Shown one piece after another: positions 1 through 64,000 of a stretch of 64,000 nt of DNA. The notes under the pieces are model-generated. The model ran no database searches. It was given only the letters and a program-made list of their open reading frames with translations, and was not told where the DNA came from. The DNA comes from Lophium mytilinum. Its lineage: Eukaryota. The translations under genes were made by a program, and so were the position numbers. The stretch is from assembly GCA_010093605.1 (NCBI GenBank), contig MU004183.1, positions 1,426,001 to 1,490,000 on the forward strand, written 5' to 3'. Positions within the stretch are counted from its first letter, which is position 1. The number at the start of each line of letters is the position of its first letter.

Positions 1-1427
1 CTATAGCTGTGGGGCGATGGGTTCACCGGCTGCTCGACCCGAGGGCATAGGCACCATCTCGGGGTCTTTGTGAAGTTTATCGTGGAGGCAGGGATATGCT
101 TCGTGGGCATGATGGCCGAATGTGTCTATATGCGAGTGAATATCAACAAGGTTTGTCACCGATTTGGGCCCCTTGGGCGGAGATGGTTCCTCATTCACTG
201 CTCAAACGCGTGACACTCGCTTCACAGCACTGCCACCTCCTCGCGTTGCGAAACGAGCCCTGCCTTGCTGGTATAGATCCGGGGCTTGTCCTCGTCCAGC
301 ACACCTACTTCATCAATGTGAAAAGCCCGAGCGGGCCTCAGGACGTCTGGCTAAAGCCGAATTCGAAGCGACCTGGCGGCTTGCTCAGGGGCGGTCGAGC
401 GCCGGGAGAGCTGCGAACATGCAACCATCACCCGCGATCATGCAACCGTCACCCGCCGCATGCATGTTGAGTCGCCTCATGGGGCACAGGTCGATGCCGC
501 AGGGTCGATTCGTGGAGAGGACACAGGCACGCTCTCCAGCGAGACCCACGCGAAGGACGAGAGACAACGAGAACGAGCCGACTGCACGATTGGTCCCCTA
601 TCCAATTCTTTGACTAAACACTGCCAACGCTTGCTGGCAAAGGCCGCCGCCGTGCATCGTGTTCCCGTGGCCTCCTCCTTCCGAGTGGACTCCTGGCAGT
701 GGGCTTGAAACACCAGCTTGCCTTGTCGCCGGTGGGCATTTTTAGATACGGCGCTGCTGGCGGTCTCAGACCCCTCGCTAGGATCCTGTCAGGTACCCGC
801 GCACGGCTGATGCTCAGCCAAAGCGTCACATCCATGCGGCGGCATCGCTCAATGGGTAACATCAAGGCCCAAAGCGACGGCGTTGCGAGCAGAACAGGAG
901 AGGTGCGAGGGTCACCCAGGGCGGCACCGACGCGCTGGCCCTGGCAGCGGCAAGCAAAGACCCACGCCGAATGGCCAGTCGTGGCGTCGCGCCAGGATGC
1001 GGCTCGGTGGTGAGACAGAGGGGGCCGCCGCACGTGCCCTCCACACCAAGCCGACTGCGTCTTTCACGCCCGACAGCTACTCGCCGTGCCTAACAATGGA
1101 ACCCCATCGCGCGCGACAACGGCATGGCCAGTCACGCCGTGGGACCTCCGTGCTGTGCGGCCAAGCGAGTGGGGACCTTCACCATGTTTCGCCGCCGCTC
1201 GTTTCAAGAGGGGACGTCTGTATGTATAAGTGTGGCCCTGCCGGTGCTGTAGAACCATCATCTCCTCCATCACCGAGTTGTTTTCCTATTAAAAGCTTTG
1301 CAAGAGTCAGGTTCATTCGCTTGTCTGCTCTTGTTTTCATATTGTTTCTTTTCCACAGTCGCTAAAGCACTGCGTCCTTCGCTCTCTTCCTACTATCGTT
1401 CATTGATACCATCTATTCTCCGCCGCC

Positions 1428-4052
1428 ATGAGGCTCTCTACTTCTACTCTTTTGATCTCTGGCCTGGCTGCCCAGCAGGTCACTGCTACCTGGGACCGCT
1501 ATGCTTCCGTCTTCAAGAACCCCACGAACTGCAACAACGAGTGCACGGACAAACAGAAGTCGGGCTATGGCTGGGGCGATCTCCCCACCGGCAAGTTCGA
1601 TTCTTATGACGACTTCAACTTCAGTGGAGGGTGGACTTGCGCCAACAGCTTCGGCAAGCGTGATGCCCTGACCAAGAGGACCTTCAACAGCAAGTGTGCT
1701 AAGACCTCGGTCTCCAAGACTGCTCCCGCGTCCTTCTCCTGCAGCAAGTCTTCCGGCTTCTCTGTGGACGAGCTGCAAGTGTCCGTCGAATTCAACTGCA
1801 ACCTCGAGTTCCACTACGGTATGGAGGATGGTTCCACCTGTAAGCAGGTGTCGCCCTGCCAAACGGAGGGCACCATCGTCAAGAACACCCAGTGTGGCGG
1901 CGCCAAAACCGTCCAAGTCTACCTCGGCGACCATGGCGAGCAGGGCAAGGACAGCTGCGAGATTGGTCTTCATCACATCGGCTTCAACTGCGACTCTCAC
2001 TCCAGCTCATCCGTTGTCGTTTCTACCCCCACCCCATACAGCACCGGATGCATCCCGGGCTCCTATGGCTGCAGCGTGTCTTCTGTGGTCGTTTCTACCC
2101 CAACGCCCTCCAGCATAGGATGCACCCCTGGTACCCCAGGCTGCGGCGAGTCTTCCGTCGTTGTTTCTAGCCCAACACCAGCTAGCTCTGGATGCGTTCC
2201 GGGTGCTTACGGCTGCGGCGAGTCTTCCGTCGTGGTCTCAACCCCAACTCCATCTGGAGGCGTTCCCTTCACCAGCGTTCCCGAATCGTCTGCAACCGTC
2301 GCTACTGAGTCTATTCCTTCGAGCATCGTTGCGACTACTTCGATCCCATGTGTTCCCGGGACATACGGATGTGGTTCAAGCTCTGCCTCCGTCCCTGGCA
2401 CTCCTGAGTCTTCTGTTCCAGTAGGACCTAGCTCTACCCCTAGCATTCCTGAGTCCAGCAGCTCCTCAGTTGTTGTTGCGACTACATCCGTTCCCTGTGT
2501 CCCGGGAACATACGGATGCGGCTCAAGCTCTTCGGTCCCTGGCACTCCTGAGTCGAGCCCTGCTTCTGTTCCTGGCACTCCCGAGTCCACTCCCGCTTCT
2601 GTTCCTGGCACTCCCGAGTCCACTCCTGTTTCTACTCCTGGCACTCCCGAGTCCACTCCTGTTTCTACTCCTGGCACTCCCGAGTCCACTCCTGTTTCTA
2701 CTCCTGGCACTCCCGAGTCCACTCCTGTTTCTACTCCTGGCACTCCCGAATCCACACCTGCTTCTGTTCCAGGTACTCCTGAATCTACTCCTGTTTCTAC
2801 GCCAGGCACTCCCGAGTCCAGCCCTGCTTCTGTTCCAGGCACTCCAGAGTCTACTCCTGCATCTGTTCCCAGCACCCCCGAGTCTACAGTCGTCGTTGCT
2901 ACCACATCTGTACCCTGTGTTCCCGGCGCGTACGGCTGCCAGGCGAGCACAGCTTCGATTCCAGGCACTCCTGAGTCCAGCGCCGCTTCGGTCCCGGGCA
3001 CTCCTGAGTCCAGCGCCGCTTCGGTCCCGGGCACTCCTGAGTCCAGCGCCGCTTCGGTCCCGGGTACTCCTGAGTCTACTCCCGTCACTATCCCTGCTAC
3101 GGTTCCCGGTGGATACACCAGCGTTCCTGAGTCTTCTGCGACCGGCGCAGTTGAGACTGGGAGCACCCCTGGCCCAGCGCCTTACACTTCTTCTCCCGTC
3201 GTGGTTGAATCCAGCACTGTTCTCTTCCCAGCTTCTTCTTCCTCCCCTTCTTCCGTTCCCTCCAGCAACTGCCCTGGCGTCCTGCCCAAGTGCTTGAACA
3301 CCTGGATCATCACTTCCGAGTGCAAGGACAACACCGACTTCAGCTGCTACTGCAAGAACGCCGGCTTCACCAAGAGCGTCATCGACTGTGTTTCCGCTTG
3401 GGGCGCCGATTCGTCTGAAGTTCAAGCTGCTCTCTCATACCTTGTCGGTATCTGCGCGCCGTTTGTGCCCCAGAACCCCGGTCTTATCACCAACTGCCCA
3501 AGCACCGTCACCCTCGGTCCCACTCCTGCTCAGACCCCGGCATACACCGCCCCTGCTGTCCCTGCTACCACTCTTCTTATCATCACCTCTTTCTCGAGCG
3601 CAGTCGTCCCTGGTGCCTCTACTCTCGCCCCAGTTGCCTCAACTCCTGCCGGCTACACTGCTCCGGTCACGACCATCACCCTCGTCGCTACCCAGACCGT
3701 GACCGTGCCGTGCGTACAGGGCGGAACCACGATCGCCGGCTCCTCCACTACTTCTACGACTGTCACCCAGACCGTCGTCACGGTTCCCCAGGTGGCATTC
3801 ACCACCAACACCAACACTGTCCCTGGCGCCACTGCCACTCAGCCAGTGGTCAACCTTGCACCTGGCACCCCGGCCCCAGTCTACGCCACCGCCACCTCTT
3901 CCTTTGGCACCATCGTCCAGCCCTACCCCACTGGCAACGGCACCATCAGCTCCCCCTCCGTTCCCCAGTTCACCGGCGCTGCGTCTGCTCTCAGCGCCCG
4001 CTCCTTCGCCTCAGTCGCCATCGGCGCTGCCATGGCTCTTTTCGTTTTGTAG
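1428..4052 (+). CDS. Secreted, probably GPI-anchored CFEM-domain adhesin-like cell-surface protein (Mad1-like architecture), 874 aa
   Basis: Single long ORF with an N-terminal signal peptide (MRLSTSTLLISGLAAQQVTA), a Cys-rich N-domain, and Ser/Thr/Pro tandem repeats. CFEM-type Cys pattern (CPGVLPKCLNTW...CKDNTDFSCYC...CVSAW...IC...NC). Hydrophobic C-terminal GPI-like signal (FTGAASALSARSFASVAIGAAMALFVL). Confidence 0.9.
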   Translation: MRLSTSTLLISGLAAQQVTATWDRYASVFKNPTNCNNECTDKQKSGYGWGDLPTGKFDSYDDFNFSGGWTCANSFGKRDALTKRTFNSKCAKTSVSKTAPASFSCSKSSGFSVDELQVSVEFNCNLEFHYGMEDGSTCKQVSPCQTEGTIVKNTQCGGAKTVQVYLGDHGEQGKDSCEIGLHHIGFNCDSHSSSSVVVSTPTPYSTGCIPGSYGCSVSSVVVSTPTPSSIGCTPGTPGCGESSVVVSSPTPASSGCVPGAYGCGESSVVVSTPTPSGGVPFTSVPESSATVATESIPSSIVATTSIPCVPGTYGCGSSSASVPGTPESSVPVGPSSTPSIPESSSSSVVVATTSVPCVPGTYGCGSSSSVPGTPESSPASVPGTPESTPASVPGTPESTPVSTPGTPESTPVSTPGTPESTPVSTPGTPESTPVSTPGTPESTPASVPGTPESTPVSTPGTPESSPASVPGTPESTPASVPSTPESTVVVATTSVPCVPGAYGCQASTASIPGTPESSAASVPGTPESSAASVPGTPESSAASVPGTPESTPVTIPATVPGGYTSVPESSATGAVETGSTPGPAPYTSSPVVVESSTVLFPASSSSPSSVPSSNCPGVLPKCLNTWIITSECKDNTDFSCYCKNAGFTKSVIDCVSAWGADSSEVQAALSYLVGICAPFVPQNPGLITNCPSTVTLGPTPAQTPAYTAPAVPATTLLIITSFSSAVVPGASTLAPVASTPAGYTAPVTTITLVATQTVTVPCVQGGTTIAGSSTTSTTVTQTVVTVPQVAFTTNTNTVPGATATQPVVNLAPGTPAPVYATATSSFGTIVQPYPTGNGTISSPSVPQFTGAASALSARSFASVAIGAAMALFVL
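2538..3082 (+). repeat. Coding minisatellite, 33-nt unit (PGTPESTPVST / PGTPESSAASV), in two blocks within the adhesin
   Basis: Repeated cctggcactcccgagtccactcctgtttctact, several copies identical. Confidence 0.9.
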
Positions 4053-4506
4053 ATGGGGAGAGCATCATCTGTATGCATATAATATAGCATTGTTGCCTTG
4101 CATAATACCCGCGGCTTCATATTTTTCCTTGTTGTTGGGAGATGGGAAAAAGTTAATGTTGTATAACTCGAAGTCGAAACGAAGCATTGGCTGGGCGTTT
4201 TGCTTGTTAAGAGTCGAGGATTTTTGGCTTCATGACTCTCCTTAATTTTCTGTTTTGTGTGTAATATGTAGGATCATGCTCTTGAGCAGATCTCGAATAG
4301 CAATCAAGAGATTGGAAACTGATGTGGCTGCGCTTGATAAGTGAGATGATGTGAATTTGATTGGGAAGCGGTTGAATTCGAGAGGTCGTAGTATCATCTA
4401 AAACTTTGAATAACTGCTCCTCTTCAACAGATACCTCTTGGTCTACTGGTTTGTCCATATCTTTCTGGTCTTTTCCGTCTTTTCTCCCCACCTACATTTC
4501 AGCCCG

Positions 4507-5986
4507 TTACCCAAGTGGCAACCGCGAACGAATTGGCACCGCCGCCTCCTTCCATTCCTTTGGCACTGCTTCCCCAGCAGCAATCTTTACCAGTCTAAAA
4601 GAAACGTTAGTAAAATATCAGATATTGTCAGGTAACTTACTGATTCACAAGCTTGCTACCTGCTTCGTCTGATATGTGATCAATACTAAAAGTTCCAGCC
4701 TTCTTGATTACTTCGTTTGCCATTTTACTGACATAGGGTTTCGACAACTTGAGTACCCAAATCTTCAGTAGCTCACCACCACCTACTCCGGCCATTTCTC
4801 TAAGACCTTCAGCTACCACTGTTGCAATAGTCACTTTCTGAAACCGGTCAAGTGCTGTGGGATCGGCGAGAATCTCGTGCGCAACTTTGTTTTCCAATAT
4901 CATGGCATAAGGCGTTATGACCGCGGAGAAAAGGATAACGCCAATTGGCCCAGTTGCTGCTCCAATGAGGCCAGAGAGTATCGCAGTCGTAGATGAACGT
5001 ATTGCTTTTAGGGCTGCCGCCTTGGCGTGATCCTGTATATTCTGTTAGCACTCAAGCCTCTGCTTTCCCGGGTCAAAAATGATGTTTTACATAATTGTTG
5101 GCATTCAAGTGCAGGGCTGCCACAATCAAGCCGACAAGCGGAACGTCCTCCAGGAATCTGGCGAGAAAGCCGTTTCTTTCAAACAAGCCATCGCTGTTCC
5201 AGGCTGTCAGATTCTTGCTGTTAATTTCGGTTCTCAATGCTCGTACCTTGGCTCCCAAACGAGCATGCCGTCCTTGTTCAACAGCGCGAAAGACAAATTC
5301 ACTTGATTCTTCGGCTCGAACAAACGTCCGTGGGCATTCCTGAGCATGGCGTACATATACAGGTGACCAGCTTTTTTCTCAACACGAAGGCCGCTGACTT
5401 GATATGCGAGACCTGAGCCTCCCACAACAAACTCGCCATCGTCTACGCCAATGTGGTCATTGAGATCGATAGAAGATAGTCTCAATTTCCCGGATTTAGT
5501 GAGGCACAAAGCTGAAAATACTGTGCCCTTGAAATAATGGCAGGAAGCAGACAAGTGGATCGCGGAAGTCCTATCACACGTTCAATTAACTCTAATACTT
5601 TTATCCCACCTTTAAGCTAAGATAGGGGCAACGCCATACCATCTATTGAACTCAAGTTTTTCACCATAAACGGTGAGGAAAGCAGCCAAGTTCAGGCGGC
5701 GTTCAACGAAATTTCCTGGCCATGGTTGATATCTGACGACCAGGATATTCTCTTCAGTTATACGGACTGCAGAGGCTGTCCCCATACTGTACCATCCATT
5801 CCTCCATTCTGACAAGTCGAAGTCCCAGGTCTGTTCGTTCGTTGCAAACGCGCTATGGAAGCCTTCGTATTTCGCTTTTACGGTTCCATCGACAGTTGTA
5901 ATCTCGGCTATCAGGTCACAAGTCCCTACGCTGTGTTTTTCAAGGACCAGCTTTGTAGTTGCGGGAAGTGGCATTCGTAACGCCAT
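4507..5986 (-). CDS. Multi-exon protein: two CVNH (cyanovirin-N homology)-like lectin regions followed by a hydrophobic glycine-zipper-like helical domain; 3' end uncertain (could extend to ~4207)
   Basis: The exon at ~5570-5247 encodes FSALCLTKSGKLRLSSIDLNDHIGVDDGEFVVGGSG...VNLSFALLNKDGMLVW, a CVNH-type pattern. Exon 1 ends ERRLNLAAFLTVYGEKLEF (degenerate copy). Downstream exons read FLEDVPLVGLIVAALHLNANNY|DHAKAAALKAIRSSTTAILSGLIGAATGPIGVILFSAV. GT-AG introns at ~5639-5571, ~5246, ~5090 and ~4640. Confidence 0.65.
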
Positions 5987-7433
5987 GTTGAGCTACTGTT
6001 CGAGAAACGTAAAGCGAAGTGTGATTGATCTGAAGAGTTGATGCAAGGTATGAAATACAGGAGCGGATATGGTGCTCTGCCACAACTTATACCTGTACTT
6101 CTGCGGTTATCTTTCCACCGGAAGGAGCGACTGACAACCGGGTCACTCGACAGTGTGGCAATATGCTAATTGGCCTTGATCTAGAGCTTTATCGAGGTAC
6201 AGTCACCGCTGAGCTGAAAACATGGGTTTCAAACGGCAGTCGATGCTTGTGATATCTGCCGCTGTCATTCGATTCGATCTTTCGGCTAACAGTCGAGTCG
6301 CTCTACATGGCGCTCATATGCGATTCGCCTTGGCCCTCGCTTGTTTCCAGAGCGTTATCGAGATATGTTCACCAATGAGCGGAAAGCGTGGGTGCGGAAC
6401 GGCAGTCTATGCCCGCCATATCTGCCGCTATCACTTCATTGGAATCCCCGGCTAACAGTCGTGTCACTCAACAGTAGGTCAGTATTCTATTTGCCTTCGG
6501 CCTTCGCTTATGCCCAGAGCCTTATCCAGGCACAATACGCTATTTTCATTTGGCCCTCGTTTGTATCCAGAGCCTTGTCAAGGTGTGGTAGTAGCTGAGC
6601 TGAAAGCATGAGCGTCACGGAGTCCGCAAGAAGGGTAGGTCATTTTTGCAACAACTGATCGACTTTGCCCGTGAAAGATGGCAATCGGGGCGGTAACTTC
6701 TTGTCGTGTCCACATCCAGTACCAGGACAGAAGCTTGGGCACGTCGTCCTCTGATCTCTTCTAGTAGCATGATGATGTGCTAAAGCACCACAAACAGCCG
6801 CCAAGTAGGCCGACGGTGAGTGCATGGAAGCTCTCTGATTCAAGCTCTCAAAGATTTTGAGTATTATCGGAAGATTGTTAAGGGGCTGGGGCACCTCATA
6901 CGGTGGCGAGCGAGTGCCCGGACTTCTGTCAAGGCACTGTATCCTTAGCAGGCGATGTCAGGAGATGAAAACTTAAGTTACAGATGTAGAGATTTCGAAT
7001 TTGTTTCGTCAGAGAATGCCAGAGCGAAATAAATGTCTATCTGAAATGCCAATGTTCACGAGATTCAGATTATGTGAGCTAAGCGAGTTATAGTATTGAA
7101 AGTGTTGAAGCTCAAGCAGAAAGGACAGGGGCTATCTACTGAAGATAAACTAGCTAGCATGGGGGCAAAAACAGTAATGACAGTGAGTTTGTAACATTGA
7201 TGGGCGCATCAAAATGCCATGGTTTGAACTTTCCCTTCATGACCCCCCTATCTCTGCTCTTCCTTCAGGAGACAATTTCAAAAGTCGGCCAGGTAGCATT
7301 ATCACGAAACCAGACGCACCAAGATATTGTCGTGCCTCAAAGACTGATGAAATCGCTTTGGGGTCTCTCGGAGTTGTCCGTGGCATCCTAACGGAAAGGT
7401 CAGAGGAAGAGATTTGGAGACCAGAACAGCTCA

Positions 7434-9104
7434 TCAGACCTCCTGTGGTGAAGACTGGTTGACAAACTTGCTCGCGGTGTGGCTGTAGCCGCCAGGAAGA
7501 AGCAAGCTCTTCTTCTTTTTCAAGATTGACTTCTGCTGAGATGGGGTGCCGTTGGGGGGAGCCTCGTTCAGTTTCTTTTGGCCGCCCTTTCCAGCTTTGT
7601 TGCCAACCAGGGATAGGATTTTGGGATTCAGGTTCTTCATCGCCGGTATCGTGTATTTAGGAAGTCCTGGCGCGATATCCGTCACGAACGTTGCAAGCCC
7701 CTCCATGATCCCCTCTTCTTCGAGCACTTCGATGGGAAGCTCCAAAAACGCTTGTAAGGCAGCCTCCCCTGCGATGGCCCTGCGCACAAGATCTCCACCA
7801 ATGCTACCGTTAGGTAGGCTAGTTTTACCGTGGGAAGAAGCTTTGGAGTTTTTGGTTTCGCTGACCATGGTGCTTTCGCCCAGAATATCGTCAATGATGG
7901 GGATCTTGAAAGGCAAACCAAACAATTCTTCGCCGCCCGCATCGCTGTCGACCATAGCGCTTTCGCCCATAACTGTGGTCAGGATTTTGGGGATTTTGGA
8001 GAGGAAATCGAACAGCCCCTCTTCGCCTGGTTCGCCATCGGCCATAGTACTTTCGCCCGTTCTGAGAATGTCGTCAAGGATTGGGATCTTGATCCCAAAT
8101 AATTCTTCGTCGCCGGCCATCTCGCTTTCAGTGCCCCCGGCTGCTGCTTTTTTGGCTGCGTTCCTCTTGTCCAGAACTTCCACTCCCGATCTCAAAATCT
8201 TGCCGCCAAGTACGCGGAGATGCTTCCACGGTATTTTGCTGAAGATGCTCTCCTCATCTCCATCTCCGGCCATACTGCTCTCTGCCTTCTTGTTCCCCGT
8301 CAAAACACCGTTGAGTAGTCTGCCGGCAACATTGATTATGGGCCCAGCCAGAGACCAAAGGAATTCTTCTTGGCCTTCACCGGGTGCAGGTGCATCTTTG
8401 TATGCTTGTATGAAACTATCCATAAGCTTGGTGCTCAATGGACCTGCCGCCGAGGGAATAGCAAGTCGAGAGTTTTTCCAGTAATGGTCATCAAACGAGG
8501 TGCCTTGATGGCAGTTGTGGCCTTTGGGACCAGGCCGCTTCAGCTGATCCAGCACGATTCGGAGAACTGGTTCTATGATCGAGTCCATGACAATGGGAGC
8601 TGCGGCCGCAACCTTGATGCCGATTGTGTCGATGTGGTGCTTCATGGCATCCTCGACCTGCCGATTGTAGGGTGCGTCCAGGTCAAGTCTTTCCACCACT
8701 CGAAATGCGGCTTCCGCAAGAATCGCTCGCTCAAGCGTGCCGGCAGGTGCCACTACTGACAATTGCTTCCCCGCTTGCGCCTCTCGAAGCAGCGCAGATG
8801 CAGCGTTCAAAGTGAAGCCTGCCAGAGCTGCAGCTGGATATCCAATTGGGCCTATGGAAGCTGGAGCAGAAGGGAAATCCAACTTTGCTGGATCGGGAGG
8901 AGAAGCCACGAAGATTGCACCCGACATAACTCGATTGTAAACTGCATCATGGTTGTGTTTTGATTCTTCGGTGTGTCGGGGCAGACTTTTAGGCACATTC
9001 TCTGGTGGAGGTGCAGGTGCAGGTTGCCCATTGCTGGAATCTCCATATTCGACCGTCTTTGTGTGCTTCTCATCGGTGGTGGTTTCCCTTTTGACGCCTG
9101 ACAT
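7434..9104 (-). CDS. Hypothetical 556-aa intracellular protein with tandem Glu-delimited amphipathic peptide repeats (candidate peptide polyprotein)
   Basis: Uninterrupted ATG-to-stop ORF with no signal peptide. Five units of (G/T/A)ES-xM-acidic spacer-EE-amphipathic segment, plus a duplicated helical motif (LERAILAEAAFRVV / LVRRAIAGEAALQAF). Confidence 0.8.
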   Translation of the reverse strand: MSGVKRETTTDEKHTKTVEYGDSSNGQPAPAPPPENVPKSLPRHTEESKHNHDAVYNRVMSGAIFVASPPDPAKLDFPSAPASIGPIGYPAAALAGFTLNAASALLREAQAGKQLSVVAPAGTLERAILAEAAFRVVERLDLDAPYNRQVEDAMKHHIDTIGIKVAAAAPIVMDSIIEPVLRIVLDQLKRPGPKGHNCHQGTSFDDHYWKNSRLAIPSAAGPLSTKLMDSFIQAYKDAPAPGEGQEEFLWSLAGPIINVAGRLLNGVLTGNKKAESSMAGDGDEESIFSKIPWKHLRVLGGKILRSGVEVLDKRNAAKKAAAGGTESEMAGDEELFGIKIPILDDILRTGESTMADGEPGEEGLFDFLSKIPKILTTVMGESAMVDSDAGGEELFGLPFKIPIIDDILGESTMVSETKNSKASSHGKTSLPNGSIGGDLVRRAIAGEAALQAFLELPIEVLEEEGIMEGLATFVTDIAPGLPKYTIPAMKNLNPKILSLVGNKAGKGGQKKLNEAPPNGTPSQQKSILKKKKSLLLPGGYSHTASKFVNQSSPQEV

Positions 9105-11581
9105 ATTGACGTAGTGGAGCTGGAAAGTGTAGTGGTCGAGGTCTTATGAATTGAAGTGCTTGAGGATGGTTACAAGCAAGAAGAATCGTCGACAGGTTGC
9201 TGATATCTTGCTCGAAGCAAGTCTCAAGCTTCGAACAGCCTTTTATACCTTTGCCATCAGAACGCGAGGGCTACAAACGAATGTCGAGCCCTGTACGCGC
9301 TGCGAACACATTCATCTGACCATGGTTGTGGCAACACATTGACCGGCTTGTCGAACCACTGCAAGACATTTCCTAAACTAGCAGCAGACATATTCCCGAG
9401 GACAAATTAACCGATGTGCTGCGCTCTAGATTGTCTCTTGCTGATCACGAAACTAGTTTCCAGCTGAGATGTGAACGACAATCCCAGCTATCTCGTCTTT
9501 CCATGGAAGCAGATTAAGCGATTGAGAGCTGTTGATACGCGTATGCATGACAGTGGAGGTGATTTCAAGGATGTATGGTGCGGAATTCGCTAATGCTGTG
9601 GTCTTTGGGCTTCGATGTAGTTGGAGGATAGCGTATTTCATAGATCCGAGTATACCGCGCGTCATACATGATACAGGCAAGCTGAAGTTGAGGGCCCTGG
9701 TCCACCTGATAGTACTCGTAGCGGAGCCGTGATAGCGTTGCCATTGAACAAGAAGACTGATCGCCATATACTAGACCCAATCCACCAGTTCGGGGGATGC
9801 CCTAGAAAGTTTTGACCGTTTGGCACAAGCGGGCAAGCGCTCAAGGACCCAATTTGGCGTGGAAGCAAGACTGGGGGCCGCGAAACGATAAAATTATCAC
9901 GCAACCTGACTTGAAGTAGATATTGGCTGCTTGATGCATAATCCAATTAAAGAACTGGCCTCACGTTGGGGGAGGATTCTTCTTGGTCATGTCCCCATCG
10001 GGGAAGCTGATCTGCAGCAGGGTAGGTGCCCAAACCAATCAGCACTTGAAGCGAAGGCTGGATGCCATTCTGGTCCGACTGCACCTTGTACCGTCTTACT
10101 ACCTCAGCTGAGAAGCAACAGATGGCTGCATCTCTATACGGCAGTGCAGGGGTCTTGTTTTCGGCGAGAAGTAGAAGCTTTGCACCACGTGCCTACGTGC
10201 ATGGTGGGTAAATTTCGAGCCGAGATCCAGGTAAACAGGCCCTCTCCGGCTGTTCCGTAGCGCAGAACCGAAAAAACCCAAGTAGTTGCAAGTTGGGATT
10301 CGGGTAGTTCCCCCTCTTTGGTGGTTCTGCAGCGCGGGCAGTGGCGAAGCGAATAGGTACGTGACATCTATTGCTGCCCAAGAAGAGATGGGCTTTGTGG
10401 GACCGGAGTGGGATGCAGCTTCTTACCGGATCGTCCTCATTGCAGTGGGTGGGTAGGTGGGACCAAGCCCATCATGACCATCCCATTACGTTCCGTTGCA
10501 GGACGAACCGGGCAAGGCGAGTGTGACGGAAGGAGAATGCGGTCATTGAGCGGCAAAGAAAGCCAGCATCGGACTCCAATCATGACGGCAATCGTCCCAG
10601 AGGGCGGGCGTTCGGCTTTAGAGCCGCATTAGAGGGGCGTTAGAGCCGCATGATAGCTCGCTTAGATTTGTCGGGTGCAAAACAGCGTTCGTCTCTTGGC
10701 AAACGTCCCTGCCACACACACGTTAATTTGTATAAGGAACGTCGGGATCCTACCTAGAGAACTTAATTTTTTTACCGCATCTTAACGCCGCCTAACTTAA
10801 TAATTAGTAAGGCTATTAATACTATTATAGAGGCTATATACTAACTTTTTCTAGTATTATAGTGCCTCTAAAAGCCCCTAATACCCGCATTCCCGCGCAG
10901 TTAACGCGTAGTAAAGCCCGCCACATCTCCTTTAATTAGAAGGCCTCTGCCTCTACTATTAGTACTCTAGATAAGGCTGTTTCTAATTCTCTAGGTATAT
11001 TAACGCCTGCTTCTAGAAAGGCGCTAAAGGCTTTAAAGGCTGCGGCAGCGCCTATAAAGGCGCCTACGCCTATAAAGGCTTCTATAAAAGTGCAGGCGCG
11101 CATAGTAGAGTAGGCCGCCTAATATAGAGAGAAGGCGCGCTTAATAGAAGAAAAAGACCTATTATAAGATAAAGTAGAGGCTTAAGTTACTAGATATCTA
11201 TTAGCTACTACCGCGTGTAAAGCTACAGGTAAGAAGCCTAAAGCTGCAAGAGGCTCTATAAGAGGCTCTATAAGAGGCGGCAGCGCCCTTTTAGATACTA
11301 TAGTAGCTTCTACTAGCTGTAGAAGAGGCTCTACTACTAGTTATAGAAGGGGCTCTACTACTACTAAGTTAGTAGCTAAGCGCCTAGCAGCTCTTAAGAA
11401 AAGGCGCCCTAATATTACTATTAATCCGCCCTAGGGCTAGAGTATTAGTAGCACTTTATATAACTAGTACCCTGGTTTACTTAAGGCTAGATATATATAT
11501 ATTAAGACTCTAAATAAGCGTAAGTATTAAAATATAGAGAATAGAATAGACTCTAATCTATTAAGAAACAGCAATAGTAAG

Positions 11582-13338
11582 ATGCCGCCTGGCTAGACGC
11601 CGCGAGGCAGATACTGTAAGCGTCGCGCTAATAAGGTTGCAGTAGATATAGAGGAAGTAGATAAGAAAGAGAAAGAGAAGAATAATCTACTAATATTACC
11701 TAAGCCGGGCGAGGAGATAGATAAGGAGCTTAAGTACTTTATAGAATAGTTTATAGCGGAGTATCTTAATAGAACTAGTAGGCGCCTCTCTATAAACTAG
11801 ATAAATAAAATTAAGGCGAAGGCGTATATAAAGAAGAGGAGGTAGTTATTTACTAAGATAGACCTAACTATATCTAATATTAAGGTAATATTTATATCTA
11901 TAAAGTAGCTTATTAATAACTTTATTATACTTATATTATCTAAGTTATTTATAAATAGTAAGACTATTAGCTAAACTATATAGCTAAATAGCACGCGCGT
12001 TTAGCTTAATAGTAGAGTTATTAAGAAGAAGCTTAAGAAGATAGTAGAGAGAGCTATTTAAGAGGGTAACTATAATACTATTTATAGAGTTATTAAGCGC
12101 ATAGCTAGCGTTAGAATATCTACTAGAAGAGGAGGAACGCGCTATTACAATCTAGAGGACTTCTTAATAATAGAGTTTACCTAGGTGCACGCGCTAATAG
12201 ATATAATATAGAGGGACTATCTGCGCTTAATAATTATAGTTATTTTTAAGTATAAGGTCTTATGCAACGCCTAGGCGCCGCCGGCTAAAAGAAAGAGATC
12301 TAAGCAGCCTAATAGCTTGTCGCCTGCGCCTGCATTAGGTAGAAGGTACTATACTAGTAAGCTATTAAAGCAGTAGTATATCTAACTAGGTTACTATACT
12401 AATAGGGGAGATCTTAAGCTTAAGGTTATAAAGGACTAGATATATATAAGTAGTAATTACTTAAATAAGAATAATAGTTACTTTATTAATAAGGGTAAGT
12501 AGTACTATATTTTTCTTTTAAAGTACTATAAGATATAGGTAAATACTATACTTAGTAATAACGCTATAATTTATGCTCCTCCTGCAAAGCTACTCTAAGA
12601 GCTAATAGAAAACGGGCTAATTAATAAGTAATACTAGAGGCCCGCAAGGACTATATAGGCGCAGTTAGTATAGTAGGTAGTATAGAATACCTAGAATACT
12701 ATAGCCGGCTTTATAGATGTATAGATAAAGATAATATAGATAAAGATAGCTATATTAATATCTAAAATAGACTTTAACTAGCCTTTATAGTAGCTGTAGT
12801 AGGCCCCTTTCCCCTTCTATTACCCTTAGCCGCCGCTATACTAGGGGGCTTCTGCGCCGCTAAACCCCTATGCTATAGCTAGATATACTTCTTTTCTATC
12901 TACTTCTACTCTATAGCCTACTTCTACCCTATAGCCCTCCGCGGCGCCCCTTCCTCGCGCGCTAGTTATTTAACCTAGAAGCTTAAGCTTTATAGCGCCG
13001 GGCGTGGATAACACTAAACTAATAGAGGCCTTCTTCCAGTGGAAAGTAGATAATATAACTAACTAAATAGCGCGAGCAATATAGGTTAAGGCCGCCGGCG
13101 TCTACTTGCAGCAGGCCTGGACCTTAGAGTTCCTCTAGGAGATAGAGGATAGGTTCTTTAAGGCGTATAAGATAGCTATAGATAGAGAAATACTAGATAG
13201 AATAGCTATAAAGTTTATAGATAAGATCTATAGGTTTAAAGACCCCTATAGAACTATATAAGCAGTAAAAAACCTAGTAGATCTAGTAGATATATATATA
13301 AATGCGCATAGAGAAGGCTTTATTCTAGAGAGAGAATA
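11582..13338 (+). pseudogene. RIP-mutated non-transposase (cargo/accessory) ORF inside the transposon
   Basis: Protein-like frames interrupted by TAA/TAG stops, e.g. ~13021 IEAFFQWKVDNITN*IARAI*VKAAGVYLQQAWTLEFL*EIED and ~12420 KD*IYISSNYLNKNNSYFINKGK*YY...NAIIYAPPAKL. Boundaries approximate. Confidence 0.55.
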
Positions 13339-13504
13339 GTAGTATATAGAGTATATATAGAGTATATAATTATATAGCCTTTCTATTTAATATATAGACT
13401 ATATAGCCTTCCTATTTTAGTATTTCTATTTTAAATTAGGGCTATTATAATGTGGGGCTTAAGTATTAGTGCGGGCGAAATGTAAAAATATATCTTAATA
13501 TTAT

Positions 13505-13718
13505 AAGGCTTAAGTATTAGTAGTAAGAATCTAATTGTAATATTTTGCGGCTTAAGTATTAGTAGTAAGAATCTTATTTTAAGGCTTAAGTATTAGCGCA
13601 GAGGAAATTTACCCTGCGCTAATACTTAAGCCTTAAAATATTAAAATTAGATCCTTACTACTAATACTTAAGCCGCAAAATATTAAAATTAGATCCTTAC
13701 TACTAATACTTAAGCCTT
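13505..13718. repeat. Internal palindrome of the transposon built from ggcttaagtattag-containing subunits
   Basis: Three ggcttaagtattag copies at 13507-13596 mirrored by three ctaatacttaagcc copies at 13619-13716 around cgcagaggaaatttaccctgcg. Confidence 0.85.
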
Positions 13719-15139
13719 AGGTTAAATTATATATAGAGTATATATAAAATAGAAAGGCTATATAGAGATAGAATCTATTACTTTATTATATCTTAGTAAA
13801 TATAAGTCTAATTTATATAAATAGATAGCTAAATTACGCGTCTAGACGCGTATATTTATATCCGCGTGCTAGATATATAGAAATATTAATTAGTAGTAAT
13901 AAACTTTTAAAGTTACGGTTATAGTTCCTAAGTATATAGTTAAATAGGCTTAATTCTCTACTTCTTTTTTCTAGTATAACTAGCCCTAGGCTTTAGAGCC
14001 TGTTTAAACGCCACTATATCTTCTGCAGCATTAACCTAAGTATAGCGCTTACTTCTAACCCTATATATACTATATTTACTACCTAGGTTATTATTAGTAT
14101 AGAAATTAATATTATACTAATAATAGCCCCTAGCAGGTATATTCTAGGCGCACTCTAGGTATACACCGCAGGCTAGGCCTGCCTAATTCTAGCTATATTA
14201 GCCGTTAATAAGCTCTATATAGGCGAGCTTAGCGCGGCGGGAGCGCTTTTAGAGGGCCGTGGCAATAGTAGAGGAGCTAAGGGCAGCGGCGAGGTTATTA
14301 GTATACTAAAAGAGAGTTAGCAGGCCTAGAATAATAGTAATAGTAAGGGAAGAGGGCAGGCGGTAAGCGCGGCGCTTTCTATATAAATAGGTTAGCTAGA
14401 TTCTTAAGCTACTATACTAGAAATTATATATAGCGGAGGGGGATTAGTTCTCTCTTCTTTATTCTTATTCTTATTCTTATCTTTATCTTTATCCTTCTCC
14501 TAGTTAGGTATATTGTAGATATCTCTACTAATAGTAAGAGTAGAAAGGGGGTGTACGGGCCTACTATGCACCGTATAAAGCCTCTAAGGGCTAGAATCCT
14601 CTAGGCTCTTACTAGAGGAAGCTTCTAGCTTCTTATCTTTAGCTTAAACGCCTATTATCTCCTCCTTAGTAAGGAGCGGCCTAGCCGCTACTACCTATAT
14701 TACTAGAGGATCCGGGCGAACCCTAAGGGGCCTAAAGGGGTGCGCGGTAAGAGGCGGAGAGAGGGAGGGCTCCGCAAGGACGTTGTTAATTAGGCTATTA
14801 ATAGAGCCCTAATTGCTAGTATTATTAGCTATAGTATTATTAGCTATAGTATTATAGAGGCAGTAATTAATAGTATATAGAGTCTAAAGAAAGAAGAGAG
14901 TTAAGAAAGAGGTAAGAATATATAGAAAAATAAATAATAGCTATTAAGCTTTACTATATAACTTTACCCTGCACTAATATATAAGCTATAGATTATCCGC
15001 CAGCGCTAATACTTAAGCCTTAGCCTAGATAGTATATAAAAAATAGCAATACTAAAATAGTAATACTAAAATAGTAATACTAAAATAGTAATACTATATA
15101 TAGAGTATATATTAAATAGAAAGGCTATATAATTATATA

Positions 15140-16277
15140 CTCCTTAGCCTACTTCTTAGCCTATTTCTTAGCCTACTCCTTAGCCTACTCCTTCTTAACC
15201 TAGATATTAGTATCTTCTCTCTTATATATATCTAGCTTAGTATATACTTACGCTATATACTCTCTTACTATATATATTCTACTAGCCGCATACTAGAACT
15301 AGTAGGCAGTAAACCTATTATAGCAACTCTACTTAATTACTGCCCGTAAGAAAGTACTAAAGTTTAGATAGTAACAGCGCTTATAGTAGTAGTTATAGTA
15401 GATCTAGGCCTTAAGCGTTATAAAGGTTAACTTAATAGAATTAAAGTTAGAAGAGTATAGTAGAAGGTAGTATACTAGGTAGCCCTAGGCCTCTATAGCC
15501 TCTATAACGCAATTATTAGTATATATACCTAGATTATCTATTATAATTACCTTAGATCTACTATTAAATACCTACTGCAGCGCTAGCAGCAGGTAGTTAA
15601 TAACCTAGCTATAGAACTTATTGCTATTAAAGTATCCTTCTTAAACGCCTATGCACGGTAGCTAGCTCTTCTAGCTTATTGCCGCGTATATACTCTACGT
15701 CTTACCTCTTATTATATTACCCTAGTAGCGCGCAGGATTACTAATAGGTGCGTACATATAGTAGCGCCAACTAGTCTTCTTATTAAAGATAGATTTATCT
15801 AGAAAGATAAGATTATTAGCCTTATACTTAGAGAGCTCTACTAGGTAACTAAGCTGTAGCTCTTTACTTACTCTTAGTAACTCGCGCTTTACCGCCTTTC
15901 TACTCTAACTGCGTTGTTTTATTATCTAGGAGATAGTAGACTAAGAAATGTTAGCACCACGCTCCTTATTAAGCTAGACCGCTATCTTATCTTAATTGCG
16001 CTATTCTTCCGCCTTTAACTACTTAAAGAGCGCGTTCTTATCCGCCTATAAGAGCCTATACAGTTATTCTACGCGTAGTTAACGCGGCCTTATTAGAGTC
16101 CTGTATACTATTATATTACTCTTTATATTCTAGATAGTCTAGACGTTAATTCTAACCTTATACGCAATAGTATTAGAATACTAGCCTAGTTAAAGAAGTT
16201 ATACGGTCTGCATACATTAACGGGCGGTAACGCGGTGTTAATTATTGCCAGCGGACCTAGCGCTAGCAGTAACGCAT
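15140..16277 (-). pseudogene. RIP-mutated Tc1/IS630-family (DDE_3) transposase
   Basis: The minus strand at ~15550-15400 translates VIIIDNLGIY...GYLVYYLLLYSSNFNSIKLTFITLKA*I. Reversing C->T/G->A changes gives VIVMDN..H...YLPPYSPDFNPIE...LKAWI, with 34 residues between D and E. An ATG lies just inside the right TIR; boundaries approximate. Confidence 0.8.
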
Positions 16278-16646
16278 AATTCTTAATCTACTATACTAGA
16301 AAAAGTTAGTATATAGCCTTTAGAATAATATAAATAGCCTTACTAATTATTAAGTTAGGCGGCGTTAAGATGCGGTAAAAAAATCAAGTTCTCTAGGTAT
16401 AATCCCAACGTTCCTTATATAAATTAACGTGTGTGTTGCAGGGACGTTTGCCAAGAGACGAACGCTGTTTTGCACCCGACAAATAGCAAATGACCGTTTT
16501 GGGTTGGCCCTTCTCCAAGGCGGTCAGGCGAGTCACGTGGATTGACAATCTTTAACGACGACAGACTGCGGCGAAATTGAACAATTTGATGCGTACAGTC
16601 CTGGGCGTTGCGCCCATCCATCCTCTTGCCCTAGCAGCTCAGTCCG

Positions 16647-17834
16647 TCATGCTATGCTCAGGTTCAGCGATTTTCGAATCGCCGCGTTCGCTTCTGTCAG
16701 CAAGACGCTGCTCGACCCCGAGCTGTTACAGCAAACATTGCCCGAAGCCCATATCTCACACGGCTGTGCACTCATATCTCCTAGTACAGCTTCCTCCATG
16801 TCTGAGCCTAGGCTCGAAGGCGATCTTGCTTTCCGTTCGAGAAGCGTTTGACTTGTGCTCAAGAACCGACCGATAGTCTCCCACTTCGCCGAGAAATCTT
16901 GGTAGAATCTGATTTCCATCTCAACTACTTTCTGGTCCCTACAGCAAGCTAAATAGACCTTTGTTCGATACGCCGATGTAGTGATATGGAGTGCAGCGAC
17001 ATGCATGCCGAATCCGGCAATCGTGGAAATCATGTTCGGCAAATTTACGTCGTAGTGGCGATCGTAAGTCGAAAGATGAAATCGGTCATATCCTGCCCCG
17101 TCGGAATATGTGCTTCTCTCGCAAAAGTGGGTAGGCTCGACGGGGAGAGTGTGCTCAGGAATGCTTTGGATTTCGGGAATGTTTTGGATTTCACCTGGTT
17201 GTTCCTCAATGGCTGGCACAGGTTCGTTTCCATCCCCAGTGTGATACAAAGGCTGCGTTGCTGGTTGCACTTCTAGAGCCGGCTCTTGCGTTTTGCTTTC
17301 AAATGCTTTGATGGAAGTGCTGTACAAAGCCTCGTCAAAGTCGATCGTGAAATGAACGGCTTTCAATATGTTAGCGGCGCCGACTATAGAGTAACCCAGC
17401 GCATCTTACTGTAGTCCATGCCAATAGTTGACGGCCCTTCTTGTCGGATTCGAAAGAAATTGTCTGGAGCAGATAATACTCGACCAAAGGCTCTATTGCT
17501 TCCCCACGGGAAGCCACCTTCGAAGGACAACTGGAGCACCATCTCGTTCACCGCCTCAGGCTCCGCTCCAACATCCAACACATAGTTTACACAACCTTGT
17601 GCACCAGCTACCCCTAGTCGGATGTTAGACATGGCTTCGATAACTTGAAGGGGACTTTCCTCTCGCTTTCATTTCATGACTCTCTCCACATTTGATGGTG
17701 CTGGCGGGGGTAGAATTGGGAACCCAAGAACCTTGACTCAGGTAGTGGCTCTGGTAATTGAGATTAAGTGAAAGTTTGTTTGTGATCACGATACGGCACA
17801 ATTGCTCGTATGGCGATTTAGAGGATGCCATCAT
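16647..17834 (-). CDS. Aegerolysin/Cry34(ET79)-like beta-sandwich N-terminal domain plus an unknown C-terminal domain; 3 exons; intron 1 has a non-canonical GA donor (possible pseudogene)
   Basis: Spliced N-terminus CRIVITNKLSLNLNYQSHYLSQGSWVPNSTPASTIKCGESHEMKAR|GVAGAQGCVNYVLD...LQLSFEGGFPWGSN...GMDY|TVHFTIDF follows the aegerolysin-like pattern (I.N...L......L..G.W....P..I..G ... G..G.V.Y ... P..GSN). Intron 2 (17409-17360) is canonical. Intron 1 (17659-17614) begins GAAAGT. Confidence 0.6.
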
Positions 17835-18589
17835 GCTTTCACGATTAGATCTACGAGTCATCTTTTACGCTCATATATGAGAATTAGGTGGACGAGAGAG
17901 ATACATGAGTACTACTACTTGAGAAAATCGATGCGTATCCGTCATTATGGGTGTGTCTTTCTTGTTCCCAAAAGAGTTGACTAGTCAAAGATCTACGGTC
18001 ATAAGTGTAGTTCTTAGACTAGCCAAGATGCCTGTGGCTAGCTGAGGAGGAGGTGTTGCAAAGATTGATTCGCAAATAGCCTTGCCTCCGTACAATCCTA
18101 TGTAACATCATAGAAGGCAGCTGAAAGATGCGCCTGCATGATGTATCTCGGTACACCGGCTGTTCCTTGTCGGCATTGCCTGCGCTTTCGACGCTTTCGG
18201 AAACGATTTCTTCGATTCGTCTTGGCTTGCATTTACGTGATCAAATACGTTCATGTGTAGGTAGAACAGGCAAAGTCTCATTCATATTCAAGATCTGATT
18301 GCTGGAATTCGTGCTATACCAGGACGCAGTCATACCCCAGATGTTCATTTTAGCACCAAATTTCTCTCCATATGTCCGCTATTGTTCTATCAAAACACTA
18401 TGTTTCTCGTCCTTTCGAAGCGCTCAGAGCTTGGTCCAGATCAAAGTCATCTCATAAACACGAGCTCGTGTTAGACTGAGGGGTGATCGTCGCTGGTCTG
18501 GTGACGAGAGTCCCTGGTTGGTGTGGGGAAGTTACCAGCTGAATATCTGCATCATCAGTGGGGCATACCAAAGCACAAAAACCACGAAT

Positions 18590-19220
18590 CCCGTCTTCTA
18601 ACCGAGCTTAGCCATGTCAAATGCTCCGTATCAACTGAGACGATGTGGAGTACAACGGGAGGCGAAGGCTTTGCAGACGATGGATCAGCAGTTTTTCTAG
18701 CTGCAGGAGTCGAGCTGCAAGCTGGGGGGGGCCAGCTGCAGTCTTCTTAGCGAACTCACTCGTATCAAAGGCTAATTGGCAACGGAGACGATGCGGAGTG
18801 TGATAAGGGGAGGAGGGTTCGCCGACGATGATGGATCAGCAGATTCTCTAGCTGCAGGAGTCGAGCTACAAGCTGGGGGGGGGCCAGCTGCAGTCTTCTT
18901 AGCGAACTCACTCGTATCAAAGCCCAATTGGCAACAGAGACGATGCGGAGTGCGACAGGGAGACGAAGGCTTTGCAGACGATGGATCAGCAGACCCTCTA
19001 GCTGCAGGAGTCGAGATGCAAGCTGGAGCAGACCAGCTGCAGTCCTTTTAGCGAGCCCAGCTGTATCAAAGGTCGATTGGCAAACGTAAACGATGCGGAT
19101 TGCATGAAGGAGGCGAAGGCTTTACAACCGATGGATCAGCAGATGCTCTAGCTGCAGCAGTCGAGACACCAGCCGGAGGGGACCGAGTATAGTCGTCTTA
19201 GCGAGCTCAATAGTGTCGAA
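18590..19220. repeat. Four ~150-bp imperfect tandem repeats in the divergent intergenic region
   Basis: The unit gagacgatg(t/c)ggagt...gaaggctttgcagacgatggatcagcag...ctagctgcaggagtcgag...gctgcagtc..ttagcga recurs at ~18637, 18786, 18937 and 19088. Confidence 0.85.
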
Positions 19221-19501
19221 TCCCAGAAGCTGAGGTCTCGTGGATGTTCCGTGATACGAACTGTGACCCATCTACTCTAAGCCGTAAATATTTGCAAGGG
19301 GAATATGCCAGCCGATAGCCGTGCAAGCGACTTTCATTAGATCAGAGCACACACGATGAATCTTAGCATGTGCAGCCATGTATGACCGATCAGGAGCAGA
19401 TTCAGGTATAAATGAAAGACGTGAAACCCACATCAGAATCGAATATACCGCACTTTTTACCACAGCTTCGTTCCTCATAAGACCAACCAACCAACGACGA
19501 A

Positions 19502-22500
19502 ATGCCTTTCATCAACTCCCGTGTCGATCAATCCCATGACATCTTATCGAGTGCTTCGAATCTTCAAAACAAGGATTTTGAACTTCGTAGTCTCGTGGCA
19601 GGTGTATGGGATCTAGCGTCAGCTGAAGCAGAGGCTCCGGCAGAAGCCGACTGGGTGCAGTCCCTCAATCCGGGCTCAGAGTCGGTGGTTGGTGAGGATG
19701 AGCGCACGCCAGTGAAGCCGGAAGATTACGCCTCTGGAGGGAAGTATCGCTGTAAGTGTACACAAATGATGCCGTGTTTTGCCTGATTTGCGTACTTACA
19801 AGAATCTAGCAATCGTCAAAATCTTTGCGCAATACGAATATTCGAGTGGGTGGGCTATGGGAACTGGTTGGCTAATCCGCCCTGACCTAATGGTGACGGC
19901 TGGCCACATCGTCTTCAATCATTCACCCAAGTTTGGTCGAGCATCTGTTATCAAAGCGTACATCGGGTACACTGGTAAGAAGTCTATCGGAACTCCTGGC
20001 GTTCAGTTCCGCACTGGTGTCAGATGCGTCACCACAGCAGCCTGGCTCGGTCGAAAAGGGGCCAAACCATTCGATGTAGGATTTGTCAAACTTAACAAAC
20101 CCTTCGAAGGCATTGAGCCAATCGAGTTTATGGAAACTCCTACCAGTGGTAATGATGAGCTAGGAGTCGTCGGCTATCCTGGTGATCTCGAACATGATGG
20201 CGAAAGAGGCGCCCTTATGCATGAGATGTTCATCCCAGTGAGTGAGCCGGTTGTCTGAAGATTTAACTTATTGCTAACAACGCTTAGCAAGAGTTCAACC
20301 TCGCCGAGCAGGACTTGAGAATGTTGGAGTATACCATCGATACCTTCGGGGGTACGTGAATACCCTAAGCTTTGCTATTTGGCTTGCTGACCTTCTGTGC
20401 TTTAGGTAACTCCGGATCTCCGGTTTTTCTGAAAAGAGGCTCTTCCACGAAAGCTGTCGGAGTTCACGTTTATGGCGGCACAATCAATTCTGCTTCTGTC
20501 ATCGGCAAATGGGGCAATCCATTCGAAGATTATGTGTCCGTCATGAGTGCTCAGATCCCAGCTGATGGCGGTCTCCATTACTTGCCGGCTTCTCGCTCAA
20601 CGGCCGTTAGTCTCTCCGGCGATCCCAAAGACAGCAAGTCATTATACACTCCGCTTGAACATGGAGGGAAATACTTGTCAGACCAAAAGTCGCAGAGCTT
20701 TGGATCGTTCATCGATGATGTGTGGAGCAACTACACGACAACGGAGAGCAGAAATGAATGGAACAACAACTGGAGCAGTTACGACTACAACAAGAGTCAA
20801 GAATCTCAGGATACAAACAGTCGAACCGATGCTGACAAAGTTGTTCGCTTCCGAGACGGCGGCGAGACTTCCCGGGACCACGCTTCCCAGGACCACGCAT
20901 CCCAGGACCATGCATCCCAAGAGCACGCATCCCAGGACCACACATCAAGCAAGGGAAAAGTCACTAAGACGGTAGAAACACACACCACGACAACGACTAC
21001 TAAGATAGAGATAAATGACGGTGATGGGAGTGTCGAAGACTCAAATGGGGGGCTTGCTCGCGCAGATAGAGGGGGCACCGAACAGAAGTCTGGCGGTTCT
21101 AGTAGCAGGTCAGTGATTTCCTCGAAAGGCTCGACACAAGCGCTGACAGATACTAGCCAAAGCCAACTTGAGGACTCTGGTTCAAGTAGAACTGTGCGAC
21201 AGTCCGGGGAAGATACCGCACGGTCGGGGACGGACTCTGTCAACAAGGGCTTGTCGAGAACGGGTGAACAAGCTACCCATGATGGTTCAAGTAGCGCCTT
21301 GAATCAGACACGTCAGGACTCATCTCAAACCACGAACCGGGGCTCAAACCAGTTTGGCGGAAGTACCCAGAATGAAAACCAATGGTTTGGAGGACACAGC
21401 CAAACCTCGAATGGGTCCGACGGTTCAGGCAAGGCGCACAATACAGACACGACATCATCCCGAAGCCAACAAAATACAAACACGATATCGTCTCGAAGCG
21501 AACAAACCGCAAATCAATCAAGTGCGACAACTACTAGCAAAGGATTCTCGAGTAGCTCCACCAATCAGAACAGTCAGCAGAACAGTTCTTCTGGTAGGAA
21601 GGCCTTGTCCGATCATTGTTTCTCTTCCCAAGCAGGTTCAGCGATTTGCGCTGGCTGTGGAAAGAGTCAAAAAGATTGCTCTTCATCTGGCGCAATATAT
21701 GCTGACTTCAGACAACCTCAATCTACTACAAGTATAGGCATATCGGGGAGCAAGAGTGAGCTGACATCGGCGAGAGGTGGATATTGGTCTTCACAAGCGG
21801 ACACTAGAGGCTACTATCAGTCTCATGATACGACATTAGGTACGCTGGATGGAACGGATCCCAGAGGCTACTATGAGTCTCGGAATACGACGTTAGGTAC
21901 GCGAGATGGTGCGCGTGATCTCTGCATTGCGTGTGGACAGCCCGCCTGCCCATTTTCGCAAGGCATATTCCGGGACTTTCAACGACACTTCCCTGTTTCA
22001 GAGAACAAGGAAAACTTCCCTTACTTTTGGCCTGGATGTCTGCCACCAAATGAATTACACTCCAGGTAAGGCTTTGTCTTTCCAACATCCCTCTAACGCG
22101 ATTCAAGCCTTTTAAGCAAGCTTCCTAGATACAGTAACGCACATGACTGACTTGTACGCTCACAGTGGAACTGAAAGCTTTACATTGTTCGGCCCCAAGG
22201 GTCAACAATCGATCTATACCGAGCAGATGGCGGTATGGCAACTAGGCACCGCCCCTTGGCACCCTCCTTCCACAAAGGATGTGAAACTAGGACAACTTGG
22301 GTGTTTCAACGATGATGGGACTTGGCAAGTCATTGCCCAGATAACAGATCCAAAGGAAATCGCAAAGGCGAACCAAAGAGCCTACAACCGCCAGAAGCTT
22401 CTCAAACCCTTTTCCACTGGCGTTCCTGCCATCCGCTCAGCCAGCAACACCGAATGGAGCGCAAGAATCACTGCAAATGTCACGAGTACTGACCTTTCAA

Positions 22501-23203
22501 CTAACGCGAAGGTAGAGTAAGTATTACTTCCAGCTAAAGGAGTTGATCATGGTGACTAACGAGAATCAGCGCTGTGCTACCTGTGAACGCCGAGGTCAAA
22601 TTCGCCCTATCTAAGAAAAATTCCAAGGGAGCAATTCTGGTAGTAGAGAACCCCATTACCAAAACATGGTTCGAGTCAGGAGAGACGTCGTTCAAACGAT
22701 GGATCGACGACAACGTAGACGCACTCAAATCGAACTGGGCGAAGGAGCTGGACCGAGGCTTGTGGCTCATCAAATCTCTGATCACAACGAAAACGGCGTA
22801 TATCAGTGTTCTCAACAGTCAGAAGAGTGAGCTCACTATTGGGGGTCACGTGACAGTTCCGGGATATGGAGGTGGAGGCGCCAATTTCGGAAAGACAAGC
22901 TCAATGAAGGTTGATGGGTGGGAAACCCATACATCCGGCCCTGTAAGTTTTCAGTCAGTGAAAACATAAGTAATAGCTTACTAAGTCGTCACAGGATGAA
23001 CAAAGAATCGTGTTCATGTCCGCTTATCGTTATGACAAAGGGAAGCTATGGGGGGTAAGCAATTGAATCAGTGGCAAATATAACGGAGATACTAACATCT
23101 ATAGATAAACCAAATTGAAAGCGCATTGACAGAAGATGAAGAATGCATTGCCATGATAGATAGAGATGGAAATATTATCCGTAATCCCTGGGTCGTCAAT
23201 TGA
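19502..23203 (+). CDS. Fusion protein: V8/glutamyl-endopeptidase-like (chymotrypsin-fold) serine protease - low-complexity linker - fungal gasdermin (RCD-1/HET-Q1-like) domain; 8 exons, 1094 aa
   Basis: Exons 19502-19751, 19810-20237, 20288-20351, 20406-22065, 22166-22516, 22570-22942, 22995-23054 and 23105-23203; all introns GT-AG and phase-compatible, total 3285 nt. Protease motifs: VTAGH, FDVGFV, DTFGGNSGSPV, GVHVYG. Gasdermin-like motifs: IYTEQM...GTAPWHP...KLGQLGCFNDDGTW, GAILVVENPI, FKRW..DN...L...GLWLIKSLITT, DGW..H...DEQRIVFMSAY. Confidence 0.8.
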
Positions 23204-23811
23204 GGTGGAGATTGATGTTGTGATGAGTGGTAGAGGGGAAGAGTTGAAGCGTACAGCGGGGGCTGTTTGGTATCCATGGTGTTGTTGGTTGAGCAGGGAC
23301 GTACGTGTGAAGGTTTTGGCAGAACATGTAGGTGCGTCTGGAGGTTTTGTGCGACATTGCGACTCGCCAAGTGAGGGCGAACCAAGGTTGTGTGATGTCT
23401 TCAACCCGGGATGGAGTAGACATTAGCAGACGAAAAAAGACAAGGAGTGGAGTTGATCTGCCAGGCATCCCACTAATGAGGCTGTACCAACATGCTACCA
23501 TCCCTATTAGGTAACGCGTCGTTGGAAGTTAAGATTTCCCCCTCCTCCAACCACGACGCGTCCTGCAACCCCACGTGCAAAGATGTTCAACCAGCGTTCG
23601 TTGCGTCTCCCATCCATGGCGCAGTACTCTCGCCGAGCGCAGTCGTTCATCTCCGTCTGGCATGCTGTTCCTGACGTCAGTCCCTGTATATTCACCGCAA
23701 GGTAGGTCCCACGTGCTCCGTGGTATGTGCGCGACGAGTTATAAAAGAGCGCAGAGGCAACAGATAAAAGCCTGCACGTAACTTTGCACCTTCAATTGAA
23801 CATCCTTCAAG

Positions 23812-25481
23812 ATGCTATTCCACGCACTTACAGTCTTTTCCGCTATCGGCCTGCTGCAAGCCTCATTTGCGAATCCCATTACAGAGCGCGCCGATGCGCC
23901 TGTAGTCTCCCGGACGACCTGCAATGGCAAGACTTTCACCTACAAGGAGCTCGCTGGGTACGGTTTCCTGCCATCGGATACCCGGGACAAGACTGGAGAC
24001 ACGCTTGGTGGGATCGGGAGCTCCATTGCGCTCGATCTGAAATCGTGGACGAAGCTCAATGGAAGCCATGGGAAGGGTGATATATACGAGGGAATCCTGT
24101 ACGCCCTGCCAGATCGCGGATGGAATACCCTTGGGACACAGAATACGCAGTCGAGGATCCAAAAGCTCGCCATCATGCTCGAGCTCGCGAACAACGCGAC
24201 CGTTAGCAATCCGTCTGGCCCGAATTTCCACATCAAGTATCTCGATACGATACTTCTGTCTGGTCCTGATGGCACGCCGTGCACTGGACTTGATGCGGAT
24301 GTGACGGGCCATTTGTCCTTCCCTGGGTTTCCTGATCTGCCGGTTGCTACGTACTCTGGGGATGGCTTCGGTGGGCCTGGTAAGGGCGGCAAGCGTATAT
24401 CGGTCGATGCTGAAGGGTTGGTCCTAGCTAGCGATGGCTCATTCTGGGTCAGTGATGAATATGGGCCGTACGTGTATCACTTCGACAAGAAAGGAAAGAT
24501 GGTAGGCGCCATTAGGCCACCCGACGCCTTCATTCCATTCCGCAACGGCACGGAGAGGTAAGAAAATCCCAAGCAAGTATTGAACTCCCCTTTATACTCA
24601 CACTCTTCCAGCTTCAGTGCCGACTCCCCACCGTTATACGCCTTGAACAGCACAGTCACTCCCGCAGATCCCGATAGCGGCCGCCAGAACAACCAAGGCT
24701 TCGAGGGTCTGACAGCCAGTCCGGACGGCAAGTCTCTCTACGTGCTGATCCAATCTGCACTTGAGCAAGAAGGCGGCACGAAGAAGTCTCATCGCCGTAA
24801 CGCCCGTCTGCTCCAGTACAGCCTCTCCAAGCACGGCAACGCTGAATACGTAGCCGAGTACGTCGTGCAGCTGCCCATCTTCGGCGATAACCAGGTCACC
24901 GCCCAGTCGGAGATTCACTACATCTCGCCTACTCAGTTCCTAATTCTGGCCCGCGACTCCGGCGCCGGCCATGGGCAGCCCAACTCTGAGTCCGTCTACC
25001 GTCACGCGGATGTCTTCGACATCTCCAATGCTACGAATGTGAAGAGCGCTGCGGATGATGCTACTGGTGGTGCCATTGCGAGCACCAAGGGCGTGCTGAA
25101 CGCGGGTATCGTGCCTGCGACGTACTGCTCGTGGCTCGACTACAACGTCAACGCGCAGCTGAACCTTTTCGGAGTGCACAATGGTGGTGCGCAGGACGCG
25201 GGTCTGTTGAATGAGAAGTGGGAGTCTCTAGCTCTGGCACCAATTAGCAACATTCATAGGGATGAGTATTTCTTGATCTCGTTCTCGGACAACGACTTCA
25301 TTACCCAGAATGGTACGTCTTTCCTCGTATGAGCTCTTGACGCGTGCGGTGTTTTGCTAATGAACACGCAGGATTCATCAATTTCGGGAAGGATCCGTAC
25401 AAGGATAGCTCTGGGTTTAACCTCGACAATCAGGCGCTCGTGTTCAGGGTGAAGCTGCCCAAGGGATCGAAGCCGGCGTGA
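23812..25481 (+). CDS. Secreted phytase-like / esterase-like beta-propeller protein, 3 exons
   Basis: Signal peptide and motifs GDTLGGIGS, ALPDRGWN, DAEGLVL...FWVSDEYGPY, NNQGFEGLT, NEKWESLAL, SDNDF. Introns at ~24558-24611 and ~25313-25371. Confidence 0.9.
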
Positions 25482-27689
25482 GCGATGAAGTTGCTCGTAT
25501 CATCGGGGGTTCCTTGCTATGATGAGGAAGGGGGTTGGTTTCAAGAAAAGTGATAAGCATTATGTCGGTCTCGCGCTTGCAGCGATTACCTTGGAATCAA
25601 CTGTCGAACCACATCATCCAACGTCCTATAATAAACGTGATGAATACAGCATCTCCTTGCACGACGAGTCTTGCTCACAAACAGCACTCGCACACCGATC
25701 ACAGCATCGAGGGCGCCGCAACACCCCCAACTCTCAGCAGCAATGCACCCGGGCATGCGGAGACCCAGGCCTCGACACATGGCACCCATTTCGTCGCGGC
25801 TGTCATGCCTCTCATGCACACGAATAATATCCCCTTGAGCGCTAGCTTCGTCTGACTCGCACTTTAGATGCCTCAATCTTTAAGCGGCGGAAACAGCAAC
25901 AAAAGTGGATGGATTCTGGGGATGCTCGGGAAGGGCCCGAGGAGGTGGATCATCTTCTCCGGATCAGCGTACTAATTACCCCAGCTTTTCTGCTCGGGGG
26001 CCCTAATTCTTTAGAGCATATCGGACCGCGGAGGGGAGTGTGGCCAACAGGTGCACTGCACGGGAGAATTTCGGTAGATGGAGGTGACGGTCACGGGAAA
26101 ATTATCAGGTGGGCGGTGAGCTAAGAAAACTGCGGGCGCTAAAGGATGCCTATCAATCCCCTCCTCTGTTTATGATTCAAGGTGTACTCTGCCTCTCAAA
26201 AGTTTACTGAATAGCAGACGCTAAACAGCGCGTGAACGACACTCAGTGGAAAAGCACAATCGTCTCAAAGATCTCATCTGGACATGTACGATGATTCACC
26301 ACCGACAAACTGCCGAAAATAGTCTTTGGACAGATGCACTACTGTATAAACTAGCATACCATCCGTCTGGACTTGACGACAGATGCAGCCCCGCGTCTGC
26401 TGTGGAAGATCTCCGGGGCCGACAACGTGGTCGATCAGATCTTTGAAGCTTCGTTTGGCCATGAGGGGTCTATTGGGAGGACGATCACAGTAGCGTGGTG
26501 CTATACAGGCCGATGCACGGATGGGGTCATACGCGGAAATCCAGACCAATCTGATATGCTGCGCAGGATCTTCACGGATACACCGACAGCTGCTAATCAA
26601 TCGGGCTTTCTTTCCTTCTTGACATCCAAAACGGCGTCAGCACTCAGAACCCAGCACACAAACCCCAGAGTTTCAGAAGACGATTGCATCGTGGGTGATC
26701 CCATGAACGCAGCCAGGGTCTCTCAGTCGTGGCATGACTGGTTTCAGAAGGTCGTCTCGAAGCGGTCTACGGCCGTGATGGCTGACCAGGAGCATGCATC
26801 TCATCTCACGGCCTCTCCCTGGCTGCTAGAACAGATCTGCTGCGCATCATCCGACTCCATGTCAGCGGCGGCACCGGTGTCTATGTCGATTACTCTCTCT
26901 AGATGGTGGTGAGGGGGATGAGCAGTCCCGTTCTGGATGGCGACGACACCGCACATGACGGAGACATACGAGGCCCACGAGAGCATCTGGAGGTCAGCGA
27001 CCCACGGGCGAGGCCATCATGGACCGCCGAGAAAGTGGCCGGCGGATGGCTGCAGGTCCAGCGCTCTTCTGGCTGGTCGCCCACGTTGTGTGCGCCGCAA
27101 CGAGAGCTGAGTCGCCAGCATTCGTTTTGCTGTGCCGCCCACACGACTCACGTTGTTCGCCAACAAAGAAAACCTGACTCAAAGAACCTGCCGTGCCCGC
27201 TTCCCAATCATGGCCTCGGCGGCATCCGCGTCCATCGTCCCCGTCTCCAGGTTCCCTAGCACCTCGTATGTACCCTTCGCGCTGTTTGGCCCTTCTCCCC
27301 CGCATCTTCCCCAACCTGCCCCATTCTTTCCCCATGATCTGGAAGCGACCCAGCCCGCCCGAGCTGGCCACCCAGAGCGCGCGTTGAGAGCAGGCCTCTG
27401 GGCTTTTGAGTTGACGCTTGCGACTCAGCGTCCGGCAGACCTTCTCCGTATCACGCCAAACCTCAAACACTATCTTGTGGAGGCGCGGGATATAAAACTG
27501 CTCCTTCCCCACATCCCTGGGGTTGTTGGCATCTCGATCATCTGCTTCGACCTCGACCTCTCCTCCCCGAAGGATACCAGCGGGCCTCTACCTGGTCTCG
27601 TCTCTCCTCTATTGTGCTGTCTTTCCGACGCCAATTTCCCTCGTCGTTCATATATTTCAATCGTCTATTTCTATCTTAATTGAGCATTC

Positions 27690-29677
27690 ATGGCTTTGAA
27701 CGAGAAGACCGAACCCGTCATCATGACTGAACATAACGAGAAGGGTTCCGAAACGCGATCGGTGGACAAAGTTGACGAAGTGCATGCTGTGAAGAAGGTC
27801 CACGCCGACGGCACTGTCGACTTGGTTGATACGCATGCCATTGGCGGTGCTATGGAAGAAATGCCAAAGGGGTACTACTACAGTCCTCAATTCATGGGAA
27901 CGGTGCTCGCGATATGCCTCAGTTCAATATGCGCATATCTTGGATGGGTGCTACCGGCGAATACACTGTATGTTGACACTTCAAGTTCTTGCGCCGTGGT
28001 GGAACCTAATAGAGCTATAGTTTGCTCATCAACGAAGATATCGGACCCTCGCCTAACCTCAACTGGGTCGCCACCGTCTGGACACTGGGCACTGCCGTTG
28101 CTTTTCTCCTTGTTGGACGACTCTCTGATATCTTCGGCCGCAAATGGATGGTTATGAGCTCGAACGCTCTGGGGCTCATTGGTTGCATCATCGGCGCAAA
28201 CGCGCACAACATTAACACTTTGATCGGAGCAAACCTTTGCAATGGGTTGGCAGCTGCTGGTCAGCTGTCCTTCGGCATTGTGTTGGGAGAGCTTGTGCCG
28301 AACAAGCACAGAGGGCCATGGGTCACGCTTGTGTTCCTCTCGTCGCTACCTTTTGCTGGTGAGTTCAACCTATCTTACCCAACATGTATCATCATACTGA
28401 CTCCCAATCCAAGTGTTTGGCCCCATCATCGCGAGGACATTCATCCTCCAGACTGCCGCCAAGTGGCGATGGAGCTACTATCTCGGAATCATCATGTCCG
28501 GCCTGACACTCATTCTCTATCAGGTTTTCTACCACCCCCCTTCATTCAGCCAGCTGCACGTGCACGGCAAGTCGAAGTGGCAGATGTTCAAGGAACTTGA
28601 CTTCATCGGCATCTTCCTCTACATCGCCGGTCTTGTCATATTCCTAATCGGACTATCCTGGGGAGGCGGAGTTTACCCCTGGAAGAGTGCTGCGGTCATC
28701 TGCTCGCTCGTCCTCGGAGCTCTCACTCTGGTCGCTTTTGGTCTCTATGGTATGTTTCATCTTATAGTCCCTGCGCCAGTTCTTCCGACTCTAACAACCC
28801 CACAGAGGCCTTCGTCTTCAAGGGCCAAGCCCTGATGCCCCTCCGTCTCTTCAAGAACATCGAATATGTCGCCATCGTCATGGTCGCCACCATTGCCGCC
28901 ATGGTCTACTACTCCCTCACCGTCCTCTGGCCCACCATCATCGGAACCGTCTACACCACCAACGTCATCAAAATCGGCTGGCAGTCCTCCGTCGTCGGCG
29001 GCGGCGTCCTCCTCGGCCAAGCCGTTGGCGGCTTCGCCATCAGCTACATCCCCAAGGTCAAGATTCAAGTCATCGTGCTCGCCTGCCTGGCCACCGCTTT
29101 CCTTGGTGCGCAGGCCGCACTGAGCGTCGACAGCCACACCCGCTTCATCACCCTCGGCGTGCTCGGCACCTTCGTCGTCGGCTGGATCGACAACATCACC
29201 TTCCCCGGCGTGACCATGATCTACGAAGCGCAGGACATCGGCCTCGCAACCGGCATCCTCGGCTCCATCCGCGCCGTCGGCGGCGCCGTCGCCCAGGCCC
29301 TCTACGTCTCCATCCTCACCACCAAGGTCACCCAGTACCTCCCCGAGTACGTCGTGCCCGCAGCTGTCGGCGCCGGGCTCCCCGCCTCCTCCATCCCTGC
29401 GCTATTCGCCGGCATCACCGCCGGCAACTTCTCCGCTGTGCCGGACATCACGCCCGAGATCATCGCAGCGACAGGTGCGGCTGTCACGCACGCCTACGTG
29501 TCCAGCTTCCACATTGTGTTCTACGCCGTCATTCCGTTCGGCTGCTTGCTCATCTTCTTCGCGGCGCTGACGCCGAACTTCGAGAAATACTTGACGCATA
29601 ACGTGAGTCGGCGGCTGCAACATATGGGCAAGTTGGCCGCGGAGGGCAAGGATATCGAGGGCGAGGCGAACGTTTAG
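27690..29677 (+). CDS. MFS transporter, fungal trichothecene efflux pump (TRI12-like) family, 4 exons
   Basis: MFS motif A (GRLSDIFGRKW), LGELVPNKHRG, WRWSYY, DFIG, QDIGLATG and many TM segments. Introns near 27968, 28359 and 28750. Confidence 0.9.
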
Positions 29678-29859
29678 TGGAACTTGTGCGGTTTGTTATT
29701 TCTGTATATATGAACGCCGCTGTAATTATTGAGATGGGATTATGTTATGATATGACAGCGAGTGTGATTGGATGGAAAATATACCCATGGTTTACTGTTA
29801 AGATTAATGCTTTGGTCTGAAGTGTGTGTGTTCATGGTTTGATGTGAAGAAGGGATGTC

Positions 29860-30460
29860 GTGATGGATCACGGATCGCTCACGCGGAGGGTTGCAGCTGG
29901 CTTCCAAGACAAAGAGTTTTCTCTCCACTGTCAAGGGGACATGGGAAATTGCGGAAAAGCGTTCGCTCTGCTCGAGCTCCAGGACCACCTATCATCAAAC
30001 ACTTTCGAAGACATCCTCGAGATTTCTCTCACATCCTACATTCGTCGTCGCCCACAAGACTTTCGTTATTTGTCCAACGCCGGACTGCGGTTACGTCTAC
30101 CGGTCAACGCCTGACGCAACGGCTCGTACCTGTCAGAACTGCCTCGAAGTCACCTGCGCCGCCTGTCATGGTCAGCATGGCGCACTGAGCTGTGCTGCTT
30201 ATAAGGACCTCAAATCTGGCGGCGTGGAAGCATTTGAGCAATACAAGAAGACAATGGGCATCAAAGACTGTCCAATCTGCAAGACTCCGATAGAGAAGAC
30301 TGAAGGATGCAATCATATAACATGCGGGGGCTGCAAGGCGCACATATGCTGGGTATGTTTGAAGACTTTCAGAGAAAGCGGGCCATGCTACAATCATATG
30401 ACGGAAGCGCATGGAGGGATTGGTCTAGGTCATCTACGCGATATTCGCGACGATTGGTGA
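29860..30460 (+). pseudogene. 5'-truncated, frameshifted RBR (IBR-RING2, Ariadne-like) E3 ligase fragment
   Basis: CQGDMGNC...YIRRRPQDFRY in one frame continues as CPTPDCGYVY...CPICKTPIEKTEGCNHITCGGCKAHICWVC in another frame (shift near 30068). No RING1 or N-terminus; begins just after the MFS 3' end. Confidence 0.75.
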
Positions 30461-30511
30461 CTTGAATGATTTAAATGACGATGTATTTCCCGGTCTGTTG
30501 AGAGACCATTC

Positions 30512-32209
30512 TCAATCAAGAAAGACTATGGGTAAATTGAGGTAATGTAGACGGTCTTGTTGTTCTCGCCGATATCTTTCTCGAAATTCCTTATCTTCCA
30601 ACATACTCCACAGTTGCTTCTTCTTACATTTATCGTCGCCCATTCTGTGGTATCTCTTGTCGACCCTAGATTGTGATTTGACGCGTGCGGTTTCTTCCGA
30701 GCCTTTGCGCTTAGCTAGACGGGAATCAATGTTCAAAGGTCGTCTGTGGCTAGATGTTGGCTTTGTCTCTTTTTGCGGGTCACCAGTGTAGATTGTCTGG
30801 TGAACTGGAAGTTCGTCATCTGAGTTAAATGTTGGCAATTCCCATTCTCTCCCTAATCGGGTCCACGGCACCAGGTGACGGGTCACAAAGTCTCTGTGTT
30901 GATGCGTAGCCCAATATTGGATTTGGTCAATCAATGTCAGAAGCTCATATGCACGCCTTTGGGTGACGACGCGGCCGCTCCAGACTCTCTGGAAGATCTG
31001 GATCGGGTGTCAGTCACGCCGATGAGAAGGCGGTTGTCACTTACATAGACGTATTCGCTCACTCGCTTCTCCTCGACATGCACTGGGTGAACCCAATCGG
31101 CACATTTATGGTCTACCTGCTCTCGACGTCGCCGGTAGCCTACGTTGATATGCCACTGTGCACCATATGAGGTCAAAGCGAACACTTGGAAATTGCGGCT
31201 TCCGGGCGTTTGGTAGGTTGTAGGGACGCCTTTGAAGTCAGGCTTACGAGCCAGGCAGTCTAGCATATCGAGGTACGCAGCTCCGGCAGCGAGCGCTTGC
31301 CGCCGTGCGTCCCTACAGTCTCCAGCCCATCCTTTGGCCTCATACACACCCCATGGGAATATGAGGCTTGTGTCATCACGATCCATGCGGGGGTCCACGG
31401 CGAATTTGAATTCGGCATACAGTAGAGCGAGCTGATCCTCGCACAGTTGTCTGTCGGGGCCAGAAGCAGCCCGAGACTCTGGCGAGTCTTTCGGAAACAT
31501 TGAGAGACCAAATGTTGCATCAGGAATTCGTTTGACGGTATGAGACTCTCCGATGAGGGTGCCTTTGACTTCGTCGGTTTTGGCGACTTTAGCCCGAATT
31601 TCACGTTTGTCACTGCAACAGTGGTAAGCTTTGGAGTTCACCAAGAAATTGACTGATGGTGAACCTACGCTGCCAAATGAGGATCATCCCTGATTTTACC
31701 AAATACATCCGACCAAGCATCCGCTTCCCAGGCGTACTCGCTCTTAGTGAATCTTTCATTGTCCTGCATATGCTTTGCGAGGACTTCAGCACGCTTCGTT
31801 CGATCTACGTTGTTATCTCCATCTCTTCGAAGAGACGGGACGAACAACTTGCGGCCCTCGATTACACTATCCGGATCACAGGAGTCGTGGTAATATACTC
31901 CTTGTGCTTTCTGCGCGGCATCTTTCAGATCGTCTTTGTCGACATATCCGATGGGCTCATTCCTTAGCCAACGTGCAGTACTGTCATCTCATCAGTTCAT
32001 CTATCCACTCAATATGTTCCAGTACTACAGTACTTATCGCGTGCATAGTAGCTATCGATAGCCTTTTCAATATTTGTGTCGGACATTCCTGCAGTCATTT
32101 TCCGCATTGGAGGGAGATACGTGCTGAAGTTATCGCGGAATCCACGCAAGGCACGTCCCTCAAGCACATAACTCTCCCACGGGACATGATTTTTGTCTTG
32201 TCTATCCAT
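30512..32209 (-). CDS. Multi-exon hypothetical protein with a PD-(D/E)XK nuclease-like motif
   Basis: Collinear minus-strand ORFs separated by intron-like gaps. Motifs IPDATFGL...LIFPWGVYEAKGW...ARRQA...VFALTSYGAQWHINVGY...IFQRVWSG. Confidence 0.6.
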
Positions 32210-33730
32210 ATCTGAAACTTCGGTCTACGTGTCTAATCAGTGAAGTGTCTTGAAATAGAACTTTCTGTCAAAGTAAAGGGTTTCTAGTTGGATGAGGCGC
32301 AGGAGTACTGGTGAAACGGGGAAGCCTCCAAGCATCCCCAACAACTAGAGGACTTATCTCTCCTAGGCAGCGATGGAGCAGATGAGGAGGTAGGGGCGGA
32401 GTTGCGGCACAGCTGTCCCCGTGATCTCTCATCCAAAGTGGCTAAGCGCGCGCGAATTTCTTCATGCATTAATGGCCCAGCGAGTACAAGTTCGACTATT
32501 ATCCTAAGTAACATATTGTAGAGACCACGTTCAAGGATAAGGTAGCTTCAAAGGGTTTGAGGATGTAAGTCGCGACTTCTTCAGTGTCGAAAGCCCTGAA
32601 GAGATGCATGAGGGCTTCACTGTAGTCTCAGGATCTAGACAGGGTAATTTCCTGGGCACGAATGCTCCTGATCCTTCGAAAGGAGGTGGCTATGGCAGCT
32701 CTTCTCTGAAATCTGAATTCTTCGCCTCTTTCTGGTCAGTGAAGCTGACCACACCCTTAGCTTCTTTCTCAATCTACCCCTTTACTAAACGTCACTGCTC
32801 TATCTTGATATCAGACAATGACGAACTTACGAAACTCATACTTAGAGATCCAGCGATCCATCGTCGCTGTCGGATGCTGTGCTTCTTTGGCCTTCCAAAA
32901 CATGCCCTGAACTTCCATGGAAGTCCCATACACTCCAACTCTTCTCCAGGACCGTTCATCTTCAGTCTTCAAGATCAACCTAAAAGGAGCTCAACCTGAC
33001 TGACGAGGGCAGATCTGCAAGTATCAGACCAGTAAGGCCTGCTCTCTTCGTTGGATAATTTTAGAGACGTCAAGAGCGGTGCTGATACGACATTGCTGCA
33101 AAGTCGATTCCATTCCCATTTCGCATTCTTTTCCTATCAGGTCTACCAGTCCAGGACTGTATCCGTGTCTATCCCATATCTCAACACCGTCTAATCCGCG
33201 TCATGAAGTTCTTCTCAGACCTTACAAGCATTCAAGATGCCGTCACTCTAATCATAATTATGTTGAGGTAAGACGTTGATATTTGAAAACTGAAACCCGA
33301 GCAGAAATCTGGAGTCAAAAAGGAGCCGCAGTCAACTTGGGCGGCTATGAAAAGAAGAATAGATGACTTTCAAAAGCTAGCGATAGACAATGCATAGGAC
33401 GGATTTTCTGAGGCGGAGTTGCGGCATTACCGCACTCTAGTTTGACAAAACCACAAGTTTATTCATACCTCATTAGCCTGGCCAATGGAACGGCATCTAA
33501 AAGGATAAAATGGTTTCAAGGCAGTATGAAAGGAAGGCATATGAGCCAGACTGATCCAAGGCCTTCCTTGCGATTCTAGGAATTGACGCCTGCAAGACTC
33601 TAGCGGTGATACGTGTCGTGGGTGCTGGTGGATCATTAGAGTCTTCCATCCCAGGTCTATGCCCGCTTATTCTACTGGATCTACCGCATGACATAATTCC
33701 TAACTTCGCTGATACATGTTGATGGACTTA

Positions 33731-33954
33731 CAGCGCCTGCGCGCGTCCGATGAACTAGCGCGAATTTGAAGCCACAGCCAAAATATACGGTATTAGAGCG
33801 GAGGAAGCCCCTTTCTGGACTGATAATTACCAAGGCTGTGCTGAGTCGGCGAAGAGCTCTGTACCGCGACTTGTTATGATCAGATTATACCACTTTTGCG
33901 GCTTGATTTGGTGGCTGAAATCCGCGCTAGTTCACCGGACGCACGCAGGCGCTG
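33731..33954. mobile_element. 224-bp MITE (Tc1/mariner-derived) with ~45-bp imperfect TIRs and TA target duplication
   Basis: TA|cagcgcctgcgcgcgtccgatgaactagcgcgaattt ... aaatccgcgctagttcaccggacgcacgcaggcgctg|TA. Confidence 0.8.
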
Positions 33955-34380
33955 TACATTAGATATTGGTTGACGTGCAATAAGATCGACGACAAGAACC
34001 GAGAGGCGATATTAGATAGAACAACAAGTTTTAGAAGTGATCAATTACGCAGCGATTCCCTAACTCATGGTCGCTCCACCACTCGACCCATCCCTCTTTT
34101 GATTTCGTCCACATCAATCATCAACCGTTCATAGGTTGAAGTTCTTTCCTGCATGTAGTGGTGACTGCAGATCCACCACCGAAGATTTGTCCCAAGTAAT
34201 TGGCTTATTGAATACTCTAAGCGCCCAACATCAGTCTTCGAACGTGGCTGAGGCGGCACGGCGGCAACATGCATGACCATCCTAGTATCAGAGGCCGCAG
34301 CCTCCCAGGCAGTAGTAGCCCTCCACCTCACTTTTCTTGAGTCGGTCTTCGCGTTTTGTTCGTAAATTTTTTGCGTTACT

Positions 34381-36513
34381 ATGTCCCCTCCAGTTTCCCC
34401 CCATACCTGTCAAGACTGCTGCTCCATCATAATAAGCAAACCCTCGCATTTAGAGCTTGGAGAAATAGGCACCGGCGGCGAATACGACTTCCTGCCCGTC
34501 TTCTCATTCGACGGCCAGACAGTGCAAGAAGCTGCATCAAAAAAGTGCGATTTCTTCGCCTGGGCTCTTCAAAAGCTTCTAGAGAGCGACGCGGATCGCG
34601 CATTCGGAAGCCTCGCCCATCTCGATCATGACTGGGTTTTTGCGGGGGAAATGACGAAGAAAGTGCTCCGAGAATACGGAGATTTACAGCGCTTGGTTTG
34701 TCGGTGGTACTATAAAACTAGGGAGGTGCATTCCATGCATGATAATCGACTTTGCGTTATCGCGGAAGAAGGTCCGTTTGATTTATCTTAGCATCGATTT
34801 GATACATCAGCCGGGACTAGTAATTCCAGGTGGTGGAGAGTTTAAAGGAGTCTTCTCCATTTCCTCCAACTCGTAGCCACAAGCTGAGCTTCTGAAGATG
34901 ATCCCGCGGCGCAGTACATCTCCGGCAGACCATTGAACCGAGTAATAAACTCGGACGAAGCATTCAATACTGCAAGAAATTGGCTCGACGAGTGTGTGCA
35001 TAGCCATGGACGGTGCAACGCAGCCACCAACAGTTCTATGCCTACCAGAATCATCGAAATCCAATGGGGACCAGAGCAGCCAGAGCCTACACTGCGGCTC
35101 TTTGTAAACCCTGTCCAAGAGAATTATGCGGCGCTAAGTTACTGCTGGGGAGGAGATCAGGAGTTGAAAGCTACAGCATCAATGATTGGAAACTTGATAA
35201 AAGGTATTCCGTTCTCCAAACTCCCAAAAACTATACAGGACGCTATCCGCACGACCTGGCAACTCTCGCTGCGCTTGTTGTGGGTAGACGCGTTCTGCAT
35301 TATACAAGAAGACAAGGTCGATACGATAAGAGAATTAGCGGCGATGCCCGACATTTACCAAAACGCGTATATCACGATCTCTGCGGCGCGAGCACTGAAC
35401 AGTCGAGAAGGATTTCTGGGAAACATCGTGGTCCCCAGTGCAAAAGCAGCTTGCTTTAGACTGAGATATCGTCACCCTAGTGGGTCTGATGGCACCGTCA
35501 TTACATTCTCCGAGCCACGAGATGGACATGAGCTAGATCCTATCGAGACGCGTGCTTGGACCTTGCAAGAATCGTTCCTCTCTCGTCGAATCCTGAGATA
35601 TGGCGCTTCCCACCTCAGCTGGAGCTGTAGAGAAAATGTAGACACGGATCAACCCGGAACTACACCCGTCCAGGCTTCGCAATGGGAAGGAGACCGCCTT
35701 TTGCTCCTCCAGATACGATCCATACGCACTAGATCGTCCTACGGTGACACCGCGCAGACTCTCCAACTATGGGTGTACCTAGTGGAAGAGTACACCCGCC
35801 GAGAACTTGGAATGCCTCGAGATCGGCTTTCCGCAATCTCAGCCCTGGCGCAATTTTTCTCTGTAATATTGACTTGTGATTATGCAGCTGGAATATGGCT
35901 TGGGGATCTTACCCAGCTACTATGGATATGTGCTTCGGAGTGCTGCCAAAGACGGCCGAGCCACTGCTTGGCGCCTTCTTGGTCCTGGGCGTCTATCCAT
36001 GCAAGTAGCTTGATCAAATTTCCCGCAAGAGATGAGTTTAGCCGGCGTTTTAGGAGCGTGGATCCGAACTTGAGCGTTTTATCTTACGAGAGTACGGTGG
36101 GAAACCCTTTCGAGGCTCCGATTAGTGCACGTTTGGAAGTTAAAGGCCTTGCTCGACAAGCACTGTGGGCGTATGATGGGGAGAATGGCTCGCTTCTTGA
36201 GATTGACGTAAAAGGCGGGGAAGATGACAGCACCGGGATACGCATATTCCCGGACACACTTGAGGACATACCGTCTGACCCGATCTGTCCGGAATTGGTG
36301 TGGTGCTTACAGATATGCCCCTGCCAGTCGGGTCGTGGTCCTTATGGTTTACTGTTGAAGAAGTCGGAAGAAGCGTTGTGGAGGCGGGTTGGAATGTTTG
36401 AAGCTAGCAGCACAGAGTCCCTACATTCAAATGATTTAGAGGCAGAGTATTGGAAGACAAAAGTGGAGCGATGGACTAGTAGGAACGAACTCTGTAGAAT
36501 AGTCATGTACTAA
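34381..36513 (+). CDS. HET-domain (heterokaryon incompatibility, PF06985-type) protein, 2 exons
   Basis: YAALSYCWGG, LPKTIQDAI, LWVDAFCIIQED, MPDIYQNAYITISAA, RAWTLQE, APSWSWAS. Intron ~34772-34897. Confidence 0.92.
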
Positions 36514-37108
36514 TGATAGCATCGTAAAAAGGGGTATGCTTGCTTACTAGAACATTTGAGGTGAGGACCAGGGAAGCGGTGATCGAGAGGTGGATCTCAT
36601 GAGATATCTGTATACATATTGGGAGCCTACACATTTGCTTTCCCATGGGCATGATCCACTCTGACAACAACGGCAAGGCGGTTCCGATATCTTAGTTGGT
36701 GGAAGGGATGGATTAATCCCTTGAGAAAGGTCAAGGATCCGGATATCAGGCAAGACTTAAGCTTTAATGAGGGGTAGCGGCCTTAGGTAGTCCTGCTGTA
36801 CCGCACGACATCAGCTTGGCTACATGAGCCGTCCGTACTGCGATACACATTCGTTGCTTTAGAATAAGAATGCACGGACTCCATATTCCAGAACTAAAAG
36901 GTGAGGAAAGCCACACGATAAAGAGCGATGTGTAGACGGGATATAATATCATAATCATTCGTGAGCTGAAATTTAATACTTGGCCTCTGATCTCATCTCG
37001 TATTCTAGTCGCGTTAGCAAGTAAATAGGACGCCTTGCATGCACCACAGTGCCAGCATCGTCCCACACCTTGACTAAGCCTACTATGCCATGGCCGGGGT
37101 CCAGCTAC

Positions 37109-38099
37109 CTATAGCCCAGCCTCGGCCTCCACCCACTGCCTCCACTGCTTCCATTCTGGATACCTCAGCTTGACTTGTCGTCCTTGATATCGCACGACTT
37201 CTAGATCCTTGACAGCCCTCCACTGTGATCTTGGGCCACTCCAGCCTGCCTTTCGCATCAAACTGATCAACGTATCCTCCTTCTCCCACTTCTGCTCACG
37301 CGCGACGTCTGGAAGGTATGTCGAACCAAGTGTTTCCCCGTTGTACCTGAAGGAGATTCGTAAGCCATGTTTACCGATCTCCCATGCCATAGGATCCGAC
37401 ACGTCCTCGAAGTTTGTCAGAAGAGTGACGCCGCATTCGAGGGAGGCAAGTTCGCTGCGCTTGATTCGATCAAAGCGATGATCGCCAAAGGCACTGTGGA
37501 TTGACATGGCGCGTCAGCTTTCCATACTTCTCATCTGTCTGAACTCGGACTCGGCGGACTATGACTTACGATGTTAGAGCATAGCTCCGCAGCCCGTCGT
37601 CGAGCTCATGTGGGGCGAACGTGCCAATGCAGCCGCGCAAACTGGTTTCGTTGCCGAGAACGGTATTCCAGGTCACAAAAAGTGGCGAAGCTTCGGATGT
37701 GCAGGGAGTTGACTTCTCTTCTGTCTTCGCTCGGCGGCCGAAAGAAAAGAACGAGGAGCCAGTTGAGGACTTTGAGGTCGCTGATGAAGCTGCGCTCTGG
37801 ACGGAGGAGGTCGAATTCGTGGATGGGACAGAAGACGAGCTTGAAGTAGCTGGGCTTGGAGCGACGAGACGGCTTATAGCAGCCGGACGATACGAGTTGT
37901 CAGGAGTGGCTTCGTCCTCGTCTTCAGCGTCCTCGTCTTCAGCATCGTCGTCTTCGGCGTCGTCGTCCTCGGCGTCGTCGGGCCCATCGTTGTATTTGTT
38001 CCACAGGGCCTCGACTTGGGTAAGAGTGAGGGGTTGTCTCCTCTCCAAACTGGCCGCCAAGGTCTCGAAACAGTACGCGCAGTGGGCTTCAGTCGCCAT
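37109..38099 (-). CDS. AMMECR1: AMMECR1-domain protein, 2 exons
   Basis: HCAYCFETL, PLFVTWN, LRGCIGTF, SAFGDHRF, WEIGKHG, TYLPDVAREQKW, LMRKAGW. Intron 37569-37494. Confidence 0.92.
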
Positions 38100-39329
38100 T
38101 GTAGAGGTATCTTGTCGTCAGTAGCTAGGCAGGGCAGTGAGGTAGTCTACCCTGACGAAAGAGGAAAGTTGTAGTCTAGAAGGAAGAACGCAAGGACAAC
38201 TAAATATCACTGTTGGGCGGTAAATCAGATGAGGCCGGACGCACGCAGTGTTTGAGGAAGCTGAGTCGCGAGGGTGGTGCAAGTCGCAGGCCGCTGGACT
38301 GGGTTGAGATGAAACGGGTGGCTGAGTATCTGTCTCCGGTCGGTCTAGAAGAGCATGGAGGTCATCTTGTCGGGTTATTGTTAAGTGTGATGCTCTGGTA
38401 TTACCGCCGACAGCTTGCCAAGGGGTACGGAGGAAGGGGGAGAGCAAGAGGAGTGAGAACGTGGGGTGGAAGACCGGAGTTGGTGATGCCCCGCTATGAT
38501 GGGATGGAGGTTGAGCTTTGACCATCCACGGCTGCACGTGGTGTCTTTATTCTACTTCGAGATAGAGGAAGAACGCGCAAAGATAGCGGCAGTATTCGTA
38601 CGATCTGATTCTCTCGGACGCGAAATCTTCACGACTTATAGTTTGAAAAGCTTTGGTCTGCGAGTTACGTCGATTGGGGATACATCAAGCTCTGGAGATA
38701 GTAAGTCAACGAACTCATCATCAGTCTGATAGGCTGGAACTTTACGGTAGGACGAAGTCAATTTATATAACTTTATCATGCTGGATACTAGCTTTCAAAA
38801 TGAATTTAGTATACGTCTAATTGGAATCCTAGGGTCCATCCATCCAACTTTCTCAATATCCAACAACCCAAAAGCAATCATCGAAACTGTATATGTACCC
38901 CTCTCCTTCATGCACCTGCGCCTCATGGGGAATAGGGCGGTGTTTGGTAATGGGAGGGAAATTGATCTTGGCACGTAGAATTTTTCCTTCAGCAAATAAC
39001 GCATAAGAGAGCGTGATGCTGTACACACAAATGCCAGTGTTGAGGTCACGCAAGTCGTCAATAGAGTGAGGAAAGGAAAAAGGAAAGAAAAAGCCAGGAT
39101 CAGAGGTAGTCAGGCGTAAAGTCGAAAGTCGTGGGGCTCCGGAAATAGCATGGGCTGTCGGCTCACTCTGCCCTCACAAACGGTGAGTTGATGTCATTGA
39201 CTGTACCCTTGGCAGGGAAATTCTGTCCTGATTTCAGCTAATTGCCGCCGGAGTGTTTATGCCATTGACGCCAGCCAAATGTCTCGTCGTGAAAACCACA
39301 ATCCTTCTCGACCGTTCCGAAGTCGTCGC

Positions 39330-39757
39330 TCATGCCGAATCTCGCTTGCCCTCCTTGACCTCCTTCTGTAAGTCCAGATCTGTCAGCGCTGTTCTTGGGG
39401 TATCCAAGTCCATTGAAGCGATGGGCTACGCACCAATGCCTTCATCGTTCCGTGCAGCGCATGCCTATGGTTCCTTCGGAACTTGGGGTCTGTGCCTTTG
39501 AGGGAAGGGTATCGGTTGGTCTTTGGCTTCTTGATGCTACAGGTGGAGAGATGGTGTCAGCTCTAGTTCGCGCATGTAGATACTGCGAGTGTCCGGCCAT
39601 GCGCGCGCAGCATAGGGCTTTGGGGGGAATTGGATGCGCACCCGTTCCTGTGGTTCTTCTTCGCCTGATTGTGCTGAGACGAGTTCTTGGATTCTTCGCA
39701 GTGTTAGCTGAGCGACAAACAAGCCGGGAGCTGGATAGAGCTTCACTCACTGGCCAT
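39330..39757 (-). CDS. RPL29: 60S ribosomal protein eL29, 4 exons, 65 aa (absent from the ORF track)
   Basis: Splices to [65 protein letters not shown]. First exon is only 7 nt; GT-AG introns. Confidence 0.95.
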
Positions 39758-40944
39758 GGCGACTGTGTCTCGACGTCGAGGTTTGTGATGTCGTTGGTGT
39801 GGTCGAGGCTGCTCTCGCGGGTCGTGGAATTCGCGAAATCATGAGTGCGGTTAGCGGAAATTCGCTAGTCAGCTTCCGTCCTTAGCGTCTTGGCTCCGAG
39901 GGCTTACCTAATCTCCTCACTCACCCTCAACTTCTTCAACGCTCGAATATATCTCAATGCACCAATACATCTCTGTTTTAGATCAACCCTTGCCTTGAAC
40001 GAGCAGTGCTTAAATCGTGGCGAAAGCTCAAGCGATAGTTTTCCCAACTCTCTGCCCTGGCTGAGGGACTGGTCACCTCTCAAAGAAAATTCTATAGAAT
40101 TAAGATTTCGCTTCCACAGGTCGTTCGAGGTGGAGCTTGCTTTAAGGCACTGACCATAAAGAAAACCTCGAATACGTCTCAAGGTTTCATCTACCGCCAA
40201 CCCTATCTTGAAGACTCTCCATTCGTGACCAACCCCCGCCATGACACTACGGTAGCTTGTGTCGACTAGCTTTAGATACTTAGTAACCACAACACCTATT
40301 CATGTTGGCCGAATTCAGTTTCTATCGCCACAACACCGTAGTCCATTGAGAAATATGATTACGCTATGCTCACGGGAAGTCACCAGCTTGATCCATGTGT
40401 GGATTAGCCGGGTGTCCAAGCTATGGAAGACGCAGCTGAAAGAAGGCAAACCCTTGGATAATGAGATTTAGACAGCAGTTTGATCAACAAAGAGAGTTGA
40501 ATGACGCTGCTAGGCTTAGCTTGACGCAAGAAAAGATCCCACGAGAAGTATCGGGCGCTCATGAGAGATGCCAAACAGATCCAAAAGACCGGAAAGCAAC
40601 TTACTACTTCTCTCTATGTCCAAGATAGAAAGCTATCAAGCAAACCAGGCCTCTTTCCATATAAGAGACACCAAATCGCCCACCATGATCTTTCATCAAT
40701 AGCCTTTTTCACTCATCGCATAACTCACTTCAAAACCTCAGATCTACTAGACTGCCAGGCCATCGGCCCTTTCCAAACCCTCTCGATTCCTACTCTGTCT
40801 ATCAGACTCAAAGACAGTTTGGAATTCCCGCGGACACCGGAGCGCGAGCGCCTCGACGGTCTTGTCCAGCAGATCCAGGCGCTACATCAGCTAATCGATA
40901 TCATAATAATTGACTTCGACGATATTCTAGCAGAGCCTTTCGAT

Positions 40945-41403
40945 ATGGAAGAAGTCAGTGAGCGTTTCGACCGGCTCGCAGAAGCCAAAAAGCTGATCGT
41001 CCACCTGCTTGAGCGAGTCGATGACTCGTTCTTCGATGAAAAGCGGGAGGAGGTGGAGTATGCTTATGCGGCACAGGAAGGTCGGGAGCTGGAAGCTCGG
41101 GAGCCAGAAGTGGGAGAGGAGGCCCGGAATGAAGAAGTAGAGAAGGAAACGCCGCAGCAAGAAGTGGTGGAGGAAGCTCAGCCGAATGGAGCGACGGAGG
41201 GCAACCAGCAGCAAGGGGTGGCAGAGACTGAGGTACCGGCTCGTCCTCTTGATCAACATCTTGACGATATCCAAGCCACACTTCGGACACTTACTTCGAC
41301 CAAGGAAGAAATGTTGATGCTTTCCAAGGGGGTTGAGAAGGCGGGAGACACACTTGTGCTGATCATGCTGGTACTACTGCTAGTCGTTTGGTGGATTAGA
41401 TGA
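40945..41403 (+). CDS. Hypothetical acidic/coiled-coil protein with a C-terminal TM helix (tail-anchored-like); start uncertain
   Basis: Glu-rich ORF ending TLVLIMLVLLLVVWWIR. Confidence 0.5.
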   Translation: MEEVSERFDRLAEAKKLIVHLLERVDDSFFDEKREEVEYAYAAQEGRELEAREPEVGEEARNEEVEKETPQQEVVEEAQPNGATEGNQQQGVAETEVPARPLDQHLDDIQATLRTLTSTKEEMLMLSKGVEKAGDTLVLIMLVLLLVVWWIR

Positions 41404-42452
41404 AGGAATGCGTGGAGCAGGGATGGTAGGACTATCGGAGTAAGACAGCAGGGCAGATCGATGAAATTTGGAACAGAATGGAAGGGTTTAGCTACGCAGA
41501 AGTGAGCTCTAGAAGTTGAAATAGGACAATCAAGCTATACTGAGGCAAAAAATCTCGTCGGTAAAGTATACTTAAGAGCGTTATCCTCTGTCATTGCCAA
41601 TTTAAGCTCACTCCGCACGTTCTTCCTGGATGTGTTAGACTAAAGAACCTTCCACTACTATGGACCCCAGTCGCGCCCGACGAGCCTTCATAGCAGATAC
41701 ACCTCTCCGCCGCCGCTCTCAATTGCCCCATCGAGGCTTCAGCTCCGCTCCCGAAACTTGGCGTCCAGCTGCGTAGCGTAGGCGGCATGCAACAACCCCA
41801 CCACCTGTTCACCACAGACTGGTTCCAAGTCAGCTAACTTGGACTTTAGTGGTTGGCTACACATGTGTTGTGGCAGATGAGTCTGCCACCCGGAAGGAGT
41901 GGAGGGGACGCGAGAGTAGGGAGCGGAAGCAATTGTCATACCAATCATGACAAATGAGTGAAAATGGTTCCTTTATTGCCATTCGTAGCAATCATGCACT
42001 CCTTTTGATTCAGTGATAAAGTTTGCTCTTCTTAGAATGCCTCCAATGAGCGGATATTTTCATAGATAGCTATGGATTCGCAATACACTGTCAGGCGGCC
42101 CCTTCCTTTCTAGCAGGCTTACTCATCATCCTGTCTATATCTTTCCTCCTTCCGCTGATTGCTAGCTTCCTCGCAATCATCAACACAACAGCTTTTGGGC
42201 CTACATCTGGTCTTGATTGCTTTTCCATCTTACTACCACTCAAATTTACGAGAGGATAAGCAAGTTTTGATATCGCGCGCTCGCTTCACCAGGATTCATA
42301 CGAACCAGTTCCCAAAGCGGAAGACTATCGGAATCACTTCACGACGCGGCTTCGTCGTCCACATCATACACTTTACTCTATTTCTCAACCCCACCTTAGC
42401 CCTTCCAATCCCAATCATACCACCTCCCTCAATCACCACGCACCGCCCAACC

Positions 42453-43475
42453 ATGGCCCACCAACCTCAAACGCCATCCTCCGCTGAGGCCTCAAGGACA
42501 GCCTCTGAATCCCCTGTTACAATGGACCAGTCCTCAACGGAAGTATCTCACGATGACGCGTCAACAGCCGCAACGTCACCCTGGACCTCTTCAATAACTA
42601 CTCCTTTGATCCCGCTCACCCCACAGGCCCATCTTGAGCAGGACCTGCAGATTCTAGGAAGGTGGATGGAGGACGTAGTGAAGGACTCTCATGGAAGCGA
42701 GGACGAGGAGATTGCCGATGACGTTGAACGCAGAAACGGTCGTGGTACAAGCCCGACTGCATATAAGGAAGACACAGATTCCTTCCAGATCATCACTTCC
42801 GGCCTCGATGTTGGCGGTATCGAAGCTCAGACTGATGGATACGATTACTATGGCATCTGCGATGTTGTGGATACATACGCCGATGCTGGCAAGCCCGGAG
42901 TCGCTAGGGGAAAGGAGGGCATGAAGGTCATCGATGACGCTAAGCGGAAGTACACGGGGGAAAGAAGCGGAGCCTGTGAACTCGCTGTCAGTATTAGGGG
43001 TGGTGGCCATCTGCCCGCGGACATCCCAAGCTACGGCGTGAATGCCGGGTCAGAGGGCCGGCAGAACGAGGAGGGAGAATCGGAATTTTATCTCCACGAC
43101 AGATTAGAAGGAGTGCACGAACTCCTGGAGCATGCCGCCAACGAAAATGGGCCACAGGCTGACCGCGCTCGTCGCCAGTCTGATGACAAAGTCGCCCCGA
43201 CGAACCTCGCTCAGGAGCAAGCATTCCGCCACTGGGTGGAAAGCCAGTTTCTCGAAGTCTACGTTGTGTTCCGGGAGCACGATGAGCGGATCAAGGAGCA
43301 GGATAAGCAGGTTAAAGAGCATGATAAGCGGATCAGGGCGCTTGAATACCATTCGCTCGTGAACACCAACCGATCCAATCACTCCAGTTGGTTCGGGATT
43401 AGCGTTGTGATGTTGATGGTGGGGCTATTGGTGGAAGCCTTAGGTCGGCTTCGTCAATCCGGCGCGATGGATTAG
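42453..43475 (+). CDS. Hypothetical protein with a short coiled coil and C-terminal TM helix
   Basis: Long ORF from MAHQPQ; heptad-like EHDERIKEQDKQVKEHDKRIRALE; hydrophobic WFGISVVMLMVGLLVEAL. Confidence 0.55.
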   Translation: MAHQPQTPSSAEASRTASESPVTMDQSSTEVSHDDASTAATSPWTSSITTPLIPLTPQAHLEQDLQILGRWMEDVVKDSHGSEDEEIADDVERRNGRGTSPTAYKEDTDSFQIITSGLDVGGIEAQTDGYDYYGICDVVDTYADAGKPGVARGKEGMKVIDDAKRKYTGERSGACELAVSIRGGGHLPADIPSYGVNAGSEGRQNEEGESEFYLHDRLEGVHELLEHAANENGPQADRARRQSDDKVAPTNLAQEQAFRHWVESQFLEVYVVFREHDERIKEQDKQVKEHDKRIRALEYHSLVNTNRSNHSSWFGISVVMLMVGLLVEALGRLRQSGAMD

Positions 43476-44689
43476 GGGTTGTGCGGGCTGAAGAGATGAG
43501 TAGCCGATACTAAGGCTGTTCAAGGTAAAATGGCGGAGTTTTTGTTGCGATGAACTGCGCGAGCGCCATGAGCCTGATTAGTCCTGTTTTGTGAGGGTCA
43601 AGTCATGACGCAGGGTTCCACCATGAGTTGACCTCAGAGCTGATAAAGACAAAGATCGAGATATTACTAGAAAGTGCATCGACTAGAGCTGATCGGAATA
43701 GAAAACAGGGTACAAATCCAGTATTAGACCATGAAGATAACATGCTTCGAACCGGGCAGACTTCATAGTCGGTTACATGGTATTAATGAATCACACACTG
43801 ATTGCTAACACAGAGAGATGCTTTCAAGAAGTGATGAAGGCATCTTAATGAAGGAAATGACGGTTCATGTGACGATAATGACTCCTGAAAGCTGGCATTA
43901 TACCCAAATTAATGATCGAAAAGCCCGGGCTGCGCCTCTGGCCAACGTATTTAGAGTTCAAATCAACGTGCTCCAGTTATGCTCATTATTCGGCCGGTCC
44001 TCGAAATAAAATCCTTTTCCGTTCTAGGTTCCTGCCACTCGTCTCTGCTTGCAGGTATGCTTCACGAAGAGCCTCGCGTCAAGAGTTTGTTTGGCTCACT
44101 TTCGAAGATAGCTGCGTCCAAAATGTGTCGATAATCAATTATTCTTCTCGAGCCTGCCGATGTGTTGATGGTATGGCGTGAGAAAGACGCCGGCGGAAGA
44201 TTCCGTATATCAAAGTGGAAGAAAACAATTTTCAGCTTAGCGCCACCAAAGTTGAGTGGGAACGATAGAGCCGCAAGGCTGAATAACACTTAAGAAGATA
44301 AGTTGTACTCGAGTTTGCGTGGTATGTCGTGCTTCAAGTCCCTTCGGGGAGTATGGCCTGGAAGTTAGGTTCAAGCAACGGTCGTGATGCCATCTCAGCA
44401 TTTCAGCGCGATCTTATTCGGTCTGGAATCTCCATGAACCTGGGAAGTTTCTTGGGAAGATGGAGGTGCGCCTCCAATATATTACTCTCGCCAAAACCTC
44501 CCTTTTTGTTCCTAGACCGTCGCCTGGCTTGCGCCAAGCGGCTGACTCTCATCTGCCTCATTGCCTTCTCGCAGCACAGCCACGAGCGCGTGCCCCTATA
44601 TCTTCGGGCAGCAGTCTGAGATCTTTCTTGACGTTCCGCTTATGCACCATCATAGTCGACAACTCATCATCACGTGACCCCGAGAAACC

Positions 44690-45231
44690 ATGGTAGCAGC
44701 CCCCGTGGCAGTAAAAGAACCGCGACCTGGCGAAAAGATCCTCATCTGGATTCTCCAGATCGTTGGCTTCTTAACCGCACTCATCTTTGGCACCTTTTCC
44801 GTCCTATCGTGGAAGATCGCGCAACAAGCTACCGCAGAAGCTTCGTCTGCCAATCTGCTCTCCTTTATCGCCCTCTGTGAGCAGGCCTTGACCGACAATA
44901 GCCTTAGTATAGCTTGACCAGATTCAATCCGCAAGTCCTAGTTCTCATTTAGATTTAGTCCGAAGTAGCAGGCATATGCTTGGATGCCTCGAGCCAAGCA
45001 GCAGCATCATTGAGCTCATATGCCGCATCGACCTTCCCAACATTAGTGGGAACTGGGCTTCCAACTCCTAGCCCTGGAGGCGGACAGCATTTGAGCACCG
45101 GTGCGATTGCAGGGATTGTGATTGGCGTTTTTACCGCCCTTTTCACTGTTGGCTCTGCTTTCATCACGTTCTGTGTTAGAAGGCCAAGGGTCAGGGCTGT
45201 GGCCGTTTCGTCTGCTACCGGACTGCGTTAA
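44690..45231 (+). CDS. Small membrane protein, probably 2 exons
   Basis: TM segments ILIWILQIVGFLTALIFGTFSVLSW and LSTGAIAGIVIGVFTALFTVG; intron-like gap at ~44907-44957. Confidence 0.5.
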
Positions 45232-45799
45232 TGGATTGAGGCTTTTGGTGTGGAATTTGCGTTACCGAATAACCATCTATCCCGCGCGACATGTGACACC
45301 TGTACCTCATCTTCGCCATCTTCTCACCCATCTGTACTCTTTAATTTGATCCGCGGCGGATGTGATGGGAGAGAGCCCATGTAACGAGCTTCATTCGGAC
45401 CGAGGGGACTGTTGGAGAGTGTTGGTAATGAATGTTACTACGAGATGTATGAGTGATTCTCGTTCGTAGGTGCAGGTGGCGGAGCGGCTAAATGGCACTA
45501 TGTACTCTTTAAGTGGTATGAAATCAAACGCACGATCCATCCACGTCATCCCCCTTCCTCAACCTTCTACCTGTTCATTTCAACGATTTCGTTTATATAG
45601 CTTTCTTGTTTTCAAATGCGTAGGAATGCTATACACTGTTTGAGCTGAAGTATTTCAAGTCTGTCCGCCACTGAAAGGCTCAGGCTCGCGATTCTACAAG
45701 CCTAGTTCGCGTCCGAAAACTCAATATCACTTCAATGAATCAACGATAGTTCTTATTATCGTCTTCTCTTGCTTATTATGAATTATATAATGGTGCTAA

Positions 45800-48479
45800 T
45801 TACGGTGGATAGGTAGAAGTTAGATTATACGTCTCTCTTATGGTACCCAAGTCACGCATAATATTACTAGCGCTCTTCCGTCCTATTTTTCCCTCGCCTG
45901 GAACGTCCTTTTCAACAATGAGTAACCCTTGCTGGATTAGATTCAAGAATTCGCAGAAGAAATTGGAGTAGAGAACGTCAGACCGCATTTCGTTGATGAA
46001 CTGTTGTTTCATACGCGTCAGTAACACCTTCAACTTGATGTGGAAGAGACCATGTAAAAGGAGCAAGAACTGACCTTCGTGACCGATTCTTTTACCTTGG
46101 GCGTCCGCGTAACTGTCCCAGCGTCTTCATCCTTTACAATCGTAAAGAATGTATCGGTCTTCATACCACCCCAGAAGTCATCGAAAGCCAGTCGCTTTTT
46201 CTTGAATTCATCGACGTACGCCCAGCCGCCAAAATACCACGCAATAAACTCAAGATAGACGCATCCGAGCGTCCAAATATCGTAGGATATACTAATATCC
46301 GGGTTTGAGAGATCGCACTCGGGCGCTCGGTATGAGGGCGAGTTTGGGACCGTTCCACTACGAGTCGACACGGAGTGTTGAGTGCTGAAGTGAGAAATGC
46401 CGAAGTCTGTGATTTTCAGGATGCCTTTCCCGCCCTTGGGGTCTGGAAACCAGAGAATATTTTGGGGTTTGATGTCGCCATGGCGGCCATACAGTCGGAC
46501 GCTATTCATTCCTTTCATTCGTTCCCCTTGAGTAGCGATCACTTCCTTTTTCCATTTATCGTCTGGCAGAGAATTGGAATGATGCAGGTGAAGGAGAGAA
46601 CTTCCTGAAGTGGTGTTGTATTTGTGGATTTGTGAGAGCCCCTCTGCCAAACCTTGGCACTGTTCCACTAACCATAGAACGGTGTCTCTGTCTTTGGGTG
46701 GGTTGGAGTTTTTGAACTTCCAATATCCTAGGAGATCGGCTTCGGCCCAGGGAAATATGAGATGGTATCTTCCGGCTTGTTCATATGTTGCTAGCAGGGT
46801 TATGAGATGAGGATGGGCGTGGGCAGTGCTAAAGCTCTTCAATATAGCAACTTCCCGCTTAAAATCTGCTTTCTCAACCGAGGACAGCTCCTTGACGGCA
46901 AAAATATCTGCTGGATGCTTAGATCCCTAGCTCCCAATCAGCATCTATGATTTGGACACTTTGTAATAGATGCAACGGACCACATACCTCTGCCATGGGA
47001 AATCCGTGCTGATCGGAAGGAATCTCGACCCTATACACCTGGCCATTTCCCCCCGGAGGCGCTGCTATATTGTAAGAAGTGAATGGCAGAACGGTTTGAG
47101 GCTGGAGGCGGTAATGCGACACGCGCCTTCGGCCCTTGGGTGCAAAATAGGGAGCGAGAAAAGTCCACTGAGTCTCCTCGAAACGAGAGATGGTGCTGCT
47201 TCTCCATTTTTTGAAACATCGACATGGTGGAGACTCTGGGGCAGCATTCTTGCGCCGCATTTCTAATTTGAAAGGTTTCCGCGGTTTCGAAAGAGCAAGA
47301 GGGAGATCGGCATCACAGACGCCTTCCTCGACGAAAGAAGAAATTCTGTGGGATCTCTCAAGCAGTAACAAGATGGCAAATATCTTCCGGTACGATTTTT
47401 GTCTGGAAGGCATCTTAAGATGTTCATCCTCGGTGTCCGAACTAACTTCATAATACTGGAAGTCGCCACAGATTTTGGATGCCACTTCCTGGAGATTGGC
47501 TTTCGGTTTTCCCGGTTGAGGACGCTTGCGCAGCCATGAATCGTACGATTCGAGCGCCGGTTCGACTGTCTTGGGGATAATTAATTTCAATAACTTAGGG
47601 GTGGGCATGAATCCTCTGCTTTGGCCTTTCCAGTGATTCACCTTGACCGCTCCGAACACTTGATCAAGCAGTCGCGCGAGGGATACATCATAGCTCGAGG
47701 CAAGTGGAAATGAATCTGTCTGCCTTCTTTTGAAGTTTCGGTGGGCTGCCTCATCGCCCAGATCTGTGATTACTGTAATCGCTGTAGTCTCACTGAGCGC
47801 AGGCCGGCCGTGTTTAGAATCAGTTACCACTAAGAATTCCTGCCCGCGGATTGCAAGCCGGGCTGGGTCGTCAGCGGTAAGCGCATCCCGAGGACCAGGA
47901 GTGGTATATTCCTGAGAATGCTAAGTTATCAAATCGGCGCACAAGTTTGAGTTGCCTTACTGTGGGTCCTAGGTCTTCTTCGTCCAATTCGGGGTTTGGA
48001 TGTTCTATATCGCTGCCGCCGTCCCCTTCTGTCAGGCTAAGTCTATAGGGATCACGGTCCAAGTCCGTGGTGTCTATCGAAACGTTCTGAGTTGAGGCTT
48101 CTCTAGGCTGCTTGGATGTTGGCGCTTCGTGTTCATCGTCGAGTTCGATCGATACGACCACGCCAGGCGGAGTAACTGTAGCCTTGGGGAATTTGGCCCG
48201 CGAACGTGTGGCTAGCTCTGGCTCGAAGGCTGAAGAATGTTAAGACTACTATCTCCATTTTGTGGCTGGTTGTCTACCTAGAGGTGGTAAAACTTTTGGG
48301 GCTCCGTTCTGAGTCATCGCGCCGTTCATCGCAGCGACAAGGTCGTCAGCGTCCTCAAGGACGCCGACAGCCTTGCCGATACTTAGGCTCTCGAGGGACT
48401 GAAGTGGCTTAAATTGCGGCGTAAGTTCACCGGCACGGATTTTCGAGCCAGCAGGAGAACTATCCAGTAAGAAAGACAT
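45800..48479 (-). CDS. Multi-exon fungal Ser/Thr protein kinase-like protein (HET-kinase-type, no HET domain); start uncertain
   Basis: GGNGQVYRV, IFAVKEL, HPHLITLLATY, HGDIKPQNILWF, LKITDFG, YRAPE, DIWTLGCVYLEF. Pre-kinase domain RKIFAIL...DADLPL...FEETQWTFLAP. Confidence 0.85.
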
Positions 48480-48977
48480 GTAACAATAGGGCGACAGGCA
48501 GGCGGACGTGTTTGGTTGCCTTCCGGGATATGGACTGTCATAAATACTCCAGCTTCAGAACCTGGCGTTTCTGGCGGCGATGCCTGCTGGCCCCTCTGGC
48601 CAGCTCCCGAGTCTGATGACTTCAGTGCGGCGGATTTGACGAGGCTGTGGCATGATCCTTTCCTTTTCGGAATCCATGCATGGCCACCCCATTCAGCTGG
48701 TCCCTGTTTGAGGTGGTCACTGAACGAGGCTATTGCCTGGCGGTGTTGTTTTCCACCCCCAACTGGCGGCTCCCCGAATCCCATAATTGGGCGCCACACC
48801 GCTGCGGCTGATGGAGGCTTGACCAGGATACTTTCCCAGAAGACATACTTGGGGGCCTTGGGGATGAGTGAGTTCTGAAATAGCGCCCAGTGGTCTTCAT
48901 GGGACATTCATCTCGACCTAGATTTACCTCCGTAGCCTCGTCTATTATCTTGCCACCATTTCTCAGCCTCAAAAAGA

Positions 48978-49364
48978 ATGGGTGTAAGGAATTTAGTCGC
49001 TCGAACCCTCCGTGTGGCTCGACAACCCAAGGAGACGCTCCATCCGCAACATGATCGCGATCGTCCGCGACATGATCGCGAGCCTGAGCAGGACGTCTGC
49101 GTTGGAAAAATCAATCCGGTCAAGTTGGTCGAAAAGTTGCAATCCGCATTTGGCCCTGGATCCTTCGAAGTTCATGTAAGAAACCCCATATTGCTGATCA
49201 GTTATAGCTGCCAACAGCTAACCTTTCGAGCCGCAGATGATGCACAATGTGTACTGCATCCGAGCTCCAAGAGATCTGTTACCGGTAAGACATCACCCTG
49301 CGCCTTTCAAGTGAGCTTGAAACTGACTGACGGTATGAAGGATGAGCTTTCGGAGTGTCAGTAG
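48978..49364 (+). CDS. Small 89-aa hypothetical protein, 3 exons
   Basis: Exons 48978-49175, 49237-49284 and 49341-49364 splice in phase 0 to ...KINPVKLVEKLQSAFGPGSFEVH|MMHNVYCIRAPRDLLP|DELSECQ*. Confidence 0.7.
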   Translation: MGVRNLVARTLRVARQPKETLHPQHDRDRPRHDREPEQDVCVGKINPVKLVEKLQSAFGPGSFEVHVRNPILLISYSCQQLTFRAADDAQCVLHPSSKRSVTGKTSPCAFQVSLKLTDGMKDELSECQ

Positions 49365-50100
49365 TTCCAAGCCGAGCGTATCAGTCGCCCTAAACAACAC
49401 ACGCGAACTCGAATATCGGAACCTAGCGTCTATGATAATGGTTTAGGACGGATCTTCGGGAGCCGACTAGTTGTTTTTTGTACCTGATCGGCGTGTAGTT
49501 CGCAGGAGTCAGCACGTCGTGTATAAGGATATTTCTCAGATCTTCTTTGAAGTTAGTTCATGCACGACTCCGGACTGTTTTTTTGATAGCCTTGAAGGCT
49601 GCGAGCAGATATTGTGGGCGGATGGTGGCATGTTCGGGAGAGGGAATGGGCGTTCAATTCACATGATTTTCCAGGTTTAGTTTTGTGCTCCGCCCCACGC
49701 CGTGCAGGAGGCGCTCGGCCCATGCAGAGCTCCCGCAAAACTTGCCCACCTATTCGCCGGCGGCACGAGGACATAATTGCTTTTGCATACAGGCAGACAG
49801 GCTGCCTTCTTGCAACGGGCTCAGCTCCGCCCAAAGCTGCATCCGATCGCCCCCATCCATCACGACGACGACCAATCGATGCCAAATTCAAGACATTTCT
49901 GTGCGGGGCCGCAGCAAGCGGGCTGCATCTCGAGCATGCTGCCGTCCATCGAGTTCAGTGAGGCTCTGCTAGAGCCTCTCTTTGTAGGATAAGTATGTCT
50001 GCCTTGTCAGGCTGGATTATGGGGGCTGTCCGCCCCTTCGAGCGCTATTTGGACTCTCTATCTCAGCCTTGTCCAGCTTTGTAGTCCATACGCAGGAGCA

Positions 50101-53100
50101 ATGTCTGAATCGACAGACATATCGGAAATCCTGGTGCATGGAACTGTGGAGAGCCATTTCGACAGCCGACCTCAAAAGTTCGTGCCCGAAAGAAGCGTCG
50201 TCGACGATGTCATCAACAGCAAGTCTATTCTTGACAATGCCATCAACAGGGTCTCCATTCTGGAACAGATGGACGTAGACGAGCCGATCGAAGAAGAACA
50301 CAACCTGCTCGTTGACTACATCTTAAGAGGGGCGAAAAAGATCTTTGCCATCTCAATTAGTATCGGCCTCGAGGATGCGCCGCTGCGGAAAGCCATGTCA
50401 TTTTTCAAAGCTAACGGCTTCAACGATGAAAAACTTCCAATTACCCATAGACAATTAGACCACCTTGCTTCTCTCGAGATTGGCGTGAAAGTCCGCAAAA
50501 TCTGGTCTAGAGTCAGAATATCCCAATTTTTTGACAAACAGTGGGAATTCTCAGCACAAATCTTTTCGACAGCCGAATTCAACCATGATCTCCCACAGAA
50601 ATCCATCCTTCCCTTCACCTCAATGAAAAAAGTCGCCAAGGGCTCGTTCGGTGGGGTCTACAAAACTCAGATCCATTCTGCTCATTTTGTTGACCCACAG
50701 AAACCGGTGAGGATCTGCCGCACCACGTCGTTGCGGCGTTTGCTGATTTAGAATAGGGGACACCTTGCCCTAAATTTTTCGCAGTCAAGAAATTGGAGCC
50801 AGAAAACGAAAGTGACAGCCAGAAAGTGGCGAGAAATTGGGACATCGAAGTTAAAGCTCTAAGGAAAATGAACAACCTCAATCAAGATCACATTGTACGG
50901 TTTATCACCGCCTTCCGCCGCCGTGGTAAACCGGATCATGACGATCACACTAGCATTGAACACTGGTCTGAACACTGTCTCATATTCGAATGGGCTGAAG
51001 GCGGTAGTCTCCGTGACTACTGGAAAAATAACCCTCGTCCTTCCCTAACGGCATCGTTGGTGAAAGCTACGATCAAGCAGCTTCTTGGTCTCGCGGGAGC
51101 GCTTGAGAGAGCTCACAATCTCAACAATACTGGCGCGTCATATCGCCACGGTGATCTGAAACCAGAGAACATCCTTTTGTTCCCGGACGGTAGTGAAATA
51201 GGTATCTTTAAGATTGGCGACTGGGGTGTGGCCAAGGAGCATAACATCGTCACTGAAATGCGCTTTGGCAGTACTGGAGCTGAATACGGAACTCGTCGGT
51301 ACGAATCGCCAGAGGTAGAGACAGGCGTGAGGCTGACCTTCTTGGACCAGGCGCCGAAGCGCCGATCCCGCCTCTACGACATATGGGCCATGGGCTGCAT
51401 CACTCTTGAGTGGATCGTCTGGCTCCTTTATGGCTGGGACGGACTGAATACATTCAATCAAAACGTTAAAGGGGAGGTTTCTAACCACTCTCCGTTTTAC
51501 CAACTCACTGTCAAGAACAGCAAAAAGGTAGCTAGAGTGCACGACATTGTGGTGCAGTGGTTGAAACATATGGCTCGGGATCCCGTCTGCCAGGTGGGCA
51601 CGACCGCACTGGGAGATCTCCTCGAAGTGGTCCAGAGAGACCTCCTTGTGGTCAAGCTTCCACGAAGAATGGGCTCCACCTTAGGCATCACAGATTCCCA
51701 ACAACCGTTTACGATACCTACCTCCACACCCCTGAATCCAGACGAAACATTCTCGCCGGAGCCTCCCAGCCCACTAGAGCAGTCAACACGAAGCATCCCC
51801 CCGATCCCGTCAATTGACATCACCCCGGCAGCAGAGGCCCCAGCAGCAGCGCCAGAGCCGATCAGGATTCCCGTGCAGCAGGAGCCAGAGTCTGAAGGCC
51901 CGGCCCGCGTTCTCTCAGACGAATTTCGCCAAAGGTTGGATTTCATCTACTGCGAGGATGTGGATGAGGTGGACAACTACTGGTTCACGGCTAAGTCACC
52001 CTTACCCGCTCCCGTAGATCCTGATGGTAGCTCTCTGCGATCCTCAGCTCAGGATGGGTCTGAGTATTACACGACCGAGAGAACGCGAAGTGGGCGGTCA
52101 TCGAGGGATGGCCTATCTAGTACTAAAGGCCTCGTGGTACCCGATCAAGAGAAGGTGGACTATGCACACCCAAATCTTGACAACAAATGGGAATTTGACG
52201 TGGACAATGATTTCGCCTCCAGTCTGTTCTCCAGCTTCAGAAAATCCGGTTCATTTGAGGTAGCTCAGCCTCTCAAGTTATCAAGGCTCTGCAGAGAATG
52301 TCTAGATATGAAGGAAAGACTATGGAAACCAGCATTCAGCGTCACCTATGACCTGCCAGGTCTACGTATAAGGTCCGTTCGTAAGGAATGCGACTTGTGC
52401 GTCTTACTTTGGAATACCTGCGAGCGACATGGAGGCACGAAATACCCAACTGTACAGCTTGAGAAAAACAAGTTCTCGAAGTTTTCGCTCACGATGAATG
52501 GAGGCGAGCATTCCGTTCTCTCCATATTTCGGGCTCTAGGTAAGTCTTCTCCAACTCTGCAATTATCGGCGCGACACCTCTACTGACACACATAAAAGTA
52601 GACTCCAAAATCCCAACCGATAACAGTATCCCCATTGGCTTTGCTAAGCTTCCAGAAGCGGGCGAACATACTCATCTCGAAGTTATTCGACAATGGCTTA
52701 ACAACTGCGATGTCAAGCACAGTCACTCTGCATACCAACCCGCCACACAAGAAGACAAATCCCGGGACATACCAACGAAGAGGTTACCAACAAGGTTGAT
52801 TGATGTTGGCAAGTCTGACGACAAGACAGTTCGTCTCTGGGAGACCGGCCCCAAAGACATAGGAGAATGGATCGCTTTGTCCTATCAATGGGGCGCACCG
52901 CCGCATTTCGATACCAACCGCAGTAACCTTAAAAAGCATATTAATGGCATAGATTTCGAGACTCTACCGGCTACTTTCAAGGACGCTGTGATTGTCACGC
53001 GCGGTCTGGGCATCCGCTATCTCTGGATTGACTCCTTGTGCATTATCCAGGGGACGGGGGGAGACTTCAATCAAGAGGCCAGGCGTATGGAAGATGTGTA

Positions 53101-54248
53101 CAGTGGTGCTTATTGCGTAATTGCTGCTAGTTGTGCGACTGGCCACTACTCGGGCTTCCTCCAGGCGCGGAATGATAGGGACTACGTTACCCTGCAAAAT
53201 GAAAATCAAACGCCCTTCTACATCTGCCAGGCGATCGACGACTTCAATGCCCATGTATCGGAAGGGGCCCTTAATCGTCGCGGTTGGGTGCTTCAGGAGC
53301 ATGCTCTCGCTCGTCGATCAATCTTCTTCACAAAGCATCAGACATACTGGGAGTGTGGTGACGGGGTGCGATGCGAAACCATGACGAAAATGAGAAAGTA
53401 AGTGTCTTTGTGCCGCTGTTGGCGACAAACTCCTCTTTCAAACCTTGCTAATCCTGTATAGTAACCTGGCTGCCTTACTAGGCGACTCTAGTTTCCCACA
53501 AATTGTCGAAAACGCTCCGCAGGGAGAGAAAATCTTGCGTTATCAAGACTTCTACAAAAGATATTCTCAGCTCGGTCTTTCGAACCCCTACGATCGACCC
53601 ATGGCAATCGATGGACTCCAGCGACGTCTTCTTCGCACTATGAAGGCAAAGGGAGGGTTCGGAATGTTTGACGAAGAAGGCAATAAAGGTTTTCTTCGCC
53701 GAAGCTTGTTATGGCACCGCCTGGAACAAGACTCAGAGGGCAGACCAGTCGCAAATACCCTATCACGCATTAAGTTTCCTGCTGACCGTACCATCTCGGT
53801 GGTCCCTTCGTGGTCGTGGATGGCTTACACAGGCGCAATCGACTTTTTCAAGCTCGATTTTGGCGGTTTTGAGTGGGAGGAAATCCGGCCGCCCTGGTCA
53901 CGGAGCCCCAGCAACGGGCTTCAATCTGACCGAGGGGACTCTGTAGCATTGACCGCGGTGGTCAGGGGCTTTGATCCAGATGCTGCTGTGGAAGGAGAGG
54001 GCATACTCGTAATTGACAGTTTGGGAGGATCAGAGCAGTCCAAAACTATGTGTGTGGTGTTGGGGATTGAGAAGGATGTTCCGACGAAGAAAGTCAAGTG
54101 TGCGGAAGACAAAATTCACTTCTTCCTAGTTGTCACTCCCACGGGAGGACTGGATCGTAATGGGAGCAAGCGCTTTGAGAGAGTGGGAGCAGGTTATTTG
54201 CCTAGAAAGTGCATTGGACCTCCTGGCGACACTATCGTCATTCATTAG
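50101..54248 (+). CDS. Protein kinase - HET domain fusion protein, 4 exons
   Basis: Kinase motifs AKGSFGGVYK, FAVKKL, RHGDLKPENIL, KIGDWG, YESPE, DIWAMGCI. HET motifs WIALSYQWG, LPATFKDAV, YLWIDSLCIIQ, RGWVLQE, VPSWSWMA. Introns near 50707, 52540 and 53398. Confidence 0.92.
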
Positions 54249-54799
54249 GAGCTTTTCCTTGTCCGGATGTGTGGCGGGATCTAGGACACGACGAGCGTAC
54301 TCTTCCTACTCAAACTTATAATACTGTTGACCCCGCTATAGTTCCCGAAAGGTGCTATTAACCCAACAAGACCGCAGGTGTCGAAGCTGCTAAGTGGCAC
54401 GCCATACTCTGTAAGTGGTATAAACAACTACATGTCCGATCCTCTGGGGTAAACAAAACAGGACAGCCACCTCTCTACGTCAAATAGCAGGCGCAGCAAC
54501 CTAGCACCACCAGTGGCTAACGACCAAAAGTCAAGGTACATGTATATTCTCGTCTTTGCACAATGTTTCGATCTTGTTTCTACGGAGTACTTCGGCATTC
54601 CTTTGCATCGCAAGTACTCAATGTCCTCTCACGTAGGGGATACACCTTTACCTTCACAAAGCGCACATTTGCCGCTTTCTCAAGTTCAAGAAAAAAGTTA
54701 AATACTTCCTCTAGCTTTTCTATCCCCATCTACACTACTACTACCGTTTGTGCCGATACCGCATCTTTCGAGACTCACAACCAGACAAACCCCGCCAGG

Positions 54800-55873
54800 A
54801 TGACGTCTCAAGATGAAGTAGTTCACAAAGAACGCGTCGACGCATGGGAAATGTTTGTTCTCGGATTGGAAGATGTCGACGGGGTGTCGGAGGAGCCGGC
54901 AGATCAATTCGAAGTCGTCAACTCAACATCGCTCGTGGTTCCGTTCCGTGAACTTATCAACTTGAGGGGTCCAACCAAGTTCTTCTGGAGGGGGTTCCAG
55001 CGCTTCCAAGAAGCAATGCGCTACGACCATGCCGGCACAGTAGATATGCTTGCATCGCACATCAACAATCGCATGGCCTTTTGCGATGAGTCGGATCTGG
55101 ACACGTACCGTAAGATTTGCGACTTGGAAGAGCTCATGGAACAACTTTGCGCGGCTCTTGACGACAAAGAGGACGTTTCTGAGGCCATCAAGTCTAGCAA
55201 CATCTTATCCTCCATGTACGAGGCTGGACAAAATGTACGCAAGCAGCTCGACGAGGGCGTGAGGATGTTAGCAGGCTGCAATGAGGTAAGCCGCACTTAC
55301 GTACCAGCCGGGTATCCAATACCTGTCAGCTCAGTCTCAACACGCTACGAGGGCCCACCAGAGAATTGCAGTATTTGTTTCGATATGGTTGGACCTCGTA
55401 ACGGCAGAGCAATCGCATGCCACCACGCCTTCCACTGGGACTGCCTTGAAGACTTGATAAACAGTGCTAATGACGGGAGCAATAAATGCCCACTGTGTCG
55501 AGACATCATATGCGACCGCCGAGCTCGCACTCCAGGTCCCGATGAGCATCACTTCAACCAACGCCTAGCCCTTGAAGCGATTCATTCCGTATACTACGCT
55601 CGGTTGAATTTAGCCACGCTTCGGTCGCTGTATAATTGTATTTTTGCGGAAGAGCCCCCCTGGGACTGGTTGAATCCGGACCATTCGTGGGAGGATTGGC
55701 CGCGAGATGAGTTAGACTACGACGATGAGGACGATGATGACGAAGAGAGCGATGAGGACGACCAACATGACGACGAGGGCAATGAGGACGATGATGAGAG
55801 CAGTTCAACGGGCTCCGGAGCTGCTTTCAATGACTTCGACGTCGAAATGAAGGACGTAGATGAAGAGCTCTAG
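54800..55873 (+). CDS. RING-H2 finger protein with an acidic C-terminal tail
   Basis: CSIC...CHHAFHWDC...CPLC; D/E-rich tail. Confidence 0.85.
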   Translation: MTSQDEVVHKERVDAWEMFVLGLEDVDGVSEEPADQFEVVNSTSLVVPFRELINLRGPTKFFWRGFQRFQEAMRYDHAGTVDMLASHINNRMAFCDESDLDTYRKICDLEELMEQLCAALDDKEDVSEAIKSSNILSSMYEAGQNVRKQLDEGVRMLAGCNEVSRTYVPAGYPIPVSSVSTRYEGPPENCSICFDMVGPRNGRAIACHHAFHWDCLEDLINSANDGSNKCPLCRDIICDRRARTPGPDEHHFNQRLALEAIHSVYYARLNLATLRSLYNCIFAEEPPWDWLNPDHSWEDWPRDELDYDDEDDDDEESDEDDQHDDEGNEDDDESSSTGSGAAFNDFDVEMKDVDEEL

Positions 55874-56620
55874 GCCAACGCGTAGTTGTAAGATAGTTAA
55901 GTTGTGCTAATAAGACACCCTTTCTTCCAATTCTTACTCGTTTTCGTGAATAAATCTAGAAACTGACCCATCTATTACTATATACCCATTTGCATTGTTT
56001 CATCCACTTATACTCATGTCACTAATTTGTAACCTTGTTGTTCTTGTAAACATATTTCGAAATTGTGATTAGTTCTCCTACATGTAAATATGCCAGAATC
56101 AATGCTATCTAAACCTCCGGAGCACCTGTGTGAGCTGAGTTGACTGTTTGTTTTGCATGTCCAGATACCCTCTCAAGATACCTCTGCATAAGACAGGCTT
56201 CTCAAAAGTGCGATATACTGTTCCCGAGGCCGTGAAATAGCTATGTGCTAAAGGCTTCAAAGAATTCTACCAAAAGTTTAGAGCGCATAGATTACGTTTA
56301 CTTCGTTATGCGCTTGCGCAGCTAAACACATTTCTGAGATGACCCTGCATGAATTGGGTTTCCGGAGAGTAAGCTGTAAAGTTTCGAAGACTAAAAGCTA
56401 GATGTTACAAAAGTCAGATACAGCATTGGGCTAGGTAGGCCAGCTTCAAGGCTAGGTACTCTGATTACCAGCCTAGTATTATAGATCAACTTGTACCTTC
56501 TATATCAGCTTTGATGGGACGTTCGTCTGCAATTAACTAGGGATCTTGATATTGACTAATTGAAGATTTTCCACACTCCCGTTGGGTTGAATTGATTGCC
56601 CAAACTTCAATCATCTCAGT

Positions 56621-57874
56621 TCAACGGTGTGACTGGTTGATGGAACGGTAGGCGGATAGTGTTATCAAGTTGAAACTCCCAGAACCCGCTATAGAGAGCT
56701 CCTGCTCATCCATATCTGCCACGAGGTCCTGCAACTCCTGACTTAGCTCCTCCAGCTCGTCCTCACTAACTTCCGAATCGCTTCCGTCCTCCATTCCGAT
56801 CTCAGTGCTCTCCCAAAGGAGACTACTCTCCGAGATTGCATCACCCTCAACCTCTTCTGACTTGTTGTCCTTAGGAACAAACTCTGGACCCTCATCCACG
56901 CCCCAGTCTTCCCAGGAGCACTGCTTCACGTCCTTAACAACCAGCCAATTTAGCTCAGGCGTGTCGCCGAAGATGAACTCATATAGACTCATCAACTGAG
57001 CATGTTCTTGCCTCGCGAAGAAGATCGCATGCATCCCCATGACCGTAGCGCGCTGATCGAAGAAATGCAGCGTTGGTCCCGGCACCCTCGTACGACGCTC
57101 GCATAGCTGAAGCCGGCAGTACGGGCACCGATTGCTGTTATTCGCCGTCCCATTCACCATCATGCGAAGGCACTTCCGGTGCACGACGTGCGAGCAGGGG
57201 ATGCTTACTGCGTCAGGTATGTCGGCATCCTCGAGGCATACGGCACAGTCCGCTGGGGGCCCGAAGTAGGGGACTGAGAATGGCTGGATAAGGATAGAAT
57301 CACCGGCCGCTTCGTAGGTGTCTTCGTAGGTGTGGCAATATCTAAGCAATTTGACGCCGTCGTTAATCTGCTCGCGGAGGGCTTGGCCAATCTCCCACAT
57401 CTCTTTCGGGATGCTGCTCGTGCGAATTGCGGACAGAAAATGGCCGCCGCGCTGCTTCCGAGACTCGGTAGGAAAGGACTTGACCTCCTCCAGCATTTCG
57501 TCAATCCGATCCCTGAACTCGTCCCGCTGGAACGTAGTCGGCTTCTTGGTGTAATCAGCCTGCACGTTCACTATGGTGATGTGGCTATTACACTCAGCCA
57601 CAGGGTGGTGCACCATCGCGCACTGGAATGCTCCGATTGCGAGTAGGAAGTCCTTAGCTTTCATGTCGATGGTTTCGCGACGGCGTGGGAGGAAGTGCCC
57701 GAAGTGACAGTCGCTGAAGTCGTCATGCTTGTCATTGAACAGATCGTGCTCGTATTGTTGGGCAGGGTCTTCATCGCGGTCCTTGAGTTCTTGGCAGGCG
57801 TTTCGGAGGCGACGCCAGGCTGAAAGATGATATTCGATCCCAGAGGGGCTGGGTCTATTTCTGACGGTCCGCAT
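56621..57874 (-). CDS. RING-H2 finger protein, paralogue of 54800-55873
   Basis: CAVC...CSHVVHRKC...CPYC; shared flanks (MWEIGQALREQINDGV, YFGPPADC, CERRTRVPGP..H.F.QR); acidic tail. Confidence 0.85.
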   Translation of the reverse strand: MRTVRNRPSPSGIEYHLSAWRRLRNACQELKDRDEDPAQQYEHDLFNDKHDDFSDCHFGHFLPRRRETIDMKAKDFLLAIGAFQCAMVHHPVAECNSHITIVNVQADYTKKPTTFQRDEFRDRIDEMLEEVKSFPTESRKQRGGHFLSAIRTSSIPKEMWEIGQALREQINDGVKLLRYCHTYEDTYEAAGDSILIQPFSVPYFGPPADCAVCLEDADIPDAVSIPCSHVVHRKCLRMMVNGTANNSNRCPYCRLQLCERRTRVPGPTLHFFDQRATVMGMHAIFFARQEHAQLMSLYEFIFGDTPELNWLVVKDVKQCSWEDWGVDEGPEFVPKDNKSEEVEGDAISESSLLWESTEIGMEDGSDSEVSEDELEELSQELQDLVADMDEQELSIAGSGSFNLITLSAYRSINQSHR

Positions 57875-57882
57875 TTGCTTAT

Positions 57883-58003
57883 GATGGTGTGTTTATAATG
57901 ATGTCGTTATGATGGTGTGGATATGATGGTGTGGATATGATGATGTGGATATGATGATGTGGATATGATGGTGTGGATATGATGGTGTGGTTATGATAGT
58001 GTG
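57883..58003. repeat. 14-bp tandem repeat (gatggtgtggatat)n, about 7-8 copies, just upstream of the second RING gene
   Basis: Directly visible repeated gatg(g/a)tgtgg(a/t)tat. Confidence 0.85.
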
Positions 58004-58610
58004 GAGACACGAAGTTGGAATTGGGTTGTGGAGACTGTCAAGCAGGACGTATATCTGAGCTAAGGATTTGAGTGGCATTGCCGGTAGCGAAAGTGAATGG
58101 ATAGAAGCGCGGTGGTAGACGTCGTGAAACTTACAAGCGTACGAAAAGGTGAACGCGTAAAGATCAAAGTAGGTATGAGAGCATATACTAAGTGCGGTCA
58201 CCTAGAGGCCGGATATATCATCTTCAAAATGCATGTTTTGAACAATAGCTTAGTGCTGCACCTCCGGGCTTCTATTTGCCCTAGGTATGTATAGCTCAAG
58301 TTAGGTAGAGGCAAGGAAACTTTTTTGAAGGGCTTTTTTGACGTTCTTGGAATTGACTAAGACTAATACGATCTTCAAATGACTTGAAGTGGCCTCTACG
58401 CTAGTTCAATAAGTTTCTTACCTAGTTTAAGCAAGCCTAATTGACTTGCCAGCCGTTAAAGAGCACGAGTTACGAGAAGCAAGAGATTCGCAGAAGCAAC
58501 CCATTCTATGGCCTACACAAAACTAATCCAACGCCCTGCGAAGAGAGGCAAGGAGTTTCCGTATTCCTTCAATTCGGAAATTATGAGCTTTAGCGGTCGT
58601 TTTCGTCTCT

Positions 58611-59420
58611 TTAATCCTCCAATTGGCGCCGATGGCCATTGAGGTCAGCCACAGGGTCGTTCTCAAGTTCGGGGGAATCCTCCAGTGTTGGCGAATGGTC
58701 TTCGAGGTCGGCCTCGGTGTTGTTCTCGGGTTCGGATTCAGCGTGCGCCCTCCAAGTTTCCCAAGCACAGCTCTCCGGATCCTCATCCGCCAACCAGATA
58801 CGGTGTGGAGGACCTCCAAAGACTTGCTTGTACAGTTCCCGGAGACGATTGAGGTCTTCCCGAGCGAACCATATGCTATGCATGCCAACAAGCGCGGAGT
58901 ATTGGTCGTAGTCATGTTGGGTTGGGCCGGGCCGACGAGACCGGCGCTCGCAAATGACGAGCCTACAAAGGGGCACAAGTTGGTGGAATCTGTGACTCCG
59001 TTGATCATTTGGCCCAGACAGCAAACGTGGAAGAAAAGTCCACAACCGATGACAACTGCGTCGGGCGCGCCCGTGCTTTCAAAGCAGATGCAGCAGTCTT
59101 CTGGCCCACCGCCATATGGCTTCGACACTGTCGATACCTGCATATTAGCACCCACACGCTCATAAGTGTCGGTTTGGGTGTAGCAGTTAATAAGCGTCTG
59201 CACCCCACGGTTGAGCTGACGGCGCAGCATTTGCCCAATCTCCCACATGGGCTTCGGAAGGAATTCAGAGACATAGGGTGGCCTGAGCTTACACATCCCA
59301 GTTGCCGTCTCAGAGTGCGTCGGGTGGTCGTAATCCTCTCGGTTTTGGTTTCTGTGAGAGACGTCAGCAAGGCGGTTGAACCCCGACTTCTGCTTGAGTC
59401 CTTGTTGACGTGGCACAGCA
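58611..59420 (-). pseudogene. Third RING paralogue, frameshifted
   Basis: MWEIGQMLRRQLNRGV...YGGGPEDCCIC...CGLFFHVCC...NLCP in one frame continues as LCRLVICERRSRRPGPTQHDYDQ in another (shift near 58970). One RING His is lost and the N-terminus appears degraded. Confidence 0.75.
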
Positions 59421-59569
59421 CTGCTTATGACACGCCACAGAGTACTGTAGGATTCCGAAAAGGCAACAGCTGTCTTGACTTGGACTGAGAGGTGCTCGAC
59501 TAATCACATTCGACCTTACCCACTATTGGAGACGCTACAGGCGGTGATGCCTAAGTGCAAGAGTCAACG

Positions 59570-61357
59570 CTAAAGCAAAAAGCTTGAAGCAGGATTGAAG
59601 TATCCTGAGCAGTACAGGCTCGCAAGGGCGCTCAGTCGGTAATCTGCACTCACCTCGCTGTCTAACGCCGTGCTGCCGTCTTCTTTCAGTGGGGTTTCCT
59701 GGCGAATGTCTTCGTCGTCTAAGATTTGGCCTGATTGATCAAACCTCAGAGCAGGAGGAAAGCCAGCTTGTGATTTTCCTGTCGGCCCTGCTCCGTGCTG
59801 ATCGACTTGTCCTGTATCCTCAAACTCGAGAGCTTGGGCAGCTCGAATAGCTCCACGGGCGATCCTCTCAACCGATTGAAGAATAGGGAACCCGAAATCG
59901 GAACGAGAGCTATAGTATGAATCGGACTCGGAGCTCTCCTCCTCTTCTTCATCGCTGCTAGGCACCTTGACACCCTCGCTCGCATAAAAGTCATCCAGCA
60001 AAGCCTTCTGAGCGGCGGCAAGGGCCCTGTCTGGAGGGCTGCCATCGGTCAACGGAACCTGAGATACGCCTTCTAGACGAGATGACCTTGAGGAGCTGGG
60101 CTCTTCTACGGTCTGCGACTCCCGGAGAAAGTCATAGTCGTGCAGGAAATCAATGGCGCTTCTTTCAAGTTCTTCAACCCTATTGCGGGCGTCCCTAGCC
60201 CTACCAGCAAGGTCGTTAGTCCTAAGCTGGAGGTGTTCTATCAGGTTGTGAACGAGGCGATATCGATGAGCGCTACGAAGTGAGCTCGAGTCGCCAGTGT
60301 CATGTAATGCATCCCAAGGGTGGACAGCAGACTCCGAGACCGGTGAGCGTTGCAGGCTGAGAGGGACTTCTAGCTCTTGTCTACGAGTAGGCAAATTACT
60401 GCGAGGATTAGTTGTTCGGCGGGGAACATGCGTTTTGGTACCTCTTAGCAGTCTGCTTTCCTGATCGCGTCTACTTTGCGTCTCTGTGTGAGCAGTGGGT
60501 GCCATCTCTTCGCATGGGGTCTGAGCTGATAGTTGAGGACTCACGAGTGCTGTCGTCAGTCTCGATACAAAACGGTGGCACGTGGCGCAGACACCAGTGA
60601 CAGGCCCTATTCCGCCACTGCCCGAACCAAACGGTACTCTACAGTCTGGACACTTCGGCGGTTGCATCTTCGCCCAGGCAGGAGACTTTACTAGACCCGG
60701 AAGAGGAAGAGCATTGGGGTTGGCAATTGTGGCCACGTTCCGAGAACTCTTCCGTGTTCCAGCAACGCTTGTGCTCCACGTCTCAATTTCCTGCACCATG
60801 TAATCAGCCGGTCTGACTGTCGGAAGGAGGCTTCGATCAGTTCCACCATCTGCTTCCATCCGAGCTCTTACCTGCTCGCCATGCTCCCTCCCTCGCTCCC
60901 GGAAATGACGAGTTAGGTCTGGCAGAGTCTTAAGGCTCTGCGGCGATGTTGGTAGAGATTTCGATCTACGGTGCTCTGGTTTCGACAGTGCTCCCGTCTG
61001 CTCATCCTCGTCCAGCCGCCGCTTTTGAAAGCGGCGAGACTGGCTCCGCACAGGTTCGGGGCCTTGGTGTTGTCGTCGAGATGCTTCCGGTACGGTATCA
61101 TTGCCGTTTCCTAGTAGAGGGTAAGTGCTCACAACTCCTAAGACTTTGAAATTGCTTTTCTGTGGGCGCTCCCGCCTACCTAGTCGAAGTGGGACATGTA
61201 GCCCCCGGAAAGCTACTATGCCATCAGAAATGCGATTCCTGAGTCGAGTGGTTCGAGATTCTGGTAATGTGCTATTGCCCATGCTCAAATTTCTGTGAGG
61301 TAAGCGATGAGAGTCCAAAACGATATGAGAGTGTTTCCATTGGAGATGTGTGTGCAA
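59570..61357 (-). CDS. Hypothetical low-complexity protein with a CxxC...CxxC motif and a coiled coil; probable start at 61282
   Basis: 595-codon ORF; CPDC...CATC; no recognised family. Confidence 0.6.
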   Translation of the reverse strand: MHTHLQWKHSHIVLDSHRLPHRNLSMGNSTLPESRTTRLRNRISDGIVAFRGLHVPLRLGRRERPQKSNFKVLGVVSTYPLLGNGNDTVPEASRRQHQGPEPVRSQSRRFQKRRLDEDEQTGALSKPEHRRSKSLPTSPQSLKTLPDLTRHFRERGREHGEQVRARMEADGGTDRSLLPTVRPADYMVQEIETWSTSVAGTRKSSRNVATIANPNALPLPGLVKSPAWAKMQPPKCPDCRVPFGSGSGGIGPVTGVCATCHRFVSRLTTALVSPQLSAQTPCEEMAPTAHTETQSRRDQESRLLRGTKTHVPRRTTNPRSNLPTRRQELEVPLSLQRSPVSESAVHPWDALHDTGDSSSLRSAHRYRLVHNLIEHLQLRTNDLAGRARDARNRVEELERSAIDFLHDYDFLRESQTVEEPSSSRSSRLEGVSQVPLTDGSPPDRALAAAQKALLDDFYASEGVKVPSSDEEEEESSESDSYYSSRSDFGFPILQSVERIARGAIRAAQALEFEDTGQVDQHGAGPTGKSQAGFPPALRFDQSGQILDDEDIRQETPLKEDGSTALDSEVSADYRLSALASLYCSGYFNPASSFLL

Positions 61358-61852
61358 ATGGCAAAGTGATATATATGCATCTTCTCATGGAACGAACAAT
61401 GTGCTTACAAAGACGAACACTGTCTTGGCTCAGGCAAATGCAACAATGCTGTTGAGACATGGAAAGGACAAAGGAGCTCTTACGTCACCCACTGCAAACC
61501 CTCTTCACTGGAAAACAATTATGGCGGTGAAAGATTGGTGTACTTAGTACCGTACCATGGCGTACGTATGTGCACCCTTTCTTATCGCAAATTTTAGCCT
61601 TCCGCCCACACGTTTATTGCTGTGCGGAGCCCTACCTGAACGACATTTGTGGATGGTCGAGTTAGAAGCCCCTGAAATGACTCCGGCCTGCTCTGTGATT
61701 TTGTACCACCCTATCAGTGATTTGCAAGACACGCTCGCACAAGTGCTTTCATAGGTCCATGGCGTCGTTGTAGGACGACAGGCGAACAAGCTGTGTGACA
61801 CCTCCAATGATCGCCTACATCAGAACGCCATCTCGCAGCGCTTGTACCTCGT

Positions 61853-62664
61853 TCATATGTCAACTCCATCCATGCGATGTCCGCACCAACCGTAGTCTTT
61901 ATCGCATAGGCCCCAATCTTGATCATCATCCAGATAGCTCGATTGGCTCTGATGATACCATGGGCCAACGGCTGCAAAACTCCGAGAATATCCTCCGGTC
62001 CCGTTTCCTGTACCCTACTTCTTCTTTGTATCTTGTTTTTTCGATGCTTGCATAGATTGCTGTTTCTTCACACCTTTGCCCTTGGCGACAGTAGAGCTAG
62101 ACGCCGCCGGAGTGGGACTAACCTCGATCCGCCGGTATTGCTGCGGAAGCGCGTTAATATCCTCGGGCTGACGTCATTATAAAAGCAGCTTACCGTCCCA
62201 TCAGGCGTCCGATTCTCGATGCTCAAAGGTATCATGCCCAGGCCTAAGACGTAAACAGTGGCCGCGGCCTCGGTCGATGCAGTCACTAGAGCAGTAATGG
62301 GTGAAGACTCCGTCAAGCCAGGATTGTGTCTCGGCGAATCACGCTGATGGTCGCGCAGAGCCCCAGGGGTTATGAACGACTTCCCGCAGTCGCATCGGAC
62401 GGGCATCCAGGAATCCTTTCCTTCCAGGCGGGTAAGCATCGGGGAACGAAGGTTGTCAGCCGGCATGGTCGAAGCAGTCACTAGGTCAGTGGCCGGTGAA
62501 GGCTCCGTCAAGCCAGGTGATTTGTGTTTTGACGAGTCACGCTGATGGTCGCGCAGAGCCGCGGGGGTTATGAACGATTTCCCGCAATCGCAGCGAACGG
62601 GCTTCGAGAGATTCGCATCTTCCGGGCGAGCAAGTATCGGGGAACGGAGGTTGTCTGCCGGCAT
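61853..62664 (-). pseudogene. Two-C2H2-zinc-finger protein with an in-frame premature stop in exon 2
   Basis: Duplicated CDCGKSFITP.ALRDHQRDS..H. After the intron (donor ~62193), exon 2 reads ...KKQDTKKK*GTGNG...DDDQDWGLCDKDYGWCGHRMDGVDI*, with TAG at 62017-62015. Confidence 0.6.
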
Positions 62665-62999
62665 GATGGACAATTGAGAATGAGATTGAACAGAAAAGAA
62701 AGAGAGAAACCTAGGTTGAGAGGGATGGCGGAGGGTGGAGCGGGACGTGGACGTGGGTTTCCCGCTAAGAAATTACGGCGTCACATGACTTCGCCCCCAA
62801 TCAGTGCTATTGCGTCTCCTAACTTGCGAAATTGAACGTGAAAGGAAACTTTATGCACTGAATCCATTGTTTAGAGTTGGCCATGCAAAAATGGGTTACA
62901 AATCTGCCATCATTCATACATACACACAGCAGCATCAAACCGTTCTGATTCCATCGCAAACCACAATGGATGTGTACTTAATCGCGGAGAAATACCTGC

Positions 63000-63376
63000 G
63001 CCCACAGGGAGCTTCTTCAGATGCCTCGCTGTGGCCTCAGTCTTCGTCATCAGTATGCGCAGCTTGATTGTCCTCAGGGTCCGAATTTGTAGTCGACGCC
63101 GATGAGCTCTCCTGATCTCTCAAAGGATTCCTTAGATTCCTCGCAGTGGTTTTGGACTTCGTCATCGGCATGTGCAGTTTGAACGTCCTTAGGGTCCGAA
63201 TCTGTAGTCGACGTCGATGAGCTTTCCTCATCGGAGCTCTCCTCATCGGAGCTCTCATAAGATTCTTTAGATGCCTCGCTGAGGCTTTGGTCTTCGTCAT
63301 CGTCTCGGTTTTGGGCTGCAAGTTCCGCCTTTGTGGGCGCATGGCGGCGGAGCCTGTTTGGGTCTTTGTTCACCAT
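63000..63376 (-). pseudogene. Acidic low-complexity ORF with an internal duplication and an apparent frameshift
   Basis: EESSSTSTTDSDPKDVQTAHADDE and QESSSASTTNSDPEDNQAAHTDDED occur in different frames. Confidence 0.35.
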
Positions 63377-63585
63377 AATGGAGGAAGGTATGTAGTGTAT
63401 CCGATGCGTTGGATAGACGTTCTGCCAATTATGTCGGGACGCCGCAGTGATGGTTAAGGCAAATTGGGCATCCTTTGGAATCGCGCTGCGCCGCGTCAAA
63501 TGCCACTGATGATGCTCTTCTTCCACTCTTATAGCATTTCCGGGTAGCGATTCGTTTTGTGTTTGATCGTGCAGAACAACTTTCT

Positions 63586-64000
63586 TCACCCACCACCCTC
63601 CAAAATCCTTCTCCTCTCAACCTCTGCTTCCACCGCCTCAACAGTCATCGGAACCTTACCTCTCCCCTTCCCTTCGCCCCATCTCTCTTCTTCTCCCTTC
63701 ACAAAGCTTTCCATACTCAAGAGTCCCACTACCAAGAAGCCCAACTCTTCCCGGTCCGTATCAAATACCTCCCACCACTCATTATCCGGCAGCTGCACTC
63801 CTACCTCCCTCGCCGCGAGATATATCGCCGCAGTCGCGAGTGCCGGCGGTTGATGCGTGAGGTACAGTAGCTGCGGGCTCAACAATGCTGTATTGAGATG
63901 GGCGAATGCGCGTTTGGCGAGAGCGGACGCCTGTGGGTGCTGGAAGACGTCCAGCGTCTGGAGGTAATTGATGCACAGGGTGTATGGAAGCGCGACATGG
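63586..64000 (-). CDS. Cyclin L-like protein, C-terminal part (gene runs off the window)
   Basis: HVALPYTLCINYLQTL...AFAHLNTALLSPQLLYLTHQPPALATAAIYLAAREV...WWEVFD, a second cyclin fold. Confidence 0.85.
   Translation of the reverse strand, partial: HVALPYTLCINYLQTLDVFQHPQASALAKRAFAHLNTALLSPQLLYLTHQPPALATAAIYLAAREVGVQLPDNEWWEVFDTDREELGFLVVGLLSMESFVKGEEERWGEGKGRGKVPMTVEAVEAEVERRRILEGGG

What the first reader, a model, noticed from the sequence alone, without database searches (positions are those of the whole stretch)
4507..23203. Cluster of four unrelated candidate membrane-attack modules around one protease: putative fungal immunity/antagonism island
Seen: between an adhesin and a phytase-like gene, the four consecutive non-TE genes encode a CVNH lectin with a glycine-zipper-like domain, an amphipathic peptide polyprotein, an aegerolysin-like protein and a protease-gasdermin. 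None has a signal peptide. The first three are co-oriented on the minus strand and the fourth diverges from them. Inference: four different predicted membrane-permeabilising modules side by side suggest a co-inherited system (regulated cell death or anti-competitor/anti-predator defence) with the Glu-protease as common activator. Removing the transposon collapses the block to ~13 kb.
Basis: inference. Interest (0 to 1): 0.85.

Follow-up and report, generated by a model that had tools for sequence, protein, structure and literature searches.

The report
Split fungal protease fused to gasdermin
In a wood-dwelling fungus, a glutamate-cutting protease gene has been broken in two: its usual helical tail is now a separate neighbouring gene and the enzyme is predicted to be joined to a gasdermin-like pore protein instead, which points to a self-arming cell-death protein of a kind not yet described in fungi.

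Summary
The four genes, their strands and the 5.8-kb RIP-mutated transposon are real (12.9 kb without it), but they are not four unrelated modules. Gene 2 is the detached C-terminal half of gene 4's protease. A fused relative maps with residues 1-325 to gene 4 and 328-706 to gene 2, and 74 of 80 long relatives of the protease carry this tail. The protease has the hallmarks of a glutamyl endopeptidase. In place of its tail it carries a linker and a gasdermin-like domain, which is weakly but consistently supported and 97% identical in Mytilinidion resinicola. One inversion would explain the layout. Published fungal gasdermin partners are S8 or CHAT proteases on separate genes, so this would be a third class and a single chain. 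The fusion is predicted, not shown by RNA. Gene 3 has an aegerolysin/Cry34-like domain whose first exon the annotation misses. Gene 1 is a CVNH protein; its pore-former call is unsupported. Genes 2+4 and 3+4 appear linked in other genomes, but none of 27 distinct family loci elsewhere had these neighbours. A spliced antisense RNA covers the gasdermin part. Verdict: new variant of fungal gasdermin-protease systems; the four-effector island is unproven.

The parts
4507..5986 (-). Gene 1, 420 aa, 5 exons (5986-5640, 5570-5247, 5193-5091, 5041-4641, 4594-4507): CVNH lectin domain in exon 2, a possible degenerate second CVNH in exon 1 (by eye only), helical C-terminal part with one hydrophobic Gly/Ala-rich stretch. 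Membership in the unit unproven.
   Evidence: Open model; PF08881 E 5.6e-10; no match for exon 1 or exon 4; hydropathy 1.97 at 282-300
7434..9104 (-). Gene 2, 556 aa, single exon: the detached helical tail of the protease family. Folded all-helical core (about 81-190, 241-270, 431-500) with an inserted, expanded run of acid-flanked hydrophobic cores (277-426).
   Evidence: Tail HMM E 1.4e-38; maps to P0003 residues 328-706; AlphaFold2 pLDDT 83-95 in most core blocks, under 50 in most of the insert; covered by an RNA-like contig 7076-9871
10666..16484 (.). RIP-mutated multi-copy DNA transposon with 197-nt terminal inverted repeats (10666-10862, 16288-16484); not part of the unit
16647..17831 (-). 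Gene 3: aegerolysin/Cry34-like beta-sandwich domain over exons 1-2 (17831-17645, 17607-17410), then a linker and an unknown domain (17359-16647). The database model (P0162, 311 aa) lacks exon 1. The best-fitting first intron is a short 37-nt GT-AG with a weak donor; if it is not spliced, the gene is broken at this junction.
   Evidence: Exon 1 is the only significant hit (E 2.4e-4) among 1238 window ORFs to an aegerolysin-family profile; 21 bits with X at the junction against at most 6.9 in 1000 shuffles; best of 43 candidate gaps 27 bits; ortholog P0163 63%
18633..19233 (.). Four degenerate tandem copies of a roughly 150-nt unit in the divergent promoter region between genes 3 and 4
19502..20620 (+). 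Gene 4, N-terminal part: propeptide, E60/SVVG activation-like site, chymotrypsin-fold protease (H116, D172, S250; T245 and H268 at the S1 positions of glutamyl endopeptidases)
   Evidence: Best PDB match of the ortholog 1P3C glutamyl endopeptidase E 2.7e-8; residues located; P0003 residues 1-325 map here
20621..22065 (+). Gene 4, about 480-aa Ser/Thr/Gln/Asn-rich linker with Cys pairs near its end; open and 79% identical to M. resinicola over residues 296-803
   Evidence: relatives P0020, P0065, P0102
22166..23203 (+). Gene 4, gasdermin-like domain (about residues 804-1066), bracketed by TES/F (E804) and IES/AL (E1067), plus a 28-residue tail. Joined to the protease by a predicted 100-nt intron (22066-22165).
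   Evidence: 97% identity to M. resinicola; top PDB hits bacterial gasdermins 9V2S and 7N52, E 0.013-0.11; ESM Atlas 0.95-0.97 to fungal 247-286-aa clusters and 0.91 to a cluster with Bact_GSDM on 11% of members
21961..23333 (-). Spliced antisense transcript over the gasdermin-coding part: two minus-strand GT-AG introns (22560-22501, 23096-23046); longest Met-started ORF 76 aa
   Evidence: Joints with CT..AC ends in contigs of one RNA-like run, depth 3.2 and 20.9; intron signals and ORF scan

Best explanation
The core is a rearranged member of a widespread, apparently undescribed fungal family: a cytosolic glutamyl-endopeptidase-like protease followed by a helical tail with Glu-rich cut sites. 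In Mytilinidiaceae and at least one other lineage the gene was split just after the protease. The tail became gene 2 and expanded its acid-flanked cores; the protease was joined to a neighbouring gasdermin-like gene. One inversion of the segment between the protease/tail junction and the gasdermin gene gives exactly this layout (inferred). Proposed working order: (1) the zymogen activates by cutting after E60, freeing an SVVG N-terminus as in bacillar glutamyl endopeptidase (inferred from alignment). (2) It cuts its own chain at the Glu-Ser sites flanking the gasdermin domain (E804, E1067), removing the short C-terminal tail and releasing a pore-former that kills the cell (inferred by analogy with HET-Q1). 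(3) It also cuts gene 2's product in trans after EE/ES, releasing hydrophobic peptides, or gene 2 acts as the protease's keeper or decoy substrate (inferred; which one is open). Gene 3 travels with gene 4 and may add membrane targeting. Gene 1 is a neighbour of unproven relevance. SHOWN: homology, the split, conservation, linkage proxies, antisense splicing. INFERRED: the fusion splice, Glu specificity, cleavage, pore formation and the defence role.
For: Complementary mapping of fused relatives onto genes 4 and 2: P0003 1-325 and 328-706; P0013 66-373 and 408-726. 74 of 80 protease relatives with at least 150 aa after the protease carry the tail, 39 of 45 outside the training set; gene 4 and its ortholog carry none. 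Gene 4's protease nests among tail-bearing proteases (28-row clade 98/92; sister P0003/P0013 only 82/76). Thr/Ser at the 190 position in 70 of 81 and a His at the 213 position in 81 of 81 proteins with the motif; an E-[STAKN]-[VIL] site before the protease in 59 of 76. In 65 tails, ES occurs 292 times against 139 in shuffles and E[EQ]G[FLI][FWL] 44 times against 0.4. The gasdermin part is the best-conserved segment between the two named species (97%, protease 90%, linker 79%). The M. resinicola annotation is also one 1132-aa fusion. Relatives P0020 and P0043 end at the same intron donors. 80% of fungal gasdermin genes sit by protease genes and are activated by C-terminal cleavage (PMC8851545, passages).
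Against: No RNA joint across intron 22066-22165; the only contig there is unspliced and probably antisense, and the exon ends in a stop if the intron is kept. The gasdermin call rests on E 0.013-0.11 PDB hits and a language-model lead. ES is not enriched in gene 4 overall (7 seen, 7.4 expected), so the two flanking sites are only suggestive, and there is an internal one (E953). His213 is shared with Gln-specific enzymes and does not prove Glu specificity (PMC5508998, passages). Three of five cores of the M. resinicola gene 2 are not amphipathic and carry no net charge. Linkage rests on accession adjacency and equal contig lengths, not on DNA read here. The divergence of the tail after E1067 may partly reflect different last-exon annotation.
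Confidence: 0.55

Rival explanations
1. Rearrangement by-product. The split and the neighbourhood come from an inversion in a fast-evolving region; the pieces are kept, but the protease does not control the gasdermin-like domain or gene 2, and the genes are not one system.
For: The family elsewhere has varied, mostly unrelated neighbours and none of these genes. The same window holds other lineage-variable genes (HET, kinase-HET, RING paralogs), and the block's GC3 (0.50-0.55) equals theirs (0.51-0.55). A transposon sits in the middle.
Against: 97% conservation of the gasdermin part, an open linker of about 500 aa and expanded ES-flanked repeats in gene 2 of both species; the gene 3-gene 4 link in a third, more distant genome.
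Confidence: 0.2
2. Ordinary two-gene pair. The protease-plus-linker (ending at 22069) and the gasdermin (own Met near 22140 or 22227) are separate products, or the intron is only sometimes spliced. It is then a het-Q1/het-Q2-like cluster with a new protease class, but not a fusion.
For: An in-frame stop follows the donor at 22066 and an in-frame Met lies in the predicted intron. Stand-alone 247-286-aa look-alikes are the norm. No sense splice was seen.
Against: Only about 70 nt separate that stop from the Met, too little for a promoter (inference). The intron has a good donor, branch site and acceptor, and the M. resinicola model is fused at the same point.
Confidence: 0.13
3. One reading: four independent membrane-permeabilising effectors co-inherited as a defence island, all activated by the protease.
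For: All four genes are adjacent and cytosolic-looking; three have membrane-related folds or motifs; pairwise linkage of genes 2-4 and 3-4 elsewhere.
Against: Gene 2 is the protease's own tail. Gene 1 has no ES site and no pore-former match; gene 3's ES is not in the aligned part of its ortholog. Aegerolysins generally bind membranes and need a partner to make pores (PMC9505663, passages). No such neighbours at 27 distinct family loci.
Confidence: 0.12

Closest known systems
Fungal gasdermin / protease clusters (Podospora HET-Q1/HET-Q2; Q1-6/Q2L-6; Clave et al. 2022, PMC8851545)
   Same: Gasdermin-like domain of about 260 aa with a short C-terminal tail, tied to a protease at the same locus
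   Different: Protease is chymotrypsin-fold, Glu-type, not S8 or CHAT; predicted single chain with the protease N-terminal; no TPR/WD/ANK/NACHT sensor. The locus is absent from the 8 Lophium and Mytilinidion rows of their Dataset S1, and 'Trypsin' does not occur in the three datasets.
Bacterial gasdermin systems (Runella bGSDM, PDB 7N52/9V2S)
   Same: Best sequence matches of the domain; bacterial gasdermin loci include trypsin-like proteases (a figure-legend abbreviation in PMC13475620; otherwise recalled)
   Different: Eukaryotic, intron-containing gene; enzyme and pore-former predicted in one chain; low similarity over about 90 residues only
Bacillar and staphylococcal glutamyl endopeptidases (BIGEP 1P3C, V8)
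   Same: Catalytic triad, Thr190 and His213 equivalents, VVG-type mature N-terminus after a propeptide
   Different: No signal peptide; carries a long helical tail (or here a gasdermin-like domain); fungal
Multi-core peptide precursors: KEPs and Candida Ece1/candidalysin (PMC7329392, PMC5784256; search listing only)
   Same: Repeated hydrophobic cores between spacer sites, released by a protease
   Different: No signal peptide; acidic (EE/ES) rather than dibasic sites; cores inserted in a folded helical domain; the putative processing enzyme is the other half of the same ancestral gene
Aegerolysins / Cry34Ab1-type two-component toxins (PMC9505663)
   Same: Gene 3 exons 1-2 match a profile whose members hit PF06355 (40 of 57) and Cry34Ab1 4JOX (E 6.9e-30)
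   Different: No direct Pfam hit; extra C-terminal domain of about 240 aa; no MACPF or Toxin_10 partner found in the block; the constant neighbour is a gasdermin-like gene

Membership tests
Glutamyl endopeptidase (chymotrypsin-like, V8/BIGEP type) | His-Asp-Ser triad in a trypsin-like fold | tested here: met
   H116, D172, S250; Trypsin_2 and 1P3C matches
Glutamyl endopeptidase (chymotrypsin-like, V8/BIGEP type) | Thr/Ser190 and His213 in the S1 pocket | tested here: met
   T245 and H268 align with 1P3C; the review notes His213 is shared with Gln-specific enzymes
Glutamyl endopeptidase (chymotrypsin-like, V8/BIGEP type) | Propeptide removed to give a VVG/VIG-type N-terminus | tested here: inconclusive
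   ES-VVGEDER aligns with VIGDDGR of 1P3C; site present in 59 of 76 relatives; processing itself not observable
Glutamyl endopeptidase (chymotrypsin-like, V8/BIGEP type) | Signal peptide, secreted (bacterial members) | tested here: not met
   No hydrophobic N-terminal stretch (hydropathy only)
Glutamyl endopeptidase (chymotrypsin-like, V8/BIGEP type) | Cleavage after Glu | not testable with these tools
   Only indirect: ES and EEG-hydrophobic motifs enriched in the family tail
Fungal gasdermin (RCD-1/HET-Q1-like) | Sequence homology to the gasdermin pore domain | tested here: inconclusive
   Bacterial gasdermins are the top hits at E 0.013-0.11 in three searches; ESM Atlas lead; no direct hit to RCD-1 or HET-Q1
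Fungal gasdermin (RCD-1/HET-Q1-like) | Gasdermin fold | tested here: inconclusive
   Single-sequence AlphaFold2 failed, pLDDT 32
Fungal gasdermin (RCD-1/HET-Q1-like) | Short removable C-terminal inhibitory peptide | tested here: inconclusive
   28 residues from E1067 here; conservation drops from 97% to 43% there; last exons are predictions
[quoted passage not shown] | Protease gene within 10 kb of the gasdermin | tested here: met
   Same locus, predicted same gene
[quoted passage not shown] | Protease is S8 subtilisin or CHAT caspase-like | tested here: not met
   Trypsin-fold only
[quoted passage not shown] | Cleavage-dependent pore formation and cell death; allelic or idiomorphic variation | not testable with these tools
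   Needs experiments and several isolates
Aegerolysin (PF06355) | Match to the family profile | tested here: inconclusive
   No direct Pfam hit on exons or on P0162; significant match to a 59-sequence profile whose members are PF06355/Cry34-like
Aegerolysin (PF06355) | Stand-alone protein of about 15 kDa | tested here: not met
   Followed by about 240 further residues in frame, also in the ortholog fragment P0163
Aegerolysin (PF06355) | Adjacent MACPF or Toxin_10 partner gene (two-component members) | tested here: not met
   None among the ORFs scanned in the block
CVNH lectin | PF08881 domain | tested here: met
   E 5.6e-10, above cut-off
CVNH lectin | Sugar binding | not testable with these tools
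   -
KEP / Ece1-type peptide precursors | Signal peptide and dibasic Kex2 sites around repeated cores | tested here: not met
   No N-terminal hydrophobic stretch; cores bounded by EE and ES. Defining features recalled and from abstracts.
Known helical pore-forming toxins (for gene 2's core) | Shared fold | tested here: inconclusive
   Whole 556-aa model searched, core not folded alone; see Tried and rejected

The most novel reading that the evidence does not exclude
A three-part fungal killing device of a new design: a single-chain, self-cleaving glutamyl protease-gasdermin, held in check or assisted by its own ancestral tail made in trans (gene 2) and by an antisense RNA, and aimed at a particular membrane by the aegerolysin-like protein of gene 3. 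That would be a gasdermin standing in for the MACPF partner that aegerolysins normally recruit. Behind it lies a large unstudied fungal family of cytosolic Glu-proteases that carry and release their own membrane-active helices.
Probability: 0.12. Interest if true: 0.9.

Novelty: new variant of a known kind. Interest (0 to 1): 0.62.

Why it matters
Fungal gasdermins are reported to be controlled by S8 or CHAT proteases on neighbouring genes, or by allelic pairing (PMC8851545, PMC12881547; passages). A Glu-type chymotrypsin-fold activator would be a third class. A single chain holding enzyme and pore-former poses a direct question: how is it kept off? The locus supplies testable candidates: the propeptide, the detached tail and an antisense RNA. 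The clean split also exposes a widespread fungal family (Glu-type protease plus helical tail with EE/ES sites; one member is database-named 'ATP synthase F1') that my searches did not find described. The tail has a confident helical model and no significant structural match. Predicted cut sites make the biochemistry cheap to test.

Tried and rejected
No whole genome is held for this window, so linkage could not be read from DNA. No relatives of gene 1 were searched in the large protein collections (all three searches went to genes 2, 3 and 4), so its linkage is untested. The gene 3 search found no M. resinicola ortholog of 138-441 aa; the protein numbered between the two linked accessions was not seen. 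Single-sequence AlphaFold2 of the gasdermin part failed and was not used for fold searches. The gene 2 model had no Foldseek match at E 0.001 in PDB or BFVD, and the best VIA-align Z was 7.0 over generic helical hairpins at residues 241-331; the core was not folded alone, so this does not show a new fold. No RNA holder was listed. The RNA-like run X3 did not cover gene 1, gene 3 or the protease part; this is no evidence on expression. The ESM Atlas gave only sub-threshold hits for gene 3 exon 2. PADLOC and NCBIfam gave nothing informative. Metagenome scan with P0012: none of 212 pattern matches confirmed. Prokaryotic genomes: none of 132 pattern matches confirmed for the protease family; 0 of 401 and 0 of 5 genomes matched a gasdermin exon; no plasmid match. 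A bacterial gasdermin profile could not be obtained. Pfam on 202 flank ORFs from 19 of the 27 distinct loci showed no CVNH, aegerolysin or gasdermin, but Pfam misses genes 3 and 4 of this window too, so I repeated it with own profiles on 9568 ORFs of all 42 loci (best E 1.6); the gasdermin profile has only four rows and is weak. HET or NLR-like genes lay near 4 of the 19 loci and a TPR fragment near a fifth; there is no baseline, so no claim. A compositional island was rejected. No Rfam family in 4000-24000. Exon 1 versus exon 2 of gene 1 gave no alignment. I first read gene 3's first junction as lacking a canonical donor; enumeration of 43 gaps favoured a short canonical intron. No complex prediction was run: alignments are too shallow and the whole gene 3 domain is not held as one protein. 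Literature searches that found no description of this family, fusion or antisense control. The bacterial gasdermin paper PMC9134750 is not held and the SI Appendix PDF of PMC8851545 could not be read; either may mention trypsin-like partners or fusions.
Full report
Setting. The window is fungal; a protein it encodes is named Lophium mytilinum in the collection (Dothideomycetes, Mytilinidiaceae). No whole genome was available. Between a CFEM adhesin and a phytase-like gene lie four genes and a transposon. The transposon (10666-16484) has 197-nt inverted ends, a RIP signature and many copies in the DNA run. Without it the block is 12,878 nt. Gene 1 and gene 4 give open spliced models of 420 and 1094 aa.

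Gene 2 is not independent. Its search returned 8 proteins: itself, an 81% ortholog in Mytilinidion resinicola, four full-length proteins in which the same domain follows a trypsin-like protease, and two unnamed fragments. A search of 1.84 billion representatives with the gene 4 ortholog P0012 gave 1507 hits, of which 150 were listed. 146 of the 150 contain the protease; 80 have at least 150 further residues; 74 of those 80 carry a gene 2-like tail (39 of 45 outside the 38 used to build the profile). Gene 2 scores E 1.4e-38 on that profile; gene 4 and P0012 have no tail. The Xylographa protein P0003 maps with residues 1-325 onto gene 4 (plus strand) and 328-706 onto gene 2 (minus strand); P0013 maps likewise. 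In a 67-row tree gene 4 sits inside tail-bearing proteases (clade 98/92; its sister position only 82/76). None of the 42 metagenome loci showed a tail on the opposite strand. So the split is derived. One inversion between the protease/tail junction and a downstream gasdermin-like gene would give the present order (inference; no outgroup DNA was read).

The protease. Its best solved relative is the bacillar glutamyl endopeptidase 1P3C (E 2.7e-8), and the family profile ranks glutamyl endopeptidases first. H116, D172 and S250 are intact, with T245 and H268 at the Thr190 and His213 positions; across proteins with the motif, 70 of 81 have Thr/Ser and 81 of 81 a His there, and 59 of 76 have an E-x-hydrophobic site just before the domain. 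A review (PMC5508998, passages) describes these S1 residues and activation by propeptide removal, but warns that His213 is shared with Gln-specific enzymes. Indirect support for Glu specificity comes from the tails: ES 292 against 139 in shuffles, [ATG]ES 131 against 37, E[EQ]G[FLI][FWL] 44 against 0.4, with DS and KS not enriched (65 tails).

What gene 2 is. AlphaFold2 with 77 sequences gives a confident all-helical core (most blocks at 81-190 and 441-500 score 83-95; pTM 0.63) and a low-confidence insert at 277-426. The alignment's first 55 or so columns are spurious. Five hydrophobic cores lie between EE and ES sites; three exceed the shuffled 95th percentile for helical moment and two are clearly cationic (+3, +5). 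In M. resinicola only one of five exceeds it, and three are near-identical neutral repeats. So 'amphipathic peptide polyprotein' is half right: it is a folded domain with an expanded run of releasable cores. Membrane activity is untested.

The gasdermin-like part. Residues 804-1066 are 97% identical between the two species, against 90% for the protease and 79% for the linker. In three PDB searches the top hits for this part are bacterial gasdermins at E 0.013-0.11. The ESM Atlas places it with fungal 247-286-aa proteins (0.95-0.97) and with a cluster in which 11% carry Bact_GSDM (0.91). Folding failed. I rate the call likely but not proven. ES sites bracket the domain (E804, E1067) in both species, but ES is not enriched in gene 4 (7 against 7.4). 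The fusion depends on a 100-nt intron with good signals, annotated the same way in M. resinicola. No read confirms it.

Antisense RNA. One RNA-like run identical to the window covers 21961-23333 with two joints ending CT..AC. On the minus strand these are GT-AG introns with GTTAGT donors, distinct in place and length from the predicted sense introns, and the transcript has no Met-started ORF over 76 aa. It may regulate gene 4 or be divergent read-out from the phytase-like promoter about 240 nt further on. It rests on one run at low depth. The same run covers gene 2 (7076-9871).

Gene 3. Pfam and PDB give nothing for its exons or for the annotated protein P0162. I built a profile from 59 bacterial proteins found with a recalled motif (120 stretches, 69 usable ORFs, largest cluster). 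Of 57 of them aligned, 40 hit Pfam Aegerolysin, and the profile hits Cry34Ab1 at E 6.9e-30. Among 1238 window ORFs the only significant hit (E 2.4e-4) is an unannotated exon just upstream of P0162. With X at the junction the two exons score 21 bits against at most 6.9 in 1000 shuffles; exon 2 alone scores only 1.3. The best of 43 candidate gaps is a 37-nt GT-AG intron, shorter than the other twelve at this locus (46-100 nt) and with a weak donor. Aegerolysins usually need a partner to form pores (PMC9505663, passages); no MACPF gene was found in the block.

Gene 1. CVNH is confirmed. The C-terminal part has one hydrophobic Gly/Ala-rich stretch and no family or structure match. It has no ES site. 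Nothing here ties it to the others.

Linkage. M. resinicola: gene 2 and gene 4 orthologs are KAF2805960.1 and KAF2805958.1, each on a 1,221,752-nt contig. A third genome: relatives of gene 3 (63%), the gene 4 linker (45-52%) and the gasdermin part (78%) each come from one JGI contig of 9,833 nt, most simply the same contig. Against: 42 family loci from other fungi (27 distinct, 9 with at least 3 kb on both sides) show no gene 1-, gene 3- or gasdermin-like neighbour. The block is thus lineage-limited, not a general island.

Comparison. Clave et al. (PMC8851545; passages and supplement rows) found 80% of 1,884 fungal gasdermins near S8 (63%) or CHAT (19%) protease genes; their 8 rows for these two species do not include this locus, and 'Trypsin' is absent from their three datasets. 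A 2025 review (PMC12881547, passages) repeats the two classes. RCD-1 tolerates an N-terminal GFP (PMC7414189, passages), so the N-terminal fusion need not itself be the brake. Searches found no description of this family or fusion; the library lacks most subscription papers. It works like a het-Q-type system but fails two features (protease class, separate genes), so I file it as a new variant, not a member.

Verdict. Real and more specific than first read: a split Glu-type protease whose tail is now a neighbour and whose new cargo is gasdermin-like. Split origin about 0.9; whole mechanism 0.55; four-effector island 0.12. Interest 0.62.

Noticed in passing
window 18633-19233 and 6164-6610: Degenerate tandem repeats of about 150 nt (four copies) upstream of gene 4 and about 166 nt (two to three copies) upstream of gene 1; copies are out of frame and have no Rfam or Pfam match.
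   Followed up: partly
window 22501-22560 and 23046-23096: The antisense introns overlap the predicted sense introns and reuse mirrored signals: the antisense donor GTTAGT is the reverse complement of the sense branch site ACTAAC.
   Followed up: partly
window 7076-10660: RNA-like contigs run from gene 2 up to the transposon's left end, about 1.5 kb beyond the start codon; strand unknown. The transposon end may drive or bound this transcript.
   Followed up: no
window 10666-16484: The transposon's flanks give only a 2-3 nt target duplication (AG or TAG) and it holds inner inverted repeats at 13.4-15.1 kb, perhaps a nested element; superfamily not determined.
   Followed up: no
window 34888-36513, 46030-47920, 49993-54248, 54521-59503: Other immunity-type or fast-evolving genes in the window: a HET gene, a kinase, a kinase followed by a HET domain, and three tandem RING-finger paralogs.
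   Followed up: partly
P0099, P0110: Relatives of the protease that lack the usual tail and carry a different long C-terminal region ending in an H-type lectin domain; others carry VWA or Lipase_3. The family swaps cargo more than once.
   Followed up: no
L033:7633-8421 and L033:12858-16915: A second, tail-less protease paralog sits head-to-head with a family gene, with a NACHT-WD40 NLR-like gene on the other side.
   Followed up: no
L039:2292-4103: A reverse-transcriptase element is inserted between protease and tail of a family gene, an independent way to separate the two halves.
   Followed up: no
P0004: A family member is named 'ATP synthase F1' in NCBI although it is a trypsin-like protease with this tail; likely a misannotation.
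   Followed up: partly

Follow-up and report, generated by a model that had tools for sequence, protein, structure and literature searches.

A free-standing helical domain with five glutamate-bounded units, encoded beside a glutamyl-endopeptidase-like gene in Lophium mytilinum, as a candidate source of protease-released peptides

The region considered here is a window of 64,000 nucleotides from contig MU004183.1 of Lophium mytilinum (GenBank assembly GCA_010093605.1, positions 1,426,001 to 1,490,000), and all coordinates below refer to this window. An initial annotation, made from the sequence, had described one of its genes as a polyprotein of amphipathic peptides that a neighbouring Glu-specific protease might release. 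The features of this gene are as follows, with a hyphen standing for the boundary after each Glu-Glu pair.

7434..9104, minus strand: single intronless ORF of 556 aa, a free-standing copy of a helical domain (by ORF translation and homology)
8535..8957, minus strand: helical domain, its conserved N-terminal part (residues ~50-190), pLDDT 82-97
8280..8369, minus strand: unit U1, residues 246-275, EE followed by FLWSLAGPIINVAGRLLNGVLTGNKKAE (EE-FLWS...KKAE), net charge +2, hydrophobic moment 0.40
8127..8255, minus strand: unit U2, residues 284-326, EE followed by SIFSKIPWKHLRVLGGKILRSGVE...GGTE (EE-SIFS...), net charge +6, pLDDT <50 over residues 282-311
8052..8108, minus strand: unit U3, residues 333-351, EE followed by LFGIKIPILDDILRTGE (EE-LFGI...RTGE), net charge -1
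7962..8024, minus strand: unit U4, residues 361-381, EE followed by GLFDFLSKIPKILTTVMGE (EE-GLFD...VMGE), hydrophobic moment 0.47, net charge 0
7875..7931, minus strand: unit U5, residues 392-410, EE followed by LFGLPFKIPIIDDILGE (EE-LFGL...ILGE), net charge -2, hydrophobic moment 0.14, pLDDT <50
7581..7784, minus strand: conserved C-terminal module, residues 441-508, helix RRAIAGEAALQA and then LEEE followed by GIMEGLATFVTDIAPGLPK, pLDDT 83-97

The closest orthologue of the 556-aa protein, P0002 of Mytilinidion resinicola (548 aa), is 81% identical to it across the full length, and both begin about 50 residues ahead of the helical core, with no protease remnant in front. A contig of 2,796 nt from sequencing run X1, called RNA-like (the label 'RNA?' of the run is a guess), spans 7076-9871 without a joint or a difference and thus covers the whole gene. 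A plus-strand ORF of 312 aa (7546-8484) was rejected, being taken for the antisense image of the minus-strand ORF, which homology supports. Pfam, NCBIfam and PADLOC returned no significant match for the 556-aa protein, and comparisons of its model with the PDB were uninformative, both with VIA-align 2 against representatives (best Z 6.7, generic three-helix or spectrin-like pieces only) and with Foldseek (best E 0.16). The N-terminus, which begins MSGVKRETTTDEKH in the translation, is hydrophilic and has no hydrophobic stretch, so that, as first proposed, no signal peptide is apparent from the sequence; regular dibasic sites are likewise missing, and the only KR lies inside U2.

AlphaFold2 predicts a confident helical domain, with pLDDT above 90 over residues ~50-190, 240-270 and 435-505, including U1, and with low confidence confined to U2-U5 (residues 282-430), which does not fit the simple string of peptides imagined at the outset. 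The N-terminal part of the domain contains the helix GTLERAILAEAAF (residues 122-134) as well as a first module that is degenerate, and R126, A127 and E131 fall in columns that are nearly invariant among 133 sequences. The C-terminal module, where R442 and L450 occupy nearly invariant columns, is the counterpart of R654...E676-G677 in the relative P0003 (E 92% and G 80% conserved).

All five units lie on the minus strand where the initial annotation had placed them (residues ~241-415, 7860-8385), each built from EE, a hydrophobic or amphipathic core and G/T-E-S, and in the translation S-x-M-(A/V) follows every one of the five. M. resinicola retains all five units and, with them, the EE and GES boundaries, but has different cores, in line with the description of conserved spacers and diverging cores; at the position of U4 the orthologue carries a unit-3-like copy instead. 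U1 aligns with the ESEEGFFDII module of P0003-P0007 (EEGFFDII... in relatives) and lies in a predicted helix at residues 243-269 with pLDDT ~86-89. Judged by alignment and structure prediction, U1 is the ancestral family module in a confidently folded helix and not a lineage-specific repeat. U2-U5 are a lineage-specific insertion, of low confidence in the prediction and absent from distant relatives; one module is amplified to five units in this lineage, with the extra four in a probably flexible insertion. U2-U5 should be accessible given the pLDDT below 50 in their region.

U4 is the unit nearest to the family consensus E-G-Φ-F-D, and a sixth family-type site, EEE-GIME, occurs at residues 462-465. 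A search for the junction pattern Glu-(G/S/A)-Φ-Φ gave seven matches in the 556-aa protein, corresponding to six distinct sites (residues 246/247, which are the same EE, and 285, 333, 362, 392 and 464). Between residues 245 and 416 there are 39 windows of 18 residues with a hydrophobic moment above 0.4, against 7.7 +/- 6.9 in shuffled sequences, and 0 of 500 shuffles reached 39. The amphipathic character expected of the cores holds for the array as a whole, but U5 has a low overall moment (0.14). U3 and U5 are proline-rich and anionic, which sets them apart from classical cationic lytic peptides, and the lytic or antimicrobial activity proposed for the units is putative; the likeness to frog aureins and Ece1 is one of resemblance only. 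At the DNA level, degenerate direct repeats lie beneath the units (families D1-D6 within 7863-8375, 69-89% identity), the copies in U5 (7882-7909) and U3 (8065-8092) being 89% identical, while Tandem Repeats Finder reported three short rows only (periods 15, 9 and 6) and no long-period array. Repeated DNA is thus present, as claimed, without forming a clean tandem array, and this divergence, together with the lack of a long period, suggests that the array is old or degenerate.

The 556-aa protein aligns throughout with a fungal family of 385 clusters at 50% identity (profile search, E<=1e-3) that is without a Pfam match. Its modules begin with an acidic stretch whose last residue is Glu, followed by G/S/A-Φ-Φ-(D) and a hydrophobic or amphipathic, K/G/P-rich helix of 20-45 residues that often ends in (G/T/A)-E-S, and they are interleaved with two R-A-x-L-x-E-A-A-L helices. 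In most Pezizomycotina and some Mycena the usual place of this helical domain is behind a protease, as in P0003 (769 aa, protease plus helical domain), whose residues 421-734 are 29-31% identical to the 556-aa protein. The domain is C-terminal in 80 of 89 protease homologues of at least 550 aa (HMM from 7 sequences, E<=1e-3); conversely, Trypsin or Trypsin_2 is N-terminal in 24 of 38 domain homologues of at least 560 aa, so that the suggested check for fused homologues gave a positive answer. At least one junction site, most often 2-4, is found in 73 of 74 full-length fused relatives. These relatives were detected with the profile and with a 'near' search; when a word index was queried with the 556-aa protein for longer (fused) relatives, none appeared. 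Two scans of metagenome contigs, one with the gasdermin-like domain described below and one with alignment A1, found no relatives, and a literature search found no paper on the helical-domain/protease family.

In the window the protease is not fused ahead of the helical domain but is a separate gene in divergent orientation, and P0003 matches this protease with one half and the 556-aa ORF with the other. By homology the 556-aa protein is the detached C-terminal helical domain, a split form of the protease family. Since both parts form one polypeptide in most fungi, the link between candidate substrate and protease gains independent Rosetta-stone support, and the fused homologues thereby support a functional tie of the 556-aa protein to its neighbour. 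The neighbouring region contains the following features.

10666..16484: degenerate DNA transposon between the two genes, 5,819 bp, with 197-nt terminal inverted repeats that are 94% complementary
19502..20623, plus strand: propeptide and S1 protease domain, exons 19502-19751, 19810-20237, 20288-20351 and from 20406
20624..22065, plus strand: S/T/G/Q-rich low-complexity linker of ~480 aa (S 18%, T 11%, G 10%, Q 8%), 78% identical (376/480) to M. resinicola model P0170
22166..23203, plus strand: gasdermin-like domain of ~294 aa, exons 22166-22516, 22570-22942, 22995-23054 and 23105-23203

The protease part is 90% identical (287/320) to P0170, its introns are GT..AG, tblastn with P0003 finds 54% and 43% identity in the gene, and Trypsin_2 reaches 27.4 bits on one exon (cutoff 27.6). 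Its best PDB match by sequence is BIGEP (1p3c, E 1.3e-7), and a profile of 96 sequences places glutamyl endopeptidases in all of the first nine ranks among 14 matches, led by V8 (2.4e-10) and BIGEP (2.5e-10) and then Esp; the top three Foldseek matches are 1p3c (target-normalised TM-score 0.78), 1qy6 and 1wcz. The catalytic triad is conserved in the family (His116 in 95/96, Asp172 in 96/96, Ser250 in 86/96), as are the S1 positions, with Thr at '190' in 87/96 and His at '213' in 90/96, and the window copy keeps TAGH, DVGF and GNSGSP. His213 and Thr/Ser190 are, according to the text of a 2017 review, the S1 residues common to glutamyl endopeptidases (PMC5508998). The presence of a Glu-endopeptidase-like S1 protease near the 556-aa gene was therefore correctly anticipated: by sequence and modelled fold the enzyme is kin to Glu-specific proteases, closest to BIGEP, V8 and Esp, and from this kinship we infer its specificity for Glu. 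The N-terminus is not signal-like, and the protease is thus presumably intracellular. A candidate autoprocessing site, E60-S61, is encoded at 19679-19684 and conserved in the family (E60 in 82/84, S61 in 76/84 sequences). As the profile alignment starts at chain residue 2 of 1p3c, E60 and S61 align exactly with positions -1 and +1 of the mature N-terminus of BIGEP. In the same review text Val1 contributes its alpha-amino group to S1 in V8, BIGEP and Esp, and Glu-SGP processes itself at Glu(-1)-Val1 (PMC5508998).

Behind the linker, the protease gene runs in frame, via a canonical 100-nt intron (22066-22165), into the gasdermin-like domain, giving an 8-exon model of 1,094 aa with no internal stop. 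P0170 shows the same fusion of protease and gasdermin-like domain, the latter being 97% identical (257/265) between the two species. The only PDB sequence matches of the domain are marginal and are bacterial gasdermins (9v2s_A, E 0.017, and 7n52_A, E 0.022, over residues 124-208). Of the named ESM-Atlas clusters, the nearest (scores 0.91 and 0.89) carry Bact_GSDM on 11-13% of their members, and a Pejvakin/Gasdermin cluster scores 0.84. Pfam and PADLOC returned nothing for the domain, and its first exon (exon 5) taken alone had no gasdermin match, only a chance-level OSCA channel (E 0.26). Run X1 has no contig over 10857-21876, which includes protease exons, a gap that says nothing about expression; its contig at 21961-22500 is unspliced across the proposed intron and has two joints with CT..AC ends, which correspond to minus-strand introns, so that this run does not bear on the plus-strand gene model. 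On this modest evidence from sequence comparison, in-frame splicing seems to join the neighbouring protease to a gasdermin-like domain. By analogy, a protease-gated pore-former in the place of the helical domain suggests that the helical domain may also be a gated effector.

The boundary Glu is a sharp feature of the family. Conserved Glu columns (P0003 numbering) are E395 (85%), E452 (77%), E540 (72%), E594 (84%), E632 (92%), E676 (92%) and E721 (63%). Across 542 sites, acidic residues make up 24% and basic residues 8% of the 12 positions up to and including P1; in the 25 positions past P1 the hydrophobic share is 50%, with 9.5% basic and 8% acidic residues. Within the cores Glu makes up 2.6% of residues against 7.1% domain-wide, and Asp 2.8% against 4.6%, the depletion of Glu being only modestly stronger than that of Asp.

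A mechanism that would accommodate these features has three steps. The protease would remove its own propeptide of ~60 residues at the conserved Glu-Ser site, the new N-terminus completing the S1 pocket that binds Glu, as it does in BIGEP and V8. It would then cut the helical domain after the boundary Glu, in cis in most fungi and in trans here, on the product of the divergent neighbouring gene. Once cut, the amphipathic helices would be parted from the acidic and conserved ones and might serve, at membranes, as an effector of cell death or defence. For this explanation as a whole we would give a probability of about 0.5.

The strongest competitor, which we regard as possible though clearly less probable, leaves the helical domain uncleaved, as a regulatory, scaffold or membrane-anchor part of the protease. 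The motif would then be a helix-start element (acidic cap with aromatic packing) or a docking or pseudosubstrate site, and the 556-aa protein would modulate the neighbouring protease/gasdermin-like protein, e.g. as an inhibitor or tether. In P0003 the E-G-Φ-Φ motifs sit at the N-terminal turns of confidently predicted helices (390-405, 484-536, 590-609 and 670-676/678-720, pLDDT mostly >90), and with U1 also in a helix the motif could be structural and poorly accessible to a protease in the folded state. The most conserved elements of the family are the two R-A-x-L-x-E-A-A-L helices (R 94-99%, E 87-96%) and not the cores, which a model of pure spacers does not explain. The 556-aa protein has also lost, according to the alignment, two of four ancestral Glu-Gly junctions while keeping its fold, and its gene is kept though the protease bears another C-terminal domain. 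Asp, Ser, Thr and Asn are the usual N-cap residues of helices, yet such residues are nearly absent before G-Φ-Φ-D, where Glu is found in 336 of 365 cases, Ser in 7 and Asp in 0. The motif survives, moreover, in many copies in the divergent P0195 and P0247, whose other sequence escapes the HMM and where similarity at the level of the fold is gone, and the amplification in this lineage retains both boundaries while the cores drift in a probably flexible, low-confidence region. These last points argue against this competitor.

A much less probable proposal is that acidic tracts followed by F-F-D are FFAT-like or other targeting motifs, which would dock the protein, or the fused protease, to a receptor such as VAP at ER contacts, with repeats raising avidity. 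The FFAT core is E-F-F-D-A-x-E, and an acidic tract followed by E-G-F-F-D resembles it superficially; but the family motif inserts a Gly between Glu and the two Phe, the commonest residue at P7' is Lys and not an acidic one, the F-F-D core is absent from four of the five units, and the long hydrophobic helix after the motif is untypical of a disordered linear motif. Peptide units repeated between conserved spacers also recall a secreted Kex2-type multi-peptide precursor (Ece1/candidalysin- or KEP-like) or a RiPP precursor, a very improbable reading that was dropped for the absent signal segment and the irregular dibasic sites, and against which also stand the relatives, whose fused protease itself has no signal-like segment at its start, and the lack of any Pfam match above threshold. 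Equally improbable is a functionless low-complexity repeat drifting within a conserved protein: the low-confidence insertion, absent from distant relatives, and the unit content, which differs between the two closest species, would suit it, but it was rejected on account of the boundaries kept in both species, the copying of a module conserved family-wide and an amphipathicity beyond all 500 shuffles.

The proposed release of peptides by a Glu-specific enzyme can be compared with several known systems. The glutamyl endopeptidases V8, BIGEP and Esp (S1B; 1qy6, 1p3c, 4jcn) share with the fungal family the chymotrypsin fold (TM-score 0.78 to 1p3c), the triad with Thr190 and His213, and the alignment of the segment after the conserved Glu-Ser with the mature N-terminus of BIGEP; in these enzymes a propeptide gates formation of the S1 pocket, according to the review text (PMC5508998). 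Unlike them, the fungal protease has no signal-like N-terminus, its junction is Glu-Ser and not x-Val, and it bears a C-terminal helical domain of 350-450 aa or, here, a linker and gasdermin-like domain. Arterivirus nsp4 and sobemovirus Pro-VPg, where protease and substrates form one polypeptide, offer an analogy for how the fused fungal proteins would work; as that text describes them, they are intracellular, cleave both in cis and in trans, after Glu, and use His213 and Thr190 (PMC5508998). The fungal system is, by contrast, cellular, its proposed products would be short amphipathic helices and not replicase subunits, and no sequence kinship of its protease with the viral ones was found beyond the fold.

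Among fungi, HET-Q1/HET-Q2 and the clustered fGSDM genes with S8 or CHAT proteases pair a protease gene with an adjoining pore-former that is activated by cleavage (PMC8851545, PMC12881547). Similarly, the protease of the window is immediately followed by a gasdermin-like ORF, to which it appears to be spliced. The partners there are S8 subtilisins or CHAT proteases, whereas here the enzyme is S1 Glu-endopeptidase-like and possibly linked by covalent fusion, and the 556-aa protein is helical and not a gasdermin; the main texts of both papers (PMC8851545, PMC12881547) do not contain the word 'trypsin', nor does that of PMC8851545 contain 'fused'. A further point of comparison is the layout of the protein itself. 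In Candida Ece1/candidalysin, Kex2 repeat proteins and amphibian precursors an acidic spacer followed by an amphipathic core is repeated, with conserved boundaries and divergent cores. The units of the 556-aa protein repeat the same arrangement, but they lie within a folded helical domain whose partner protease is fused in relatives, and in place of a signal peptide and regular KR between units there are Glu boundaries (EE and GES).

If protease-mediated release is real, the 556-aa protein and its relatives would define substrates for the first cellular eukaryotic family of glutamyl endopeptidases; the text of the 2017 review covers those of bacteria and viruses only and has no word beginning with 'fung' or 'eukaryot' (PMC5508998). 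A helical, peptide-releasing module would also join the short list of protease-gated fungal executioners, which so far consists of gasdermins with S8 or CHAT proteases, and in this family nature would supply a library of membrane-active peptides, hundreds of them and diverged, with built-in acidic partners that neutralise them. With enzyme and candidate substrate on separate genes, the idea is readily testable in this species. The fusion of protease and gasdermin-like domain, if real, would be an undescribed gasdermin architecture. More speculative still, and in our view unlikely as a complete account, is an unrecognised self-processing 'protease-executioner' class widespread in Pezizomycotina, in which proline- and glycine-kinked amphipathic helices, freed at the conserved Glu-Gly and Glu-Ser junctions, would permeabilise membranes as a peptide-based effector other than a gasdermin and be exchangeable with a gasdermin on the same protease chassis, the form found in the Mytilinidion lineage being split and having its module amplified five-fold. 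Even without peptide release, there is a large unannotated family (385 clusters, no Pfam model) with a sharp Glu-specific motif.

The spacing of the two genes, initially given as about 10 kb, was measured as 10,397 bp from the start codon of the 556-aa ORF to the start of the protease gene at 19502, the genes being in divergent orientation. Apart from 11186-11434, no stop-to-stop ORF of at least 70 aa is found inside the transposon that separates them. Without this element the distance is ~4.6 kb, as originally estimated, and within it, at 12-16 kb, the GC content is 0.33-0.36.

The 556-aa protein, which the initial annotation had proposed as the substrate of a Glu-specific protease encoded nearby, lies in a window that is eukaryotic in style, with sparse ORFs and an AT-rich block at 12-16 kb. 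The features needed for what follows are:

7434..9104, minus strand: uninterrupted, single-exon ORF of 556 aa
7860-8385 (residues 241-415), minus strand: five units (U1-U5), read from the translation
10666-16484: 5.8-kb element between the 556-aa gene and the protease gene, with 197-nt terminal inverted repeats that are 94% complementary

The closest protein to the ORF is the uncharacterised P0002 (548 aa) of the Dothideomycete Mytilinidion resinicola, which is 81% identical from end to end, so the single-exon model can be taken as complete. Positions 7076-9871 are covered by a 2,796-nt contig, with no joints and no differences, from a public run that contains spliced RNA but was labelled by kind on a guess; such coverage would fit a gene that is expressed and lacks introns. 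The five units are indeed present as first listed, every one of them opening with EE and closing with (A/T/G)-E, followed by S-x-M-(A/V). Degenerate direct DNA repeats (families D1-D6, 69-89% identity) underlie them, and Tandem Repeats Finder reported no long-period array there. The amphipathicity proposed for the units exceeds chance, as the hydrophobic moment is above 0.4 in 39 windows, compared with 7.7 +/- 6.9 in shuffled sequences (none of 500 shuffles reaches 39), and it is unevenly distributed: U1, U2 and U4 are amphipathic (net charges +2, +6 and 0), while U3 and U5 are anionic and proline-rich. Between M. resinicola and the window's species the unit boundaries are retained and the cores have changed; for example, U4 is an E-E-G-L-F-D unit in the window and a U3-like unit in M. 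resinicola.

The 556-aa protein is not recognised by Pfam, NCBIfam or PADLOC. The search that found P0002 also gave distant matches at 29-37% identity, including P0003 (769 aa) from the lichen fungus Seirophora scorigena, in which the N-terminal half is a trypsin-fold peptidase and the C-terminal half, here called the helical domain, aligns with the 556-aa protein. A seven-sequence profile retrieved 385 representative clusters at E<=1e-3 (283 at E<=1e-10), with an N-terminal Trypsin or Trypsin_2 domain in 24 of the 38 listed representatives of at least 560 aa; many shorter members start within the protease and are evidently truncated models. In the reverse direction, one exon of the window's protease found 103 homologues, 89 of them at least 550 aa long, and 80 of these 89 carry the helical domain. 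Judged by these matches, the family is large, unannotated and normally protease-fused, and the 556-aa protein represents it in split form. Its named members come from Lecanoromycetes, Sordariomycetes, Dothideomycetes, Eurotiomycetes, Pezizomycetes, Orbiliomycetes and Geoglossomycetes, an otherwise ascomycete range to which the basidiomycete genus Mycena adds P0239, P0244 and P0251, all with protease and helical domain. They are annotated as 'serine protease', 'glutamyl endopeptidase', 'ATP synthase F1' or hypothetical, and our literature search found no paper on the family.

The two halves of P0003 can be located separately in the window by tblastn: the protease half aligns to the plus strand at 19502-20617 (54% and 43% identity) and the helical half to the 556-aa ORF (31% and 29% identity). 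The proposed pairing of substrate and protease is therefore supported by what sequence comparison identifies as a Rosetta-stone link, the two domains being fused in relatives. The two genes stand head to head with 10,397 bp between them, and the two M. resinicola proteins are each recorded on a contig of equal length, 1,221,752 bp. The intervening element is AT-rich (GC 0.33-0.36), contains almost no ORFs and resembles a degraded DNA transposon, possibly RIP-mutated. An RNA-like contig (9862-10660) ends at the edge of this element, and immediately upstream of the protease start codon a ~150-nt sequence is repeated in tandem three to four times (18657-19233, 72-90% identity).

By sequence and modelled structure the protease is glutamyl endopeptidase-like. 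Specifically, the best PDB sequence match of P0003 is the Bacillus intermedius glutamyl endopeptidase 1p3c (E 1.3e-7), the best nine of 14 PDB matches of a 96-sequence profile are all glutamyl endopeptidases (V8, BIGEP, Esp), and the best structural matches of the AlphaFold2 model are 1p3c (target-normalised TM-score 0.78) and then two V8 entries. Conservation in the family extends from the catalytic triad (His 95/96, Asp 96/96, Ser 86/96) to position 190, with Thr in 87/96 sequences, and position 213, with His in 90/96; His213 and Thr/Ser190 are described in the available excerpt of PMC5508998 as the S1 residues common to glutamyl endopeptidases. According to the same excerpt, the S1 pocket of V8, BIGEP and Esp is completed by the mature N-terminal Val1 through its alpha-amino group, so that specificity arises only once the propeptide is removed, and Glu-SGP autoprocesses at Glu(-1)-Val1. 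The family profile alignment to 1p3c begins at chain residue 2, and the two columns just before it hold Glu in 82 and Ser in 76 of the 84 sequences with this region (NPGSE|SVVGEDER in the window), which places a conserved Glu exactly at -1 of the homologous mature N-terminus. We infer that the protease may autoprocess at this E|S bond, which would point independently to Glu specificity. The protease has those features of the V8/BIGEP group that sequence and model comparison can test, namely the chymotrypsin fold, the triad and the S1 residues.

We put at roughly 55-60% the probability that the Glu residues at the unit boundaries are cut by this cognate protease. In favour of cleavage, G-Φ-Φ-D is preceded, across 245 domain-bearing proteins, by Glu in 336 of 365 cases, by Ser in seven and by Asp in none. 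A second set of conserved Glu columns ends the hydrophobic segments (E452 77%, E540 72%, E632 92%, E721 63%), usually with Ser or Ala next. The proteins P0195 and P0247, too diverged for the HMM, retain six to eight copies of P-E-G-F-(F/W)-D-D, as would be expected of a short functional motif. The sequence upstream of the sites is 24% acidic and that downstream 50% hydrophobic and slightly basic, and the cores are poor in Glu (2.6% versus 7.1% overall) and Asp (2.8% versus 4.6%). The predicted flexibility of U2-U5 also speaks for cleavage. That the products would be membrane-active is a more tentative proposal, to which we give somewhat under even odds; the originally suggested arsenal of lytic peptides is a reasonable conjecture.

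Against cleavage, the ancestral motifs sit in confidently modelled helices, the best-conserved residues form R-A-x-L-x-E-A-A-L helices that a spacer role does not account for, two junctions are dispensable in the 556-aa protein itself, and U3 and U5 do not resemble classical lytic peptides. In distant members the helical domain is a duplicated pair of modules, an A type (acidic tract, E-E-G-F-x-D-I-x-K, then a Gly/Pro-rich hydrophobic helix to ...A-E-S) and a B type (the highly conserved helix E-R-A-I-L-A-E-A-A-L, a loop, E-E-G-I-F-S-D-M-K, then an A-P-x-V-x-K-V-A-P helix). For this domain in P0003, AlphaFold2 (133 sequences) predicts long helices with pLDDT mostly >90, separated from the protease by a 70-residue disordered linker and with all four E-E-G-Φ-Φ motifs at the first turns of helices; fold searches returned no solved fold resembling it. 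In the 556-aa protein, the conserved residues ~50-190, 240-270 and 435-505 are modelled as confidently as this domain, and 282-430 fall below pLDDT 50. U2-U5 are thus predicted to be flexible, and the region of U1 belongs to the confident helical part. On this model the ancestral second A module is U1. In the Mytilinidion lineage further copies, U2-U5, were inserted behind it, and the Glu-Gly junctions have been lost from the first A and B modules of the 556-aa protein.

The protease gene of the window appears to extend further than its ORF. At the end of the ORF a GTAAGG donor (22066) opens a 100-nt intron (22066-22165; branch site ACTGAC, acceptor CAG), across which the frame continues into SGTESFTLFGPKG..., apparently adding a ~294-aa gasdermin-like domain. 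The resulting eight-exon model (19502-23203, plus strand; introns all GT..AG, 50-100 nt) encodes 1,094 aa without stops, and its architecture is shared by the M. resinicola orthologue P0170 (1,132 aa: protease, long S/T-rich linker, further C-terminal domain). Identity between the two species is 97% over the last ~265 structured residues, 90% in the protease and 78% in the linker. The last domain is probably gasdermin-like, given that its sole PDB sequence matches are bacterial gasdermins (E 0.017 and 0.022, over 85 residues) and that, of the nearest named ESM-Atlas clusters, Bact_GSDM stands on 11-13% of members, with a Pejvakin cluster ranked lower; Pfam and PADLOC are silent on it, and its first exon alone has no gasdermin match. 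On the fusion the RNA-like run gives no verdict: one contig is unspliced across 22066-22165, and the run skips 22501-22560 and 23046-23096 at joints with CT..AC ends, which are therefore introns of a minus-strand antisense transcript over the gasdermin-like ORF; that region has no long minus-strand ORF. The tail of the domain (23105-23203) contains Glu-X bonds (…NQIE|S ALTE|D…) right where the two species diverge. Microbial gasdermins carry short inhibitory peptides at the C-terminus, and by analogy a Glu-specific protease might cleave within this tail.

The published partners of fungal gasdermins are S8 and CHAT proteases, whereas the window gene encodes an S1 Glu-endopeptidase-like protease; neither Clavé et al. 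2022 nor a 2025 review uses 'trypsin' in its main text, and no S1-protease-gasdermin fusion was found in the literature searched. Other members of the protease family (P0264-P0268) carry another unannotated C-terminal domain, so the chassis would be a protease with an exchangeable C-terminal module. Among the members with other C-terminal regions (P0264-P0268; P0053, P0056, P0110; P0091), Fusarium and Penicillium have a '...TTFFVNF...' domain, once with an H-type lectin, Microdochium and Cercophora have an extra ~250-aa tail beyond the helical domain, and one Fusarium model, which may be a gene-model fusion, runs on into NRPS domains. The slot of the helical domain is filled in this lineage by a probable pore-former, which by analogy favours an effector role for the helical domain and leaves room for the retained 556-aa protein acting as a regulator. 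In operation the system would resemble a viral polyprotein that its own chymotrypsin-like protease cleaves after Glu (excerpt of PMC5508998), and also protease-gated gasdermins. A Kex2-type secreted precursor was rejected, as the 556-aa protein lacks the features of that class.

Elsewhere in the window, an 874-aa ORF (1428-4052, plus strand), GC-rich (0.59-0.61) and strongly skewed, contains a CFEM domain (PF05730, E 5.4e-8), and two adjoining ORFs at 23812-25332 (plus strand), probably one intron-split gene, match Phytase-like PF13449 (E 4e-13 and 1.2e-20).
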